From Heterodontus francisci (lineage: Eukaryota), in NCBI RefSeq assembly GCF_036365525.1, contig NC_090418.1, forward strand, positions 5,309,492 to 5,373,491: DNA of 64,000 nt. The letters run 5' to 3'. How positions within the stretch are numbered: the first letter of the stretch is position 1; the number at the start of each line of letters is the position of its first letter. This document shows positions 1 to 64,000 of this stretch, in pieces. The notes under the pieces were generated by a model. That model had not been told where the DNA came from and did no database searches. It saw only the letters and a program-made list of their open reading frames with translations. Position numbers and translations under genes: made by a program.

Positions 1-670
1 GCTCAACGATTACATTGCTTTCCTCCCTGGTCTCCTGCCTGTATTAGATCCTGCACACACAGCCGGACTCTCAGCGCCAGTGCTGCTGCCCTCGAGGCAG
101 CTGCGGCGGGGAAAGAGACCATCACCCATGTCCTTTTGGAATGTGCAAAGGAGGTCTGGAAAGAGATGGAGTGGTTTTTGTCGAGGTTCATCCCGAGCAG
201 CTCCGTAGCACAGGGCTCAAGAGCTCTACAGCATGTTCACAGGGACGCACACCAAGATAAACATCAACTGCTGCTGGAGGACCATCAACTCGGTGAAAGA
301 CGCACTTTGGTCTGCCTGAAACTCGCTGGTCTTCCAGTGCAAGAAGCTGTCAATGACCAAGTGTTGCAGACTGGCACAATCCAAGGTCCAGGACTACCTG
401 CTGAGGGATGCACTAAAGCTTGGGCAACACCACAAAGGCTCAATGGGGAAAGACCACAGTCTAAGGCCCTCCCGCCATGGTGCACCAAGGGGCTGGAACC
501 TTTGAAAACCCTTCCAGGTTGTATGTTTGACATGAAATATATTGTAAGTGTAGTGCCTCACTACACCTCAGAGAGCCAGGTATTGTACTGAAGGAAACTG
601 AACTGTAATGTCAAATCTGAACTGTAATGTACTTTCACAAATTTTATGAATACAGTATATTTTTGGAAAA
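1..670 (+). mobile_element. 3' end of a degenerate Tx1/L1-clade non-LTR retrotransposon (ORF2 C-terminal zinc-binding region and 3' UTR)
   Basis: Frameshifted translation ETITHVLLECAKEVWKEMEWFLSRFIP...CWRTINSVKDALWSA...VQDYLLRDALKLG..QWGKTTV resembles Tx1-type ORF2 C-termini (ETxxHLxxxC..W motif). An A/T-rich 3' end lies near 640-670. Confidence 0.7.
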
Positions 671-689
671 AGACTGCTGTCTGTATCTT

Positions 690-1125
690 AACTCGCCCCA
701 AGTTCCATTCACTCATCACTCACTGTGCTCCCTAATTGACACTGGCTCCCGGTTAGCAATGCCTCAATTTTAAAATTCTCATCCTTGTTTTCAAATCACT
801 CCTTGTCCCTCCCTATCTCTCAAACCTCCTCCACACCTACAACCCTCCGGGAGTATTTGCTCTCATCCAATTGAGCAACCCTGATTTAATCATGCCACCA
901 TTGGTGGTCATGCCTTCAGCTGCATAGACCTAAGCTCTGGAATTCCCTCCTTAATCTTCTCTGCCCCTCTCTCCTCCTTTTAGACCCTCCTTAAAACCTA
1001 CATTTTTGACCAAGCTTTTCGCCACTTGCCCTAATATCTCCTTATGTAGCTCGGTGCCAAATTTTGCTTGATAATACTCCTGTGAAGCACCTTGGGATGG
1101 TCAAATACATTAAAGGTGCTTTTAT
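690..1125 (+). mobile_element. L2-type LINE/SINE 3' tail fragment
   Basis: Contains the motif cactggctccc...caattttaaaattctcatccttgtt...taagctctggaattccctcc. The same tail recurs at ~4095-4640(-), 18640-18940(-), 42770-43070, 45000-45400, 48340-48740 and 58880-59280. Confidence 0.65.
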
Positions 1126-1958
1126 CAGCAGTAACGTTTAATGACAGTCGGGATGTCCTGACTGACACTATGCGGGTTGTGAGTTAGGGGCACAACCAAA
1201 TGTTGGCCTTCTCAGAGGAATTTGAAATATAACGATGTTTGCCTGTACTCTGCATTCACAATCAGAGATAAATGGGCACTGAAAAATAGGAACAGGATGA
1301 GGCCATTCAGCCCCCCAACCCCATTCCGGCATTCACTGAGATCATGGGTGATCAATGATCTAACTTCACATACCTGTGCCCCAAATCCCTTAATACTTCT
1401 GGTTAACGAAATTCTATCATTCTTGGATTTAAAATTAGCAATTGACCCAGCATCAACTGCTGTTTGCAGAAGAGAATTTCAAATGTCCACCAGCCTTTGT
1501 GTGTAGAACTGTTTTGTGAAGCTTATTTTGCTCCCCTCATTTGCTGCTCCTTACCCCCCTGCCACCGCACCACCTGCGGCTGTAAGAGAGGCTGTTATTC
1601 CTCCCTCACTGACTTCCCCCTCCAACCCCCACCAATCCCTTGGCGCCCATTCTGGCTGAAATTGGCCGACAGTTAATGCCAGCTATTGTACGGCACGAGA
1701 CATCACAGCCAAACCTGATTCCACACTCACTGAGCATGCAGAATCAGCCAATGACCAGCAGCGGTAACCAAAGCTGATTTCCCCCTCCCACCCCAACCTC
1801 TGCAACCAAAATTGCAGCCTCCACCTGCTCCCCCAGTGAACATCGGCTAACTCGCTCCACGCCTGGGTATACAGCCTGATAAATCCGCTGGATAAATTCA
1901 TCTGGGTGGGTGTTGGAGGTAGAAAGCAGGTTATCCCCAGCCCAGCGCCCGAACTCAC

Positions 1959-2049
1959 CAGGTGGTTGTACGGCCTGAAGGTTGCCCGCAGGTCCCCGTA
2001 GAAGGCGTCCCAGATGTGAATCGGGTTGTCGCGACTGCTGCTGGCCAGG
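1959..2049 (-). CDS. WRAP53: WRAP53 coding exon 5 (91 bp): (F)[30 protein letters not shown]
   Basis: Acceptor ...ttcgcag at 2051-2050 and donor GTGAGT from 1958. Phase 2 in matches the previous exon. WD40 motif. Confidence 0.95.
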
Positions 2050-3762
2050 CTGCGAAAGCAACGGCAACAGTGCACTGTTTACAAGCTGTACCCTGACCGC
2101 TGTCTCACTTCGCGTTTCAGCAGTTCCGCGGATTCACGTATACAAAGAAACCGGCCACCAAAATTAAGACATTTTGAACTGAATGTGGTTTTGTAGAAAG
2201 CAGGGTTCACTGTGCTGTACAAATAAGGCTGATACAAAAACCCACAAGTACTGGAAAGATATTGCAGCTCAGTCAATATCACACAGAATGTACAGCACAG
2301 AAACAGGCCATTTAGTTCAACAAGTCCGTGCTTGTGTTGATGCTCCACACAAACATCCTCCCAAACCTCTTCATCTCACCCTGTTAACATATCACTGAAT
2401 CATAGAACAGTAGCACACAGGAGGCCATTCAGATCACCTTTCAAAGCGTAATCCAGTTAGCCTCCCACTCTTTCCCCATACCCTTGCAATGTTTTTATCC
2501 TTGAAGTATTTATCCAATTCTCTTTTGAAGGCTACTATTAGGCAGTGCATTACAAATCTAACCACTCCTTGCGTAAAAAATGTTTTTCCTCGTATCGCCT
2601 CTGGCTCTTTTGCCAAACATCTGAAATCCGTGCCCTCTGGTTAATGACACTTCAACCACTGGAAACAGTTTCTCTTTGTTTACTCGGTCTAAACTCTTCA
2701 CGATTTTAAATACCTCCATCAAATCTCCTCTTTGTCCCCTCTGTTCTGCTCTATGGATTCTTTACAGAGTCACTGAGCACTGAAAGTAATTTTTTCCCCT
2801 CCTTTCTCCCTCATGTAGTTCTCCAGCTTCCCCTTAAATGCAGCTACGCTATTTGCCTCAACCACTCTCTGTGATAGCGAGTTCCACATTCTCACCACTC
2901 TCTGGGTAAAGCAGTTTCTCCTGAATTCCCGATTGGATTTATGAGTGACTATCTTATATTCATTGCCCCTCGTTTCAGACTTCCCCACAAGTGGACATAG
3001 AGAAGATGTTTCCACATCAGTGAAGTGAGAGGACAGGATAGTGATGTTTCTGGTATGTTTTTCTTCATCACAAACATTTCCAGCATTATTATGTCTTATT
3101 CTGGATTCCGCTGAGGTTTAATTGAGATGTTCAAAATGGTTTTGATCAAGTAAATAGGGAGAAACTGTTTCCACTGGCAGGAGTGTAGGTAACCTCAGGA
3201 GGCAGATTTAAGATAATTGGTAAAAGAACCAGAGGGGAGATGAGGAAAACGTAATTTTTTTGAAATGAACCAAGTTGTTGTGATCTGGAATACACTGGCT
3301 GAAAAGGCAGTGGAAGCAGATTCAATAGTAACTTTCAAAAGGAATTGCATAAATACTTCAAATGGAAAATTTTGCAGGGCTGTGGGGAAAGAGGGGAGCA
3401 GTGGGACTAATTAGATAGTTCTTTCACAGAGCTGGCACAGGCATGATGGGCTGAATGGCCTCCTGCTGTGTTGTATGATTATAAGATTAAAAACCTCTCT
3501 CATTGTAGGTGACACAGGAGAAATCTGGCACTTAGTTTAATGGTCCGCAGTCATTCCAAGAGTGCAAAATTCTAACATTTAAGAGAAGAGTAAACCTGCT
3601 TTACTGAATAACTAATGGCCTGATATAATTTGCATAATCTCAAAGCTGTGTGCCCCTGCCATATTGTTAGCGGGTTAAATTCGGTGGTGTAGCGTTGGGG
3701 AATATGGACTCTTCAAACCAAATATCAAATATACAGAATCTACAGTAATACTCTAGACTTAC

Positions 3763-3851
3763 AAACAGGTTTCAGGAGTCATCGAGGACATGGCTGGGTA
3801 CCAGCAATAATCATATATGGTATCTCCTTCAGACATACGCAGGACAGCACT
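3763..3851 (-). CDS. WRAP53: WRAP53 coding exon 4 (89 bp): [29 protein letters not shown](F)
   Basis: Not in the ORF track; translated by hand. Acceptor tttgcag, donor GTAAGT, phase 0 in and 2 out. Contains the characteristic [11 protein letters not shown] motif. Confidence 0.95.
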
Positions 3852-5840
3852 CTGCAAATTCAAAGACAGGAGATAAGGTCAAAGGCAAATGAACTAGAGG
3901 CGAGACCAGGAGAATTTTTTTTTAAAACGCAGTGTTATGATGATCTGGAACGCGCTGCTTGAAAGGGCAGTGGAAACAGACTCAATATTAACTTCCAAAA
4001 GGGAATTGGATAAATACTTTAAAGGAAAAATACTTGCAGGGCTAATGAGCAGGGTGGGAGTGGGACTAATCAGAAGGCTCTCACAAAAGGCTGAATAACA
4101 ACTTGCATTTATATATCATCTTTAACATACTAAAATGTCTCAAGGCACTTTACAAAAGCGTTATCAAACCAAATTTAACATTGAGCTACATAAGGAGTAT
4201 TAGGACAGATGACCAAAAGCTTGGTTAAAAAGATACGTTTTAAGGAGCATTTTAATGGAGGATAGAGAGTTAGAGAGGCGGAGAGCTTTAGGGAGGGAAT
4301 GCCAAAGCTTAGGGCCCAGGTTGAAGGCACAATGCCAATGGTAGAGCGATTAAAGTCAGGAATGCACAAAAGGCCAGATTTGGAGGAATTCAGAAATCTT
4401 GCAGGGTTGTGTAGGGCTGGAAGAGGTTAGAAAGATAGGGAAGGAGTGAGGCCATGGAGGTATTTGAAAATTGAGGCGTTGCTGAACTGGGAGCCAATGT
4501 GTGTTGGCACGCACAGGTTGTGATGGATGAATGGGACTCAAGTTTATGGCAGGTAAAAGGTGGGAGGTTGGCTAGGACAGCCAACTGAAATAGTCAAGTT
4601 TAGAAGTGACAAAGGCATGAATGAGGGTTTCAGCTGCAGATGAGCTGAGGTGGGGGGGGGGGGTAGAGGGGAGACGTTGCCATTTATATTTATTTATAAA
4701 CAACATCCATACGAAATGGCAGCAGAAGTAGGCAATTCGGCCACTCAAAATTTGCTCTGCCATTCAAAAAGATCATGGCTGATCTTCGACATCAACTCAC
4801 TTTGCCACTCGATCCCCATATCCCTGATTCCCTTTGTGTCCAAAAATCTATCATGCTCAGTCTTGAATATACTCGGCGACTGAGGATCCACAGCCCTCTG
4901 GGATAGAGAATTCCAAAGATTCACAACCCTCTGAGTGAAGATATTTCTCCTCACCTCAGTCCTAAACGTGTGATCCCTTATCCTAAGGCTTCCAGACTCT
5001 CCAGCCAATGGGAAACAGCTTCTCAGCATCAACCTTCTCAAGCCCTCTAAGAATGTTCCACATTTCAATTGGGAGGTCCCACCACTTAAAACATCCACAT
5101 TTAAAACTGGGGAGTGGCTTAAATTGACCAAAAGAACAAAAAATAAATTTGCAATAACACCAGTTTCAAGTTACCAGTTCCAGCTCGATTAAGCAAGCAA
5201 GCAGAAACAACTCTGCTTCCTCACTAGTTGGCACCTTGCTCAGGTGCACAGAAAGCAGGAACGTCATTAAATGATTTAAACGAACCTACTGTAATTCCAT
5301 TGCAGGCAGCATGGTTTGGTGTCTTCAATAGCGAAATTCTGTATACAATACTTAGCACTATATGTAACCGAGCAACTCTTACACATGCACAGCAAGTCTC
5401 ACATGTGAATCACTACCTCCTGATTCTCCTGTATTATGGATGGTGCTGATAATCCCTACCAAGATGCGTCTGTCCCCAAAACATCTAGCAGCAGCAAAAA
5501 CCCCCTATTAAGATGACGGGAGTTTTCCATCATAGCCCGTGACAGCACCCATTGCGTGTAGCAGGCTCCAACCTGCCCAGTATAAAGAGTGGGTACTGTA
5601 GCCTGGGAAGAGAACAGAGGAGGACGTTGGAATCTGGCTGGCTTGCGACATTCACTGTAGTTGGGGTAAAGGTGCCCTCAGGGCTCATGGGGCCCTGCCC
5701 TGCTGAATCGCACTCTGGCAGAACGCAAAGGCTTCAGGAGGGGAGAAATTTGGGATTGGGGTGGGGAAACCTATTTTTTCCTCTCTCCCTCTGAGTCTGC
5801 GTAGAAGATAAGAATGGCATAGGGGATAAAAAGCAGATAC

Positions 5841-5949
5841 CATTTCTGGTAGGTCATCCCACTCTCCCTTATACAGCTCAGACGGGAGGTTAAAGATCCG
5901 CAGTGTGTTGTCAGCGCTGTTGGTCAGAATGCAAGAACCATCCGGGGCC
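5841..5949 (-). CDS. WRAP53: WRAP53 coding exon 3 (109 bp): (W)[36 protein letters not shown]
   Basis: Acceptor ttcatcctag, donor GTATCT, phase 2 in and 0 out. Confidence 0.95.
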
Positions 5950-7094
5950 CTAGGATGAAAGAAGACAGACAACATGACAAGTTGAGTACAGAACAGATGC
6001 TTCTGTTGAATCTAATTCAGACTACAAATGAACATAGGAAAAGCAACCACGCAGACACCTGCTTCAGAATCACTGAACTTAAAAGACACCAAAATATCTC
6101 CAGAACAAGACGATGACGTAAAATATGCTGAGAATCAATTTGCCTTACCAGCTACAGTAATCACACTTCAAAAAGTACTTAATTGGCTGTGGGACGCTTT
6201 GGGACATGCTGATGTCACGAAGAGTTGATCTGATCCATTTTTTCTGATAGGGTAGATAAAGAGAAGCTATTTCCGCTGGTTGGGGAGTCTAGGACTGGGG
6301 ACATAGTCTAAAATTAGAGCCAGACCTTTCAGGAGTGAAATTAGGAAACACTTCTACACGCAAAGGGTGGTAGAAGTTTGGAACTCTCTTCCATAAACAG
6401 CAATTGGTGCTGTATCAGTTGTTAATTCTAAATCTGAAATTAATAGATTTTTGTTAACCAAAGGTATTAGGGGATATGGGGCAAAGACGGGTATGTGGAG
6501 TTAATCGCACATCAGCCACAATCTCAGTGAATGGTGGAACAGGCTCGGGGGGCTAAATGTCCCCCCTCCTGTTCCCATGTTCCTAGTGTCTTTGGGATTC
6601 AGGCAGAGAGGGATATCACAGCCTGCTGCACACCGAGTTCGCAAGGACAGTCTCATGGCTAAATCCCAAACTGACCCATGCCATAATGGGAAGGTGGTGA
6701 GTGGAGCCCAGGCACTGGAAGGTGGGAAGAAAGGGGTGGTTGGGGGGGAGACAAAGATGGGGATGGGAGAGGGCAGAAAAGAAAAGCCTTTAAAAAAAAA
6801 TCTGTAAGTTTAAAAATAGAGGAATAGAGCATAAAAGCAAACAAGCTTTTATAAATCACCAATTGGGCGTCAGTTGGAGTTTTGAGTCCAATTTTGAGCA
6901 CCACACTTTAGGAAGGATGTCAAGTGCTTGGAGAGGATGCAGAGGAGATCTACCAGAATGATACCAGGGATGAGAGACTTCAGTGATGTGGAGAGACTGG
7001 AGAAGCTGGGATTGATCTCCTTACAACAGAGAAGGTTAAGAGGAGATAATAGAGGTATTCAAAATTATGAAGGGTTTTGATAGAGTAGATAGGG

Positions 7095-10000
7095 TGCGAG
7101 GGTCAAGGATGTCACAGAGTGGGGAGGGTGAACAGTCAGAGGTCGTGGTTCACATTGGTACCAACGACATAGATAGAAAGAGGGATGAGGTCCTGCGACA
7201 AGAATTTAGGGAGCTAGGTAGCAGATTAAAAAGCAGGACCTCAAATGTTGTAATCTCTGGATTACTCCCGGTGCCATGTGCTAGTGAGTTTAGGAACAGC
7301 AGGGTAGAGCAGATGAATGCGTGGCTGAAGAGATGGTGAAGAGTTTACTGGATCACTGGATCTATTTCTGACGAAGGTGGGACCTGTACAAATTGCACCT
7401 GAACCGGAACGGGACCAACATCCTTGCTGGGAGGTTTGCTAGTGCTGTTGTGGAGAGTGGGGGGGATTTAAAATAATTTGGCAGGGGGATGGGATACAGA
7501 GTGGAGTTACAGTACGGGGTGATGCACAGTCAAATATAGAAGAGAAACTGAGTCAGTCTGGAAGACAGAGCAAATATAGGTCTGTTAAGGCACAAGTGAA
7601 AAATGCAAGGCTGGATTGCATCTATTTTAACGCAAGGAATCTTACCAGTAAGGCAGATGAGTTGAGGGCATTGATGTATTGATATCACAGAGACATGGTT
7701 GAGGGAGGGGCAGGACTGGCAGGGTATTCCAGGGTATAGAATCTTCAGGCGTGACAGGGGAAGGTGTAAAAGAGGAGGTGGTGTTGCACTGTTGATCAAG
7801 GAGTCAATTACTGCAGCAAGGAGGGCTGATATCTCAGAAGGCTCCTCAAATGAGGTCATATGGGTAGAACTTAACAACAAAAAGGGGGCAGTCACTTGGC
7901 TGGGAGTGTACTACAGGCCTCCAAACAGTCAGGGAGAGATAGAGGAGCAGATATGTAGGAAATCGCAGAGAGGTGTAAAAATAATAGGGTAATAATAGGG
8001 GTACAAGATGATGAGAGGCATAGAGTGGATAGTCAGAGACTTTTTCCTAGGGTGGAAAGGGCTATCACCAGGGGGCATAATTTTAAGGTGATTGGAGGAA
8101 GGTTTCGGGGAGATGTCAGAGGTAGGTTCTTTACACAGAGAGTGGTGGGTGCGTGGAATGCGCTGCCAGCGGTGGTAGTAGAAGCAGATATATTAAAGGC
8201 ATTTAAGCGACTCTTTGATAGGTACATGGATGATAGTAGAATGAAGGGTAGGTAGTTAGTTTGATCTTAGAGTAGGTTAAAGGTTTGGCACAACATCGTG
8301 GGCCGAAGGGCCTGTACTGTGCTGTACTGTTCTATGCTCTATAATAGTAGGGGATTTCAACTTCCCCAATATCAACTGGGATAGTCTTAGTGCAAAAGGC
8401 TTAAAGGGGGCGAAATTCTTAAAATGCATAGAGGAGAGCTTTTTGAGCCAGCATGTAGAAAGTCTTATAAGAGAAGGGGCGGTACTGGGCCTAATCCTAG
8501 GAAATGAAGCCAGACAAGTGGTAGAAGTGTCAGTGGGGGTGCATTTCGGGGATAGTGACCATAATTCAGTAAGATTTAAGGTAGTTATGGAAAAGGACAA
8601 AGATGGACCGGAAATAAAGGTACTGAATTGGGGAAAGGCCAATTTCAATATGATCAAACAGGATCTGGCCAAAGTGGACTGGGAGGAGCTACTTGTCAGA
8701 AAGTCCACATCAGAACATTGGGAGTCATTCAAAGAGGAAATAGTGAGAGTTCAGAGCCAACATGTTCCCGTTAAGCTGAAGGGTAGGACCAACAAGTCCA
8801 GGGAACCCTGGATGTCAACAGATATCGGAGTTTGGATAAAGAAACAAAAAGGAGGCTTATGGCAGATTCAGAGCGCTGAAAAAAGCAGAGGCACTAAAGG
8901 AGTGTAGAAAGTGTAGGGAGGTTCTTAAAGTAATTAGGAGAGCGAAGAGGGGACATGAAAAAACACTGGCGGGCAAGATAAAGGAAAATTCCAAGGCTTT
9001 TAATAAGTATACCAAGGGCAAGAGTAGGGCCCAGTGGATAAATCCCCAGGCACAGATGAGATGTATCCCAGGCTGTTATGTGAGGCAAGGGAGGAGATAG
9101 CAGGGGCTCTGACACAAATTTTCAAATCCTCTCTGGCCACAGGAGAGGTACCAGAAGACTGGAGGACAGCGAATGTGGTACCATTATTCAAGAAGGGTAG
9201 CAGGGATAAACCAGGTAATTACAGGCCAGTGAGTCTAACATCAGTGGTAGGGAAACTATTGGAAAAAATTCTGAGGGACAAGATTAATCTCCACTTGGAG
9301 AGGCAGGGATTAATCAGGGATAGTTAGCATGGCTTTGTCAGGGGGAGATCGTGTCTAACTAACCTGATTGAATTTTTCGAGGTGGTGACTAGATGTGATG
9401 AGGGTAAAGCGGTTGATGTAGTCTACATGGACTTCAGTAAGGCTAGTGATAAGGTCACGCATGGGAGATTGGTTAAGAAGGCAAGAGCCCATGGAATCCA
9501 AGGCAATTTGGATCCAAAATTGGCTTAGTGGCAGGAGGCAGAGGGTGATGGTCGAGGGTTGTTTTTGCGAGTGGAAGCCTGTGACCAGTGGTGTACCACA
9601 GAGATCGGTGCTGGGACCCTTGCTGTTTGTAGTGTATATTAATGATTTAGACATGAACATAGGAGGTATGATCAGTATGTTCACAGATGACATGAAAATT
9701 GGTGGTGTCGTAAATAGTGAGGAAAGCCTTAGATTACAGGACGATCTAGATGGGTTGGTAAGATGGGCAGAGCAATGGCAAATGGAATTTAATCCTGAGA
9801 AGTGTGAGCATTTTGGGAGGACTAAAAAGGCAAGGGAATATACAATGGATGGTAGGACCCTAGGAAGTACAGAGGGTCAGAGGGACCTTGGTGTACTTGT
9901 TTGTAGATAACTGAAGGCAGCAGCACAGATACATAAGGTGGTTAGGAAGGGATACTTGCCTTTATTAGCCGAGGCATAGAATATAAGAGCAGGGAGGTTA

Positions 10001-10569
10001 TGATGGAGCTGTATAAAACACTAGTTAGGCCACAGCTGGAGTACTGTGTACAGTTCTGGGCGCCACACTATAGGAAGGATGTGATTGCACTGGACAGGGT
10101 GCAAAGGAGATTCGCCAGGATGTTGACTGGGCTGGAGCACTTCAGCTATGAAGAGAGACTGGAAAGGCTAGGGTTGTTTTCCTTAGAGCACAGAAGGCTG
10201 AGGGGGGACATGATTGAGGTATACAAAATTATGAGGTGCACTGATAGGTTAGATAGGAAGAAACTTTTTCCCTTAGCGGAGGGGTCAATAATCAGGGGGC
10301 ATAGATTTAAGTTAAGGGCAGGAGGTTTAGGGGGGATTTGAGGAAATAAATTTTCACCCAGAGGGTGGTTGGAATCTGGAACGCACTGCCGAGGGGTGGT
10401 AGAGGTAAGAACCCTCACAACATTTAAGTATTTAGATGAGCACTTGAAATGCCATAGCATACAAGGCAAAGGGCCAAGTGCTGGAAAATGGGATTAGAAT
10501 AGGTGCTTGATGGCCAGCGCAGACACAATGGGCCGAAGGGGCTGTTTCTGTGCTGTATAACTCTATGAC
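7095..10569 (+). mobile_element. 5'-truncated degenerate CR1 (HER1-like) LINE: end of ORF1 (SGNH esterase-like) plus ORF2 endonuclease and RT fragments
   Basis: Translated fragments include VVVHIGTNDI (ORF1), GYRIFRRDR..GGGVALLIK, GVYYRPPN, GDSDHNSV, GNYRPVSLTSVVGKLLEKI, SGVPQRSVLGPLLFVVYINDLD and FTDDMKI. Many frameshifts and stops; ctctatga-type tail. Confidence 0.92.
7999..8340 (+). mobile_element. Young CR1 3' fragment inserted inside the endonuclease region of the larger CR1
   Basis: FFTQRVVGAWNALP peptide and tgttctatg tail. TSD ATAATAG at 7992-7998 and 8341-8347. The host reading (NNRVIIVGDFNFP) resumes after it. Confidence 0.85.
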
Positions 10570-11324
10570 TAGATAGGGAGAAGCTGCTTCTGGTGGCAGG
10601 AGATAACCAGAGGACACAGATTTAAGGTAATTGGGAAAAGAATCAGAGGCGACATGAGAAAACATTTTTTTCTACACAGCAAGTTGTTGCGATCTGGAAT
10701 GCGCTGCCTGAGAGTGTGGTGGAAGGGGATTCAATAGTAAATTCCAAAAGGAATTGGATAAATATTTGAAGGGGAAAGGTTTGTAGGACTATGTGGAAAG
10801 AGCAGGGTGGAGTGGAGCTAATTGGATTTCTCTTTCAAAGAGCCGGCACAGGTACAGAATGGCCTCCTTCTGTACCATACACATCCCTCCTGCCTGGCTT
10901 CAGGCCACTTACTTGACTCGTTGGTCACGGATGGGGTGAAGAGCATGAGAAGAAGGCAGTAAACACAGACAGGTGTGGATTCAGCCAGTGAGTTGAACAT
11001 GTCCAAGAGAGTCCCAGGTCAATCTCTGGTACGAAGTACACCTGACCTCTGGGTCAGGGAAGCTAAATACATCAAATGGTAACCAGAGCTCCCGCTCCTA
11101 ATTGCCATTCAACAACTTGCATTTATACAGTGCCTTTGATGTAGTAAAACATCCTGAAGTCTGCTACTATCCCCTCACCGTTTACAATGTGAAGTGCAGG
11201 TGAGGGTAGGACTGGACTCACCCCAACTCCCCCATTACTAAACGCCTGCTAAAAGAGTCTGAGACACGTATACAGTTCACGGTCCTCAGAGCTCCGTGAA
11301 AGACGTTTCACATCTGCCACTTAC

Positions 11325-11423
11325 CACTTGCAGCCCTTCAAGAAGTTTTCTGTCACACCTGTGTACTCTGCCCATGCGCCTGTGAGAAGCTGAGGCACTT
11401 GGGTGAAATCATACCCGGCCTGA
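11325..11423 (-). CDS. WRAP53: WRAP53 coding exon 2 (99 bp): (S)QAGYDFTQVPQLLTGAWAEYTGVTENFLKGCK(W)
   Basis: Acceptor ctgttttccag, donor GTAAGT, phase 2/2. Contains the ENFLKGCKW motif. Confidence 0.95.
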
Positions 11424-11679
11424 CTGGAAAACAGCAGAAAGAGCAGACACATTAGAACTAAGAGATATTTATCAGCACATGAGAATAACACTATGGACAC
11501 AAGTACTCCACAACCCAGTGTCGCCACTAGAAGTTCAGTGAAGTGCACTGGTTGGGCTGGGTGCGTGCGAAATATCATCACTGCATAAATCACCCAGCAG
11601 TACGATTCTGGACTCTGTACTTCCAGACTTAACAGTGTTTGAAAGGAGCATTCTGAACTGTGCAAGGGTGAATTACTGC

Positions 11680-12060
11680 TGTCAGCTGTGGCTCAATGGG
11701 TAGTATTCTCGCCTTTGAATCGAATGGCCATGGGTTCAAATCCCACACCAGAGACTTGAGCAGAAAAATTGAGGCTGACTCACTTGGTGCGAGTGCTGAG
11801 GAGGTGCTACACTGTCAGAGCTGCCATATTTCAGAAGAGACATTAAAAACCAAGGCCTCTTCTGCCCTCTCCGGTGGATGTAAAAGATCCCACAGCCACC
11901 ATCTGAAGAGCAGCAGGGGACTTCTCCCCAGTGTGCTGGGCCAATATTTATCTTTTAAACTGGCTGCCTACTGGCTTGCCTACAACAGTGAATGCACTTC
12001 CAAAAGTACTCCATTGGCTGTAAAGCAAGGTAATAAAAGGTGCTATAGAAATGCAAAATA
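11680..12060 (+). mobile_element. tRNA-derived SINE (Deu-domain/SacSINE1-like) with L2-type tail
   Basis: A box tggctcaatgg and B box ggttcaaatcc, central conserved body, tail aaaggtgctatagaaatgcaa. Related copies at ~32460-32800, 39455-39935(-), 41540-42230, 49090-49540(-), 51770-52060(-), 54060-54400(-), 57535-58240 and 61375-61730(-). Confidence 0.7.
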
Positions 12061-12496
12061 TGCACGACCATGGCAAAAGAGCAGGGGAGTGGGACTAATT
12101 AGATAGCTCTACCAAAGAGCTGACATGGGCATGATGGGCTAAATGGCCTCATTCTGTTCTGTATGAGTCTATGTACCCGTATCATTAATCTGCTGTCAAT
12201 CCCAGAGCCACAATTCAAGGTCTAAGAGCAGAGACCAGTGAAATAATGATCGCGAGCTCAGGGACATTGGGCATGTCACGTGGATGAAGGCTGGGACTGT
12301 GTACATCTGTATCTCAGTACCACATCAAGTGCTGCATTCATACACTCAAAGGCACTGTACAAATACAAATCCTTTCTTGGTACAGGTCACTGGCAAAAGT
12401 TCACTGAGCCATTGGGTAAGAAACCAGAATAGACTTTCACCCCAAAGGTGAAAGGCCAGAACTTAACCCAGGGCACTGTCCAGTCTCCTGGATCAA

Positions 12497-12800
12497 TTCC
12501 GCCATTATCACTCTCTCTGGACTAATGCTTTGTCTTTTGCCACAACCATTAGCACTCCCTTTGCCTTTGTCCCATGACATCTTTGTCATTTAACCTCCCC
12601 TGCCCTCTGCCCTATCACACACCTTCCATTTTGTTCTCTTCCGCCCCCCTGTCCCCACCAACTTCACTTGCTTAAAGCCTATTACATTTCTAACCTTTGC
12701 CAGTTCTGATGAAAGATCACAGACCTGAAACGTTAACTCTGCTTCTCTCTCCACAGATGCTGCCAGACCTGCTGAATATTTCCAGCACTTTCTGTTTTAT
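12497..12800 (+). mobile_element. Penelope-like element 3' terminal (pLTR) fragment
   Basis: Near-identical to the 3' part (34150-34465) of the GIY-YIG-bearing copy. Flanked by near-TSD TCYTGGATCAA (12486-12496 / 12801-12811). Confidence 0.8.
12701..12741 (+). ncRNA. Minimal type I hammerhead ribozyme motif in the Penelope pLTR
   Basis: agtt-CTGATGA-a-agatc-aca-gacct-GAAA-C-GTT-aact. Intact core, 4-bp stem I, stem II with one mismatch, and a loop-less palindromic stem III (ACGT) of the kind found in dimeric PLE hammerheads. Confidence 0.7.
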
Positions 12801-12888
12801 TCTTGGATCAAATATTGTGAAACCGGTTGCAAATGTAAGGACTCCCAACACATTTTGAATTTTACAACAGTGATGCTGAGTTACTTAC

Positions 12889-13886
12889 GAATAAACGGTA
12901 TTGTGTCCGGTGCATTGCTCCGTCCCACAGTCACTTGCTTGCATGGTCTCTGCTTCACGCTGGTCATTTCCATCTACCCACTGTGGCTCCAGATGATCAG
13001 GAAAAGCATGCAGCTCTTGGCTTCCGTTTGTCTTTTCCTTCGCCTCGGCCAACTGCGCGCCTGCATCTCCGGAAGGGCCGTCCAGACCAGGTTTCACTGG
13101 CAGGCCAGAGGTCACCGGGTCATCACCCACTTCGTGCTGCTCCGGGCAGTCAGAGAGCAACACAGCTTCTTCGCCCCTGGCCGGAACGAAGGGCAAGTCG
13201 CCATTTTCTAGCCGGGCAACCTTTGCAAGGGGCTCGTCCCCACTGCCTTGCCTCTCAGCCACGACTGAGCTGCGCGCTTGTTCTGCTGGTCCGATCTCGC
13301 TGGCTACAGGATCAGGGAGATTCTCGCCCTCCTGGGCTGGTCCAATCTGGCCGGCTACGGGATCAGGGGCACTCTCTCCCTCCTGGTTTGGTTGGATCTG
13401 GCTGGCTACGGGATCAGGGACATTCTTGCCCTCCTGGGCTGGTCCAATGTGGCTGACTATGGGTTCAGGGGCATTCTCGCCCTCCTGGGCAGGTCCGATC
13501 TCGCTAGCTGCAGGATCAGGGACATTCTCGCCCTCCAGGGCTGGTCTGATCTCGCTGGCTACAGGATCAGGGACACTCTCACCCTCCTGGACAGGTCCAA
13601 TCTGGCTGGCTACAGGTTCAGGGGCACTCTCGCCCTCCTGGACTGGTCCAAACTGGCTGGCTACGGGTTCAAGGGCACTCTCGCTCTCCTGGACTGGTCC
13701 AATCTGGCTGGCTACGGGTTCAGGGGCACTCTCGCCCTCCTGGGCTGGTTTGATCTCGCTGGCTATGGTTTCAGGGGCACTCTCGCCCTCCTGGGCTGGT
13801 CCGATCTGGCTGGCTAAGGGATCAGGAGCGCTCTCATCCTCCGGGGCTGGTTCGATGCCGGGCTCAGCCACAAAGTCTGTCGCCAT
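12889..13886 (-). CDS. WRAP53: WRAP53 first coding exon: long acidic, low-complexity N-terminus with 11 x 17-aa repeats
   Basis: ORF 12885-13886 with ATG in context acacATGG. Donor GTAAGT at 12888 (phase 2) joins in frame to exon 11325-11423. Probable acceptor ctctaattcctag at ~14069. Confidence 0.85.
13270..13826 (-). repeat. Coding 51-bp (17-aa) tandem repeat, ~11 copies, consensus P(D/E)PVAS(Q/E)IGP(A/V)QEGE(S/N)A
   Basis: Directly visible in the DNA and in the translation. Confidence 0.95.
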
Positions 13887-14404
13887 GTGTTTGGCTGCAG
13901 TCAGATACCTTCAGTGCTACAAGGGTAGCGCTTTTTAAAGTTTTTCGTTCGTTTCCTGGCAGCTGGGTACTGGTACACTGTGGAGGCCTTGTGATGGAGC
14001 GCTGTATTCATCACAACAGATGAGGGGGGGATTCAACCGTCACAACAGCGGACTGAAATAACGGACAGCTAGGAATTAGAGAACACATTTACAAACCTTA
14101 ACAGATGAAGAACAAAACTGCTCCACCCCAAATGGCTAAATGTGAAGACAGACAGCGAATGCAGGCAGACTGATCGACTGAGGGACGCATCGCCGTCAGC
14201 TTGTTTGCCATCGGCACTTGAGAACTTTCTGCCCAAGGAGAGGAATTGGGGTGGGGCGGGGAGGATGGTGGCAGTGTGGTCTTACTGGATTTTGATCAAC
14301 AGCAGGGACCCTGACCAATTTTCCCCTTCCCATGGTGCAAGGATGGTGATGCCACTTGCAGCAGCCTTCCCAGATGAGATCAAACTAACTCAGAGCAGAC
14401 AGGG

Positions 14405-14915
14405 AACACAGGAACAAGAGGAGGCCATTCAGCCCCTCTGCCATTCAATGAGACCATGACTGATCTGTTTCTTGAACTCCATCTACCCACTTTGGTTCCA
14501 TATCCCTTCACACCCTCGCCGAACAAAAATCTATCACGCTCAGAGGAAATAGTTTCTCTCTATCTACCCTATCGAATCCTTGAATCATCTTAATTCGATC
14601 ACCCCTCAGTCTTCAATACTTAAACCTAGTCTGTGCAACCTGTCCTCATAATTTAACCTTCTTAGCCCGGTATCATTCCGGTGAATCTGTGCTGCACCCC
14701 GTCCAAAGTCAATATATCCTTCCTGAGGTGCGGTGCCCAGAACTGAACATAGTTACTGCAGATGGGGTCTGACCAGAGCTTTATATAACTGCAGCATAAT
14801 TTCCACCCCTTTGTACACCAGCTCCCTGGAGATCAAGGACAACATCTCAGTTTCCACTAGCTTCTCGGCATTTAGAAAATACTCTGATCCAGCCTCCTTT
14901 GGTCCAAAGTGGATA
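14405..14915 (-). mobile_element. CR1 3' fragment(s)
   Basis: MLQLYKALVRPHLQ-type peptide on the - strand. Similar short CR1 3' ends recur throughout (e.g. 2250-3000, 3110-3480, 4710-5050, 6235-6585, 24850-25250, 28420-30185, 38400-38880, 50690-51100, 52130-52610, 59330-59770). Confidence 0.75.
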
Positions 14916-16763
14916 GCCTCGCACCTCCCCGTGTTGAACTCCGTCCAGCTGCCTGATTCAACCCCCCCACTCTTGTGATGAGTTAACCGGTTCCAGCTGG
15001 GGCAGTGGTTGGTCTCTGTGCTGCCAAGATCTGCCCACAACTCCAGCTGCGAAGTGCAGGTGTGTGAACATAACAATGGCAACGGGATCAGGCTTGGCTG
15101 CAAAGACTTTCCCCAAGGTCGATACTGATTCAACAGCATTTTTCAAAAGGGGAACTGGATTAATACTTGGAAAAAAAAATTGCAGGAATATGGGGAAAGA
15201 GCAGAACTGGACTGCTCTACGAAAGAGCTGGTGCAGACTCGATGGGCTGAATGGTTGTAATATTCTATGATATGGAGTAGTTAAGACCAATAGTATAGAT
15301 GCATTGAAGGGGAAGCTGGATAAGCACATGAGGGAGAAAGGAATACAAAGATATGTTGATGGGGTGAGATGAAGTGGGGTGGGAGGAGGCTCGTGTGGAG
15401 TCCAAACCTGGCTTGGACCAGTTGGGTCAAATGGCCTGTTTGGATGCTGTAAAGCTCTATGTAGGCAAAGAGAGTGTCACCTACCCCTCGTGCACAGAGG
15501 CCTTGTGTAGTCCCCACGACGTCACGAGCAGAGGGAATCAGCCCGAAGTACCCAGGCCCGTTTCAACAGCAACACGAATGCCTATAGAACGACAAAGGGT
15601 TACTCAACTCTTTGATCAGACATCGATAACAATCAGCTGACTGCTGCTGCCCACTTAAAGGGGAAGGGACCTGTACTGAAGGAGTACATTTAAATCCCTC
15701 TACTTTTGGCCCGGCCGCCTTTAAGTGGAATTATTAGCTTAACAAATACTTTTTTAAAATGTCAACAGAACTTGAAAATTTGGCAGATCACTAAAATGTA
15801 GTGGTCACGTACAGAAAAAAAAAATCAAAAAGGCAAATGGAACATTAGCATTTATACCGAGGGCTAGAATATTAAGGGGAGGAAGTTTTGGTACAGCTAC
15901 ACAAAACCCTGGTTAGTCCACATCAGGAGCACTGTATACAGTTCTGGGCACCACACCTTAGGAAGGATATACTGGCAGTGCAGCTTCACCAGAATGTTAC
16001 CAAGGCTCCAAGGGTTAAATTGTGCAGAGAAATTCCATAAGCTATGTTGAGAGGTGTTTTGATTGAGGTTTTTAAGATTTTGAAAGGAATTAGGGTGGAT
16101 GGAGGGAAAAATTTTCTACTGGTTGGAGCATCAGAACAAAAACAGAGCCAGGCCATTCAGAAGTTAGGGAAACAATTCTCCATGCAAAGAGCAACAGAAG
16201 TGTGGAAATCTCTCCCACAATCCAGAGCCCAGGCTAATGTCCTGGGGACGTGGGTTCGAATCCCACCACAGCAGCTGGTGAAATTTGAATTCAATTAATA
16301 AATCTGGAATTAAAAAGCTAGTCTAATAATGCCCATGAAACCATTGACGCTTGTTGTAAAAACCCATCTGGTTCACTAATGTCCTTCAGGGAAGGATATC
16401 TGCCATCCTTACCTGGTCTGGCCTACATGTGACTCCAGACCCACAGCAATGTGGTGGACTCTGAAAATGCCCTCTGAAATGGCCGAGCAAGCCAGGGCAG
16501 TTAGGGATGGGCAATAAATGCTGGCCTAACCAACGATGCCCACATTCAACAAACAAATAAAAATAAGCTGTAGATGCTGGCTCAATTAATAATTTTAAAT
16601 CTGAGATTGATAGATTTTTGCTCGACAAAGGGTATAAAAGAATATGGTGCCAATTAGCCATGATCTCCTAGAATGGCCAGCTCCTATTCTTATAAATGTT
16701 CCGAAGCTCAGTTTGGGTAGAGATGGGGATACATTTTCCCTGATCACAGGTTTGGCGGTGTCG

Positions 16764-17636
16764 CTCTAACCCCAGATTGGGGGGGAGGGAAGGGATCCCT
16801 CTAACCCCAGATTGGGGGGGGGGGAGGGGTCCCTCTATCCCCAGATTGGGGGGGGGGGGTGCTTCTAACCCCAGATTGGGGGGGAGGGATCCCTCTAACC
16901 CAAGATTGGGGGGGGGCGGGGTGCTTCTAACCCCAGATTGGGGGGGGAGGGGTCCCTCCCACCCCAGATTTTTGGGGGGGGGGGGTGGGGAGGGATCCCT
17001 CTAACCCCAGATTGTGGGGGGGAGGGATCCCTCTAACCCCAGATGGGGGGGGGGGGAAATCATCCCTCTAACTCCAGAGTGGGAAGAGGGGGGGGGGGGG
17101 GAGAGAAGGGGTCCCTCTAACCCCAGATTGGGAGGTGGCGGGAGGGGTCCCTCCAATGCCAGATTGTGTGGGGGGGGGGGGGGGGGAGGGGTCCCTCCAA
17201 CCCCAGATTGTGTGGAGGGGGGGGGGGGGAAAGGGGTCCGTCCATCCCCAGATTGTGGGGGGGAGGGGATCCCTCTAACCCAAGATTGTGGGGGGGAGGG
17301 GATCCCTCTAACCCCAGATTGTTGGGGGGGGGAGGGGTCCCTCTAACCCCAGATTGTAGGGGGAGGGGTCCCTCTAACCCCAGATTTTTTTTTGGGGGGG
17401 GGGAGGGTTCCCTCTAACCCCTGATTTGGGGGGGGGGGGGGGAAGAGGTGACCCTCTAACTCCAGATTGTGGGGGGAGGGGTCCCTCTAACCCCAGATTG
17501 TGTGGGGGGGGGGGGGGGAAGGAGTCCCTCTAACCCCAGATTGTGGGTGGAGGCGTCCCTCTAACCCCAGATTGTGGGTGGAGGCGTCCCTCTAACTCCA
17601 GATTGGGGGGGGGGGGGGGAAGGTCACTCTAAACCC
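16764..17636. repeat. G-rich minisatellite, ~25 copies of ~30-45 bp: CCCTCTAACCCCAGATTG(TG)-G(n)-AGGGGT
   Basis: Directly visible, with variable poly-G length. Lies at the start of WRAP53 intron 1. Confidence 0.95.
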
Positions 17637-17639
17637 GGG

Positions 17640-17900
17640 CCCAGCTGAAGGGTTGCAGGTGTGTGCCGCCTCCCCGGGGCCTCGGTTACTTGCCTCTCCC
17701 GCCTGTCTGTTTGCTGGGTTCGGGGTGGGGAGGGAGAGGGTCTCTCGAGCGCCACTTTCTCCTCAGCAGCAGCTTCACAAACCGGCAGCCATGTTTTCAG
17801 CGCCCGGGCCCGCGAGGCTCTGGCCGCTCTCGCGAGACCCGCGCCATGGCAACCGCGCCAAGCCTGTACCAATCACAGTCACGCCATCTCCAATCTGCCC
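17640..17900 (-). promoter_or_regulatory. CpG-rich WRAP53 promoter / non-coding first exon
   Basis: High CpG density. Motifs: YY1-like AAAACATGGC on - (17788-17797), TCTCGCGAGA palindrome (17828-17837), RFX-like gcgCCATGGCAAC (17841-17853), and CCAAT at 17869 and 17890. Candidate donor near 17690-17694. Confidence 0.7.
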
Positions 17901-18415
17901 AGCAACAGGGCGTGACAAGAGAAAATCTACCCAGCAACAGGGAGAAACGTAGGAAAATCAACCCAGCAACAGGGAGTGACAAGAGAAAATCAACCCAGCA
18001 ACAGGGAGTGAGGAAAGAAATCAACCCAGCAACAGGGAGTGAGGAAAGAAAATCTACCCAGCAACAGGGAGAAACGTAGGAAAATCAACCCAGCAACAGG
18101 GAGTGACAAGAGAAAATCAACCCAGCAACAGGGAGTGAGGAAAGAAAATCTACCCAGCAACAGGGTTGATAGGTAAATTGGCCATTGTAAATTGTCCCTA
18201 GTGTAGGTAGGTGGTAGGAGAATTGAGGGAAGGTGGGGATGTGAGAGGGAATTGGGATTAATGTAGGATTGGTATAAATGGGTGGTTGATGGTCGCCACG
18301 GACTCGGTTGGCCAAAGGGCCTGTTTCAGTGCTGTATCTCTCTATAACTCTATAACAGGGAGTGACAGGGAAAACCTACCTAGCAACAGAGAAATTCATC
18401 CCAGCAACAGAGAGT
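17896..18415. repeat. ~31-32 bp minisatellite (ACCCAGCAACAGGGAGTGACAAGAGAAAATC, ~11 copies) interrupted by an HE1-type SINE 3' end at 18166-18353
   Basis: Repeat is directly visible. The inserted SINE tail is bounded by TSD AACAGGG (18159-18165 / 18354-18360) and matches 41770-41945(-). Confidence 0.85.
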
Positions 18416-19489
18416 GATGTTAATAGTCGCCAACTCTGGTTGGATGCATTCCTGGAGGTTTCATCACAAGACCCTTCTGCCCGTCAATCAGCCACATCTC
18501 CCTTCTTCAATATTGTGATAGTTAATGAATAAAGGGGTTCAGAGAAACCGGGAAAAAATACACAATACTTTTAATGCCCCTTACATTTTTCCCCTGAATT
18601 GCTGGTCGCAGTGTTCAGGAGACTCCAGGATTCAGGAGCGTCATCAAACAAAATTTGACACCGAGCCACATAAGGAGACATTAGGGTAGATAACAAAAGG
18701 TTTGCTCAAAGAGGTAGATCTTAGGCAGCCTCTTAAAGGAGGAGAGAGAGGCTGAGAGCTTTAGTGAAGGAATTCCAGAGCTTAAGACCCGGGCAGTTGA
18801 AGGCACGGTGGTAACGGTGGAGCGATTAAAGTTTGGGATGCGCAAGAGGCCAGATTGGAATAGCTTAGATATCTGTCTAGGGTTGGTGGACGTGAAAGAG
18901 ATAGGGAGGGGCGAGGCCATGAGAGGAGTTGAACATCAAATGGTCGTAGTGTTCTGCACTGTAGGATTCAGAACAACTGAAGATTCTGCAGACAAAGATG
19001 AAGCAGAGAAAGAGTGGGATTGGTGCACAAGAGGCCATAATTAGAAGAGCAGGGGTCTTGCACTGGCACTTAGGGCTGGAGGACACCATCTGGTCATCAT
19101 CATATTGCTGCTTGTGGGAGCTTGCTGTGCGCCAATTGGCATTGCAACCGCGGCTACACTGCAAGCAAAACACTTAATCGGCTGCAAAGTGAGGGGTGGT
19201 CGCTAGTAGTTTGTGACGTCGTTGAAACTATATCAATGCGAGACTTTCCTTCTCTTCTTCAATGTGAAAATATACATTTGTGCATCTCAGCCAAAACCAT
19301 CCCAATAACATGGACAATTAATTATGGGGGAGGAGGGAGAAAGTGTGAAAAAAGACAAAATATAAAACAAAAAATATGTACATGTATATATAAAGAGAGA
19401 GAGAGAGACTAGGGCCCAAAATAAAGTCCTAAATGTCCTCTTTGGAAAGGGGAATATTAGTCCCATTCCACTTGACTTTAGTCAAGCGC

Positions 19490-19800
19490 CATTTGGCTTG
19501 GGGTGCCCGCGCGTGCGCGCTGGTGGCCCGCCGGCCGTTGCCCCGGGAGACGGCGGTTGGTGCGCGGGCGGGGCCGGGGGAGCACGTGGGTCCGAATTAC
19601 AAATCAGGGCGGTTAGGCGGCGGCGCGGGAAATTCAAAATACGTCACAGGGCACGGCACATTGCTTGGGCCGCTGCCATGGCAACCGAGACGGTGGGTGT
19701 TTTATTTGGGCCGGGTAAATGCTGCAAATGGCGGAAGACCCCAAAGGTTGAGGCCATAAAAAGGGCGAGTCCTGCGGCTGGCGGCAATTGGTAGGCTTAG
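19490..19800 (+). promoter_or_regulatory. Second CpG-island promoter, probably driving the + strand TMEM217-like gene (non-coding exon 1)
   Basis: Dense CpG. Motifs: GCGCGTGCGC (NRF1-like, ~19509), CACGTG (19583), CGCGG-GAAA-TTCAAA (E2F/CHR-like, 19624-19638), X-box gcTGCCATGGCAAC (~19672-19685), and AAATGGCGG (YY1, ~19726). Candidate donor TG|GTAGGC at ~19790. Linkage to TMEM217 is inferred. Confidence 0.65.
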
Positions 19801-19824
19801 AGCTTGAATATATGTACACCAATG

Positions 19825-21750
19825 GCGATCTGGGGACAGGTGGACCATTGGTGGGTTGAGGACAGGTGGACCATTGGTGGTTTGGGACAGGTGGCTCATT
19901 GGTGGTTTGGGACAGGTGGCTCATTGGTGGGTTGAGGACAGGTGGCTCATTGGTGGGTTGAGGACAGGTGGCTCATTGGTGGGTTGAGGACAGGTGGACG
20001 ATTGGAGGGTTGGGGCAGGTGGACGATTGGAGGGTTGGGACAGGTGGACCATTGGTGGGTTAGGATAGGTGGCCCATTGGTGGGTTGAGGACAGGTGCAC
20101 CATTGGTGGTTTGGGACAGGTGGCTCATTGGTGGGTTGAGGACAGGTGGACCATTGGTGGTTTGGGACAGGTGGCTCATTGGTGGGTTGAGGACAGGTGG
20201 CTCATTGGTGGGTTGAGGACAGGTGGCTCATTGGTGCGTTGGGACAGGTGGACGATTGGAGGGTTGGGACAGGTGGACCATTGGTGGGTTAGGATAGGTG
20301 GCCCATTGGTGGGTTGAGGACAGGTGGTTCATTGGTGGGTTGAGGACAGGTGGCTCATTGGTGGGTTAGGACAGGTGGCCCATTGGTGGGTTGAGGACAG
20401 GTGGACCATTGGTGGTTTGGGACAGGTGGCTCATTGGTGGGTTGGGGACAGGTGGTTTGGGACAGGTAGACCATTGGTGAGTTGGGACAGGTGGCCCATT
20501 GGTGGGTTGAGGACAAGTGGACCATTGGTGGTTTGGGACAGGTGGCTCATTGGTTGGTTGGGACAGGTGGCCCATTAGTGGGTTGGGACAGGTGGCTCAT
20601 TGGTGGGTTGGGGACAGGTGGTTTGGGACAGGTGGACCATTGGTGGGTTGGGACAGGTGGCCCATTGGTGGGTTGGGACAGGTGGCTCATTGGTGGGTTG
20701 GGGACAGGTGGTTTGGAACAGGTGGACCATTGGTGGGTTGGGACAGGTGGAACATTGGTCGGTTAGGACAGGTGACCCATTGGTTGGTTGAGGACAGGTG
20801 GCCCATTGGTGGGTTGGGACAGGTGGCCCATTGGTGGGTTGAGGACATTTGGACCATTGGTGGTTTGGGACAGGTGGCTCATTGGTTGGTTGGGGACAGG
20901 AGGACCGTTGGTGGGTTGGGACAGGTGGCTCATTGGTGGGTTGGGACAGGTGGCCCATTGGTGGGTTGGGATAGGTGACTCATTGGTGGGTTGGGACAGG
21001 TGGCTCATTGGTGGGTTGGGGACAGGTGGTTTGGAACAGGTGGAACATTGGTGGGTTGGGACTGGTGGCCCATTGGTGGGTTGTCATGTGGCTCATTCGT
21101 GGGTTGGGACAGGTGGCCCATTGGTGGCTTGGGACAGGTGGCACATTGGTGGGTTGAGGACAGGTGGACCATTGGTGGGTTGGGACAGGTGGCCCATTGG
21201 TGGGTTGGGACAGGTGGCTCATTGCTGGGTTGGGGACAGGTGGTTTGGGACAGGTGGACCAATGGTGGCTTGGGACAGGTGGCCCATTGGTGGCTTGGGA
21301 CAGGTGGCACATTGGTGGGTTGAGGGCAGATGGCTCATTGGTGGGTTGAGGACAGGTGGCCCATTGGTGGGTTGGGACAGGTGACTCATTGGTGGGTTGG
21401 GACAGGTGGCTCATTGGTGGATTGGGGACAGGTGGTTTGGAACAGGTGGACCATTGGTGGGTTGAGGACAGGTGGACCATTGGTGGGTTGGGACAGGTGT
21501 TTCATTGGTGGGTCGGGACAGGTGGACCATTGTTGGGTTGAGGACAGGTGGACCATTGGTGGGATTTTTTTTGTAACCCCCGTTTTTTTTTATAAGGTGG
21601 CCTTTATACCCCTGGCCCCTTTTAAGGGCCATTGGTGGTTTGGAACAGGTGGCTTATTGGTGGTTTGGGGCAGGTGCACCATTGGTAGTCTGGGGACAGG
21701 TGGACCATTGGTGGTCTAGTGACAGGTGGACTATTGATGGCTTGAGGATA
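19825..21750. repeat. Minisatellite, ~70 copies of ~26-27 bp GGACAGGTGG(CT/AC/CC)CATTGGTGGGTTG(A)G
   Basis: Directly visible. It generates all the spurious W/G-rich ORFs here. Confidence 0.97.
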
Positions 21751-21789
21751 ACTGGATGCGGGTTTCAACCCCAGGTAAGCTGAAGCAGG

Positions 21790-23210
21790 GATAGCGTCTC
21801 TAATTGCCCTTGAGAAGGTGGTGCTGTGCTGATGATGGAGGGAGTGAATGTTTAAAATGGTGGATGGGGTGCCAATCAAGTGGGTTGGTTTGTTCTGGAT
21901 GATGTAAAGCATCTTGAGTGTGGTTGGAACAGCACTCATCCAGAAAAGTGAAGGGTATTCCATCACTCTCCTGACTTGTGCCTTGTAGATGGTGGACAGG
22001 CTTTGAGAGTCAGGAGGTGAGTTACTTGCCACAGAATATCCAGCATCCAACCTATTCTTGTAGCCACAGTATTTATATGATTGGTCCAGTTAAATTTTTG
22101 GGCAATAGAGACCCCTTAGGATGTTGATATTGGGAGTTTCGATGATGGCAATGTTAAGGGAAAGTGGTTAGACTCTCTTGTTGGAGATGATCATTGCATG
22201 GCACTTGTTCAGCACAAATGTTACTTGCTACTTAATAGCCCAAGCCTAAATGTTAACCAGGTCTTGCTGTATATTGGCACGGACTGCTTCAGTATCTGAG
22301 GAGTTGCAACTGGTACTGAACACTGTGCAATCATCAGCGAATATCCATACTTCTGACCTTATGTTGGAGCGAAGGTAAAGATAAAGAAGTTGAAGATAGT
22401 TGAGCCTAGGACACTACCCTGAGGAACTTCTGCAGCGATGTCCCGGGGCTGAGACGATTAGCCTCCAAAAGCTACAACCATCTTCCTTTGTGCTCAGTAT
22501 GCCTCCAACCAGTGAAGTGTTCTCCCCCTGATTTCTGTTGACTTCAATTTTACGAGGGCTCCATGATGCCACGCTCTGTCAAATGCTGCCTTGATGTCAA
22601 GGGCAGTGACACCTCACCTCTGAAATTCAGGTCTTTTGCCCATGTTTGGACCAAGGTTGTAATGAGGTCTAGAGCTGAGTAATCCTGGCAGAGCCTAAGT
22701 TGAGCATTGGTGATCAGGTTATTGCTGAGTAAATGCTGCTTGATAGCACTGTCAACAACACCTTACATCGCTATGCTGATGATTGAGGGTAGACTGATGG
22801 GTCAGTGATTGGCTGGATTGAGTTTGTCCTGCTTTTTGTGGATGGACATACCTGGACAACTTTCCACATAGTCGGGTAGATGCCAGTGTTGTAGCTGTAC
22901 TGGAACAGCTAGGCTAATGGCACAGCTAGTTCTGGAGCACAAGTCTTCAGCACTACAATCAAGATGTTCTCAGGCCATTGCTGTGTCCAGTGCATTCAGC
23001 CATTTCTTGCTACCATGTGGAGTGAATCAAATTATCCGGAGACTGGTTTCTGTGACAGTGGGATCCTCAGGAGGAGGCCAAGACGGAATATCCACTCTGC
23101 ACTTTGGGCTGAAGATGGTTGAAAATGTCTTTTTCACTGATGTGCTGCGTTCTGCTATCATTGAGAATGGGGATGTTCATGGAGCCTCCTCCTCTCTTTG
23201 TTGGTAACGT
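21790..23210 (-). mobile_element. Degenerate non-LTR retrotransposon RT fragment (CR1/L2-group lineage distinct from HER1)
   Basis: LSTIYKAQVRRVMEY peptide and ALDIKAAFDRAWH-like RT motif on the - strand (~22565-22605). A homologous copy lies at 49860-50690. Confidence 0.75.
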
Positions 23211-23684
23211 GGGCACTGGTGAACTGTTGGGAACACTTGAAATATCTGTAGTTTTGAGGAAAATATGGTTTCTTTAAATATATCTAGATTTAGACTTGGG
23301 AGATATTAGGGTTATTTAATGTGTGGGGAATACCTGAAGTCATGAAGGTTTGGAGAATATTTAGATTAATAGAAAATGTTGGGTTCTCTTGTCTATTAGA
23401 GGTTTGGGGAAATTCTGGTCTATTGATCGGTTTGGAGTATATCTGGACCATTAGAGGGATGGAGACATTGGCGGGAAGAAGGCAAATCTGTTAGTTAGAG
23501 TCTTGTAAGGTGCTTGTTAGGATTTGGTTATGTGAGTTGTGGATGAGTGAAATTTGTTACAGTGTGAGGTTGCAGTGAAGAATGTTTAGTGAAATGTGGG
23601 GTATTTATTGTAGCAGAGTGTGGGTATTCAGAGAGGGGAGGCTGTGAGAGGTGGTGCCGTGATGAGAAAGTATTTCAATAGTGT

Positions 23685-23990
23685 TCTTACCTTGACAACT
23701 CTATAGTCAAATCAGTGAACTGCTACCTGCGTTGCATCCATGCTCTCGGAGCAATGCTCCTGGCATTGACACCGTGAGCAATCTCCCATCACAACCTCCT
23801 CACCAGATGCCTGGAGGTCTTCCTGCCATTGTTAAGGAAGAGGAAGTCTCTCCTCCTATCCACTCCCTCACCAAGGACTGCGTGAAAACCTTGCTGCCCA
23901 CTAGCTCCCTCCTTCATCCATTTCCTTCACAGGTACTTGCAGAACTGGTTTTGCAGCTAAAATGCACTTCCCCTTTAAGAGAAGCTAATT
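23685..23990 (-). mobile_element. Relic of a PIF/Harbinger-type Myb/SANT-like ORF
   Basis: The - strand reads VNARSIAPRAWMQRR*QFTDL followed by a GTAAG donor. This resembles the Harbinger-associated Myb/SANT motif (V...R.W.QC.KK..DL). Recognised by eye only. Confidence 0.45.
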
Positions 23991-25603
23991 GCCTTAAAGT
24001 AGCAGTCTGGCCTCCCTATATCACCCCTCCCCCCCCCCCCCCCACCCCCACCCCGGGACCCCCACCTGAGAAGTGTGCATCCAGTGAGCAGTACAGGTAG
24101 CACTGGCTGCACAATGAACAATCGTAATGAGCAGGCAGTGCAGATTTTACATCCTACCTGCATGGGTTTCAGTTGGCACAGGCAGTCACACAGAAACACC
24201 CCTACGTCACACATTTTCACACGTGATTCACTTTCTAAGCCATGGTATCTTTGGGGATATCTGAACTTTAGAATGTTTAAGGGATATCTGGACTCAAAGA
24301 AGTTATGAGGATCTCTGGACTATTAGAATTTTGGGGGGAATATCTGGCCTATTCAGAAATCTGGGAGACACAGCTAGACTAATAATTATTTTGAGAGACT
24401 TGAACTCTTATGGATATCTGGCCTATTTATAATTTGAATCATATCTGGTTAATACTAGCTTGGAGGATATCTGGACTCTTAGAGGTGTTTGGACACTTGC
24501 TTTTAGGATACTGGGTCTGTTAAAACATGTGGGATCTGTGGATTTTTATTTATTTTGGGGCTATCTAGTTTTGGGGGATATCTGGAATAATAGGTTTTGG
24601 GTTTAGCTGAAGTATTCATAGTTTGGGAGATTAATGGACTTTTTGTAGATTCTCTGGATCTTCACGATTTGTTTTTCAGTTTAGTAACTCCTCAGACTAG
24701 TAAATGTTCAATATCAGCCCTGCGATGTGCATTATGCAGAAAAGATGTCTCCAAAAGATGTGTTTCTTTTCTAACAGCTGGCATCACCAAGTTTTGTTTT
24801 TCCTATATTTTTCTTCCCCTCTACTGAAGGTTGCTGCAGGGATAATTACAACACAGAAACAGGCCATTCAGCCCAATTGGTCTGTGCTGGTGTTTATCAT
24901 CCACACGAGCCTCCTCCCATCCTATTTCATCTCCCCTTATTAATATAACCCTCTATTCCTTTCTCCCTCATGTACTCATCTAGCTTCCCCTTAAATACCT
25001 CTAAGCTATTCATGTCAACTCCTCCTTGTGGTAGCTAGTTTCACATTCTCACCACTCTTTGGGTAAAGAAGTTTCTCCTGTATTCCCTATTGGATTTATT
25101 AGTGATTATCTTGTATTTGGACTCCCTTCCCACCCCCCACACAAGTGGAAACATCTATTCTACATCTACCCTAGTAAACGTCTTCATAATTTTAAAGACC
25201 AGGGCACCTCACAGTCTTCTCATTGCAAAAGGAAAGAGCCTCAGCCTTTTCTGGTTTCACAGATGGCCATATGGCTGTCCATAGAGGGGACCATCACCCA
25301 AGCTACTTGAATATTTTATTCGTTGTAACACCAATAATTTTAACAACTGCTTAAAGCAAATTGAGTCAGTTTTGGTGGCTACATGACATGGTGCAACAGG
25401 GCAATAATTAAAAGGTGGGGTTGCAGAATTTGCGCCAGTTTGGATTTGTTCTAGATCTGGAGAAACCAGGGAAAAGGAAATCGCGATAATATATTTGTTG
25501 TAAAATTTGTTGCAGTGAACTATTTGTCTTGCCTCGTGTTCCAATTTGCTGAAAAAAAGAAGCCCCTCAACTTTCAGAAGGATGTACAGCACCAAGAAAC
25601 GAA

Positions 25604-26194
25604 ATGCTGACCTTTCATAGCTTCCGCGTCAAATTGAAAAGACTGGTAGCTGGAGAAGTGTGTGGGTTGAACGCCAAAGAAGGGACTATTGTGGCTGGAC
25701 TGTTCATGTTGATGGTATCCATCATGCAGCTCATCTTTGAAGTAGGGCATTTGCGTCATTTCAAGACCATGACAAATGCCGGCTCCGCAAATAATAGCAC
25801 AAATCGATATTCCAGTCAATTATTCTGCATCGGATCAATTGCTTTTATCTGTATGACCTTCATTGCAGTTTTTCTCTTGTTCCTATCTATCTGGAAGGAG
25901 AAATTCTGGGGCGTAGGAGGCTACATCATTTGGATATTCATTTATGAGCTTGCACAGATTTGCTTCCTGGCTACCGCATTGCCTTATCAGGTTGAGCTCC
26001 CAGATAGTGTGCGAGCGCTGGAATGGTTTGGGCTCACCATGCGCCTGATTTCGCACATTTTCTGGCTGATGTTTGTGACTGTACATGCAATCGACTTGTA
26101 CAAAATCAGCAGGAATGCTGATGATCCCTTGAAAAGCACGCGGATGACTCCACCAAAACTCAAGTTTGCAAAGGTCAAGGAGCTGGCCATGTAA
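25604..26194 (+). CDS. TMEM217: TMEM217-like four-TM membrane protein (196 aa), single coding exon
   Basis: Motifs CGLNAKEGTIVAGLF..MQLIFE..HL, YIIWIFIYE and VRALEWFGLTMRLISHIFWLMFV align by eye with human TMEM217 ([56 protein letters not shown]). Four hydrophobic segments. Acceptor ctttcag at 25577. Confidence 0.85.
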   Translation: MLTFHSFRVKLKRLVAGEVCGLNAKEGTIVAGLFMLMVSIMQLIFEVGHLRHFKTMTNAGSANNSTNRYSSQLFCIGSIAFICMTFIAVFLLFLSIWKEKFWGVGGYIIWIFIYELAQICFLATALPYQVELPDSVRALEWFGLTMRLISHIFWLMFVTVHAIDLYKISRNADDPLKSTRMTPPKLKFAKVKELAM

Positions 26195-26838
26195 TGGTGC
26201 CCCGCAGTCTGTGTGGTCTGGTGACATCCCTTCTTTGGCAAAGAAGCGTTGCTGCAAGTCATATCGGGCCTTTTCCAGTCAGCTGTCCCACAGACACCGA
26301 CGGTCAGGTCAACTCCATTTCAGTTGACACACAATGATATCCTCACAGAAAGATTAAAGCTGCAATGTCATCAAGGGTCCAGCATTTTAATCTGTAGTGG
26401 ATTATTGGGATGTTAAACTGGCAGACTTTAAATGATAGGCTCGAAATTCTACTATCAACCCCGCCAATTAAGGAGCTGCATGTAAAAATAAAGCTCTTTT
26501 CCCCAAACAGAGAACCACTTTTTCTCCATTCCCAAGATTGCATTCCCACCAGCCTTTTCTCCAAATTGTATTCCGTACAGGACAGTAACAAATGCAATAC
26601 GCTCATTGGCATCATTCAGATAGTCTGAGATGTACTAGAGCATATATATGAAAAATAAGTGTAAATATGGATGTATATTATATATTTTACAGCATTCTCA
26701 AGAGCGATAAGGGTACAATATATTTTTGATTTTTTAAAAACACTGTAGTAAATGAAACATTTTATATAACTCCAGTTGATGCTATAGACCAATTGTACCC
26801 CTTTTAAAAAAATTAAGTTGTTACAATTAATAATTCTT

Positions 26839-26880
26839 ATTAAAAAGTTAACATTTTGTTTAGTTCTGTCTTTTTATCCA
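26839..26880 (+). terminator. Putative polyadenylation signal of the TMEM217-like gene
   Basis: ATTAAA at 26839-26844 followed by GU/U-rich ttttgtttagttctgtctttt, after an AT-rich 3' UTR. Confidence 0.5.
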
Positions 26881-29800
26881 TTTTTTAGTTTGCTTGAAAA
26901 GTGGGAGTTAGCTCCTAAATAGCCCAGTTGGTGAAGCCAGCACAGGAGGCCATTTAGTCCTTGAGCCTGTTCTGCTATTCAATTAGATCACGGCTGATCC
27001 ACCTTGCTTCCAGAACCCTTAATACTCTTGCCTAACAAAAAAAATCTACCAATCTCAATTTAGAAATTTCAATTGGCCCCCTCCCCTTCTACTCCTCCCC
27101 CTCTCCCCAACCTCAACAGCTTTCTGGGGGGAGGGGGGAAAGTTCCAGATTTCCACCACCCTTTGAGCTTCCTGACATCACCCGTTGAAAGGCCTAGCTC
27201 TTAATTTCATGTGGAACTGTACCCCAGATCTGAGAAAACACTGAATCCAGATTTCACAATCACTGAGAATCGGCTTTGAATAATCACAGAGTTTGGTAGT
27301 ATATGGGACCTCAAGCATTAAATACTTTAGATATACCGTTTTCAAACTGTACTAATCATATTCTAATGCCATTTCCCAGACAATATGGGGGTTAGTGTTA
27401 GAAATGGTAGAAGAATGTACATATTAAAAATATGTCTTGCAGATGTTAATGATGTGATCAGGCAGATCACATGATGCATTCCAGAAGATGAATCCAAAGG
27501 CCCTTTTTGCACTGTTATTACAGTCAGTTGAAAATGTCACTGCATATCCCTCAGTCCACAGCGACATAGGAATAGGAGGAGACCATTTAGCTCCTCAAAT
27601 TTGTTGTCATTCAATGAGATCATGGCTGATCTGTGGCCTAACTCCATATACCCGCTTTTATCCCACATCTCTTAATACCTTTGGTTAACAAAAATCTATC
27701 AATCTCAGATTTTAAATTAACAATTGATCCAAATCAATTGCGGTTTGCGGAAGAGAGTTCCAAACTTCTACCACCTTTTCCATGAAGTGTTTCCAAATTT
27801 ATTCCTGAAAGGTCTGGCTCTTTTTTTTTAAACTATGGCCCTTAGTCCTAGACTCCACAATCAGTAGAAATACTTTCTCCTAATCTAGGCCAGCGAGGAA
27901 AGGGGCAGGAGAGTCTCCATGCGTTGCCGAGTTTTCCCCCACTCGCTATAGACCCATTTAATATCTCACAGGGTACATGAACTTTCAATTTTGTTTTGCA
28001 GTTAGATTTATTTTTGAACAAAAAGTGGTGTGACTTGTAGCTCTGTTATCTCAACATGTTTGTGTAAAATAATTAAAATCGATAATTTATTTTTATAAAA
28101 TGTTACATCCGTCAACTTTTTCCAATTATAAATTCCCATATCCACATCTACAACCTCCGCGCAGTGTGGGTACTGCATGCAGTACCACCACTGGTGGGAG
28201 AGCACAATTACAGCATAACAAGTTTTATCAAGTCACTTCCCATTATAAATGTGGACAGGAATTTAAAATTGAAATATGAAAATAGAGACTGAACGTATCA
28301 CTTCAAGATGGTGACTAAATATAATCTGTATATGCCCTGGTTTAATTTATGCCTCAAGCTCCAACCCACTTCACATGAAGACTGCACTCAGTTTTGACTC
28401 ACCGTATGCAATACCACAGATCAGCGAGACATAAACAGTGGTACAGAGTACAGAAGCAAGGAAGTTATGTTCAACCTTTATAAATCACTGGTTAAGCTTC
28501 AGCTGGTGCATTGGGTCCAATTGTGGGCACCACACTTTAGGATGGATTGTCAAGTCCTGGGAGGAGATTTACCAGAATGGTACCAAGGTGAGGGACTTCA
28601 GTTGATGTGGTTAGACTAGAGAAGCTGGGATTATTATCTTTGGAGAAGGGTAAGGGGAGATTTAATAGAGGTGTTCAAAATTATGGGCAGGATGGTGGGA
28701 CGTGGGGGGTGGTGGGTGAAGAAATTGTTTCCACTGGTAGGAGGTAATTAGAGGACACATTTAATGTAATTGGGAAAAGAAACAGAGGGGAAACAAACAT
28801 TTATTTTTACACAGTGAGTTGTTGTATTCTGAAATGTGCTGCCTGAAAGGGCGGTGGAAGCAGATTCAATAGCAACTTTCAAAAGGGGAACTGGATAAAT
28901 ACTTGAAGGGAAAAGAAAATTGCAGAACTGTGGGGTAAAGGAGCAGGAGGGGGTGGAATTAATTGGACAGCTCTTTCAAAGAGCCAGCACAGGCAAGGTG
29001 GGCCGAGCATGGTGGGGTGTGGGACATATCTGCTCCCAATATGATACCCCAAGAGGACCAATGAAAAATAGTACGAGTATTCACACAATTTAGGGTTCAC
29101 ACTCGATCCGTTCTACCTCAAATCCGTTGCGAACCCACATGCCACCATTGTCTAGGTGGATCCAAAAGATTAGCTTGAACTGTTTAAAATTCACAGCAAA
29201 CTTTTTGACGTGTTCCAGTAAGGCAGCTGCCCCTACCCTTCCGCCTGCTGATGTAGATTAATGTTGGAAGAGATGTTTTGCAGGTGTAATTACCCACTTA
29301 TGAGAGAGAGAGAAATCTACTTTCACTGAGCCTTGGGTCAATTAGCCTGCAATAGATAATAACTAAAGTATTAGACAGGCTGGTAGAAATGGCAGACACG
29401 TGACAGATGAAATTTAATGCAAAGAAGAGGGAAGTGATACATTTTGGTAAGAAGAATCAGGAAAGGCAACATAAAACAAAGAATGCAATTCTAAAGGGGG
29501 TGGAGGAGCAAAGGGAGCTGGGAGTATGTGCACAAATTGTTGCTGAAGGTTGAGGAAGTGGTTAATAAGGCCTACAGGATCCTGGGCTTTATAAATAGAG
29601 GCATAGAGTACAAGACAAGGAAGTTCTACTGAACCTTAATAAAACATTGGAGTTGGCCTCAACTGGAGTATTTCATCCAATTCTGAGACTTTAGGAAGGA
29701 TGTGAAGGCATTGGAGAGGGCTAAGGAAAGATTTATGAGAGTAATTCCGGGGATGAGAGATTTCAGTTACGTGGGTAGACTGGTGCAGCTGGGACTGTTC

Positions 29801-30244
29801 TCCTTGGAGAAAAGAAGGTTGAGAGGAGATTTGATAGAAGTTTTCAAATTCATGAGCTATTTGGACAGAGTAGGTAGGGATAAACTTCCCATTGGCAGAA
29901 GTATCGAGAACCAGAGGGCACCGATTTAAGGTGCTTGGCAAAAGAGGCGACATGAGGAAAATCTTTTTTTACGCAGCGAGTGGTTAGGATCTGGAATGTA
30001 CTGCCTGAGAGTGTGGTAGAGGCAGATTCAACCATGGCTTTCACAAGACAATTGGCTAATTATCTGAATAGAAAAGATTTGCAGGGCTACAGGGAAAAGG
30101 TGAAGGACTGGGACTAGCTGAGTTGCTCCTGCAGAGAGCTGGCATGGGTAGAATGGGCCGAACGGCCTCCTTCTGTGCTGATTCTATGTTGGGACCAGTC
30201 TCTAATCAGTGCTGACATGTAGACTGCAGCCTAAAACACTGTCT

Positions 30245-30278
30245 CAAACCAGAAAGAACAACCAGACACTTTTTTAAT
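30245..30278 (-). terminator. Putative polyadenylation signal of TNFSF13
   Basis: ATTAAA on - (30278-30273) followed by GU-rich gtgtctggttgttctttctggttt. Implies a ~1.3-kb 3' UTR. Confidence 0.5.
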
Positions 30279-31545
30279 ATATATATTCAACTGTAAACAT
30301 CAACATTTTTATCATCCTATGAAACCTAGTAACATGTGTACTGTACAGAAATACAACCATTCTGTGCCATAGTGATAACAGTAAAAAATAGCAACACATA
30401 TACAGAGAAATGGCAACAGGGACACAGATAGGAAATAACACAAAAAAAGTTAACTGGAGGAACAGAAGGAGTTTTCAGGTTGTATTGTTCTCGAATTCTG
30501 ATTTTATGATTCAAATAAAGGAATTAAAGACAAATTTTCAGGTCATTGCTGTAAGCAAAACCAGTAGAAAAATCACAGCGGCTTTAAAAGAATGATGGTT
30601 TAAAATTTTTTCGGGGGAACGTTTAGTTTTTCAATAATGAAGGTATCTGAGATGGGGAAAACAAGCTGTTTGTCTGAGAGTCAAGAATCATCCAATTGGG
30701 CAGCAAAGATTGTTCGCTTTCGATTGGCTGTGAGAAGGCGGGACATAATGGGGATGGACAGTTTGGGCATCCAATGGCAGGTTTGTTGATTGGAGGTCAT
30801 GTGATGACACTTCCTGGAATACATCCAACCAGAGTTGACAACCCTCGAGTGCCAGGTGACACTTACACCAGATTTTACAGTCATACTTGCCATCTCTACT
30901 TGTACCTCTTTACTCATTCGCTACAGCTCCCAGTGACCAGGGTCACCGTACAATCACCAATTCAACAATCTTCTAGTTCTGGATTTTAGAACTTCCCAGT
31001 GATTTTCCTTTGGGGGAATTGATTGGGAGTCAGTAGCAAGAGGCTCCACTCACCTAACTCCCTACACACCACTATCATTGGGAGCAGAGGTGGATGTCAA
31101 GCTGAAAGCAGGGTCAAAGGTCATGATCTAAGAGTTAGGGTTTTTAAAAGAGGCTTTTGGAGGTCAGATGATAGGTGATGAATGTGATTTGGAAGAGAAT
31201 TCTCAAGAATCTTGGACTGCGGTTTGAAAGTGGTGGTGCGGATAGAATGTGAATGAGGTGTAATCCAGAGCAAGGAGAAGAGATGGTGCAGGATGGAGAG
31301 TACAACTCGATGTAGCTTCGTGATCAGCTATGATCTCACTGAATGGCGGAACAGGCTCAAGGGCGCTGAATGTTCCTTTCTAACTGGGGAAATTTGAAGA
31401 TAAGGACGAAAGAGCTTGAAATTGATTCACTAGAGCTTAGAGGAGCCAGCGGAGATTGTAATGGGACAATAAAAAGCAAGTCCAAGATACACAGATGGCT
31501 GCTGTTGGGGAAGGTGTCATGTGAAAGAGACCTTCAGTAGTTAGG

Positions 31546-31655
31546 TCACACCTGCAGCAGCCCCATGAAAGTCGAGTCTTTCTCCATGACAATGTTTGCA
31601 GAGTTACGAGGGATCACCAGTTCTATGATATCCCCTTTCTGTAGCCTATAGATAC
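31546..31655 (-). CDS. TNFSF13: TNFSF13 exon 6: (G)IYRLQKGDIIELVIPRNSANIVMEKDSTFMGLLQV*
   Basis: Acceptor ctctttttgaag, phase 1. TGA at 31548-31546. Confidence 0.92.
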
Positions 31656-33269
31656 CTTCAAAAAGAGAACACAAAAAATATATTACCTTTGCTGTAGAAT
31701 GGAATAGATGCATTTCAGGAGAGGCTAGATAGGTATACAAGGGAGAAGGGAATAGAGGGTTATGCTGTTAAAGTTACTTGATGAAAGACTGGGGGGGGAG
31801 ACTCGAGTGGAGCATAAATGCCAGCATGGGACGAATAGCCTGTTTCTTTATATTCTATGTAATTCTATGTAAAACTATGCTGATTAGGAACATAGGAATT
31901 GCTACAAAATTCAGGATGACATAGGAACATGGGAACAGGAGGCCATTTAGCTCCTTGAGCCTGTTCCGTCATTCAATGAGATCATGGCTGACCTGTGACC
32001 CAACTCCGTATACCCGCCTTTGCTTCATAAACCTTAATACAAAAAATCTATCAATCTCAGATTTAAAATTAACAATTGATCTAGCATCAATTTGCCATTT
32101 CTGGAAGAGAGTTTCAAACTTCTACCGCCCTTTTGTGTGTAGAAGAGTTTCCTAATTTCACTCCTGAAAGGCCTGGCTCTACTTTCTGGGCTATGTCACC
32201 TAGTCCTGGACTCCCCAACCAGGGGGAATAGTTTCTGTCTATCCACCCTTTTCCTTAGTTGAAAACTTCAATCAAATCACTCCTTAAATCACTTCTAAAT
32301 TCGAAGGAATACAACCCTAGTTTGTGTAATCTCTCCTCATAATTTAACTCTTCATGTCCAGGTAAATCTACACTGCATTCCCTTCAAGGCCAATATATCC
32401 TTCCTAAGGTTTGGTACCCAGAATTGAACAATCCAGATGTGATCTATAGTGTATAGCCAACACTCCCAGCGCAGTGCTGAGGGAGTGCTGCACTATCGAA
32501 GGTGCCATTTTCCAGTTAAACCGAGGCCCTGTCTGCCCTCTCATGTAAAAGATGCTCTGGTGCTATTTCAAAGAGGAACAGAGGAGTCCTGTCCAATATT
32601 TTACCCAATCAACATTGCTAAAAATAAAGCAGATTATCTATTAATTGATCACATTTTCATTGCTGTTTGTGAGATGTGTGCAAACTGGTTGCTGCATTTC
32701 CTATGTTACAACAGTGACTACACCTCAAAAAGTATGTAATCAACTGTAAAGAGATTTAGGATCTCCTAAGGTGGTGAAAGGTGCTACAGAAATGCAAGTC
32801 TTTCTTTTTGAAAGTCTAAATGTACAATAACAGGATGCAATGCAAACAGGTGGGTTAAGAGTTGTCATCTTGTGACACCATTACTGTGTTTAAGACAATA
32901 AAAGTATTCGCTAGGGTGGATAGAGAGAAACTATTCCCTCTCGTGTGGCGAGTCCAGACCAAGGGGGCAGAACCTTAAAATTAGAGCCAGGCTGTTCAGG
33001 GGTGATGTCAGGAAGCACTTCTTCACACAAAGGGGAGTGGAAATCTGGAACTCTCTCCCCCCGAATAATGTCGAGGCTGCAAGTCAATTGAAAACTTCAA
33101 AACTGAGATTGGTAGACTTTTAAGGGATATGGAAATAAAGCGGGTAGATGGAGTTGATACCGATCAGTCATGATCTTATTGAATGGCAGAACAGGCTCGA
33201 GGGGCTGAATGGCCTCCTCCTGTTCCTTTGTTCGAGGATTGATGTTCTAATTTATCATTTACTCCTCAA

Positions 33270-35555
33270 AATACAGTAAAGAAGTCTTGCTGCAATTATA
33301 TAGGGCTATGGCGAGATCTCACTTGAAATACTGTACACCATTTTGGTCTCCTTACCTAAGGAAGCATATATTTGCCTTAGAGGGGATGCAACAAAGGTCC
33401 CTCAACCATGTCCGACCCGTTTCCCGCACTTCTGCTCTCAGCCTTTCCCTCCCTCCCAGAACCGTGATAGGGTTCCCCTTGTCCTCACTTTCCATCCCAC
33501 CGGCCTCCATGTCCAAAGGAACATCCCTCTGCCATTTCCGCCACCTCCAGAACGATACCACCCCCAAACACATCTTCCCCTCCCCTATCAGCATTCCGAA
33601 GGGATCGTTCCCTCCCTGGTCCACTCCTCCATCAGCCTCAACACCTCATCCCCTTCCCACGGCGCCTACCATGCAATCGTAGCAGGTTTAACACTGCACT
33701 TTTACCCCCTCTCTCCTCACCGTCCAAGGCCCCAAAACTCCTTCCAGATGGGTTCGCGATTTACTTGTATTTCCTTCAATTTAGCATACTGTATTCACTG
33801 CTCACAATGTGGTCTCCTCGGCATTGGGGAGACCAAAGGCAGATTGGGTGACCACTTTGTGGAACACCTCCGCTCAGTCCGCAAGCATGACCCCGAGCTT
33901 CCAGTTGCTCGCTATTTTAACTCACAACCTTGCTCTCACGCCCACATTTCTGTCCTTGGCCTGCTGCAGTGTTCCAGCAAAGGTCACGCAAGCTTGAGGA
34001 ACAGCAGCTCACCTTCTGATTAGGCACTTTACAGCCTTCTGGACTCAACATTGAGTTTAACAATTTTATAGCATGACTCCCATTTTTATTGTTTTTTTTT
34101 ACCATGTGCCGTACTTCTTGTTTTTACTTTTGGACAGAGCTGTTCATTATTCTGCCATTACCACTCTCTCTGGACTAATGCTTTTTTTTTAACTACCATC
34201 ATTACCACTCCCTTTGCCTTTTGTTCCATGACATTCTTGTAATTTAATCTCCTGCCCTCCATCCTATCACAGACCTTCCCTTTCGTTCTTCTCTCCACCA
34301 CCCTGTGCCACCGCCCCCCCCCCACCCCCCCCACTCCTTCATGTGCTCAAAACCTATTTCATTTCTAACCTTTGCCAGTTATGATGAAAGGCCATTGACC
34401 TGAAATGTTAACTCTGTTTCTCTCTCCACAGACCTGCTGAGTATTTCCATCACTTTCCGTTATATTGCAACAAAGGTTCACTAGATTGATTCTTGGGATG
34501 AGAGGATTGACTTATAGGAACATAGGAGCAGGAGTAGGCCATTCAGCCCATTGAGCCTGCTCCACCATTCAGTATGATCATGGCTGATCATCCACTTCAA
34601 TGCCTTTTTCCCACACTATCCTCATATCCCCTTATGTTATTGGTATTTACAAATCTGTCAATCTCTGCTTTAAACATACTCAATGACTGAGCTTCCACAG
34701 CCCTCTGGGGTAGAGAATTCTAAAAATTCACAACCCTCTGAGTAAAGACATTTCTCCTCATCTCGGTCCTAAGTGGCGTCCCCCTTATTTTGAAATTGTG
34801 TCCCCTGGATCTAGACTTCCCAAACAGCGGAAACATCTGGGCTGCACCCACCCTGTCTATCCCTTTAAGTATTTTGTAGGTTTCAATGAGATCACCTCTC
34901 ATTCTTCGAAACTCTACAGGCCCAGTTTCCCCAATCTCTCTTCATAGGACAGTCCCGCCATCCCGGGAATAAGTCTGGTGAACCTCTGTTGCACTCCCTT
35001 TATGGCAATAATATCCTTCCTAAGGTAAGGGGACCAAAACTGCACATGTTACTCCAGGTGAGGTCTAACCAAGGTTCTATACGATTGAAGCAAGACTTCA
35101 CTACTCCTGTACTCAAATCCTTGCGATAAAGGCTATGAGGAGAAATTGAGTAGAATGGGTCTGTAATTCTCTGAAGTTTAGAAGAATGAGAGGTGATCTC
35201 ATTGAAATGTATAACATTCTTAGAGGGCTTAATAGGATAGATGCTGAGAGATTGTTTACTCTGGTTGGAGAGTCTAGAACTAGGGGTCACAGTCTCAGGA
35301 TAAGAGGTCAGCCATTTTGGAGAAGTTTCTTTGCTTAGAGAGTTGTGAATCTTTGGAATTCTCTACCCACACAGTGGATGCTCAGTCACTGAGTATATTC
35401 AAGACTGAGATCAATAGATTTTTGGATGCTAAGGGAAATCAAGGGATAGGATGAAAGTTGGAGTTGAGGTAGAAGGTCAGCCTTGATTTTATTGAATGGC
35501 GGAGCAGGCTCAAGGGGCTGAATGGTCTCCTCCAGCTCCTATTTCTTATGTTCTT
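33270..35555 (+). mobile_element. CR1 3' fragment carrying two nested insertions (Penelope 33399-34465; - strand CR1 ~34515-35132)
   Basis: The CR1 reading LQLYRAMARSHLKYC..FWSPYLRK..LEGMQQR is interrupted, resumes at 34478 (ttcactagattgattc) and resumes again at ~35133. Confidence 0.8.
33399..34465 (+). mobile_element. 5'-truncated Penelope-like element with degenerate GIY-YIG endonuclease and 3' pLTR
   Basis: DRVPLVLTFHP...FTCISFNLAYCIHCSQCGLLGIGETKGRLGDHFVEHLRSV...PVARYFN. 12-bp TSD TGCAACAAAGGT at 33387-33398 and 34466-34477. Mutated hammerhead at ~34376-34416. Confidence 0.9.
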
Positions 35556-35824
35556 ATGATAGGGTTCACAGCATTACAAATAGATATTCAAGGATGGATT
35601 AAGCGTATGATAATAACTATGATTGCTGATAATTTAAACATACACTTAACAACAGCACTTACAGAAAGAAACTTAAGTTTTTAACCGGAGAATCCACACG
35701 CGTTAACATGAAGATTGTCAAATGATCATCAAATTCTGTCGTCTCTGATTAACCCTTCGCTAACACTACGTTAGTCTGAACCTCCACTATACAGTGAGTG
35801 CCGGCGGTTTTGGCATTCCCTGTA

Positions 35825-35840
35825 TGCACCACCTGGTGGA
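35825..35840 (-). promoter_or_regulatory. CTCF-like motif
   Basis: The - strand reads TCCACCAGGTGGTGC, close to the CTCF core. It sits in non-repetitive, CpG-containing intron sequence. Confidence 0.4.
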
Positions 35841-35974
35841 TTTAGATTAGACTTCATGTTCAAATGGGAATAGGTTGCAAATAGTTGTCCTCAGTGTATT
35901 TTCCCTCTGAAAACCAGCGACTAAATGTGAGATGCTATGAATGGTACACCTTCTATACTGCAGGCTGCACTTAC

Positions 35975-36116
35975 CTGCACTGTAGCAAGTGTTGAAGGGC
36001 TCCTTCTCCGGCATATTCTGTGTGCATCTGAGCAGCGTTTCCTCATTCTTCTGCCTTCCGTGTTCCTTTCTCTTCACGACATGACCCATGACAAACGTCT
36101 GGTCCCGATACAGGAC
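35975..36116 (-). CDS. TNFSF13: TNFSF13 exon 5: VLYRDQTFVMGHVVKRKEHGRQKNEETLLRCTQNMPEKEPFNTCYSA(G)
   Basis: Acceptor ctgtttgcccag, donor GTAAGT, phase 0/1. Conserved disulfide cysteines. Confidence 0.93.
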
Positions 36117-36578
36117 CTGGGCAAACAGGGAAAGAATTGGAATGTCCCAGTCAGTGTTGGAGTTGTACCGGACCCCTCCCCACCACTCAACTCATAACTA
36201 TCTGGGCCCTTTCTTAAAAGGAGGAATCTCAACAAGACCGACCTCAGCTCACCTGAGCCAGGTGGGAGACATCGGCCTAGACCAAAACGCTTCTTCTTGA
36301 ACTGAATGCTGGGCTGGTTTGTATATTCAGAGATCTGCCACACGGCAGGAAAAAAAACCATATAATTCCAAAGGTAGTTTTAGACATCTCTTCTGCTCAC
36401 ACTTTCTACGCTTGCCTTCTGTTCTGGGTGGGAATGTTGTGGTGTCTGGAGGGGTTGGTGATCCCAGGCTTAGAAACACACAGCACAGAAGGGAGCCGAT
36501 AAAAGATCTTTGAACTGACCGACATTGGATATGCCATGGTGCGACAGCAAGCAGAGCAGGGAAGAGCATTTTCCATAC

Positions 36579-36691
36579 CTGGGTATAAATGAAATAGTAA
36601 CCATTCCCTTTAATGGTGATAGTGCTGTTCTTCTGTTCAAAGGATTCACCAGTGTCTAAGATCTTCTGCCAGTGAATAATGGTACTGTCAC
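36579..36691 (-). CDS. TNFSF13: TNFSF13 exon 4: (G)DSTIIHWQKILDTGESFEQKNSTITIKGNGYYFIYTQ
   Basis: Acceptor cttgttacag, donor GTATGG, phase 1/0. Contains the TNF signature GxYxIYxQV. Confidence 0.93.
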
Positions 36692-37579
36692 CTGTAACAA
36701 GCACCAGGGGAAGGGGGAGGTCACAGAAGATAGCGTACATTATCTTTCAAAGAGGCAAATATCACCAACGTTCCTCAAGTTCCCCTCTGTATCTCCCCTC
36801 TGCCCCTCCTGTACCTTCCCCAAGTAGCCACTGTTCATTGACAAGAGAGTGAGTGGTGTGAGGCAATTCGACTGTGACTGGCATCATATCCAAGCTCAAT
36901 TTTGTCCCTAGCACTTGCACTTCCCAGCAGGAGCATCACTGGGTGTTCTACATCCTGACTGTGCTTCTTTGCGCTCAATCAGCTGCAGTCCCCTAGTAAA
37001 TCAACTTGAGACCCTTCACCCCAGCCTCAGTCTCCGAGCTTTCACTCATCCAATTCCGGCCTATTACACCTTTCCGTCATCAAGGAACACAGGAACAGGA
37101 GGAGACCATTCAGCCCCTCAAGTCTGTTTCGCCGTTCAGTTAGATTAATGCTGATCTGTATCTTAAATCCATTTACCCACTCTGGTTCAGTAACCCTTAA
37201 ACCCCTCACCCAACAAAAATCTATTAATCTCAGTTTTGAAATTTTCAACTGACCTCCGGACATTTTTGGGGGAGAGATTTACTTTGTGTGAAGAAGTGTT
37301 TCCTGACATCACCCCTGAACGGCCTGGCTCTAATTTGAAGGTTCTGCCCCCTCGTTCTGGACTCCCCCGCCACCCCACCCCCCCCCCCACCCACCACCAG
37401 AGGAAATAGTTTCTCTCTATCCGACCCTATCAACTCCTTTAATCATCGTAAACCCCTCGGTTCCTGGCCTGATCCTTAGCCATCAGCCCTGGAATGCAGT
37501 GAATCTTTTCCCCTCTCCTCAAAGACCTGCTCATAATTTACCTCCTTTACTACATATTCTATTGGCTGCTCCCAACTAA

Positions 37580-38015
37580 CCCCCTCCCCGACTCCAGCCC
37601 CCATCCACTTCCATCCCACTACCCCAAACCCCTCCCCTCCCTCATCCCTTGCCCCCCTCCCCAAACCCCCACTCCTCCTCACCCCTCCCTGCCACACCCC
37701 TCCCTCATCCCTTGCCCTCACCCTCCGCTCCACCCCTACACCTTCTCACCCCTCCCCTCCCTCTCCCCATCCACTCATCTCCCTCCCCTCCACCTTCCCC
37801 CTCCCTCCCTACTTCCGTCCCCTTCTCTTCCTAACCCCATCCCCACCTCTTCCCCAACACCCCTAACTACTGCCCCCTCACCTCCCCCTTCCTCTTCCCA
37901 CCCCCTCTCAACATACCACCCCCTTCCCCATCCCCCTCCCAATACCTCCAACACCCTTCCTCTCCCCCTCTCAACTACCCCCATCCCTCTCTTTCACAGC
38001 CTCCCCACCCCCCCG
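37580..38015. repeat. C-rich low-complexity tract (G-rich on the transcribed - strand)
   Basis: Directly visible. A similar tract lies at 56715-56865. Confidence 0.85.
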
Positions 38016-38142
38016 ATGCCTTGGGTTGTTCAGTGCCGAGATGGTGTAACAATGACCGAGGCCCTGGAAGGGAAATAATTCTGTTCCCTCATCCTAACCT
38101 CCCTCATCGGAGATGGTTGTTGATGTCTCTGCCATGACTCAC

Positions 38143-38190
38143 CTTGCAATCTGTAAGAAGAAGGGACCAGGTGGATGAATGAGCTTCTCC
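38143..38190 (-). CDS. TNFSF13: TNFSF13 exon 3 (48 bp): (R)RSSFIHLVPSSYRLQ
   Basis: Hand-translated. Acceptor ttctgtgcag, donor GTGAGT, phase 1/1. Matches the APRIL strand-A motif SVLHLVP. Confidence 0.9.
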
Positions 38191-41145
38191 CTGCACAGAA
38201 TGAGAACAGGGATCAGTTACAGTGACGTCATTTGATAACAGCGCACCTCCAGGGTATTGCTTACTGCAAATTGGGTATTAACTAAACCAACAACACAACA
38301 AGACTGTGTTCAAATCCCCTCCATGGCCTCGCTGCTCCCCGTCTCCTACCTTCTGCATCCCCACGTTGAAGGGAGTGGAGCATCAGAGTGTAGAAACCCT
38401 AGGGCCTGGGTGAGACAACACCTGGCTTACTGTGTACAGTTTGGTCTTGCTTCGGAGGGAGTGCAACAAAGGTTCACTAGACTGATTCCTGGGATGAAAG
38501 GATTGTCCTAGGAGGGATTCCCTAGAATGTGGAAGAATGAGAATCTCATTGAAACGTATAAAATTATTAAGGTGCTTGATGGGGTAGATGGTTCCCTGGC
38601 CCGGGAGTCTAGAACACGGGGTCACACTCTCAGGATAAGGGGTCGGCCATTTAGGACTGAGATGCGGAGAAAGTTCTTTGCTCAAAAGGTCGTGAATCTT
38701 TGGAATTTTCTACCCCAGAGAGCTGTGGATGCTCAGTCGTTGAGTACATCCAAGACTGATGTTGATAGATTTTTGGATAGTAAGGGAATGAAGGGATATG
38801 AGGATAGTGTGGGAAATGGAGTTGAGCAAGATGATCAGCCATGATGGTGTCAAATGGCCGAGTCCTACTTCCATTTCTTATCTACAACCCTCTGAGATCT
38901 CTGTATTCCTTCAACTGTGGCTTTTTTGTACATTTCCCCAAAACTTGGCCCCACTCTTAACATCTTCAGCTGCCTGGGGCCCTAAGCTCTGGAATTCCCT
39001 CCCTAAACCTCTCTGCCTCTCACTCCTCCTTTAAGACGCTCCCTTCAAACCGACCTCATTGACCGAGCTGATGGTCACCTGTCCCTAATATCTCCTTATG
39101 TGGCCGGGTGTCAAATTTAGTGTGATAAAACTCCTGTGGACTGCCTTGGGGACATCCTACTACAATAAAGGAACTGTGTAAATTTGAGTAGCTGCTCTTG
39201 TTTAATACAGAATTTATCAAGCTGCAATTGAATTCCAGGATCTGGTGAGTGATTTAAACGGAAATGGACACTTATGCTCAGTAAGGAGATGGACTGTCTG
39301 TGCAGATAATGACATTGCCCCCTCTGGCTCGAGCCAGGACAAGGTCCATCTGGGCTACATTAATCTGAGAGACAGTTTCCAATACCAGCCGGGCCGACAT
39401 TTGAAAAGGTCTTGTAAAAAGCAGACTGACAAATTTACTGACACACTGAGCAACAACTTGCATTTCTATAGCGCCTTTCACAACCTCAGTACGCCCCACA
39501 GGACTTGAAGTACTTTCGAGGTCACTGTTGTAATGTAGGAAGGTGCAGCAGCCAATTTGCGCACAGCAAGATCCCACAAACAGCAATGTGGTAATAACCA
39601 GATCATGTGTTTTTTTTTAGCCATGTTGGTTGAGGGATAAATATTGGCCCCAGGACACCGGGGAGAACTCCCCCCCTGCTCCCCAGGACACCGGGGAGAA
39701 CTACTCCCCCTCACCCCGCTCTGCGAAATAGTGGCCGTGGGATTGTTTACATCCAAGTCTGACAGCAGACAGGGCCTCACTTGAATATTGCATCTGAAAG
39801 ACAGCATCTCTGACAGTGCAGCACTCTGTCAGTACTGCACTGCGAGTGTCAGTCTGCATTATGTGCCAGAGTGGGACTTGAACTCATGACTTGCTGACTC
39901 AAAGGCAAGAATACGACCCACTGAGTCACAGCTGACACCACGCAATAGGAAGAGACAGTGGTAGCAGCCTCTGGATGGGAAGGTTGTGGGACTTGGTGGG
40001 GGTGGGGGCCCGCCCACCCCAGGGCATGAGTACGTGACCCAGGCCAACACGCTAGCGCACCAAGGCCTCATCTGGTAGGTCAGGCAGGAGCTAAATGTCC
40101 CAGGTGGGTAGATAGGAGTTAAAGTCAGCCATGATCTCGTTGAATGGAGGCAGGACAGGCTTGAGGGGCGGAATGAGCTATTCCTGTCTCAATCTTCCTG
40201 TGCTAATTGCCGATTGTGGGATCGTGCTGTGCACAAGATGGCTGCCACGCTTCACCCACACATTGGCCCTGTTGGTGATACATTGTGAAGCACTTTGCGA
40301 GTTTTCTGGGAGAATCACTGAGCTGCTACGCAAATGCAAGTCATCTCATAGAGACATGTTCAATTTCCACCACTCCCCTCCCCCAACTGGAGTCAGTGCT
40401 GTTTCACTAGGGACGGTCCGGTCCGGTCTGGGGCGGGAAGTGGGTGGAATTATCAGCCCGGGTTCCTGCTCCCCATCACCATCCTGTGCTGGAATGTGGG
40501 TGTGTGTGGATACTGGGTGAGCACTGATCAGCTGCAGCACCCCACCCCCCCACCCCACCATGGTTGAGTAGCTAAGTAACTTGACTATGAAAGAGTGGCC
40601 ACACGATCGAGGGACATCTTGTACCTGCGAAACCATACCTCGGTGAGAATCAGACCTTCAGCAGCGGAGGGGAGAATGAAATAAAATCCCCGAGGACTTG
40701 TACGCAGTTAGAACATGAGAAATAGCAGCAGGAGTAGGCCATTCAGCCCCTCGAGCCTGCTCCACCATTCAATAAGATCATGACTGATTATCTACCTCAA
40801 CTCCACTCTCCTGCCCTATCCCCACATCCCTTGATTCCCTTAGTATCCAAAAATCTATTGATCCCTGTTTGGAATATACTCAATGATGGAGCATCCACAG
40901 ACCTCTGGGGTAGAGAATTCCAAAGATTCATAAGAAACAGGAGCAGGAGTAGGCCATTCAGCCCTTCAGGATTTACACAGCTCCCGGGAGTTGTACAGTG
41001 TCCCAAGATCTATACAGCTCCTGGGAGTTGTCCATAGCCCCTGAGATTGGTACACAGCCCCTGAGTTCAGTCGAGGTCCAAAGCTCTTTACAGGCCCGGC
41101 TGACAGACTGTGAAAAGAAAGAAGACTAAATGATCTTATGCTCAC

Positions 41146-41308
41146 TTCTCTGTTTGTGCCTTCGTCTCTTGCCGGAGTCTCGTTCTACGCGGAGTGCTTG
41201 CCGCACTGGTTCCCTGTTGTGGGAGTGGGCAGGATGAACGGGATCCAGGAGTGGAGGTGTGGTCGAGGTGTTGGCAGGAGGCCTCCTGTTACCCAACACG
41301 GGGGAGAC
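41146..41308 (-). CDS. TNFSF13: TNFSF13 exon 2 (163 bp, stalk): VSPVLGNRRPPANTSTTPPLLDPVHPAHSHNREPVRQALRVERDSGKRRRHKQR
   Basis: Hand-translated. Acceptor ctgaccctgactctacccacag, donor GTGAGC. Phase 0/1 bridges exons 1 and 3. Basic stretch at the expected position. Confidence 0.78.
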
Positions 41309-41749
41309 CTGTGGGTAGAGTCAGGGTCAGAGGTCATTCCAAAAACACAATGTCAACAGAAGTAGTTTGGGGCTCAATTTCTGAGGGAGGTCATCTTGAA
41401 AATTCCTAAATTGTACAACACAAGCCAAGAGATTTTTCAGACGTTGCTTCGAATTTCACCCCTCCTCCTTCAGAGGCTTCTCTGGGGCTTGGTCTGACAA
41501 CATCCCACCTCAAAGGCCTCATTAGAAGATACTGGAGCCTGGAGTCAGCCGTGCCCCTGTGGATAGCGCTCTCAGACGTTGTGGGTTCGAATCCCACTCC
41601 AGAGACCTGAGCACATAATCCAGGCTGACTCTCCCACTGAAGGAGGGCTGCACTGTCAGAGGTGCTGTCCTTCGTTTGAGGCATTAAGCAGAGGGCCTGC
41701 CTGCCCTCTCGAGTGGATGTAAAACGTCCCGTGGCACGGTTTTTAAGAA

Positions 41750-42065
41750 GATTAGATTAGATTAGATTAGAGATACAGCACTGAAACAGGCCCTTCGGCC
41801 CACCGAGTCTGTGCCGAACATCAACCACCCATTTATACTAATCCTACACTAATCCCATATTCCTACCAAACATCCCCACCTGTCTCTATATTTCCCTACC
41901 ACCTACCTATACTAGTGACAATTTATAATGGCCAATTTACCTATCAACCTGCAAGTCTTTTGGCTTGTGGGAGGAAACCGGAGCACCCGGAGGAAACCCA
42001 CGCAGACACAGGGAGAACTTGCAAACTCCACACAGGCAGTACCCGGAATCGAACCTGGGTCCCTA
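41750..42065 (-). mobile_element. HE1-type (V-SINE) tRNA-derived SINE with (CTAAT)n tail, inserted into a Deu-type SINE
   Basis: The - strand has B box ggttcgattcc and body gtgtggagtttgcaagttctccctgtgtctgcgtggg. (attag)n repeat at 41750-41772. The host SINE continues on both sides. Confidence 0.75.
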
Positions 42066-45000
42066 GAGCAGGGGAGATCTCCCCGGTGATCTGTGGTCAA
42101 TATCTGTCCCTCAACTAACACCACTGAAAAAACAGATGATCTGGTCATTGTCACATTTGTGGCTGTAAAGTACGTGGGGACGGTCTGAGGTGGCAAAAGG
42201 TGCTACAGAAATGCAAGTTCTTTCTTTAAGTACTGTTTGCAAGTTAGCCTCACAGGCACCATCTGCATTTGATGAGAGCTCCCTGCTCCTGACTCCTGTC
42301 CAGTTGGCTTAGGATCGGCATCTAATATTTTCGGGAAATAGAAGGGGAATTTCTGTTGAGAAATCCTCCCTGGCAGCCTATTGTTGCTTCTAGGTGGGTG
42401 GGAGGACAGATGACAACCGCCAGTGGCTCTGCTGCCCATAACTGCAGAGATACAGGTTCAAATCTAGCCCAGACCTCCGCGATGAAACAAAAGACAAAAC
42501 ATTCTGGAAACACGCGAAGGGTCTGTCAACGTCGGTCAAGAAAAATGAGGATGAATTTTATCAGAGTGAATGGTCCCAGTCTCTCTCTCTCTCTCCCTCT
42601 GTGCTGGCCTCAAGAGCTCTCTATGAAATTTATCAAGCCAGTGAACATCAAGCTGTTAAATAAACATACTCCCAATTTCTCAACCAAAGTTCAAGAGAAA
42701 GTCGCCGAAACCTGTCTGGCCAACAGAAAAAAAAACTTGGCTCCAGTCCCCTTTGCATTTCACCCCTCTTCTCACTGGTCGAGCATTGCCTCAATTTTAA
42801 AATTCTTAAGAGTTCAAATCCCCTTCTCCCTCACTATCCCTGTAACCTCCTCCAGCCCTACAACCCTCCGGGATCGCTGCGCTCCTCCAACCCTTGAGCA
42901 TGCCCCGATTTCCATCGCTCCACCATTGGCGGACGTGCCTTCAGCTGCCTGGGGCCCTAAGCTCTGGAATTCCCTCCCTAAACCTCTCCACCTCTCTCTC
43001 TCTCTCTCCTCCTTTAAGTCGTTCCTTAAAACCCACCTGTCCAAATAACTCCTTACGTGGCTTTTGTCTGAGAGCACTCACATGAACGCTTTAACCTGTT
43101 GCCTTTTATGGGCTTCAGGACATTCTGAGGATTTGATAAGAATCATCGAATCATAATAGAATACAGCACAGGAGGACATTAGCCCATTGTGCCTGTGCTA
43201 GCTATCGGAGAGAGCTATCCAATTTGTGCCACTCTCCTGCTCTTTCCCCATACCAAACATTCCCCCTTTCGAGTATATATCCAATCCCCTTTTGAAAGTT
43301 ACTATTTACAGCTTTCCGGAAGTGGATTACAGCTAAGGTGTTATCAAATGCAGAGTTTTCTGCTACAATGTGTTGCCCTCACTGCCTTCTCTAGACACGC
43401 ATGCCGTGCAATGACCAGTCTTTGTCTAACTTCCTGGCTCCAGTCCTAAGCTTTCCTATTGCCCCTTTTGACACTGTGTCCTCCTGTTGGGTTGCCAACT
43501 CCTGGACACATTCCCGGAGTTTTTGTTGCTTGAGCTCCTGCCTCCGACTCCGTGCCCCCCCACTCTCCCGCCATTGGCCGCACAACAAGTCCATCCTCAT
43601 GGTGCTCCTGCCCTCCCACGGCCAATTGGAACATGAGCAGAATCCTCATTACCTGATTGGATGCTTCTTGACCCTCGGTCAAACAGTGATTTCCCTCCAT
43701 CTCATCTCCCATATTTTTATTATGCACAATTTAGAAAACAAAAACAGGCCATTCGGCCCATCTGTTCCGTGCTGGTGTTTATGCTCCACACGAGCCTCCT
43801 CCCACCCCCTCTTCATCTCACCCTATCAGCATACCCTTCTATTCCTTTCTCCCTCATGTGTTTATCCAGCTTCCCCTTAAATGTATCGACACTATTCACC
43901 TCAACCACTCCCTGTGGGAGCGAGTTCCACATTCTCACCACTCTCTGGGTGAAGACGTTTCTCCAGAATTCCCGATCGGATTTATGAATAACTGTCTTAT
44001 ATTGATGGCCCCTAGTTTTGGACTCCCCCGCAAAGATGTGTCTACCCGATCAAAAACAATACTTTTAACACTGTTTGTTATTACTACCCGGGTGTTACTT
44101 GTAGCATTTTCCAGGAGATTAACCTCTTAATTCCTGGAGAGCCTATCTCTATCCCTCACCACCCCCCCCCGCCCCCCGCAACAAGCGCTGACTCTCAGAG
44201 TTCAGTATGAAATCAGAGGGCTTACCTTTGCCATGTATCAGTTCAACGGATGAATGAACAATAAGACTGATATTACTCAGAGAAAAGCCAAGGGTGAGTC
44301 ACAGAAAAAAAACTGCATCGTAGACTGCCAGAACAACGCCCTATTAGTTTAACATTTTGGTTAGTCATCCTGACCACTAAATGTTCTAGTTAAAGAGGAA
44401 TCACTGGACTGGCCGGGACAATTCTAATGTACAACATCCTCAGTTCCCCTCCACCCCAAATAGGGGTCACCAGCCGCATTCCCCCCCCATTTCCCCCGCA
44501 GAATTGGCTTGGAGACTACAGGAATTCATTAACCTCTAGCCGCAAAAGCCTGGCTGGTAACTCCACTGGAGCTCTTAAACAGGAATGTTGCCATCTTTTT
44601 CATATTTTATTTGAAGACGCTCAACTGCAAAAATATTGGAGATGGGGATAAAGGGTTAAGAGTTATCCAATCAGGTAACAAAGAGTCTGCTTGCTTTCCT
44701 ATTGGCTGCGGAAGAACGGGGCATGGCATTGGGAGGATGGACCTCTTGAGCGGCCATTTGTGGGGTATGCAGAAGGTGAAGTGAAAGAACATCCAAGATT
44801 GGTCCAACCAGTGTTGGCAACCCTTTCTGCCCATGGGCTACCAATTCTAACCGAACCATTTCTACTGTGTTGCACAGATTTGTATACCAGCCGTGATTGC
44901 TCATGTGACAATGTCATCGCGTCACTGTGCATGCTCCCTTGCACGCTTGGTAAATACATCCACTGCTGCCCTGGGTCGCACCAAGTCTTGTTCCCCTATC

Positions 45001-45444
45001 ACCCACTGCGCTCGCTGACCTACATTGACTCCTGGTCCAGCAACGCCTCGATTTTAAAATTCTCATCCTTGTGTTCAAATTCCTCCATGGCCTTGCCCCC
45101 CCTGCCTATCTCTGCAACCTCCTCCAGCCCCACAACTCTCTGAGATCTCGACGCTTCTCCAATTCTGGTCTCTCGTGCGTCCTCGATTTCCATCGCTCCA
45201 CCATTGGCGGCCATGCCTTCAGCTGCCTGGGGCCCTAAGCTCTGTAATTCCCTCCGTAAACCTCTCCGCCTCTCTCTCTCCTCCTTGAAGATGCTCCTTA
45301 AAACCTACCTCTTTGACCCAGCTTTTGGTCACCCGCCATAAGCACCTTGGCATGTATTACTATGTTGAAGGCACCTTATAAAGGCACGTTTTTCTTGTTG
45401 TTAATGCAAGCCCAACACCTTAGTCTGACTGGAATGATATGACG

Positions 45445-45895
45445 TCGGGGATACCAACTCTGGACATATTCCAGGAAATTTCATAAACTCCTGCCCCAAC
45501 CGCCCCGCCCCCGCCATTGGTCGCCTGACGCGTCATTCTTCACACTCCTATGTCCCGCGACCAATCGGAACGCGAACAGACTCCACATTACCACCAGTCA
45601 AACAACCTTGTCTCTTTAACCCATTCCCAATATTTTTATAACCAGTTAAGCAAAAGAGCGGAGAGAAAATGAAAAACGAAACGTTAAAAGCCCCGTTCCG
45701 AAGAAGGGTCACTGACCCGAAACGTTAACTCTGCTTCTCTTTCCACAGATGCTGCCAGACCTGCTGAGTGGTTCCAGCATTTCTTGTTTTTATTTTATAT
45801 TATATTATTATATTAAAAGCCCCTTGGATTTCTCCCCTGGGTTCACTCACAGACGGAGATTAATCTTTAATTCCTGGGGGGTTGGCAAACCCTGA
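45445..45895. mobile_element. hAT/Tip100-like MITE (ends GGGTTGCCAAC...GTTGGCAACCC); one of about 7 related copies
   Basis: Degenerate TIRs ggggataccaac / gttggcaaaccc. The internal sequence matches 18425-18630, 30590-30845(-), 43489-43720, 44560-44823(-), 52955-53323 and 56060-56410. Confidence 0.6.
45695..45812 (+). mobile_element. ~118-bp Penelope terminal mini-insertion made of the hammerhead motif, 3' end and (TTATA)n tail
   Basis: gtt-CCGAAGA-a-gggtc-act-gaccc-GAAACGTT-aac. 11-bp TSD TTAAAAGCCCC at 45684-45694 and 45813-45823. Confidence 0.8.
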
Positions 45896-46530
45896 TCCTG
45901 GAGCGCAGAGATAGGTCTGCAACCTTAGACTGGCCAGGTAGTGGCCGAGGAAGCGGGGGAGAGGTCAGATGTCGAATTTTGAAGTCGGCGAATATTAAAA
46001 ATTTAGATCAAACCTTTGCACTTTGTGAGTTGGCGACACACTCTAGAAATTTCCAGATTTCGCACTTCCAAAATAAAACATTCACCTCCAACTCATTACA
46101 GAATCTTAAAGCATAGAAGGCGGCCACTCGGTCCATCATGAGAAACTATCCGATTAGTTCCACTCCCCCACTGCTCTTTTCTCCCATAGCCCTGTAATTT
46201 CTTTCCCTTTTCAAGCATTTATCCAGTCCTCTTTTGGAAAGTTATTACTGAATCTGCTCCCACCGTCCTTTCAGAGCACAACACTGGCTGTGCAGGAGCA
46301 AAATTCCTCCACACCTCCACCACTCCTATAACAAGCTATTGATGTATTTAATCCCAGAGTTTGTATTGTTTTATCTAGCTCTGATTCCTGGAGTTTGCAT
46401 CTGTCAGCTTTAGAGGCAACTTTAGCAAGCATATTTAAAATTGCACTATTGAGACTCTGAGGCCCCTTCTCTTCCCAGGGCTAGGTCTGGGACGTGCAGC
46501 TCGCAAATGGTTACAAATTCACAACCTGAC

Positions 46531-46725
46531 CTGTGGGGCACTGTGGTGCTCCCTTGTGCCCTGGGCACTGCACTCCTCCCTCAGGCTCTCCACCTCCCTC
46601 CTCAGTCTCTCCATTTCTGCCGACTGCAAAACCTGGGCCACCAGGCACAGCAAGACTCCGGCCAAAGCGGCCAGCCCCAAGGAGACTGGCAGCACCATCT
46701 GCTTCTCTCCTCTGCAGCCAGCCAT
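46531..46725 (-). CDS. TNFSF13: TNFSF13 exon 1: MAGCRGEKQMVLPVSLGLAALAGVLLCLVAQVLQSAEMERLRREVESLREECSAQGTREHHSAPQ
   Basis: aacATGG start, TM helix, and (E)LRREV coiled motif as in APRIL (LQSLRREV). Donor CAG|GTCAGG, phase 0. Confidence 0.88.
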
Positions 46726-49700
46726 GTTTAACCAGGAAAGAAAGAGAGAATATGTGTTGTAGGAACTGGCACGTAGCCCAAAGTGGGAGGGAAAGCTCAA
46801 CTGGGTCAGGCGACTGTTTAATGAACAGTCAAAGCCGTCTAAACAGCAAAGTAACGCCCATTGCCCCAGATTTTTGTAATGCAGGTCAGCCTTTTACATT
46901 GTTGTTGTTGGCATGATGACTCAAACTGTAATATACTACAGGGTTCCCATCTCTTGTTGGACATCAGCAAAATTAAAGACCACTGTATTAAAAAACAGTG
47001 GCAGCTCGGATGCAAAACTGGCTAAGGGACAGAAAGCAGACAGGAGGGACATTTAGTGATGTCCCCCCAGAGGTCAACATTAGGACCACTACTCTTTCTG
47101 ATAATATACCAGTGACCGGGGCATAGTTTCCAAAGTTTGCAGACGACACGAAACTCAGAAATGAGGAGGACAGTAACAGACTTCAGGATGATGCGGACAG
47201 ACTGGTGAAACGGGCAGACACGGGGCAGAGGAAATGTAACGCAGAGACGTGTGAAGTGATACATTTTGGTGGGAAGAACGAGAGACAGCATGAATGAAAA
47301 GCTGCAGCGTTAAAGAGGGGGTAGGAACAGAGGGGCTTGGGCGTGTATGTAGAGAAATCTTTGAAAAGAACCTGGAGGTGGTGGCATTCCCATGCACTTG
47401 CCGGCGCTGGGCGATCGGCCCGGTTTTATTCTAACTCGACTTTTCTCTAGCGGTTTGATACAACTGAGTGGTTTGCTCGGCCATTTCAGAGGGCAGTTAA
47501 GAGTCAACCACATTGCTGTGGGTCTGGAGTCACCTGTAGGCCAGACCGGGTAAGGACGGCAGATTTCCTTCCCTAAAGGGCATTAGTGAGCCAGAATTTT
47601 TTTTTAATTAAACAACAATCCAGTAGTTTCATGCTCACCATTACTGTTAGGAGCCTTTTAATATCAGATTTATTTAATTAACTGAATTTAAATTTCTCGG
47701 GTGCCATGGTGGGACGTGTCTCCAGCTCACTAGCCCAGTAACCTCACTATGCTATCGTACCCATCTCAGTCTGATTTCACCTGACACCGAGGGTGAAAGT
47801 GTTTCAGTTGGGATAGTGGAGACATCAAATTGTAAGTCACGTCCATCAGACATTCAGGCCTCTTCCAAGCTTCCAGGTCGCAGTGTGAACGGGGCGCGAT
47901 TCTCGTTGTGGATCTATAGTTTCACTGCCAACAGCCCATTCATCCTTTTGTACTGAGAAAATGACCAATAGGATCGTCAGGCCCTGGCTGAGGCCTCGAG
48001 TGAGGTACATGAGCAAATCGGAGGCCCCTCCCCCCCCACTCACTCCACACCTCGTGTCCTCCAGAAACGTCAGCTCATCCCAAACTCAGCTCCCCCACCT
48101 CCTAACCCACACCAACAGCTGAATGTCTGCTTTGGGACCAATGGTGGTGGGGGCAACAGTCACTGACGCCTGGGAATTTGACCGGGGCGCCCCCTTAATG
48201 GGCATGGAGACGAGTTCCGTGGTGGCAGGACTGTTCTCAAAGTTTGAGGGCCCATATGGGCCCCAGTATTTCCAGGCCCCACCGCCTCCGTTCCTGACTT
48301 CAGTGGGGCGTGAAAATTCAGCCCCAAGTCCCTCTCAACCTGCACCCCTTGTGCTCATCGACCTACTATGGCTCCCGGTCTGCCATTGCCTTGATTTTAA
48401 AATACTCATCCTCCAGATCTCTGTAACCTCCTCCAGCCTGACGGCCCTCCGAGATCTCTGCGCTCCTCCAATTCTGGCCTCTTGAGCATTCCCTGATTTC
48501 CATCGCTCCACCGCTGGCGGCCGTGCCTTCCGCTGCCTAGCCCCCAAGCTCTGGAATTCCCTCTCCTAAACCTCTCCGCCTCTCTCTTCTCCTTTAAGAC
48601 TCTCCTTAAAACCGACCTCTTTGACCCAGCTTTTGGTCGCCGGTCCTAATCTCTCCTTTTGTATCAAATTTTGTCTGATAACTGCTCCTGTGAAGTGTCA
48701 GGTCAATTTACCACTTTAAAGGCACTATATAAATGCAAATTGTTGCTATCGAAAGGCTCACGACTTTTCCCAGTCTCTTATCGTTTGCATAATTTCGTGT
48801 GAAAGGTTAAATCAGGATTTAATAGTAGTTTTCAACCTGCTAAGATCCTCTTGCCAGAACACGGAAAGTTGGAGCAAGATGCGTGTTCGATCATGTTTCC
48901 TTCAGGGAGAACCACAGGATTTTGCCTGAGCAATCAAGAAAATGGATGCTTTTGGCAAAGGTTATGGGTTGCAAGACATGTTCCAACATTACAACCCCGT
49001 TGCAACTTGGAGGTAAAGGACTTTGGGATGTGGTGAAAGGCATTGGGGAAATAACAGTTCTGTGTTTTCTGTTAAATGCTGATAAATAAAGCCTTGCATT
49101 TCAATAGCACCTTTCACCCCGCCCCCCGGCGCATCCCCAAAGCACTTTCAGATACTTTTTTAAAAAAAGTGTAGTCGCTGTTGTAATGTAGAAAATGCAG
49201 CAGCCAATATGCGCACAGCAGAATCTCACAAACAGCAATGTGGTAATGACAAGATGATCTGTTTTTCGTGAGATTGGTTATGGGATAAATATTGACGGCA
49301 GGACACTGGGGAGAACTGCCCCCAGCTCTTCTTGGAAACAGTGGTCCTGCAGAATCTCCCATGAGCACCCAAGAGAGCAGCTGGGCCCTCAGTTTAAGAA
49401 ATCACCCAAAGGACAGCACCTCTGACAGTGCAGAGCTGGGGGGCACATGGGGGGGGTCAGAGGAAATTCTGTGCTCACGTATGTGGAGTGGGTCTTGAAG
49501 CCACAACTTTCTGACTCAGAGGCTGCGTTACAGCTGACAACAAGCTTACCACTTAGTCTCACTCCCCTGCTTTTTCCCCATAGTCCTGCAAAAAGTTTCT
49601 TTTTAAGCGCACATGTAAATGCATCACTGGGTGCAGGAATAGAGCAACTTGCAATTGTACTCAACAGTCTTTGAAGGTGGCAAAACAAGTTGGCAACGTT

Positions 49701-49859
49701 GGCTTTATTGATAGAGGCGGAGAGTGCAAAAGCAAAGATGTTATGCTGAACCTTTATAAAGCACTGGCTCGCCCACAATGCGAGTCTTCTCTCCAATTCT
49801 GGGCACTATTCTTTAGAAAGGATGCTCGGAAAAGGTGTAGAGGAGATTTACCAGAATTT

Positions 49860-50690
49860 ATTCATTCTGGAATGTGGGAGTCTCTGGCTAGGCCAGAATT
49901 TATTGCCCATCCCTAATTGCTCGAGAAGGTGGTGGTGAGCTGCCTTCTTGAACCGCTGCAGTCCATGTTGGGTAGGTACACCCACAGTGCTGTTTGGGAG
50001 GGAGCTCCAGGATTTTGATCCAGCGACAGTGAAGGAACGGCGATATAGTTCCAAGTCAGGATGGTGTGTGACTTGGAGGGGAACTTGCAGGCGGTCGTGT
50101 TCCCATGCATTTGCTGCCTTTGTCCTTCTAGGTGGTAGAGGTCGTGGGTTTGGAAGGTGTTGTTGAAGGAGCCTTAGTGAGTTGCTGCAGTGCATCTTGT
50201 AGATGGTACACACTGCTACCACTGTCTGTTGGTGGTGGAGGGAGTGAATGTTTATGGTGGTGGATGGGGTGCTGATCAACTGGGCTGCTTTGTTCCTGAG
50301 TGTTGTTGGAGCTGCCCCCATCCAGGCAAGTGGAGAGTATTCCATCACACTCCTGACTTGTGCCTTGTAGATGGTGGACAGGCTTTGGGGAGTCAGGAGA
50401 GGAGTTACTCGCACAGAATTCACAGCCTCTGACCTGCTCTTGTAGCCATAGTATTTATATGGCTGGTCCAGTTAAGTTTCTAGTCAATGGTAACCCCCAG
50501 GATGTTGATAGTGGGGGATTCAGCGATTGTAATGCCATTGAATGTCAAGGGGAGATGGTTAAATTCTCTCTTGTTGGAGATGGTCATTGCCTGACCCTTG
50601 TGTGGTGCAAATGTTACTTGTCACATCAGCCCAACCCTGAATGTTGTTCAGGTCTTGCTGCATGCAGGCACAGACTGCTTCAGGATCTGA
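49860..50690 (-). mobile_element. Non-LTR retrotransposon 3' fragment (same family as 21790-23210)
   Basis: LSTIYKAQVRSVMEYSPLAWMGAAPTTL...YKMHCSNS...WSSLPNS peptides. Confidence 0.8.
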
Positions 50691-53600
50691 GGAGTTACTT
50701 CAGTTATGTGGAGAGACTGAGCAAGTTCTCCTTAGAGCAGAGAAGGTGAAGAGGAGATTTAATAGAGGTGTTCAAAATCATGAGGGGTTTTGATAGAGTA
50801 CGTAAGGAGAAACTTTTTCCAGTGGTGGGGTGTTTGTCAATTATCTTGAATCTCTCTCCTCTGCCTACCAAAGGAAAGGGAGGCCCCACGAGGAAAACAG
50901 TTTTTACACAGCAAGTTGTTGTGATCTGGAATGCATTGCTTGACAGATCGAAGGATGATGATTCAACTCTCTAAAGAGAATGAGGTTAAGTACTTGAAGA
51001 AAAAATAACAAGAGTTATAAGAAAGAGCAGGGGAGTGGGGCTAATTGAATAGATCTTTCAAAGATGCAATGAGCAGAATGGCCTCCTTCTGTGCTGTTTT
51101 TGTATGAAGCTACACTGAGGACCCTCAGCCTGACAATATGGAAGATGGTGAGGAAATAGGGCGTTTTCAACAATTAACTGCAGCCAGAACTTGGTTATTT
51201 TAAACCAACTTCATCTGAACAATCCCTGCTTCCCTGCATCAAGAGACACGTCCAACACCTAGCCCACTCCTTCCACTGTCCCAATCTCTCCACCATTGGC
51301 AGCCGTGCCTTCAGCTAAACTCTGGAATTCCCTCCCTAAACCTCTCCGCCTCTCTCTCTCTCCCACTTTATGACGCTCCTTAAAACTGACCTCTCTGACC
51401 AACCTTCTGGTCGCCTGTCCAAATATCTCCCTATGTGGCTCGGTGTCAAATTATGTTTGATAACACTCCTGTAAAGCACCTTGGGACATTTTACTATGTT
51501 AAAGTCACTATATAAATGCAAGTTGTTGTTATTGTAGACAGCAGAGAGAACAAAATGCTTGCAGTGTTTGTCCGCTCCGGGTCTTAAGCTTCTCCTTAAA
51601 GCTGTGTTGCCATGGGACTGTTTTGGAGATATTTGCAATTCCGCCTGTCTTGATGGTTTAACATCAGTGTTGTATTCACGTGCAGGGAGTTTAAAACATT
51701 GGAAAGTCCCTTCCTAACAGGATAGGCGTTCCTTTCCGAATTCCAGCCGTGAAGTCCTTGTTCTGAAGTGTAGTCACTGTTGTAATGTCGGAAATGTAGC
51801 AGCCAATTTGCACATAGAAAGCTCCCATAAACAGCAATGTGATAATGACCAGATCATCTGTTCCAGTGATGTGGGTTGAGGGATAAATATTGGTCCCAGG
51901 ACATCGGAAAGAACTCCCCTGCTTCCCTTTGAAATAGTGGCAGGATCTTTTAGGCTCACCTGGGTGGGCAAATGGGGCTTCGGTTTAAGACCTCACTGAA
52001 AGACGGCACCTCCGACAGTGCAGCACTCCCTCAGTGTCTGCCCAGATTTTGCGCTCAGGAATCTAGAACAAGCCCTGGGCACGAATATCCACTATCACAC
52101 ATGCCCGCCCAATCATTATAAAACCTTCTGGCACATAAGGAGGCCATTCAGCCCTTCCTGCCTGTATCAACTCTTTGAAAGAGCTATCCAATTAGTCCCA
52201 CTCCCCCCTCTTGTGATTTTCACCTTTTCAAGTATTTCTCCAATTCCCCTTTTGAAAGTTACTATTGAATCTGCTTCCACTGCCCTTTCAGGCAGCGCGT
52301 TCCAGATCACAACAACTCGCTGTGTAAAATAAATTCTCATCTCCCCCTCTGGTTCTTTTGCCAATTGTCTTAAACCTGTGTCCCTCTGGTTACCAACACC
52401 CCCCCACTGGAAACAGTTTCTCCTTATTTACCCTATCAAAACTTTCATAATTTTGAACACCTCTATTAAATATCCCCTTAACCTTCTCTGCTCGAAGGAG
52501 AACAATCCCAGCTTCTCCCAGTCTCTCCACATTAACTGAACTCCCTCATACCATTCCAGTAAATCTCCTCTACACCCTCTCCAAGCCCTTGACACTCTAA
52601 AATATGGTCACCACAATACCTCAGCCAACTGCAGTCCCTGGTACCACACTGGTAAATCTCTCTAAGGAATGACTCCGAAGCAGGCCCTTTCTGTCTCTCC
52701 ATAATGCAACGGGACACAATGTGGGGGTGCAGGGCAGAAGACTCAAAAGAACACACGGGGATAAATCTGGAATAAAAAATATTTAATAAAATATAATACC
52801 GACAATGCCTTCTCTTAGCAGCAACATTACAAAGCTTCACTTGAGAGCTAACCTCCCCTTTACTGAGAGTGGAGAGGAGTTCTCAAATCAATTGCCTCCC
52901 GCTGTTCACAGTTATAGAAATAATGCCAACACTTTGGGTGGGAATCTTTACCCGGGGGTTGCCAACTCTCCCTGGATGCATTCCTGGAGCTTTCATCACA
53001 TGACCTCCTGTCTCCCTCTGCCCTGCCCCCACACTTCCATTGGTTGCCTGACATGTCCATCCTCGTGGCGCCCAATCCCACAGCCAATCAGAAAGCAAAC
53101 AGCCTCCTCCCAGTTGGATGATCCTTGAGTTGTCTCCCCCCGCCCCAACGTCCAATATTTTTGAAACGAATAAAAACATTTTTTTGGGGGGGGAAAAAAA
53201 GCACTTTTTTTTTGTTAACTCCTCCACAATGGTTTCCCTCCTGGAGACGCTCGCAGCCGAGACCTGTGGAACTAAATCTTTCATTCTTGAAGCTCAGGGA
53301 AATCCTGGAGGGTTGCCAACCCCATCTTTACCCCAGGAACACACAAAAAGACAGGACACAAGTACCCGAAAAAGCACAGAGCTTGAACAACACAAACAGC
53401 ATATAACTCACATTCTTAGTTCATCAGCTTGGTCCTGAGGGAAGGCATTAGCGCAGGCTGCTGCTTTTTAAGCACCCCCCCACCCCCAGCTTCAAATCCC
53501 TCAGGAATGGACATCAGTCTCCTCCTCACAGCCAGATGGCTCCAACACTTCAAAGTGTTCGGGGGAAATCTTAATCCAGTCAGGGTGGGTTCACAGTGTT

Positions 53601-56600
53601 CATTTAACAACCTCACTCACTCAGGCGGCAAGGCGGCTGGTCTGGGAGTCAGGAGGGGTTCACACAACACAAGAGCAACATGTCTTCGCATCCCTCTCAC
53701 TCCACGCACAGCTAATCCCGAAGTGTACAACAAGCTCCCCAAAATGGGATGACAAACTTGGCCAAACCTTTATCTTTTCTGTACTAATTCTCGAGATGTG
53801 GGCATTGGCCATTCCTCTTTGCTCCTCGAGGTGGTGCTGGAATCTGAGTGAGGCCATTTCAGAGGGAAGTGTCCAGCACGATGGTGTGGGACTGGTCATA
53901 GAGGTCCAGACCGGGTAAGGACGACCTGTAGGGTTCATCCTCAAAGTGCCATGGTGGGATTTGAACTCACGTTCCCTGGATTATGAGTCCAGGGATTACT
54001 TGTCTAGACACATAATGGCTACACACACTACTGTACCAGCATTAAACCTATTTTTGGTAATGTTGGTAGAGGGATAGATATTGTCACAAGACACTAGGTG
54101 GAGCTCCCCCGTTCATCTTCAAAATAGTGACCGTGGGATCTTTAATGTCCACCTGAGGGGGCAGACAGGGCCCCAGTTTAATGTCTCATATGAAAGACAG
54201 CACCTTCAACAGCGCGGCGCTCCCTCAGTACTGCCCCTCCGACAGTCCGTCACTCCCTCAGTACTGACCCTCCGACTTCGTGGCGCTCCCTCAGTACTGA
54301 CCCTCCGACAGCGCGGCGCTCCCTCAGTACTGACCCTCCGACAGTGTGGCGCTCCCTCAGTACTGCTCTGGGACTGTCAGCCTGGATTTTGTGCTCCGAT
54401 TGTGCTCTGAAGGCACAGTTGGGAGGCCGGGAGTAGAGTAACCATATTTGTGCTAAGCCACACCCACCTGTGAGTGCTTGGTGCTCAGAATAGGTGGAAA
54501 GAAGAAAATGTGTTCATCACCAATATCCTCTCAGTTTTACCTGCACCCTGGAAGAAGCAGGCACCAAAAGTGCGACTTGCACACAGAATCTTATGGTAAT
54601 AGGGGTCATCCTTAGTACTGACCTATCAGCTGGACACTCAGAGATGCCTTAAATTCAAAAGAGATTCTCCTCACTGATAGAAGCTTGAGAAAGCTACAAT
54701 TTATACACCAGGTTACATTATGTGTTCAGTCCTATGTACAGTAGGATTGCGGCTGGCACCAGACAATGGTAATAAACAATGCTCACGGATTCAATGAAAC
54801 TGTGAGATTGTGGGAGTGGTAGAGGGGGATCGGGGGGACGTTTGCAGGCGGAAACAAAGACCCTCAGCAGCCGTGGGTCGAGTGCTGGTGATGGAGTTTC
54901 ATCCAGGTGTAGTCCCCAATTCTGCGCGCGCCCACCTCCCCTCCCCTCCCTATCTCACACACTCACCGAGATTGCAGCTCCCACCCTCGTTCACCATTGA
55001 CGTTCTGGCTAGACCTCAGCTCCTCGGGTGACCAGGGCGACAGGCCCTTTGAGGAAGCTGGCAGCACAGCCGATGGCCTGCGTTACGGCACCATGACAGA
55101 GTTCGAGTATGGCTGCACTGGACTCCTTAAAGAGAGACGCACGCCCGTGAGGAGGGAAGAGGCAAGGAAACGTCATTCTCAACAATATATTACGCCAACA
55201 ATATTCAACCTCAACTCGACGAATCGCAAAACAGTTAAATATAAATAATATACATATATATATAAAATATACATAAAAGACAGCCCCCAGAACAAAGCTG
55301 TTGAGGCTGGGGGTCAATTGAAAATCTCCCAACTGAGATTGATAAAAAAAAATGTCTTAGTATTAAAGGGTTACAGAACCCGAAGCTAGTAGATGGAATG
55401 ACGATACAAATCAGCCATGTTCTCACTGAATGGCGGAACAGGCTTGAGGGGCTGAATGGCCTCCACCTGTTGCTATGAAACGCAAAGGTGGTGCGGTGGG
55501 GGGGCGGTTACATCATCGGTCAGCGACACAAGGCGGCGCAGGTTCGGACATTACTGGCTCAGCAAGAATTCAGGCCTCCCCATGGGCTGGGGGGGCGGGG
55601 GGGGGGGGGGGGGGGAAAGAGGCCAGCCCGGGTCACAGTTACCAATTTGGGCCCGATTTTTAACTCTCTCAAAACCCATTCACTTACACAGAATTATCCC
55701 TCTCCCCAGTCCAGGTCAAATCGTCCACAATGTACTTTATAACTACAGGCCATCAATAGAAGAGAGTCACTCATAAATCCAATGGGGAATTCAGGAGTAA
55801 CTTCTTTACCCAGAGAGTGGTGAGAATGTGGAACTCGCTCCCACAGTTGCAGGAAAGCTCCACCGACCTGCACTGGCTCCCAGTCCAGCAAGTGGCCATC
55901 ATAAAATAAAATTCTCATCCTCGTCTTCAAATCCCTCCTTGGTCTCATCCCCTCTCTAACTCTGTCACCTCCTCCAGCCCCACAACCCTCAATGCTTTAA
56001 TTTTCAATATTATTCCTTACTCCCTCCCTTCCATCCCATAAACAGGCTCACAATTTCCACAACGGTTCCCGACTCCAGTCGGATGGATTTCTGGAGATTT
56101 GATCAAATGACACCCCCTCCCCCAACCACCCAACACTCCCGCTATTGGTCACCGGACATGTCCATCCTCACGGAGCCCCACCCCCTACCATCCCACGGCC
56201 AATCAGAAAGCAAGCAGTTTCTTCCTCGATGGTCAAACCGCCATTTCCCCCCTCCCCCCCCCCCCCCACAGTCTCCAATCTTCTGACAAACTGGTAAGCA
56301 AAAATTACTCAAAGGAATTTGAATATAATTTTTTTTCTCTCTCCCGGTTCCCCTCTGATTGTTCTCCCAAGTTTGCTCAGAGCAATTGTCCTCGAGATTC
56401 ATCCTTCATTCCTGACAATTTCTCCTCGGAGAAATGGCGGCCCCCCCCCCCCCCCAGCACATCAAACGGCCACAGAGCGGGAAATCCTCTCCAGACGGAC
56501 ACACAGGCCGCGCTACTGCACTGCTGCCCTCGGCACCTCCCTCTGCTGCAGACACCGGGGTCCGGTTTCGCTGACCCTTCACGTGCGGCCCTGGATGGCG

Positions 56601-57174
56601 GACTATTCGACTGCAGGGGCATCGCAACTGAACTCTGCAACCGCCCCCCCCCACCCCACCACTTCCCTCAACCCCCACAGTTCCTGAAGGAAGTCATCAA
56701 ATGGTGATCAGGAGCATCCCTTCACCCCTTCCCCCACACCCCCCCTCACCCCTTCCCCCACACCCCTGCCCTCACACCCCTCCACCCCCCCCTCACCCCT
56801 GCCCCCACACCCCTCCACCCCCCCCCTCACCCCTTCCCCCTGCCCCCACACCCCTCCACCCCCACAGCGGAGGTCAGCAGTCTCAGTACAGAAACAGGGA
56901 CCCATATCTAACATCTGCCTTGGGAAGCATAAAGAACTTGTTTTAAACAGTGAAACTGCCCTAGAGTCCTGGCAGGAAGGGAGGGCTCCATCTCAGGGCA
57001 ATCCAGAGACTTTCTCCGCGTTTAAATGTTGAGATAATGTCCCTAAGTCGTTAGTGGGAGGGATCGCTCGCCACTCCAGGCAACAGCGCTGGTTAAAGCA
57101 GGAAAACTGTGCCCCTATCTCTGACGTTGTGGTTTTATGTCTGAAAAGTCTCGACGATATGCAGCGGGACCCAT

Positions 57175-57178
<4 letters not shown>

Positions 57179-57210
<32 letters not shown>
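57179..57210. repeat. (CA)n microsatellite just downstream of the TWEAK stop codon
   Basis: Directly visible. Confidence 0.95.
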
Positions 57211-57212
<2 letters not shown>

Positions 57213-57236
57213 ACAAAGACACTGCTGTGGCTTCCT

Positions 57237-57482
57237 TTAAAGTTTAAACAGTCCAAAGTAGGTGAATGTCTTGGTTTTCAGGCGCACTCCTGCAATGCTG
57301 TAGATGGCGATCCGAGATTCCTTCATGAGCCTGACTAAACCGGACGCTTGGCACGAATGGACGGTCAGCTGCTGGCCGTAGAGAGGGGTCGGGGGCAAAC
57401 CCTGCAGGCACTTAAAGGTCACCAAGTTGTCCACCTTCACGTCCAGCTTTAAGTAGGCTGTGGTGTTGTCATCGCAGTGAAC
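57237..57482 (-). CDS. TNFSF12: TNFSF12 (TWEAK) last exon: VHCDDNTTAYLKLDVKVDNLVTFKCLQGLPPTPLYGQQLTVHSCQASGLVRLMKESRIAIYSIAGVRLKTKTFTYFGLFKL*
   Basis: Acceptor tatttgcag, phase 0. Matches TWEAK VHFDE..VYLKLD..VD..RCL...CQVSGL...TYFGLF. Confidence 0.9.
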   Translation of the reverse strand, partial: VHCDDNTTAYLKLDVKVDNLVTFKCLQGLPPTPLYGQQLTVHSCQASGLVRLMKESRIAIYSIAGVRLKTKTFTYFGLFKL

Positions 57483-57654
57483 CTGCAAATACATCAAGAG
57501 AGAGGTAACAGTGACAGGAACATTCAGTCACAGTGTCTGGAATCAGCTGTCGCTCGGTGGGTCGCTCACTCTCTTTCTCACCTCTGAGTCATAGGCCGGG
57601 GGTTCAAGTTCTGCTCCAGAGAATTGAGCACAAAATCCAGGCCAACACTCCCAG

Positions 57655-57915
57655 TGCAGTACTGAGGGAGTGCTGCACTGTCGGGGGGTCAGTACCGAGG
57701 GAGTGCTGCACTGTCGGGGGGTCAGTACCGAGGGAGTGCTGCACTGTCGGGGGGTCAGTACCGAGGGAGTGCTGCACTGTCGGGGGGTCAGTACCGAGGG
57801 AGTGCTGCACTGTCGGGGGGTCAGTACCGAGGGAGTGCTGCACTGTCGGGGGGGTCAGTACCGAGGGAGTGCTGCACTGTCGGGGGGGTCAGTACCGAGG
57901 GAGTGCTGCACTGTC
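57655..57915 (+). repeat. 33-bp tandem expansion (~8 copies) inside a SINE
   Basis: Unit AGTACCGAGGGAGTGCTGCACTGTCGGGGGGTC. A smaller expansion of the same segment lies at 54215-54365. Confidence 0.92.
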
Positions 57916-58663
57916 GAAGGTGCCGTCGTTCGGATGAGACGTTAAATCGAGGTCCCATTGCCTGTGTGGGTGGATGGAGAAGAACCTGTGACATTATTTG
58001 AAAGGAGAGCAGGGGGAGTTCTCCCTCGTATCCCGGGGCTAATACGCATCCCTCAATCAACATTACAAAAGGAAAATGATCTGTTCATTATCCCATTGCT
58101 GTTTGTGGGATCTTGCTGTGCGCAAATCAGCTGCTGTGTTTCCTACATTACAACAGTAGACTACACTTCAAAAAAGTGCATCATTGGCTTTGAGATGTCC
58201 GGTGGTGGTGAAAAGTGTTACAGAAAAGCAAGACTTTCTTTCTGTCCATATAAAATAGCGTATCACTCCACTTACTGCGAGGATAGAGAGGGACAGAGAC
58301 AGGTATAGAGAGAAACAGGGAGGGAGTAGGTAATCTATTCAGCCTTGGAGAGCAATGATGCAGCAACTATCTGCTGCCAGTCGATTGCTGGGGATTGCAC
58401 AGTCTGCCCACTTACAGGGCTGTTGCTGCCCCTATTACTGTAAAGCACATTAACTTCAAAATAACAGTTTCACCATCGGACTTCCCGAGAAAGGCCACAG
58501 ACAGACCCAGTTACAGAGAAAGTTACAGAGGGGGATGAGGCCACGGAGGGATTTGAAAACACGGACGAGAATTTTAAAATTGAGGCAGTGCTGGACCGGG
58601 AGTTTGGGGCAAAAAAAATCCCCCAATGCTTGGACAAGCTACCGCTGTTAATGAGACACTTAC

Positions 58664-58782
58664 CTGACTGTACAGGAAGTAGACTCCGTCTTTGCGAACG
58701 GTGAAATCTCCAGTCTTATTGTTATACTGCAGAGGACTTTTCACCCGTAGCTGGCGTTCTGACCACTGTCTGATGATCCCAC
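58664..58782 (-). CDS. TNFSF12: TNFSF12 (TWEAK) penultimate exon: GIIRQWSERQLRVKSPLQYNNKTGDFTVRKDGVYFLYSQ
   Basis: Acceptor ttttttgacag, donor CAG|GTAAGT, phase 1/0. Matches TWEAK W.E......SPLRYN..GEF.V...GLY.LYCQ. Confidence 0.9.
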
Positions 58783-60955
58783 CTGTCAAAAAAAAGGTAC
58801 ATTTTTAGAATTTTGTCGGAATTATTGGCCTCATGATAGAAGGTTGAACACAACTAGCTGGTGTTGGCCAATTGTTTCAACTGGATTTTAAAATTCGCAT
58901 TCTTGCTTTCGAATCCCTCCGTGGCCTCGCCCCTCCCCATTTTTGTAACCTCCTCCAGCCCTACAACCCTCAGAGATCTCTGCGCTCCTCCAATTCCGGC
59001 CTCTTGAGCATCCCCCGATTCCCATCGCTTCACCATTGGCGGCCGTGCCTTCAGCTGCCTGGGGCCCCCAAGATCTGGAATTCCCTCCCTAAACCTCTCC
59101 ACCTCTCTCCCCTCCTTAAAGACGCTCCCTTAAAACCGACCTCTTTGACCAAATTTCTGGTCACCGGTCCTATTATCTGCTTATGTGGCTTGCAGTCAGT
59201 TTGATAATTGCTCCTGTGAAGCGCCCCGGGGAGAGTTTACTACATTAAAGTTGCTATACAAATGAAAGTTGTTGTTGTTGTTGGGTGACGCCATAGAACA
59301 CCTTCAAGACGATCCCTTCTTCATACTATGGGAATGAGGGTCTTCAGTTACGACTGGAGAAGCTGGAATTGTTCTCCTTGGAGCAGAGAAGGTTAAGGGG
59401 AGATTTAATCGAGGCGTTCAAAATCATGAAGGGTTCTGATGGAGTAAATAAGGAGAAACTGTTTCCTGTGGCAGGAGGGTCAGTAACTAGAGGACACAGA
59501 TTGAAGATATTTGACAAAAGAACCAGAGGGTGGAGATGAGGAGGAGAATTTCGTAACACAGCCAGTTGTTGAGATCTGGAATGCGCTGCCTGAAAGGGCA
59601 GATTCTATAAGAACTTTCAAAAGGGAATTGGATAAATACTGGAAGCGGGAAACATTTGCAGGGCTGTGGGGGAAGGAGCAGGGGTGAGTGGGATTAATTG
59701 GGCAGCTCTTTCAAAGAGCTGGCACAGGCAGGATGGGCCGAATGGCTTCCTTCAGTGCTGTCCCATTCTACGACACGTGCTTAATGACATGTTCAAGGCC
59801 GCTAGCAGGTCATGGGAGAGACAGGTGCTATGCTCCAAACCAAGGTATTTTTTTCTCTGTTACCTGCCCTACAGGATAGGGTGGGTGGTTAATGACTGGT
59901 CAATGAGGCTTATTCTACAGCTTGAGAGGGGAAGGGGATTCCACGGTCTGTCTCCCTTTCACCTGTGACCCTTGGCAGACAAACTGCACCATGTGTGTCT
60001 CCAGGTTCTCAGCTGTGAGACGATGACAGAGTGAGGATTCAAACACGGTTCTCCTCGTGAAGGCCAAGATAGCAACGCTGTCTGGCATTCCAGGGAACTC
60101 TAAACTTGCACATGGCAAGCGAGAGGCTCATCTTTAAAAACAACTTTCTCGGTAGCTGGCTGAACCTGGCAATGTTGACCTGTCCTTGCCGAGTCTCCTG
60201 GAGAAGATGGCTGGATGGCAAAGGTCACAATGCCGGGTAGCGGTCGTTTGTCACAACTGACTGGCTTGCGATATGCATAGGAAAAAGACCCTCATTTCTA
60301 TAGCATCTTTCACGACCCCAGGATGTCCCAAAGTGCTTTACAGCCAATTAAGTAATTTTTTTTGTTGAAGTGCAGCAAATTTTTTTTTGTATTCTTTCAC
60401 GGGGCTGTGGGCGTCGCTGGCAAGGCCAGCATTTGTTGCCCATCCTAATTGCCCTTTGAATTGAGTGGCTAGGCAATTTCAGAGGGTATTTTAATACTCA
60501 ACTACGTTGCTGTGGGTCTGGAGTCACATGTAGGCCAGACCGGGTAAGGACGGCAGATTTCCTTCCCTAAAGGGCGTGAGTGAACCAGGTGGGTTTTTAC
60601 GACAATCAATGATAACTTCATGGCGCCATTGCTGAGATTAGCTTTCAATTCCTGAATTTTAATTGATTAATTTAATTTATTAATCAACTGAGTTTAAATT
60701 TGACCGGCTGCCGGGGCGGGATTTCATTTACCTCAATGCTGTTTGTTGGAGCTGGCTGTGCACCAATTGGATGCCATGTTTCAGACATTTACAACCGCGA
60801 CCAGACTTCGAACGTACGTCACTGACTGCAAAGCCCGGAGGTGGTGAAAGGCGCTACAGCAATGCAAGTTTCCTTTTCCTTTAATGAGATGCTTTACTCT
60901 GTTGTTAAAAGATGCCAAGTTGTTGTTGAGTGCCTGATGACTGCAGTTGGTAACT

Positions 60956-60974
60956 TGGCCACCAGATGGCAGCT
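60956..60974 (+). promoter_or_regulatory. CTCF-like motif
   Basis: TGGCCACCAGATGGCAGC, a near-consensus CTCF core. Confidence 0.45.
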
Positions 60975-61227
60975 TTAGCTGACCCTCCACAGCCCACTGA
61001 ATGACTCGCACGCTGGCTTCAATTAATCTTTGCTTTGAACGATAACTATCATCACCCTCGACAGGTGATGGTTCCACGCATGGTCCAATCTGCTCAGTCA
61101 CAAGGAACATGGATGTGTGTCAAACACAGAGCCTGTGGGAGGGAGGGGAGGGAGGGGATGGGCAAGCCTTGGGACGCACTGTTGCGGAATCGAGGGTGAA
61201 AACCGAAACCTATGAACAGCCACTTGC

Positions 61228-61281
61228 TGTTGCCAGGGGGAGGCTGAACATTCACATCTAACAGGGTGTGACTGTGGGCAA
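61228..61281 (-). CDS. TNFSF12: Candidate upstream TWEAK exon (54 bp): (V)AHSHTLLDVNVQPPPGN(S)
   Basis: Acceptor cctcagttttcag. Phase 1/1 fits the short exon after AAHYE in TWEAK, but it requires a non-canonical GC donor (CA|GCAAGT). Confidence 0.4.
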
Positions 61282-61967
61282 CTGAAAACTGAGGACTCAC
61301 CTCGTCACATCCCAGAGCTATAAACCCAATAATCTGGTTTTGATGTACACGGACACTGTTATTTTTAGGCAAAGACTTGCATTTACATAGCAACTTTCTC
61401 AACCTCAGGAGATCCCAAAGTCCTTTAAAGCCAATTAAATACTTTTTTAAAAAAAAGTGTAGTCACTGTTGTAATGTACGAAACGCAGCAACCAATTTGC
61501 GCACAGCAAGCTCCCACAAACAGCAATGTGGGGTAATCAGATCATCTGTTTTTAGTGATGTTGATTGAAGGTTAAATACTGGCCCTAGGACACCGGGGAG
61601 AACTGCCCCCTGCTCTTCTTCCAAATAGTGGCTGCAGGATAGTTTAAAGCCACCTGAGAGGGCAGACGGGGCCTCGGTTTAACGTCTCATCCAAAAGACG
61701 GCCTGGCCCCTCTGACAGTGCAGCACTGAGGAAATACTTAATCACAGTGATACAAAGCTGGGCTACAGTGTCGACATGACAGAGCGAAAACAGATCACAC
61801 CAACAGAAATAATTACGTACTCTTTTCAACTAGATATATTCCATCATCAGCCGTGGGCATCACTGCAAGAAAAATACAACAGCAATTAACATTGCAGAAG
61901 TACGAAAGATATTTTGCCAAATTTCACCTCTCTTCTGAACGCACTCTCACTTCATGTTCCTCAAACA

Positions 61968-64000
61968 TTGACTCTCACTGGGGTACAGTTCCACACACAC
62001 TGACTCTCACTGGGGTACAGTTCCACACGCACTGACTCTCACTGGGGTAGAGATCCACATGCACTGACTCTCACTGGGGTACAGTTCCACACACACTGAC
62101 TCTCACTGGGATACAGTTCCACACGCACTGACTCTCACTGGGGTACAGTTCCACATGCACTGACTCTCACTGGGGTACAGTTCCACACACACACTGACTC
62201 TCACTGGGGTACAGTTCCACACGCACTGACTCTCACTGGGGTAGAGATCCACATGCACTGACTCTCACTGGGGTACAGTTCCACACGCACTGACTCTCAC
62301 TGGGATACAGTTCCACACGCACTGACTCTCACTGGGGTACAGTTCCACACACACACTGACTCTCACTGGGGTACAGTTCCACACACACACTGACTCTCAC
62401 TGGGGTACAGGTCCACACACATTGACTCTCACTGGGGTACAGTTCCACACACACTGACTCTCACTGGGGTACAGTTCCACACACACACAGAGTCTCACTG
62501 GGGTACAGTTCCACACACACACTGACTCTCACTGGGTACAGTTCCACACGCACTGACCCTCACTGGCGTACAGTTCCACACGCTCTGACCCTCCTCATTG
62601 GGGTACAGTTCCACACACACACTGACTCTCACTGGGGTACAGTTCCACACACACACACAGACTGACTCTCACTGGGGTACAGATCCACACACACACACTG
62701 ACTCTCACTGGGGTACAGTTCCACACAAACTAACTCTCACTGGGGTACAGTTCCACACACACACTGACTCTCACTGGGGTACAGTTCCACACACACACTG
62801 TCTCTCACTGGGGTACAGTTCCACACACACACTGACTCTCACTGGGGTACAGTTCCACACACACACTGACTCTCACTGGGGTACAGTTCCACACACACAC
62901 TGACTCTCACCGGGGTACAGATCCACACGCACAGACTCTCACCGGGGTACAGATCCAAGCACACTGACTCTCACCGGGGTACAGTTCCACACACACACTG
63001 AGTCTCACTGGGGTACAGTTCCACACGCACTGACTCTCACTGGGGTACAGTTCCCCACGCACTGACTCTCACTGGGGTACAGTTCCCCACGCACTGACTC
63101 TCACTGGGGTACAGTTCCACACTCACTGACCCTCACTGGGGTACAGTTCCACACGCTCTGACCCTCCTCATTGGGGTACAGTTCCACACACACTGACTCT
63201 CACTGGGGTACAGTTCCACACACACACTGACTCTCACTGGGGTACAGTTCCACACACACTGACTCTCACTGGGGTACAGTTCCACACGCACTTACTCACT
63301 GGGGTACAGTTCCACACGCACTGACTCTCACTGGGGTACAGTTCCACACACACACTGACTCTCACTGGGGTACAGTTCCACACACACTGACTCTCACTGG
63401 GGTACAGTTCCACACACACTGACTCTCACTGGGGTACAGTTCCACACACACACTGACTCTCACTGGGGTACAGTTCCACACACACTGACTCTCACTGGGG
63501 TACAGTTCCACACGCACTTACTCACTGGGGTACAGTTCCACACGCACTGACCCTCACTGGGATACCGTTCCACACGCTCTGACCCTCATTGGGGTACAGT
63601 TCCACACACACACTGACTCTCACTGGGGTACAGTTCCACACAAACTAACTCTCACTGGGGTACAGTTCCACACACACACTGACTCTCACTGGGGTACAGT
63701 TCCACAAACACTGACTCTCACTGGGGTACAGTTCCACACGCACTTACTCACTGGGGTACAGTTCCACATGCACTGACCATCACTGGGGTACAGTTCCACA
63801 CGCACTGACCCTCACTGGGATACCGTTCCACACGCTCTGACCCTCCTCATTGGGGTACAGTTCCACACACACACTGACTCTCACTGGGGTACAGTTCCAC
63901 ACAAACTAACTCTCACTGGGGTACAGTTCCACACACACTGACTCTCACTGGGGTACAGTTCCACACACACACTGACTCTCACTGGGGTACAGTTCCACAC
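61968..64000. repeat. Minisatellite, ~60 copies of ~32-36 bp CTGACTCTCACTGGGGTACAGTTCCAC(AC)n, running off the window edge
   Basis: Directly visible. No unique spacers, so it is not a CRISPR array. Confidence 0.97.

Follow-up and report, generated by a model that had tools for sequence, protein, structure and literature searches.

In human, the hybrid ligand TWE-PRIL joins exon 6 of TWEAK (TNFSF12) to exon 2 of APRIL (TNFSF13), as given in Table 1 of PMC6862657, and in mouse TWE-PRIL has a function in vivo (PMC6262789). A TWEAK–APRIL pair in a 64,000-nt stretch of the horn shark Heterodontus francisci (hereafter the window) raises the question of whether a cartilaginous fish makes a protein of this kind. 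If demonstrated, such a protein would rank with the oldest conserved read-through proteins. It would also suggest why the gene tandem has persisted, and would be relevant to the way in which the first adaptive immune systems presented APRIL to their B cells. From the analysis below, a shark TWEAK–APRIL hybrid emerges as a possibility open to test, not as a discovery; given exact junction coordinates and a catshark model that already enters APRIL at this acceptor, public RNA-seq offers a cheap test.

The TWEAK–APRIL pair of the horn shark

TWEAK lies upstream of APRIL on the shared minus strand, as a TWE-PRIL read-through requires, with 10,511 nt between the end of the TWEAK stop (57237) and the APRIL ATG (46725); the initial annotation had placed the two same-strand genes ~10.5 kb apart, and the measurement agrees. 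They are two complete, separately annotated genes. Each encodes a TNF-family ligand, a type II membrane protein that carries its own anchor, and both proteins are letter-identical to the NCBI H. francisci entries over the parts encoded in the window. That TNFSF12 and TNFSF13 are neighbours in chondrichthyans was reported in Marin 2020 and 2025 (as a gnathostome tandem and, in human, the 17p13 block), and the tandem, retained in bony and cartilaginous fishes, has been modelled as predating the first vertebrate genome duplication (PMC11762692). The horn-shark window shares with the gnathostome tandem both this adjacency and a WRAP53/TCAB1-like gene. Heterodontus is a genus outside Marin 2025, in whose text the words TWE-PRIL and "fusion" are absent. 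The shark tandem itself is already known, and the content shown here, annotated genes and inherited phases, adds little to it.

Three TWEAK exons are inside the window, and the earlier ones lie beyond its end. Specifically, these are the antepenultimate coding exon (61821..61862, minus strand; 42 nt, phase 1 to 1), the penultimate exon (58664..58782, minus strand; 119 nt, phase 1 to 0), which is the equivalent of human exon 6 and is 100% identical to H. francisci TNFSF12, and the last coding exon (57237..57482, minus strand), which ends in the TAA stop and matches human TWEAK 4HT1 (E=1.2e-9). Their joint translation equals the C-terminal 134 aa of H. francisci TNFSF12 (P0001). The TNF homology domain matches human TWEAK 4HT1 best (95 bits, E=4e-26), the next family reaching 34 bits, and the gene adjoins TNFSF13, the feature that separates TNFSF12 from chondrichthyan CD40L (PMC11762692).

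APRIL is encoded by six exons on the minus strand. The coding part of exon 1 (46531..46725) specifies a short tail and a transmembrane segment near aa 11-29 and ends in phase 0, and exon 2 (41146..41308; 163 nt, phase 0 to 1) specifies a Pro-rich stalk with a conserved RVxRDS motif and a basic cluster. Exon 3 (38143..38190; 48 nt) is followed by exon 4 (36579..36691; 113 nt), which ends in YTQ and phase 0 at the intron position of the TWEAK donor, by exon 5 (35975..36116; 142 nt), with a phase-0 acceptor and a short loop at the site of the BAFF flap insertion, and by exon 6 (31546..31655; 110 nt), which ends in the TGA stop. This model is identical to NCBI H. francisci TNFSF13 (P0012, 256 aa). 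Its TNF domain is of the BAFF/APRIL type and lacks the BAFF flap. Among PDB entries, human BAFF gives this domain 112 bits and APRIL a lower 101 bits; the alignment to APRIL is longer (120-255 vs 135-255), and the gene is flapless, adjoins TWEAK and carries the name TNFSF13 at NCBI. Orthology to TNFSF13 is assigned here on synteny and the NCBI name; BAFF (TNFSF13B) or BALM was rejected as the downstream gene on account of the missing flap and the synteny with TWEAK.

Frame and phases of the predicted splice

Because the exon models equal the suffix of P0001 and the whole of P0012, both splice boundaries (58664 and 41308) are right. The initial annotation had the TWEAK penultimate exon end, and APRIL exon 2 begin, in phase 0 at these positions; both placements stand. 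A splice between them would remove an intron of 17,355 nt and keep the frame open to the APRIL stop, giving a predicted protein of 179 + 191 = 370 aa that consists of the TWEAK tail, anchor and half-domain followed by the APRIL stalk and TNF domain, in accord with the in-frame product of TWEAK anchor and APRIL TNF homology domain that had been proposed. Human TWEAK 4HT1 aligns with shark TWEAK across the exon 6 junction, and the earlier statement that mammals join exon 6 to exon 2 is borne out for human, where the junction falls at the matching place in TWEAK (Table 1 of PMC6862657; 4HT1 alignment). With mammalian TWE-PRIL (TNFSF12-TNFSF13 read-through, NM_172089), the shark shares the genes, their order and strand, the Y-x-Q donor and the phase-0 entry into APRIL exon 2. 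The mammalian protein is known as a product, whereas the shark counterpart, which would carry a 54-aa Pro-rich APRIL stalk, is predicted from gene layout. Human TWE-PRIL has about 330 aa, with a shorter APRIL exon 2. A further difference is that shark APRIL has RVxRDS where the mammalian system has a canonical furin site; the minimal RVxRDS occurs in 11/12 shark APRIL models and R-X-K/R-R in 4/12.

The phase match is weak evidence for a fusion, because half of the possible pairings of the window's two TWEAK donors with five APRIL acceptors (5/10) are in frame. APRIL itself has a phase-0 intron after Y-x-Q at the same aligned column (36579|36116); this intron therefore predates the TWEAK/APRIL split, and a fusion is not required to explain it. 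Since the phases are identical to the human ones, the TWEAK intron is common to APRIL and the tandem was already published, the match says little on fusion. We infer that the phases match because both genes retain, without change, an old TNF-family gene structure, and we rejected the match as a sign of selection for fusion. Intron phases are conserved in the BAFF and EDA genes as well. Among the 20 papers listed by a literature search on intron phase in BAFF/APRIL genes, none contained that phrase. A second in-frame option can be drawn on paper: at the intron position common to both genes, TWEAK exon 6 could be followed by APRIL exon 5, which would give a single hybrid TNF domain, though nothing speaks for its use.

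The spacer and joined shark protein models

Three features of the locus favour read-through splicing: the TWEAK penultimate-exon donor CAG|GTAAGT fits the consensus perfectly (9/9), the APRIL exon 1 donor CAG|GTCAGG is weaker (7/9), and 7.3 kb past the TWEAK stop are free of AATAAA. The TWEAK 3' UTR and intergenic spacer (46726..57236, minus strand; 10,511 nt, 43% repeat-like by self-BLAST) contain, on the minus strand, 5 AATAAA (49904, 49862, 49709, 47674 and 47430) and 10 ATTAAA hexamers, the nearest ATTAAA being at 56001. The first three AATAAA (49704..49904, minus strand) lie 7.3-7.5 kb downstream of the stop; for the exact AATAAA-free stretch of 7,333 nt, the mean rate in the window gives a P of about 0.05. 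When the contexts of all 15 hexamers were compared, the ATTAAA at 52782..52787 (minus strand) came out best, with the highest downstream U content (0.38), a UGUA upstream and a position outside repeat-like sequence. The initial annotation had named this ATTAAA as the only candidate signal noticed. It is the candidate with the best context, and the canonical AATAAA are indeed distant, but it is one of 15, and the argument drawn from it for read-through was overstated.

Three homolog searches gave matches for 2/5, 11/1,629 and 12/20 candidates, the second over 143-455 aa and the third over 84-2000 aa, ranges that both include 370 aa; the matches amount to 23 distinct named chondrichthyan proteins (cluster representatives) from 15 species. 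In none of these 23 proteins is a TWEAK N-terminal half followed by in-frame APRIL exon 2, and no fused H. francisci protein was found among the matches. Eleven of the 12 TWEAK-containing named proteins run from YSQ into the normal last exon, and the twelfth stops before the junction. This is a weak negative, because rare isoforms escape protein models: in one survey, a single mRNA/EST backed even human TWE-PRIL. Among the papers listed in literature searches, which covered few subscription journals, there was no non-mammalian TWE-PRIL. The earlier suggestion that the fusion capacity dates from the gnathostome ancestor holds only in the trivial sense that tandem and phases are inherited; no exon 6|exon 2 model was found among the 23 named proteins.

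The 50%-cluster search gave 69 matches, 65 of them unnamed. In P0053, P0056, P0058, P0062 and P0081, the TWEAK match ends at query residue 179-182 and is followed by a second matched stretch, which is the geometry of TWE-PRIL. Because their identity (29-37%) is well below that of named chondrichthyan TWEAKs (53-74%), these five are, by sequence, probably not from sharks, and may be mammalian or human. The unnamed P0028 (45% over 168 aa) continues for 13 residues past YSQ that match neither APRIL nor the window, and so says nothing either way. P0011 (Pristis) and P0010 (S. torazame) were rejected as fusions since they are without APRIL sequence.

Two shark models do join the genes by other junctions. 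The TNFSF12 X1 model of the catshark S. canicula leaves TWEAK inside the last exon, at a position where the horn-shark exon has a weak GT site (after 57412), and enters the very APRIL exon-2 acceptor of the proposed fusion, out of frame. Its 58-aa tail and stop correspond to APRIL exons 2-3 in the +1 frame: all 59 of 59 positions are compatible with both frames, whereas controls gave at most 22 among 187 other offsets and at most 24 among 500 shuffles, and the tail matches the window at 41307-41146 by tblastn (E=1.7e-11). The Mustelus asterias model (507 aa) contains whole TWEAK and whole APRIL, with a second hydrophobic segment at 267, between the two TNF domains. As gene models, the two suggest TWEAK-to-APRIL leakage; they may also be annotation artefacts, in which case leakage would be left without evidence altogether.

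Probable read-through at the locus

The window holds an ordinary jawed-vertebrate TNFSF12-TNFSF13 tandem, and we consider it probable, on balance, that these are two ordinary genes with low-level read-through and a TWE-PRIL-type mRNA as a minor by-product at most. Most TWEAK transcripts would end in the 10.5-kb spacer, for which the ATTAAA at 52787 is the best candidate signal; polymerase that escapes would continue into APRIL, where exon 1, lacking a cap, would be skipped. The exon-2 acceptor could then accept any upstream donor on offer, either the perfect exon 6 donor, with the 370-aa in-frame outcome, or a cryptic donor in the TWEAK last exon or UTR, with mostly out-of-frame mRNAs that would be decayed. 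The minor status of a TWE-PRIL-type mRNA would follow from this choice of donor after polymerase escape. Type I cis-spliced adjacent (conjoined) genes likewise join penultimate exon to exon 2 from about 10 kb apart; here the opportunity is known from layout alone. Whatever the gene pair, no read-through pattern is more common than this one, which makes up 42% of conjoined mRNAs; the median distance between the parents of human conjoined genes is 10 kb, and both frames are kept in only 16%.

A regulated, functional shark TWE-PRIL, a 370-aa membrane protein made by the exon 6 to exon 2 splice from the TWEAK promoter, presenting APRIL to BCMA/TACI and ancestral to gnathostomes, seems to us improbable. 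The junction geometry and frame as in human, a tandem kept in both bony and cartilaginous fishes, spacing at the conjoined-gene median, the catshark joining of an upstream TWEAK donor to the exon-2 acceptor and the mouse in vivo function (PMC6262789) all speak for it. However, the named shark and ray models are 0/23 for its junction, the two joined ones use other junctions, one of them out of frame, and one survey found human conjoined-gene junctions not significantly conserved in fish or frog. Moreover, all 12 of 12 chondrichthyan TWEAK stalks have a strong R-X-K/R-R furin-type site between anchor and junction, which in the predicted fusion (sites at 105-109) lies between anchor and APRIL domain, and the anchor may not hold that domain. 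Mammalian TWEAK also has a furin-type site, and TWE-PRIL is nonetheless called a cell-surface protein. Horn-shark APRIL, for its part, has its own anchor and a stalk (P0012) in which no canonical R-X-K/R-R was found; it may already be membrane-bound, which would remove the main rationale for a mammalian-type fusion. The converse reading, in which TWEAK transcription ends efficiently and both joined models, catshark and Mustelus, are prediction merges from assembly errors or sparse data, is unlikely, although several observations fit it. In the TWEAK model of the related S. torazame, the frame shifts about ten codons beyond the point at which catshark X1 leaves the exon (the shifted tail corresponds to 57402-57256 of the window, E=2e-12), and a predictor might splice around such an indel; the Mustelus topology is implausible; 8/69 matches in the 50% library have a TWEAK domain and then a long second part, as if merges at this locus were common; and the spacer offers 15 poly(A)-type hexamers. 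Against this, catshark X1 enters APRIL precisely at the true exon-2 acceptor and keeps to the splice between exons 2 and 3 while reading a non-coding frame. NCBI, moreover, lists plain APRIL as isoform X2 of this catshark gene. Models like X1 are more typical of read-supported than of ab initio Gnomon variants. Low-level read-through remains our preferred reading; a bolder form of it is improbable, in which read-through has persisted at the locus since the ancestor, sharks splice TWEAK onto the exon-2 acceptor as in the catshark model, and the in-frame exon 6 form is a functional TWE-PRIL, over 400 million years of age, that is the reason for tandem retention from sharks to mammals. Under that bolder form, the same read-through would yield the out-of-frame mRNA as an alternative product coupled to decay.

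Anatomy and identity of the gene pair

In the window, TWEAK is represented by its three final coding exons (TNFSF12; 61862–61821, 58782–58664 and 57482–57237) and APRIL by all six (TNFSF13; 46725–46531, 41308–41146, 38190–38143, 36691–36579, 36116–35975 and 31655–31546), on the minus strand and with GT-AG introns throughout. The NCBI Heterodontus francisci TNFSF13 protein (256 aa) is identical to the APRIL model, and the C-terminal 134 residues of H. francisci TNFSF12 (260 aa) are identical to the TWEAK part; the DNA therefore comes from the horn shark or a species very close to it, and the exon boundaries drawn in the initial annotation are right. The upstream gene best matches human TWEAK (4HT1; 95 bits versus 34 for the next family) and, judged by this match, is TWEAK. 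In the PDB, BAFF is a slightly better match to the downstream gene (112 bits) than APRIL is (101 bits), but the BAFF flap is missing; the gene is placed as TNFSF13 from synteny and its NCBI name. Additionally, a 62-copy minisatellite with a 32-bp unit (61956–64000) lies inside a TWEAK intron and continues past the window end, and a 33-bp array of 7.8 copies (57657–57916) lies within TWEAK's last intron.

PMC11762692 and PMC7674686 describe the TNFSF12–TNFSF13 tandem in cartilaginous as well as bony fishes, and its origin is modelled there as preceding the first vertebrate genome duplication. The horn shark locus is a tandem of this already known kind, with inherited phases.

The proposed exon 6–exon 2 splice and its phases

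The initial annotation had proposed that the TWEAK penultimate-exon donor at 58664 could be spliced in frame to the APRIL exon-2 acceptor at 41308, as in the mammalian fusion TWE-PRIL, and the phases agree with this. Specifically, the donor is in phase 0 with a perfect consensus, the acceptor is also in phase 0, and the join removes 17,355 nt and leaves the frame open to the APRIL stop, with a predicted product of 370 aa. The human TWE-PRIL junction is likewise exon 6 to exon 2 (a table row of PMC6862657) and aligns to the same TWEAK position as the shark donor.

Five of the ten donor–acceptor pairings available within the window are in frame. APRIL too has an intron of this phase at the alignment column of the phase-0 intron after Y-x-Q, so this intron is older than the split between TWEAK and APRIL. 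Intron phase is generally conserved among vertebrate orthologues; given this and the human phases, the match is expected in any jawed vertebrate that retains the tandem, and it is little evidence for fusion. The observation made in the initial annotation mostly stands, and its interpretation is supported in part. Joining of a penultimate to a second exon is, according to PMC2953495, the generic read-through pattern, found in 42% of conjoined mRNAs (the pattern also appears in PMC6862657); conjoined transcripts are described as retaining both frames in only 16%, and the median distance between conjoined genes is 10 kb. The donor at 58664 and the APRIL exon 5 acceptor at 36116 also share intron position and phase; their hypothetical splicing would yield a single hybrid TNF domain.

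Possible read-through in shark gene models

From three homolog searches, with 370 aa within the searched lengths, came 23 named proteins of 15 chondrichthyan species, all cluster representatives, and none of the 23 passes from the TWEAK N-half into in-frame APRIL exon 2. In 11 of the 12 TWEAK-containing proteins YSQ leads on to the normal last exon; the remaining one ends before it. This absence counts weakly against a shark TWE-PRIL, because cluster representatives alone were covered and rare isoforms are often unannotated. A functional ancestral TWE-PRIL in sharks seems improbable to us. The 50% library contains five unnamed matches that are laid out like TWE-PRIL, with only 29–37% identity to shark TWEAK. 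Among the papers listed by searches of a mainly open-access literature, none describes a TWE-PRIL from a shark or any other non-mammal.

In two of the 23 models, TWEAK and APRIL are connected through different junctions. In Scyliorhinus canicula TNFSF12 isoform X1, the TWEAK sequence continues through 24 codons of its last exon; after these comes a 58-residue tail, which is APRIL exons 2–3 read one base out of frame. The tail maps to 41307–41146 (E=1.7e-11), and all 59 of its positions, including the stop, are dual-frame compatible with S. canicula APRIL (maximum 22 over 187 other offsets and 24 over 500 shuffles). At NCBI, plain catshark APRIL is entered under this gene too, as its isoform X2. 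The S. canicula entries P0009 and P0023 are homologous to 57412 (the X1 exit) and 41308; the X1 model uses the proposed APRIL acceptor with a cryptic donor, and it would stop in exon 3 as a predicted decay target. The horn shark site matching the X1 exit is weak (TAA|GTGCCT, 5/9). The 507-aa Mustelus asterias TNFSF12 model (P0020) comprises a whole TWEAK, nine linker residues and a whole APRIL whose anchor forms a second membrane segment. Among the matches of two homolog searches, neither gene has a separate Mustelus entry.

Behind these joined models there may be either genuine read-through reads or merges made by the gene predictor. The S. torazame TWEAK model (P0010, homologous to 57402–57256) is frameshifted in its last exon, and no intact TWEAK C-terminus is found for either Scyliorhinus species among the matches, owing either to assembly error or to real gene decay in the genus. 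In addition, 8 of 69 library matches have, beyond a TWEAK domain, a second long portion. The frameshift and the two-part matches keep the artefact reading alive. We regard no read-through at all at the shark locus as unlikely, if somewhat less so than a functional fusion. The initial annotation named a single poly(A) candidate, the ATTAAA at about 52782–52787; the sense strand between the TWEAK stop (57237) and the APRIL ATG (46725) in fact holds 15 hexamers (5 AATAAA and 10 ATTAAA). The first AATAAA comes 7,333 nt beyond the stop; at the mean rate for the window, such a gap has a P of about 0.05. Of the 15 hexamers, the ATTAAA at 52787 lies in the best context, which makes it a reasonable pick as candidate poly(A) site. 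The late AATAAA and the ATTAAA context mildly favour leaky termination and prove nothing. We think it most likely that read-through occurs at a low level at this locus and that the in-frame form is no more than a minor product.

Predicted fusion protein, APRIL isoforms and neighbouring features

The predicted 370-aa product would combine the tail of TWEAK, its anchor (with a hydrophobic peak at 21), a polybasic furin-type site (105–109) and an orphan half TNF domain with the stalk and TNF domain of APRIL. All 12 chondrichthyan TWEAK stalks carry such a furin-type site, whereas one of canonical form is absent from horn-shark APRIL and present in 4 of 12 shark APRIL models. Mammalian APRIL is cut in the Golgi, for which reason the importance of TWE-PRIL in mammals lies in its being the surface form (PMC6262789). 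Eleven of the 12 shark APRIL models retain a minimal RVxRDS motif (41170–41200, minus strand), a candidate non-canonical convertase site with a variable basic cluster after it. If shark APRIL is poorly cut, it would act at the surface even without fusion, whose main contributions would then be expression driven by TWEAK and the TWEAK tail.

The Heptranchias APRIL isoform P0014, homologous to 46819–46568, starts from sequence ahead of the ATG, read in a different frame, and rejoins at the exon-2 acceptor, which independently supports this acceptor and transcription upstream of the ATG. Cetorhinus APRIL isoform X1 (P0017) carries, between exons 2 and 3, a 19-aa insert that resembles a repeat occurring several times in the window and is probably an exonised repeat.

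Convergent with APRIL and 5.3 kb beyond its stop lies a single-exon ORF of 196 aa (25604–26194, plus strand) matching Pfam DUF4534 (TMEM217 family; E=1e-24). A WD40 gene at about 1970–17800 (minus strand) is consistent with WRAP53/TCAB1; its exon 2060–1971 matches 7BGB chain K, and its large exon 13886–12885 codes for an acidic tandem repeat. Between this gene and the DUF4534 ORF lies a large array of low-complexity tandem repeats with a unit of about 22 bp (19860–21660).

Follow-up and report, generated by a model that had tools for sequence, protein, structure and literature searches.

Short Penelope-like insertions that begin at the hammerhead edge in Heterodontus francisci: candidate run-off cDNAs of the element's own transcript

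The Penelope-like elements (PLEs) reported in vertebrates belong to the Neptune and Poseidon clades (bioRxiv 2026.07.22.740005). EN+ PLEs of the Neptune clade are described with one ORF containing an RT, a CX2-5CxxC Zn-finger-like linker, a DKG motif, and, at the C terminus, a GIY-YIG domain, with tandem units that give rise to pLTRs, a hammerhead in the pLTR, an optional tail of ca. 35 bp (30 to 40 bp), and adjacent inverted copies (PMC8557442). The shark family analyzed here shares these features, but its 5' truncation is nonrandom, about a third of the sampled copies ending in one 10-nt window. PLE hammerheads have been characterized as minimal motifs with a short stem I, a bulged base before stem II, a palindromic 15.2-16.2, and a G10.1-C11.1 pair; they cleave weakly, as dimers, and their solitary copies, which number in the thousands, are regarded as truncated PLEs (PMC4209133). 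All of this architecture recurs in our family, as do the solitary motifs (G10.1-C11.1 in the young subfamily), while the U4C core fixed in its most amplified subfamily, a predicted ribozyme, sets it apart from that description. In the Poseidon element PAc of Anolis, two internal RT start sites that bound the tail were found in vitro, independent of hammerhead activity; cleavage was dispensable for insertion, and no RNA ends were seen at the cut site (PMC11167929). The present family also has two 3' end sites ca. 100 to 135 nt from the hammerhead start that bound the tail, and cleavage would likewise be dispensable, but the ORF starts inside the hammerhead in PAc and 168 nt downstream here, and the main text on PAc reports no pile-up of 5' ends. 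Retrozymes and the SINE-like repeats of Schistosoma resemble our short copies (hereafter, stubs) in being short, noncoding, hammerhead bearing, and pLTR derived (bioRxiv 10.64898/2026.07.22.740005; PMC6765202). However, retrozymes form head-to-tail arrays (bioRxiv 10.64898/2026.07.22.740005), whereas stubs are dispersed monomers or head-to-head pairs, with neither a lineage nor a promoter of their own. Published work already covers pLTR hammerheads, solitary motifs in their thousands, tails, inversions, and internal priming; in the open-access literature searched, we found no description of a class of stubs defined by a start site.

The window, i.e., the whole stretch of 64,000 nucleotides of H. 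francisci that was analyzed (contig NC_090418.1, positions 5,309,492 to 5,373,491, forward strand), contains one such stub on its plus strand. As the preliminary description had stated, a unit that starts at hammerhead stem I is flanked by an 11-bp TSD, TTAAAAGCCCC, at 45684-45694 and 45813-45823. Two random zones of the size considered here shared an 11-mer in only 0.19% of 20,000 trials, and the window copy is confirmed as a real TSD-flanked insertion. The unit between the TSDs (45695-45812, 118 bp) consists of 101 bp of element (45695-45795) and 17 nt of filler. Its first base is also the first base of a minimal type I hammerhead motif (45695-45729) with the published architecture (PMC4209133), followed by the remaining 5' leader of the element (45730-45795), which matches the parent except at subfamily haplotype positions and extends to the inner of two 3' end sites, where RT would have been primed. 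The filler (45796-45812) is AT only and missing in the parent, and it likely arose by slippage as reverse transcription began. It had previously been read as a (TTATA)n tail, but as a family feature this did not hold, with at least 8 AT-only bases at the 3' junction in 10 of 91 copies, a count that takes in AT-rich TSDs. Over 100 positions from C3, the window copy differed from the parent at four, three of them common GGTT/A haplotype positions and the fourth the first filler base. To find an empty-site paralog of the flanks, 40 of 428 candidates were scored, and all of these were copies of the element.

Several other observations concern the surroundings. The target flank at 45677-45687, which overlaps the left TSD, contains an 11-mer identical to the element core at 45718-45728, an identity with a chance of about 0.06%. 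The region around the insertion (45440-45900) has CCAAT-, GC-, and CRE-like motifs, and we took the ends of this stretch to resemble hAT-type inverted termini, a likeness for which repeat comparison gave no confirmation. Two more copies, both on the plus strand and of an older subfamily, lie elsewhere in the window: one (approximately 12600-12800) has a CTGATGA core and an A-T closing pair and has kept the upstream pLTR sequence, and the other (34337-34466, the span of the BLAST match) is more decayed, with a 10-bp deletion, and also has upstream pLTR sequence.

The hammerhead anatomy written in the preliminary description matched the sequence. In stem I, GTT (45695-45697) pairs with AAC (45727-45729), and between them are the core CCGAAGA (U4C), a bulged A, the 5-bp stem II GGGTC/GACCC with G10.1-C11.1, GAAA, and the palindromic ACGT, with the predicted cut after 45726 (45726/45727). 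Thus, GAAA, the NUH site, stems I and II, and the palindromic stem III are all present, and the young subfamily reads CCGAAGA in place of the canonical core CUGANGA. The U4-to-C change noticed earlier is real but not peculiar to the window copy, since it is the consensus of the subfamily of 33,510 copies; it is a natural variant reported to be considerably less active in vitro (PMC3088659). Similarly, the statement that stem II pairing is kept relative to the copy at 12701 is correct for the outer pair, but the stem of that copy (AGATC/GACCT) has a middle A-C mismatch. Rfam gave no hammerhead match at the window motif at an E value of ≤5, and minimal motifs without stem III may escape such models. 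The monomer fold had a z-score of −0.35, a stability that is not unusual, and its minimum free energy structure is stem II; in the minimum free energy structure of the homodimer, the stems II pair across strands and do not form a hammerhead dimer. All folding z-scores (−0.35 to +0.17) were uninformative.

In a set of 212 copies in which the young subfamily is overrepresented, the closing pair of stem II (10.1-11.1) was G-C in 183, G-T in 15, and A-T in 14; among 100 listed copies with the canonical core, counted by eye, it was A-T in 45, G-T in 48, G-C in 4, A-C in 1, and T-T in 2. The other four pairs were essentially invariant, and the loop was variable among older copies. The proposal of PLE subfamilies with a conserved minimal hammerhead was thus borne out, several being found with closing pairs that vary among A-U, G-U, and G-C, while the covariation suggested for the stem is real but limited to this one pair. 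Such a pattern fits a conserved stem; because it involves one pair and probably two historical changes, it is weak as evidence of function.

Exact copies of the 32-bp hammerhead number 33,510 in the 6.0-Gb genome, those of two downstream anchors number 48,183 and 50,048, and a canonical-core pattern retrieved 21,173 further, older copies. An intact head-to-tail tandem of 3,290-bp units, with three hammerheads 3,290 bp apart, was found at C1:23221468-23228089 (L091), adjacent units being 100% identical in the one pair compared. The parent has a single ORF, open for 916 aa from its ATG, with an RT and, C-terminally, a GIY-YIG domain (Pfam RVT_1, E value of 6e-6; GIY-YIG, E value of 0.0018; both just under the gathering scores) and with a C-x4-C-x2-C linker between RT and EN and a DKG motif, both read directly. 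Among 7,999 candidates scored, 1,392 were homologs of the parent protein at an E value of ≤1e-50, and the named ones with 66 to 70% identity came from a shark. Both the ORF and these homologs support the Penelope origin that had been assigned to the insertion. Judged by its linker and by the clades reported in vertebrates, the parent, an EN+ PLE, can be assigned to the Neptune type, and the tandem is a candidate active master. Since the hammerhead in the tandem lies 168 nt 5' of the ATG, the “3' end” of an insertion doubles as the 5' leader of the transcript of the next unit.

Some features of the leader and of particular loci are listed here as side observations. In the parent leader (L091:4125-4220, minus strand), an upstream ORF of 30 codons is present, together with three acceptor-like sites. 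The leader has a possible 96-nt intron, with a weak donor at +71 and a strong acceptor before the main ATG; loss of this segment, in which both 3' end sites lie, would join the upstream ATG to the main ORF in frame. This intron had no match among the 15 of 32 RNA joints listed. At C1:235.84-236.11 Mb (L294-L300), at least 16 copies inside a tandem repeat region have a common point change at the cut site, and the stubs of L233-L235 and of L239-L240, which have identical flanks on both sides, were carried in local segmental duplications.

In order to locate the 5' ends, we used two samples from the first 16 Mb of one contig. In the hammerhead-anchored one (90 of the first 100 listed places plus the window copy, 91 in total), 49 copies start 0 to 7 nt upstream of C3, 5 start 12 to 48 nt upstream, and 37 start at least 70 nt upstream. 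Re-anchoring downstream, which avoids selecting intact hammerheads, gave 98 distinct copies for 100 listed places, once 21 rows whose loci fell outside that listing had been dropped. Here, the start lies in a 10-nt window at the stem I edge for 35 copies; the adjoining 56 nt upstream hold 6 starts, the 34 nt downstream hold 21 (16 inside the hammerhead and 5 further 3'), and 36 copies extend at least 100 nt upstream. Binomial p values for the edge pile-up were 4e-23 and 2e-10, with both arms of inverted pairs counted, so that the counts are not independent, and with the sample drawn from the first 12 Mb of one contig. Genome-wide, the 10 upstream bases were kept in 14,522 of the 33,510 copies, a shortfall that includes point mutants and minor subfamilies. 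The ends thus pile up at the stem I boundary in a nonrandom manner, the outcome for which a genome-wide check had been proposed, and extrapolation from the two fractions (35/98 and 49/91) gives roughly 18,000 stubs in the genome.

No excess was found at AAC, 32 nt further 3', where the predicted cut would place the 5' ends. Copies without T before the cut site numbered 714 of 50,762, which is the maximum number of breaks there, and of the first 30 of these, 23 were otherwise intact motifs with a point mutation, 3 had an internal deletion, 3 were fold-back junctions, and a single one was a clean start, which was TSD flanked. Starts at the cut site are therefore no more than background truncation.

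Inversions were found in 34 of the 98 copies, including 16 of the 35 edge copies and 11 of the 16 that start inside the hammerhead. Among the 36 long copies, a single one had an inversion in the 140 nt inspected, a range in which more distant junctions may be missed. The remaining 19 edge copies have the same limit and no inversion, and 6 copies, outside the edge group, start at stem II. Given the inverted fold-backs and the starts at stem II, the structure of the cDNA shapes some of the ends. In five stubs (L019, L026, L068, L079, and L081), imperfect repeats of the first 8 to 9 bases have been added at the 5' junction, which suggests reiterative copying at the end of a template.

The sequence around the edge is conserved. 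In 60 parent-like copies, TTATAA or TTAAAA is found at −34 to −29, ca. 30 nt above the edge, and the edge itself reads TCAGTT or CCAGTT in most of them (54 have A at −4, and all 60 have G at −3); CCAAT lies further upstream in the parent. We take these motifs to be similar to the consensus of a TATA box and an initiator. A TATA box plus Inr has been described in a pLTR (PMC3846280). At the other extremity, 86 of 91 copies have their 3' end at +90 to +105 or at +129 to +141, in 27 and 19 of the 49 stubs and in 14 and 21 of the 37 long copies, respectively. Together, these data make it reasonably probable, in our judgment, that stubs are run-off cDNAs that arise by internal priming on the transcript of the element itself, with a putative start site at the edge. 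Transcription would start at the A or G of TCAGTT, and an RNA starting there would have priming sites only ca. 95 to 135 nt downstream, so that its product would be a stub. The window copy would derive from RT primed ca. 100 nt inside the transcript and running off the RNA 5' end, and read-through RNA across the tandem junction would yield the long copies. The free cDNA end could then join the target, producing a TSD-flanked stub such as that of the window, or fold back, producing head-to-head pairs; the inversions in 16 of 35 edge copies versus 1 of 36 long copies fit such a fold-back. Without a promoter, stubs would be mostly dead ends, and self-cleavage would be superfluous for making them.

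The base that precedes GTT was also considered, given that an untemplated G has been read as a sign of a transcript start (PMC3510499). G was more frequent than C genome-wide (2,474 versus 662, only these two bases being compared) and was found in 11 of 15 sampled copies, as expected from a copied cap. However, 11 of 30 G-GTT loci were junctions of fold-backs, and several more have a G that is part of the TSD, i.e., of target microhomology, so that the excess is confounded and suggestive only. Contigs that we guessed to be RNA had 10 to 40 times the depth over the hammerhead and tail versus the sequence just upstream, older subfamilies contributing to it; this was set aside as evidence, as contig depth cannot rank parts. 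Other points run against the run-off model: contig-level RNA cannot show RNA ends, the TCAGTT edge also reads as a branch point plus a CAG acceptor, and the Penelope of D. virilis has a TATA-less internal promoter that starts well upstream of the hammerhead (PMC2377424, PMC4209133).

Among the alternatives, a structure- or protein-dependent stop, in which, on a longer RNA, RT is arrested or the cDNA folds back upon reaching the hammerhead, seems to us rather unlikely, although it may apply to the fold-back class. It could occur, for example, where the element's protein binds the hammerhead, as the hammerhead of the anole element is protein assisted (PMC11167929), and it agrees with the inverted fold-backs among edge copies (16/35) and among those that start inside the hammerhead (11/16), as well as with the six ends that coincide at stem II. 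However, the 3' strand of stem I is the one that RT encounters first, so that a stop would be expected near +30, where ends are rare (5/98 in 20 nt). In addition, the 19 edge copies without an inversion share the limit, and no hairpin was predicted when the last 16 bases of the cDNA were folded as DNA.

We consider it unlikely that the boundary is a 3' splice site (CTAAY...CAG/TT) and that stubs derive from splicing-related RNA ends, even with TTCTAAY conserved at −18 to −12, YAG at −5 to −3, and an intron that ends at helix I in D. virilis (PMC4209133, PMC2377424). None of 148 short-copy junctions joins the parent at a splice donor, the one that joins the endonuclease region doing so at a nondonor, and the donor pattern was unmatched on the sense strand of the unit. 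Many stubs retain a G or AG that, under this reading, would belong to the intron; of 60 parent-like copies, 6 lack the A (3 of these were found by the C-GTT search); and the branch A would sit only 9 to 10 nt from the AG. Among 15 of the 32 RNA joints listed, none was found here.

The earlier suggestion of a separate nonautonomous ribozyme SINE, which would use the Penelope protein, was not upheld, and we regard it as quite improbable. Stubs do have sharp ends, TSDs, and a high copy number (roughly 18,000, by extrapolation), and they differ slightly from long copies: mismatches per 56 nt are 0.54 versus 0.22, a variant seen in 6 of 46 stubs occurs in 1 of 36 long copies, and one haplotype is found in 3 versus 0; one stub was apparently recopied with its upstream flank. 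Nevertheless, the three main haplotypes were common to stubs (13, 15, and 14) and long copies (15, 9, and 10) (chi-square p = 0.48), and since both 3' ends are shared as well, stubs are not a separate SINE lineage. Their 5' junctions vary from copy to copy, the promoter-like motifs lie outside the stub, and the short copies among 174 distinct copies included a single pair with a common non-element upstream junction. Some room for this reading is left by the slight overrepresentation of two variants, and of mismatches, in stubs. No tRNA-like match was found at the stub in Rfam, and the whole stub aligns to the parent. A non-LTR retrozyme was also considered and rejected, no same-strand neighbor being found within 1 kb among 100 listed places read by eye.

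Lastly, that ribozyme cleavage sets the boundary is hardly credible and was largely refuted already by the distribution of ends: the boundary coincides with the motif edge and PLE hammerheads do cleave, weakly and as dimers (PMC4209133), but cutting would take the core out of the copy, cleaved ends would be displaced by 32 nt in the 3' direction, to a position with no excess (714/50,762 without T before the cut; one clean start in the 30 checked), and the dominant subfamily is U4C, with a lower reported activity in vitro (PMC3088659).

A different kind of event was seen at two loci on C1, 26022706-26031137 (L174, L245/L247) and 27664867-27673518 (L176, L246/L248), which form an 8.4-kb duplicate with 98% identity. 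Their two stubs, 1.64 Mb apart, share the 5' junction and upstream DNA. The 3' breakpoint of the duplicate is the inner 3' end site of the stub, its 5' end is located 127 nt into a GC-rich high-copy repeat, and the derived copy has no TSD; its flanks look to us like one interrupted LINE. This is possibly a Penelope-primed retrocopy of unspliced host RNA. Alternatively, recombination or template switching between stubs, in keeping with the one tail base that differs, or DNA repair may have produced it. In Adineta vaga, pLTR-mediated capture of host DNA has been described (PMC3846280), and the 8.4-kb segment is similar in being duplicated up to the inner 3' end site of a stub but differs in that there is one case, with one stub at the 3' end only and no TSD.

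Taken singly, the window locus is ordinary: the element is of a known kind, and its copies number in the tens of thousands. The family, which combines an intact candidate master with low divergence and with about 50,000 junctions found by exact match, bears on how PLEs are copied and on how head-to-head ends arise, for which an antisense template has been favored (PMC3846280). The junctions point to a sense RNA that starts at the hammerhead edge and argue against a cleaved RNA template. More speculatively, PLEs might generate a genome-integrated class of strong-stop products, with fold-back explaining the inverted pLTRs and stubs acting as portable priming handles. If this were true, a third to half of the insertions would record the capped 5' end of the sense template, head-to-head inverted pLTRs would need no antisense template, and host RNAs that read through a stub could be retrocopied unspliced, as the 8.4-kb duplicate would suggest. 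If stubs also prime the retrocopying of host RNA, they would provide a route to intron-retaining duplication in a vertebrate.
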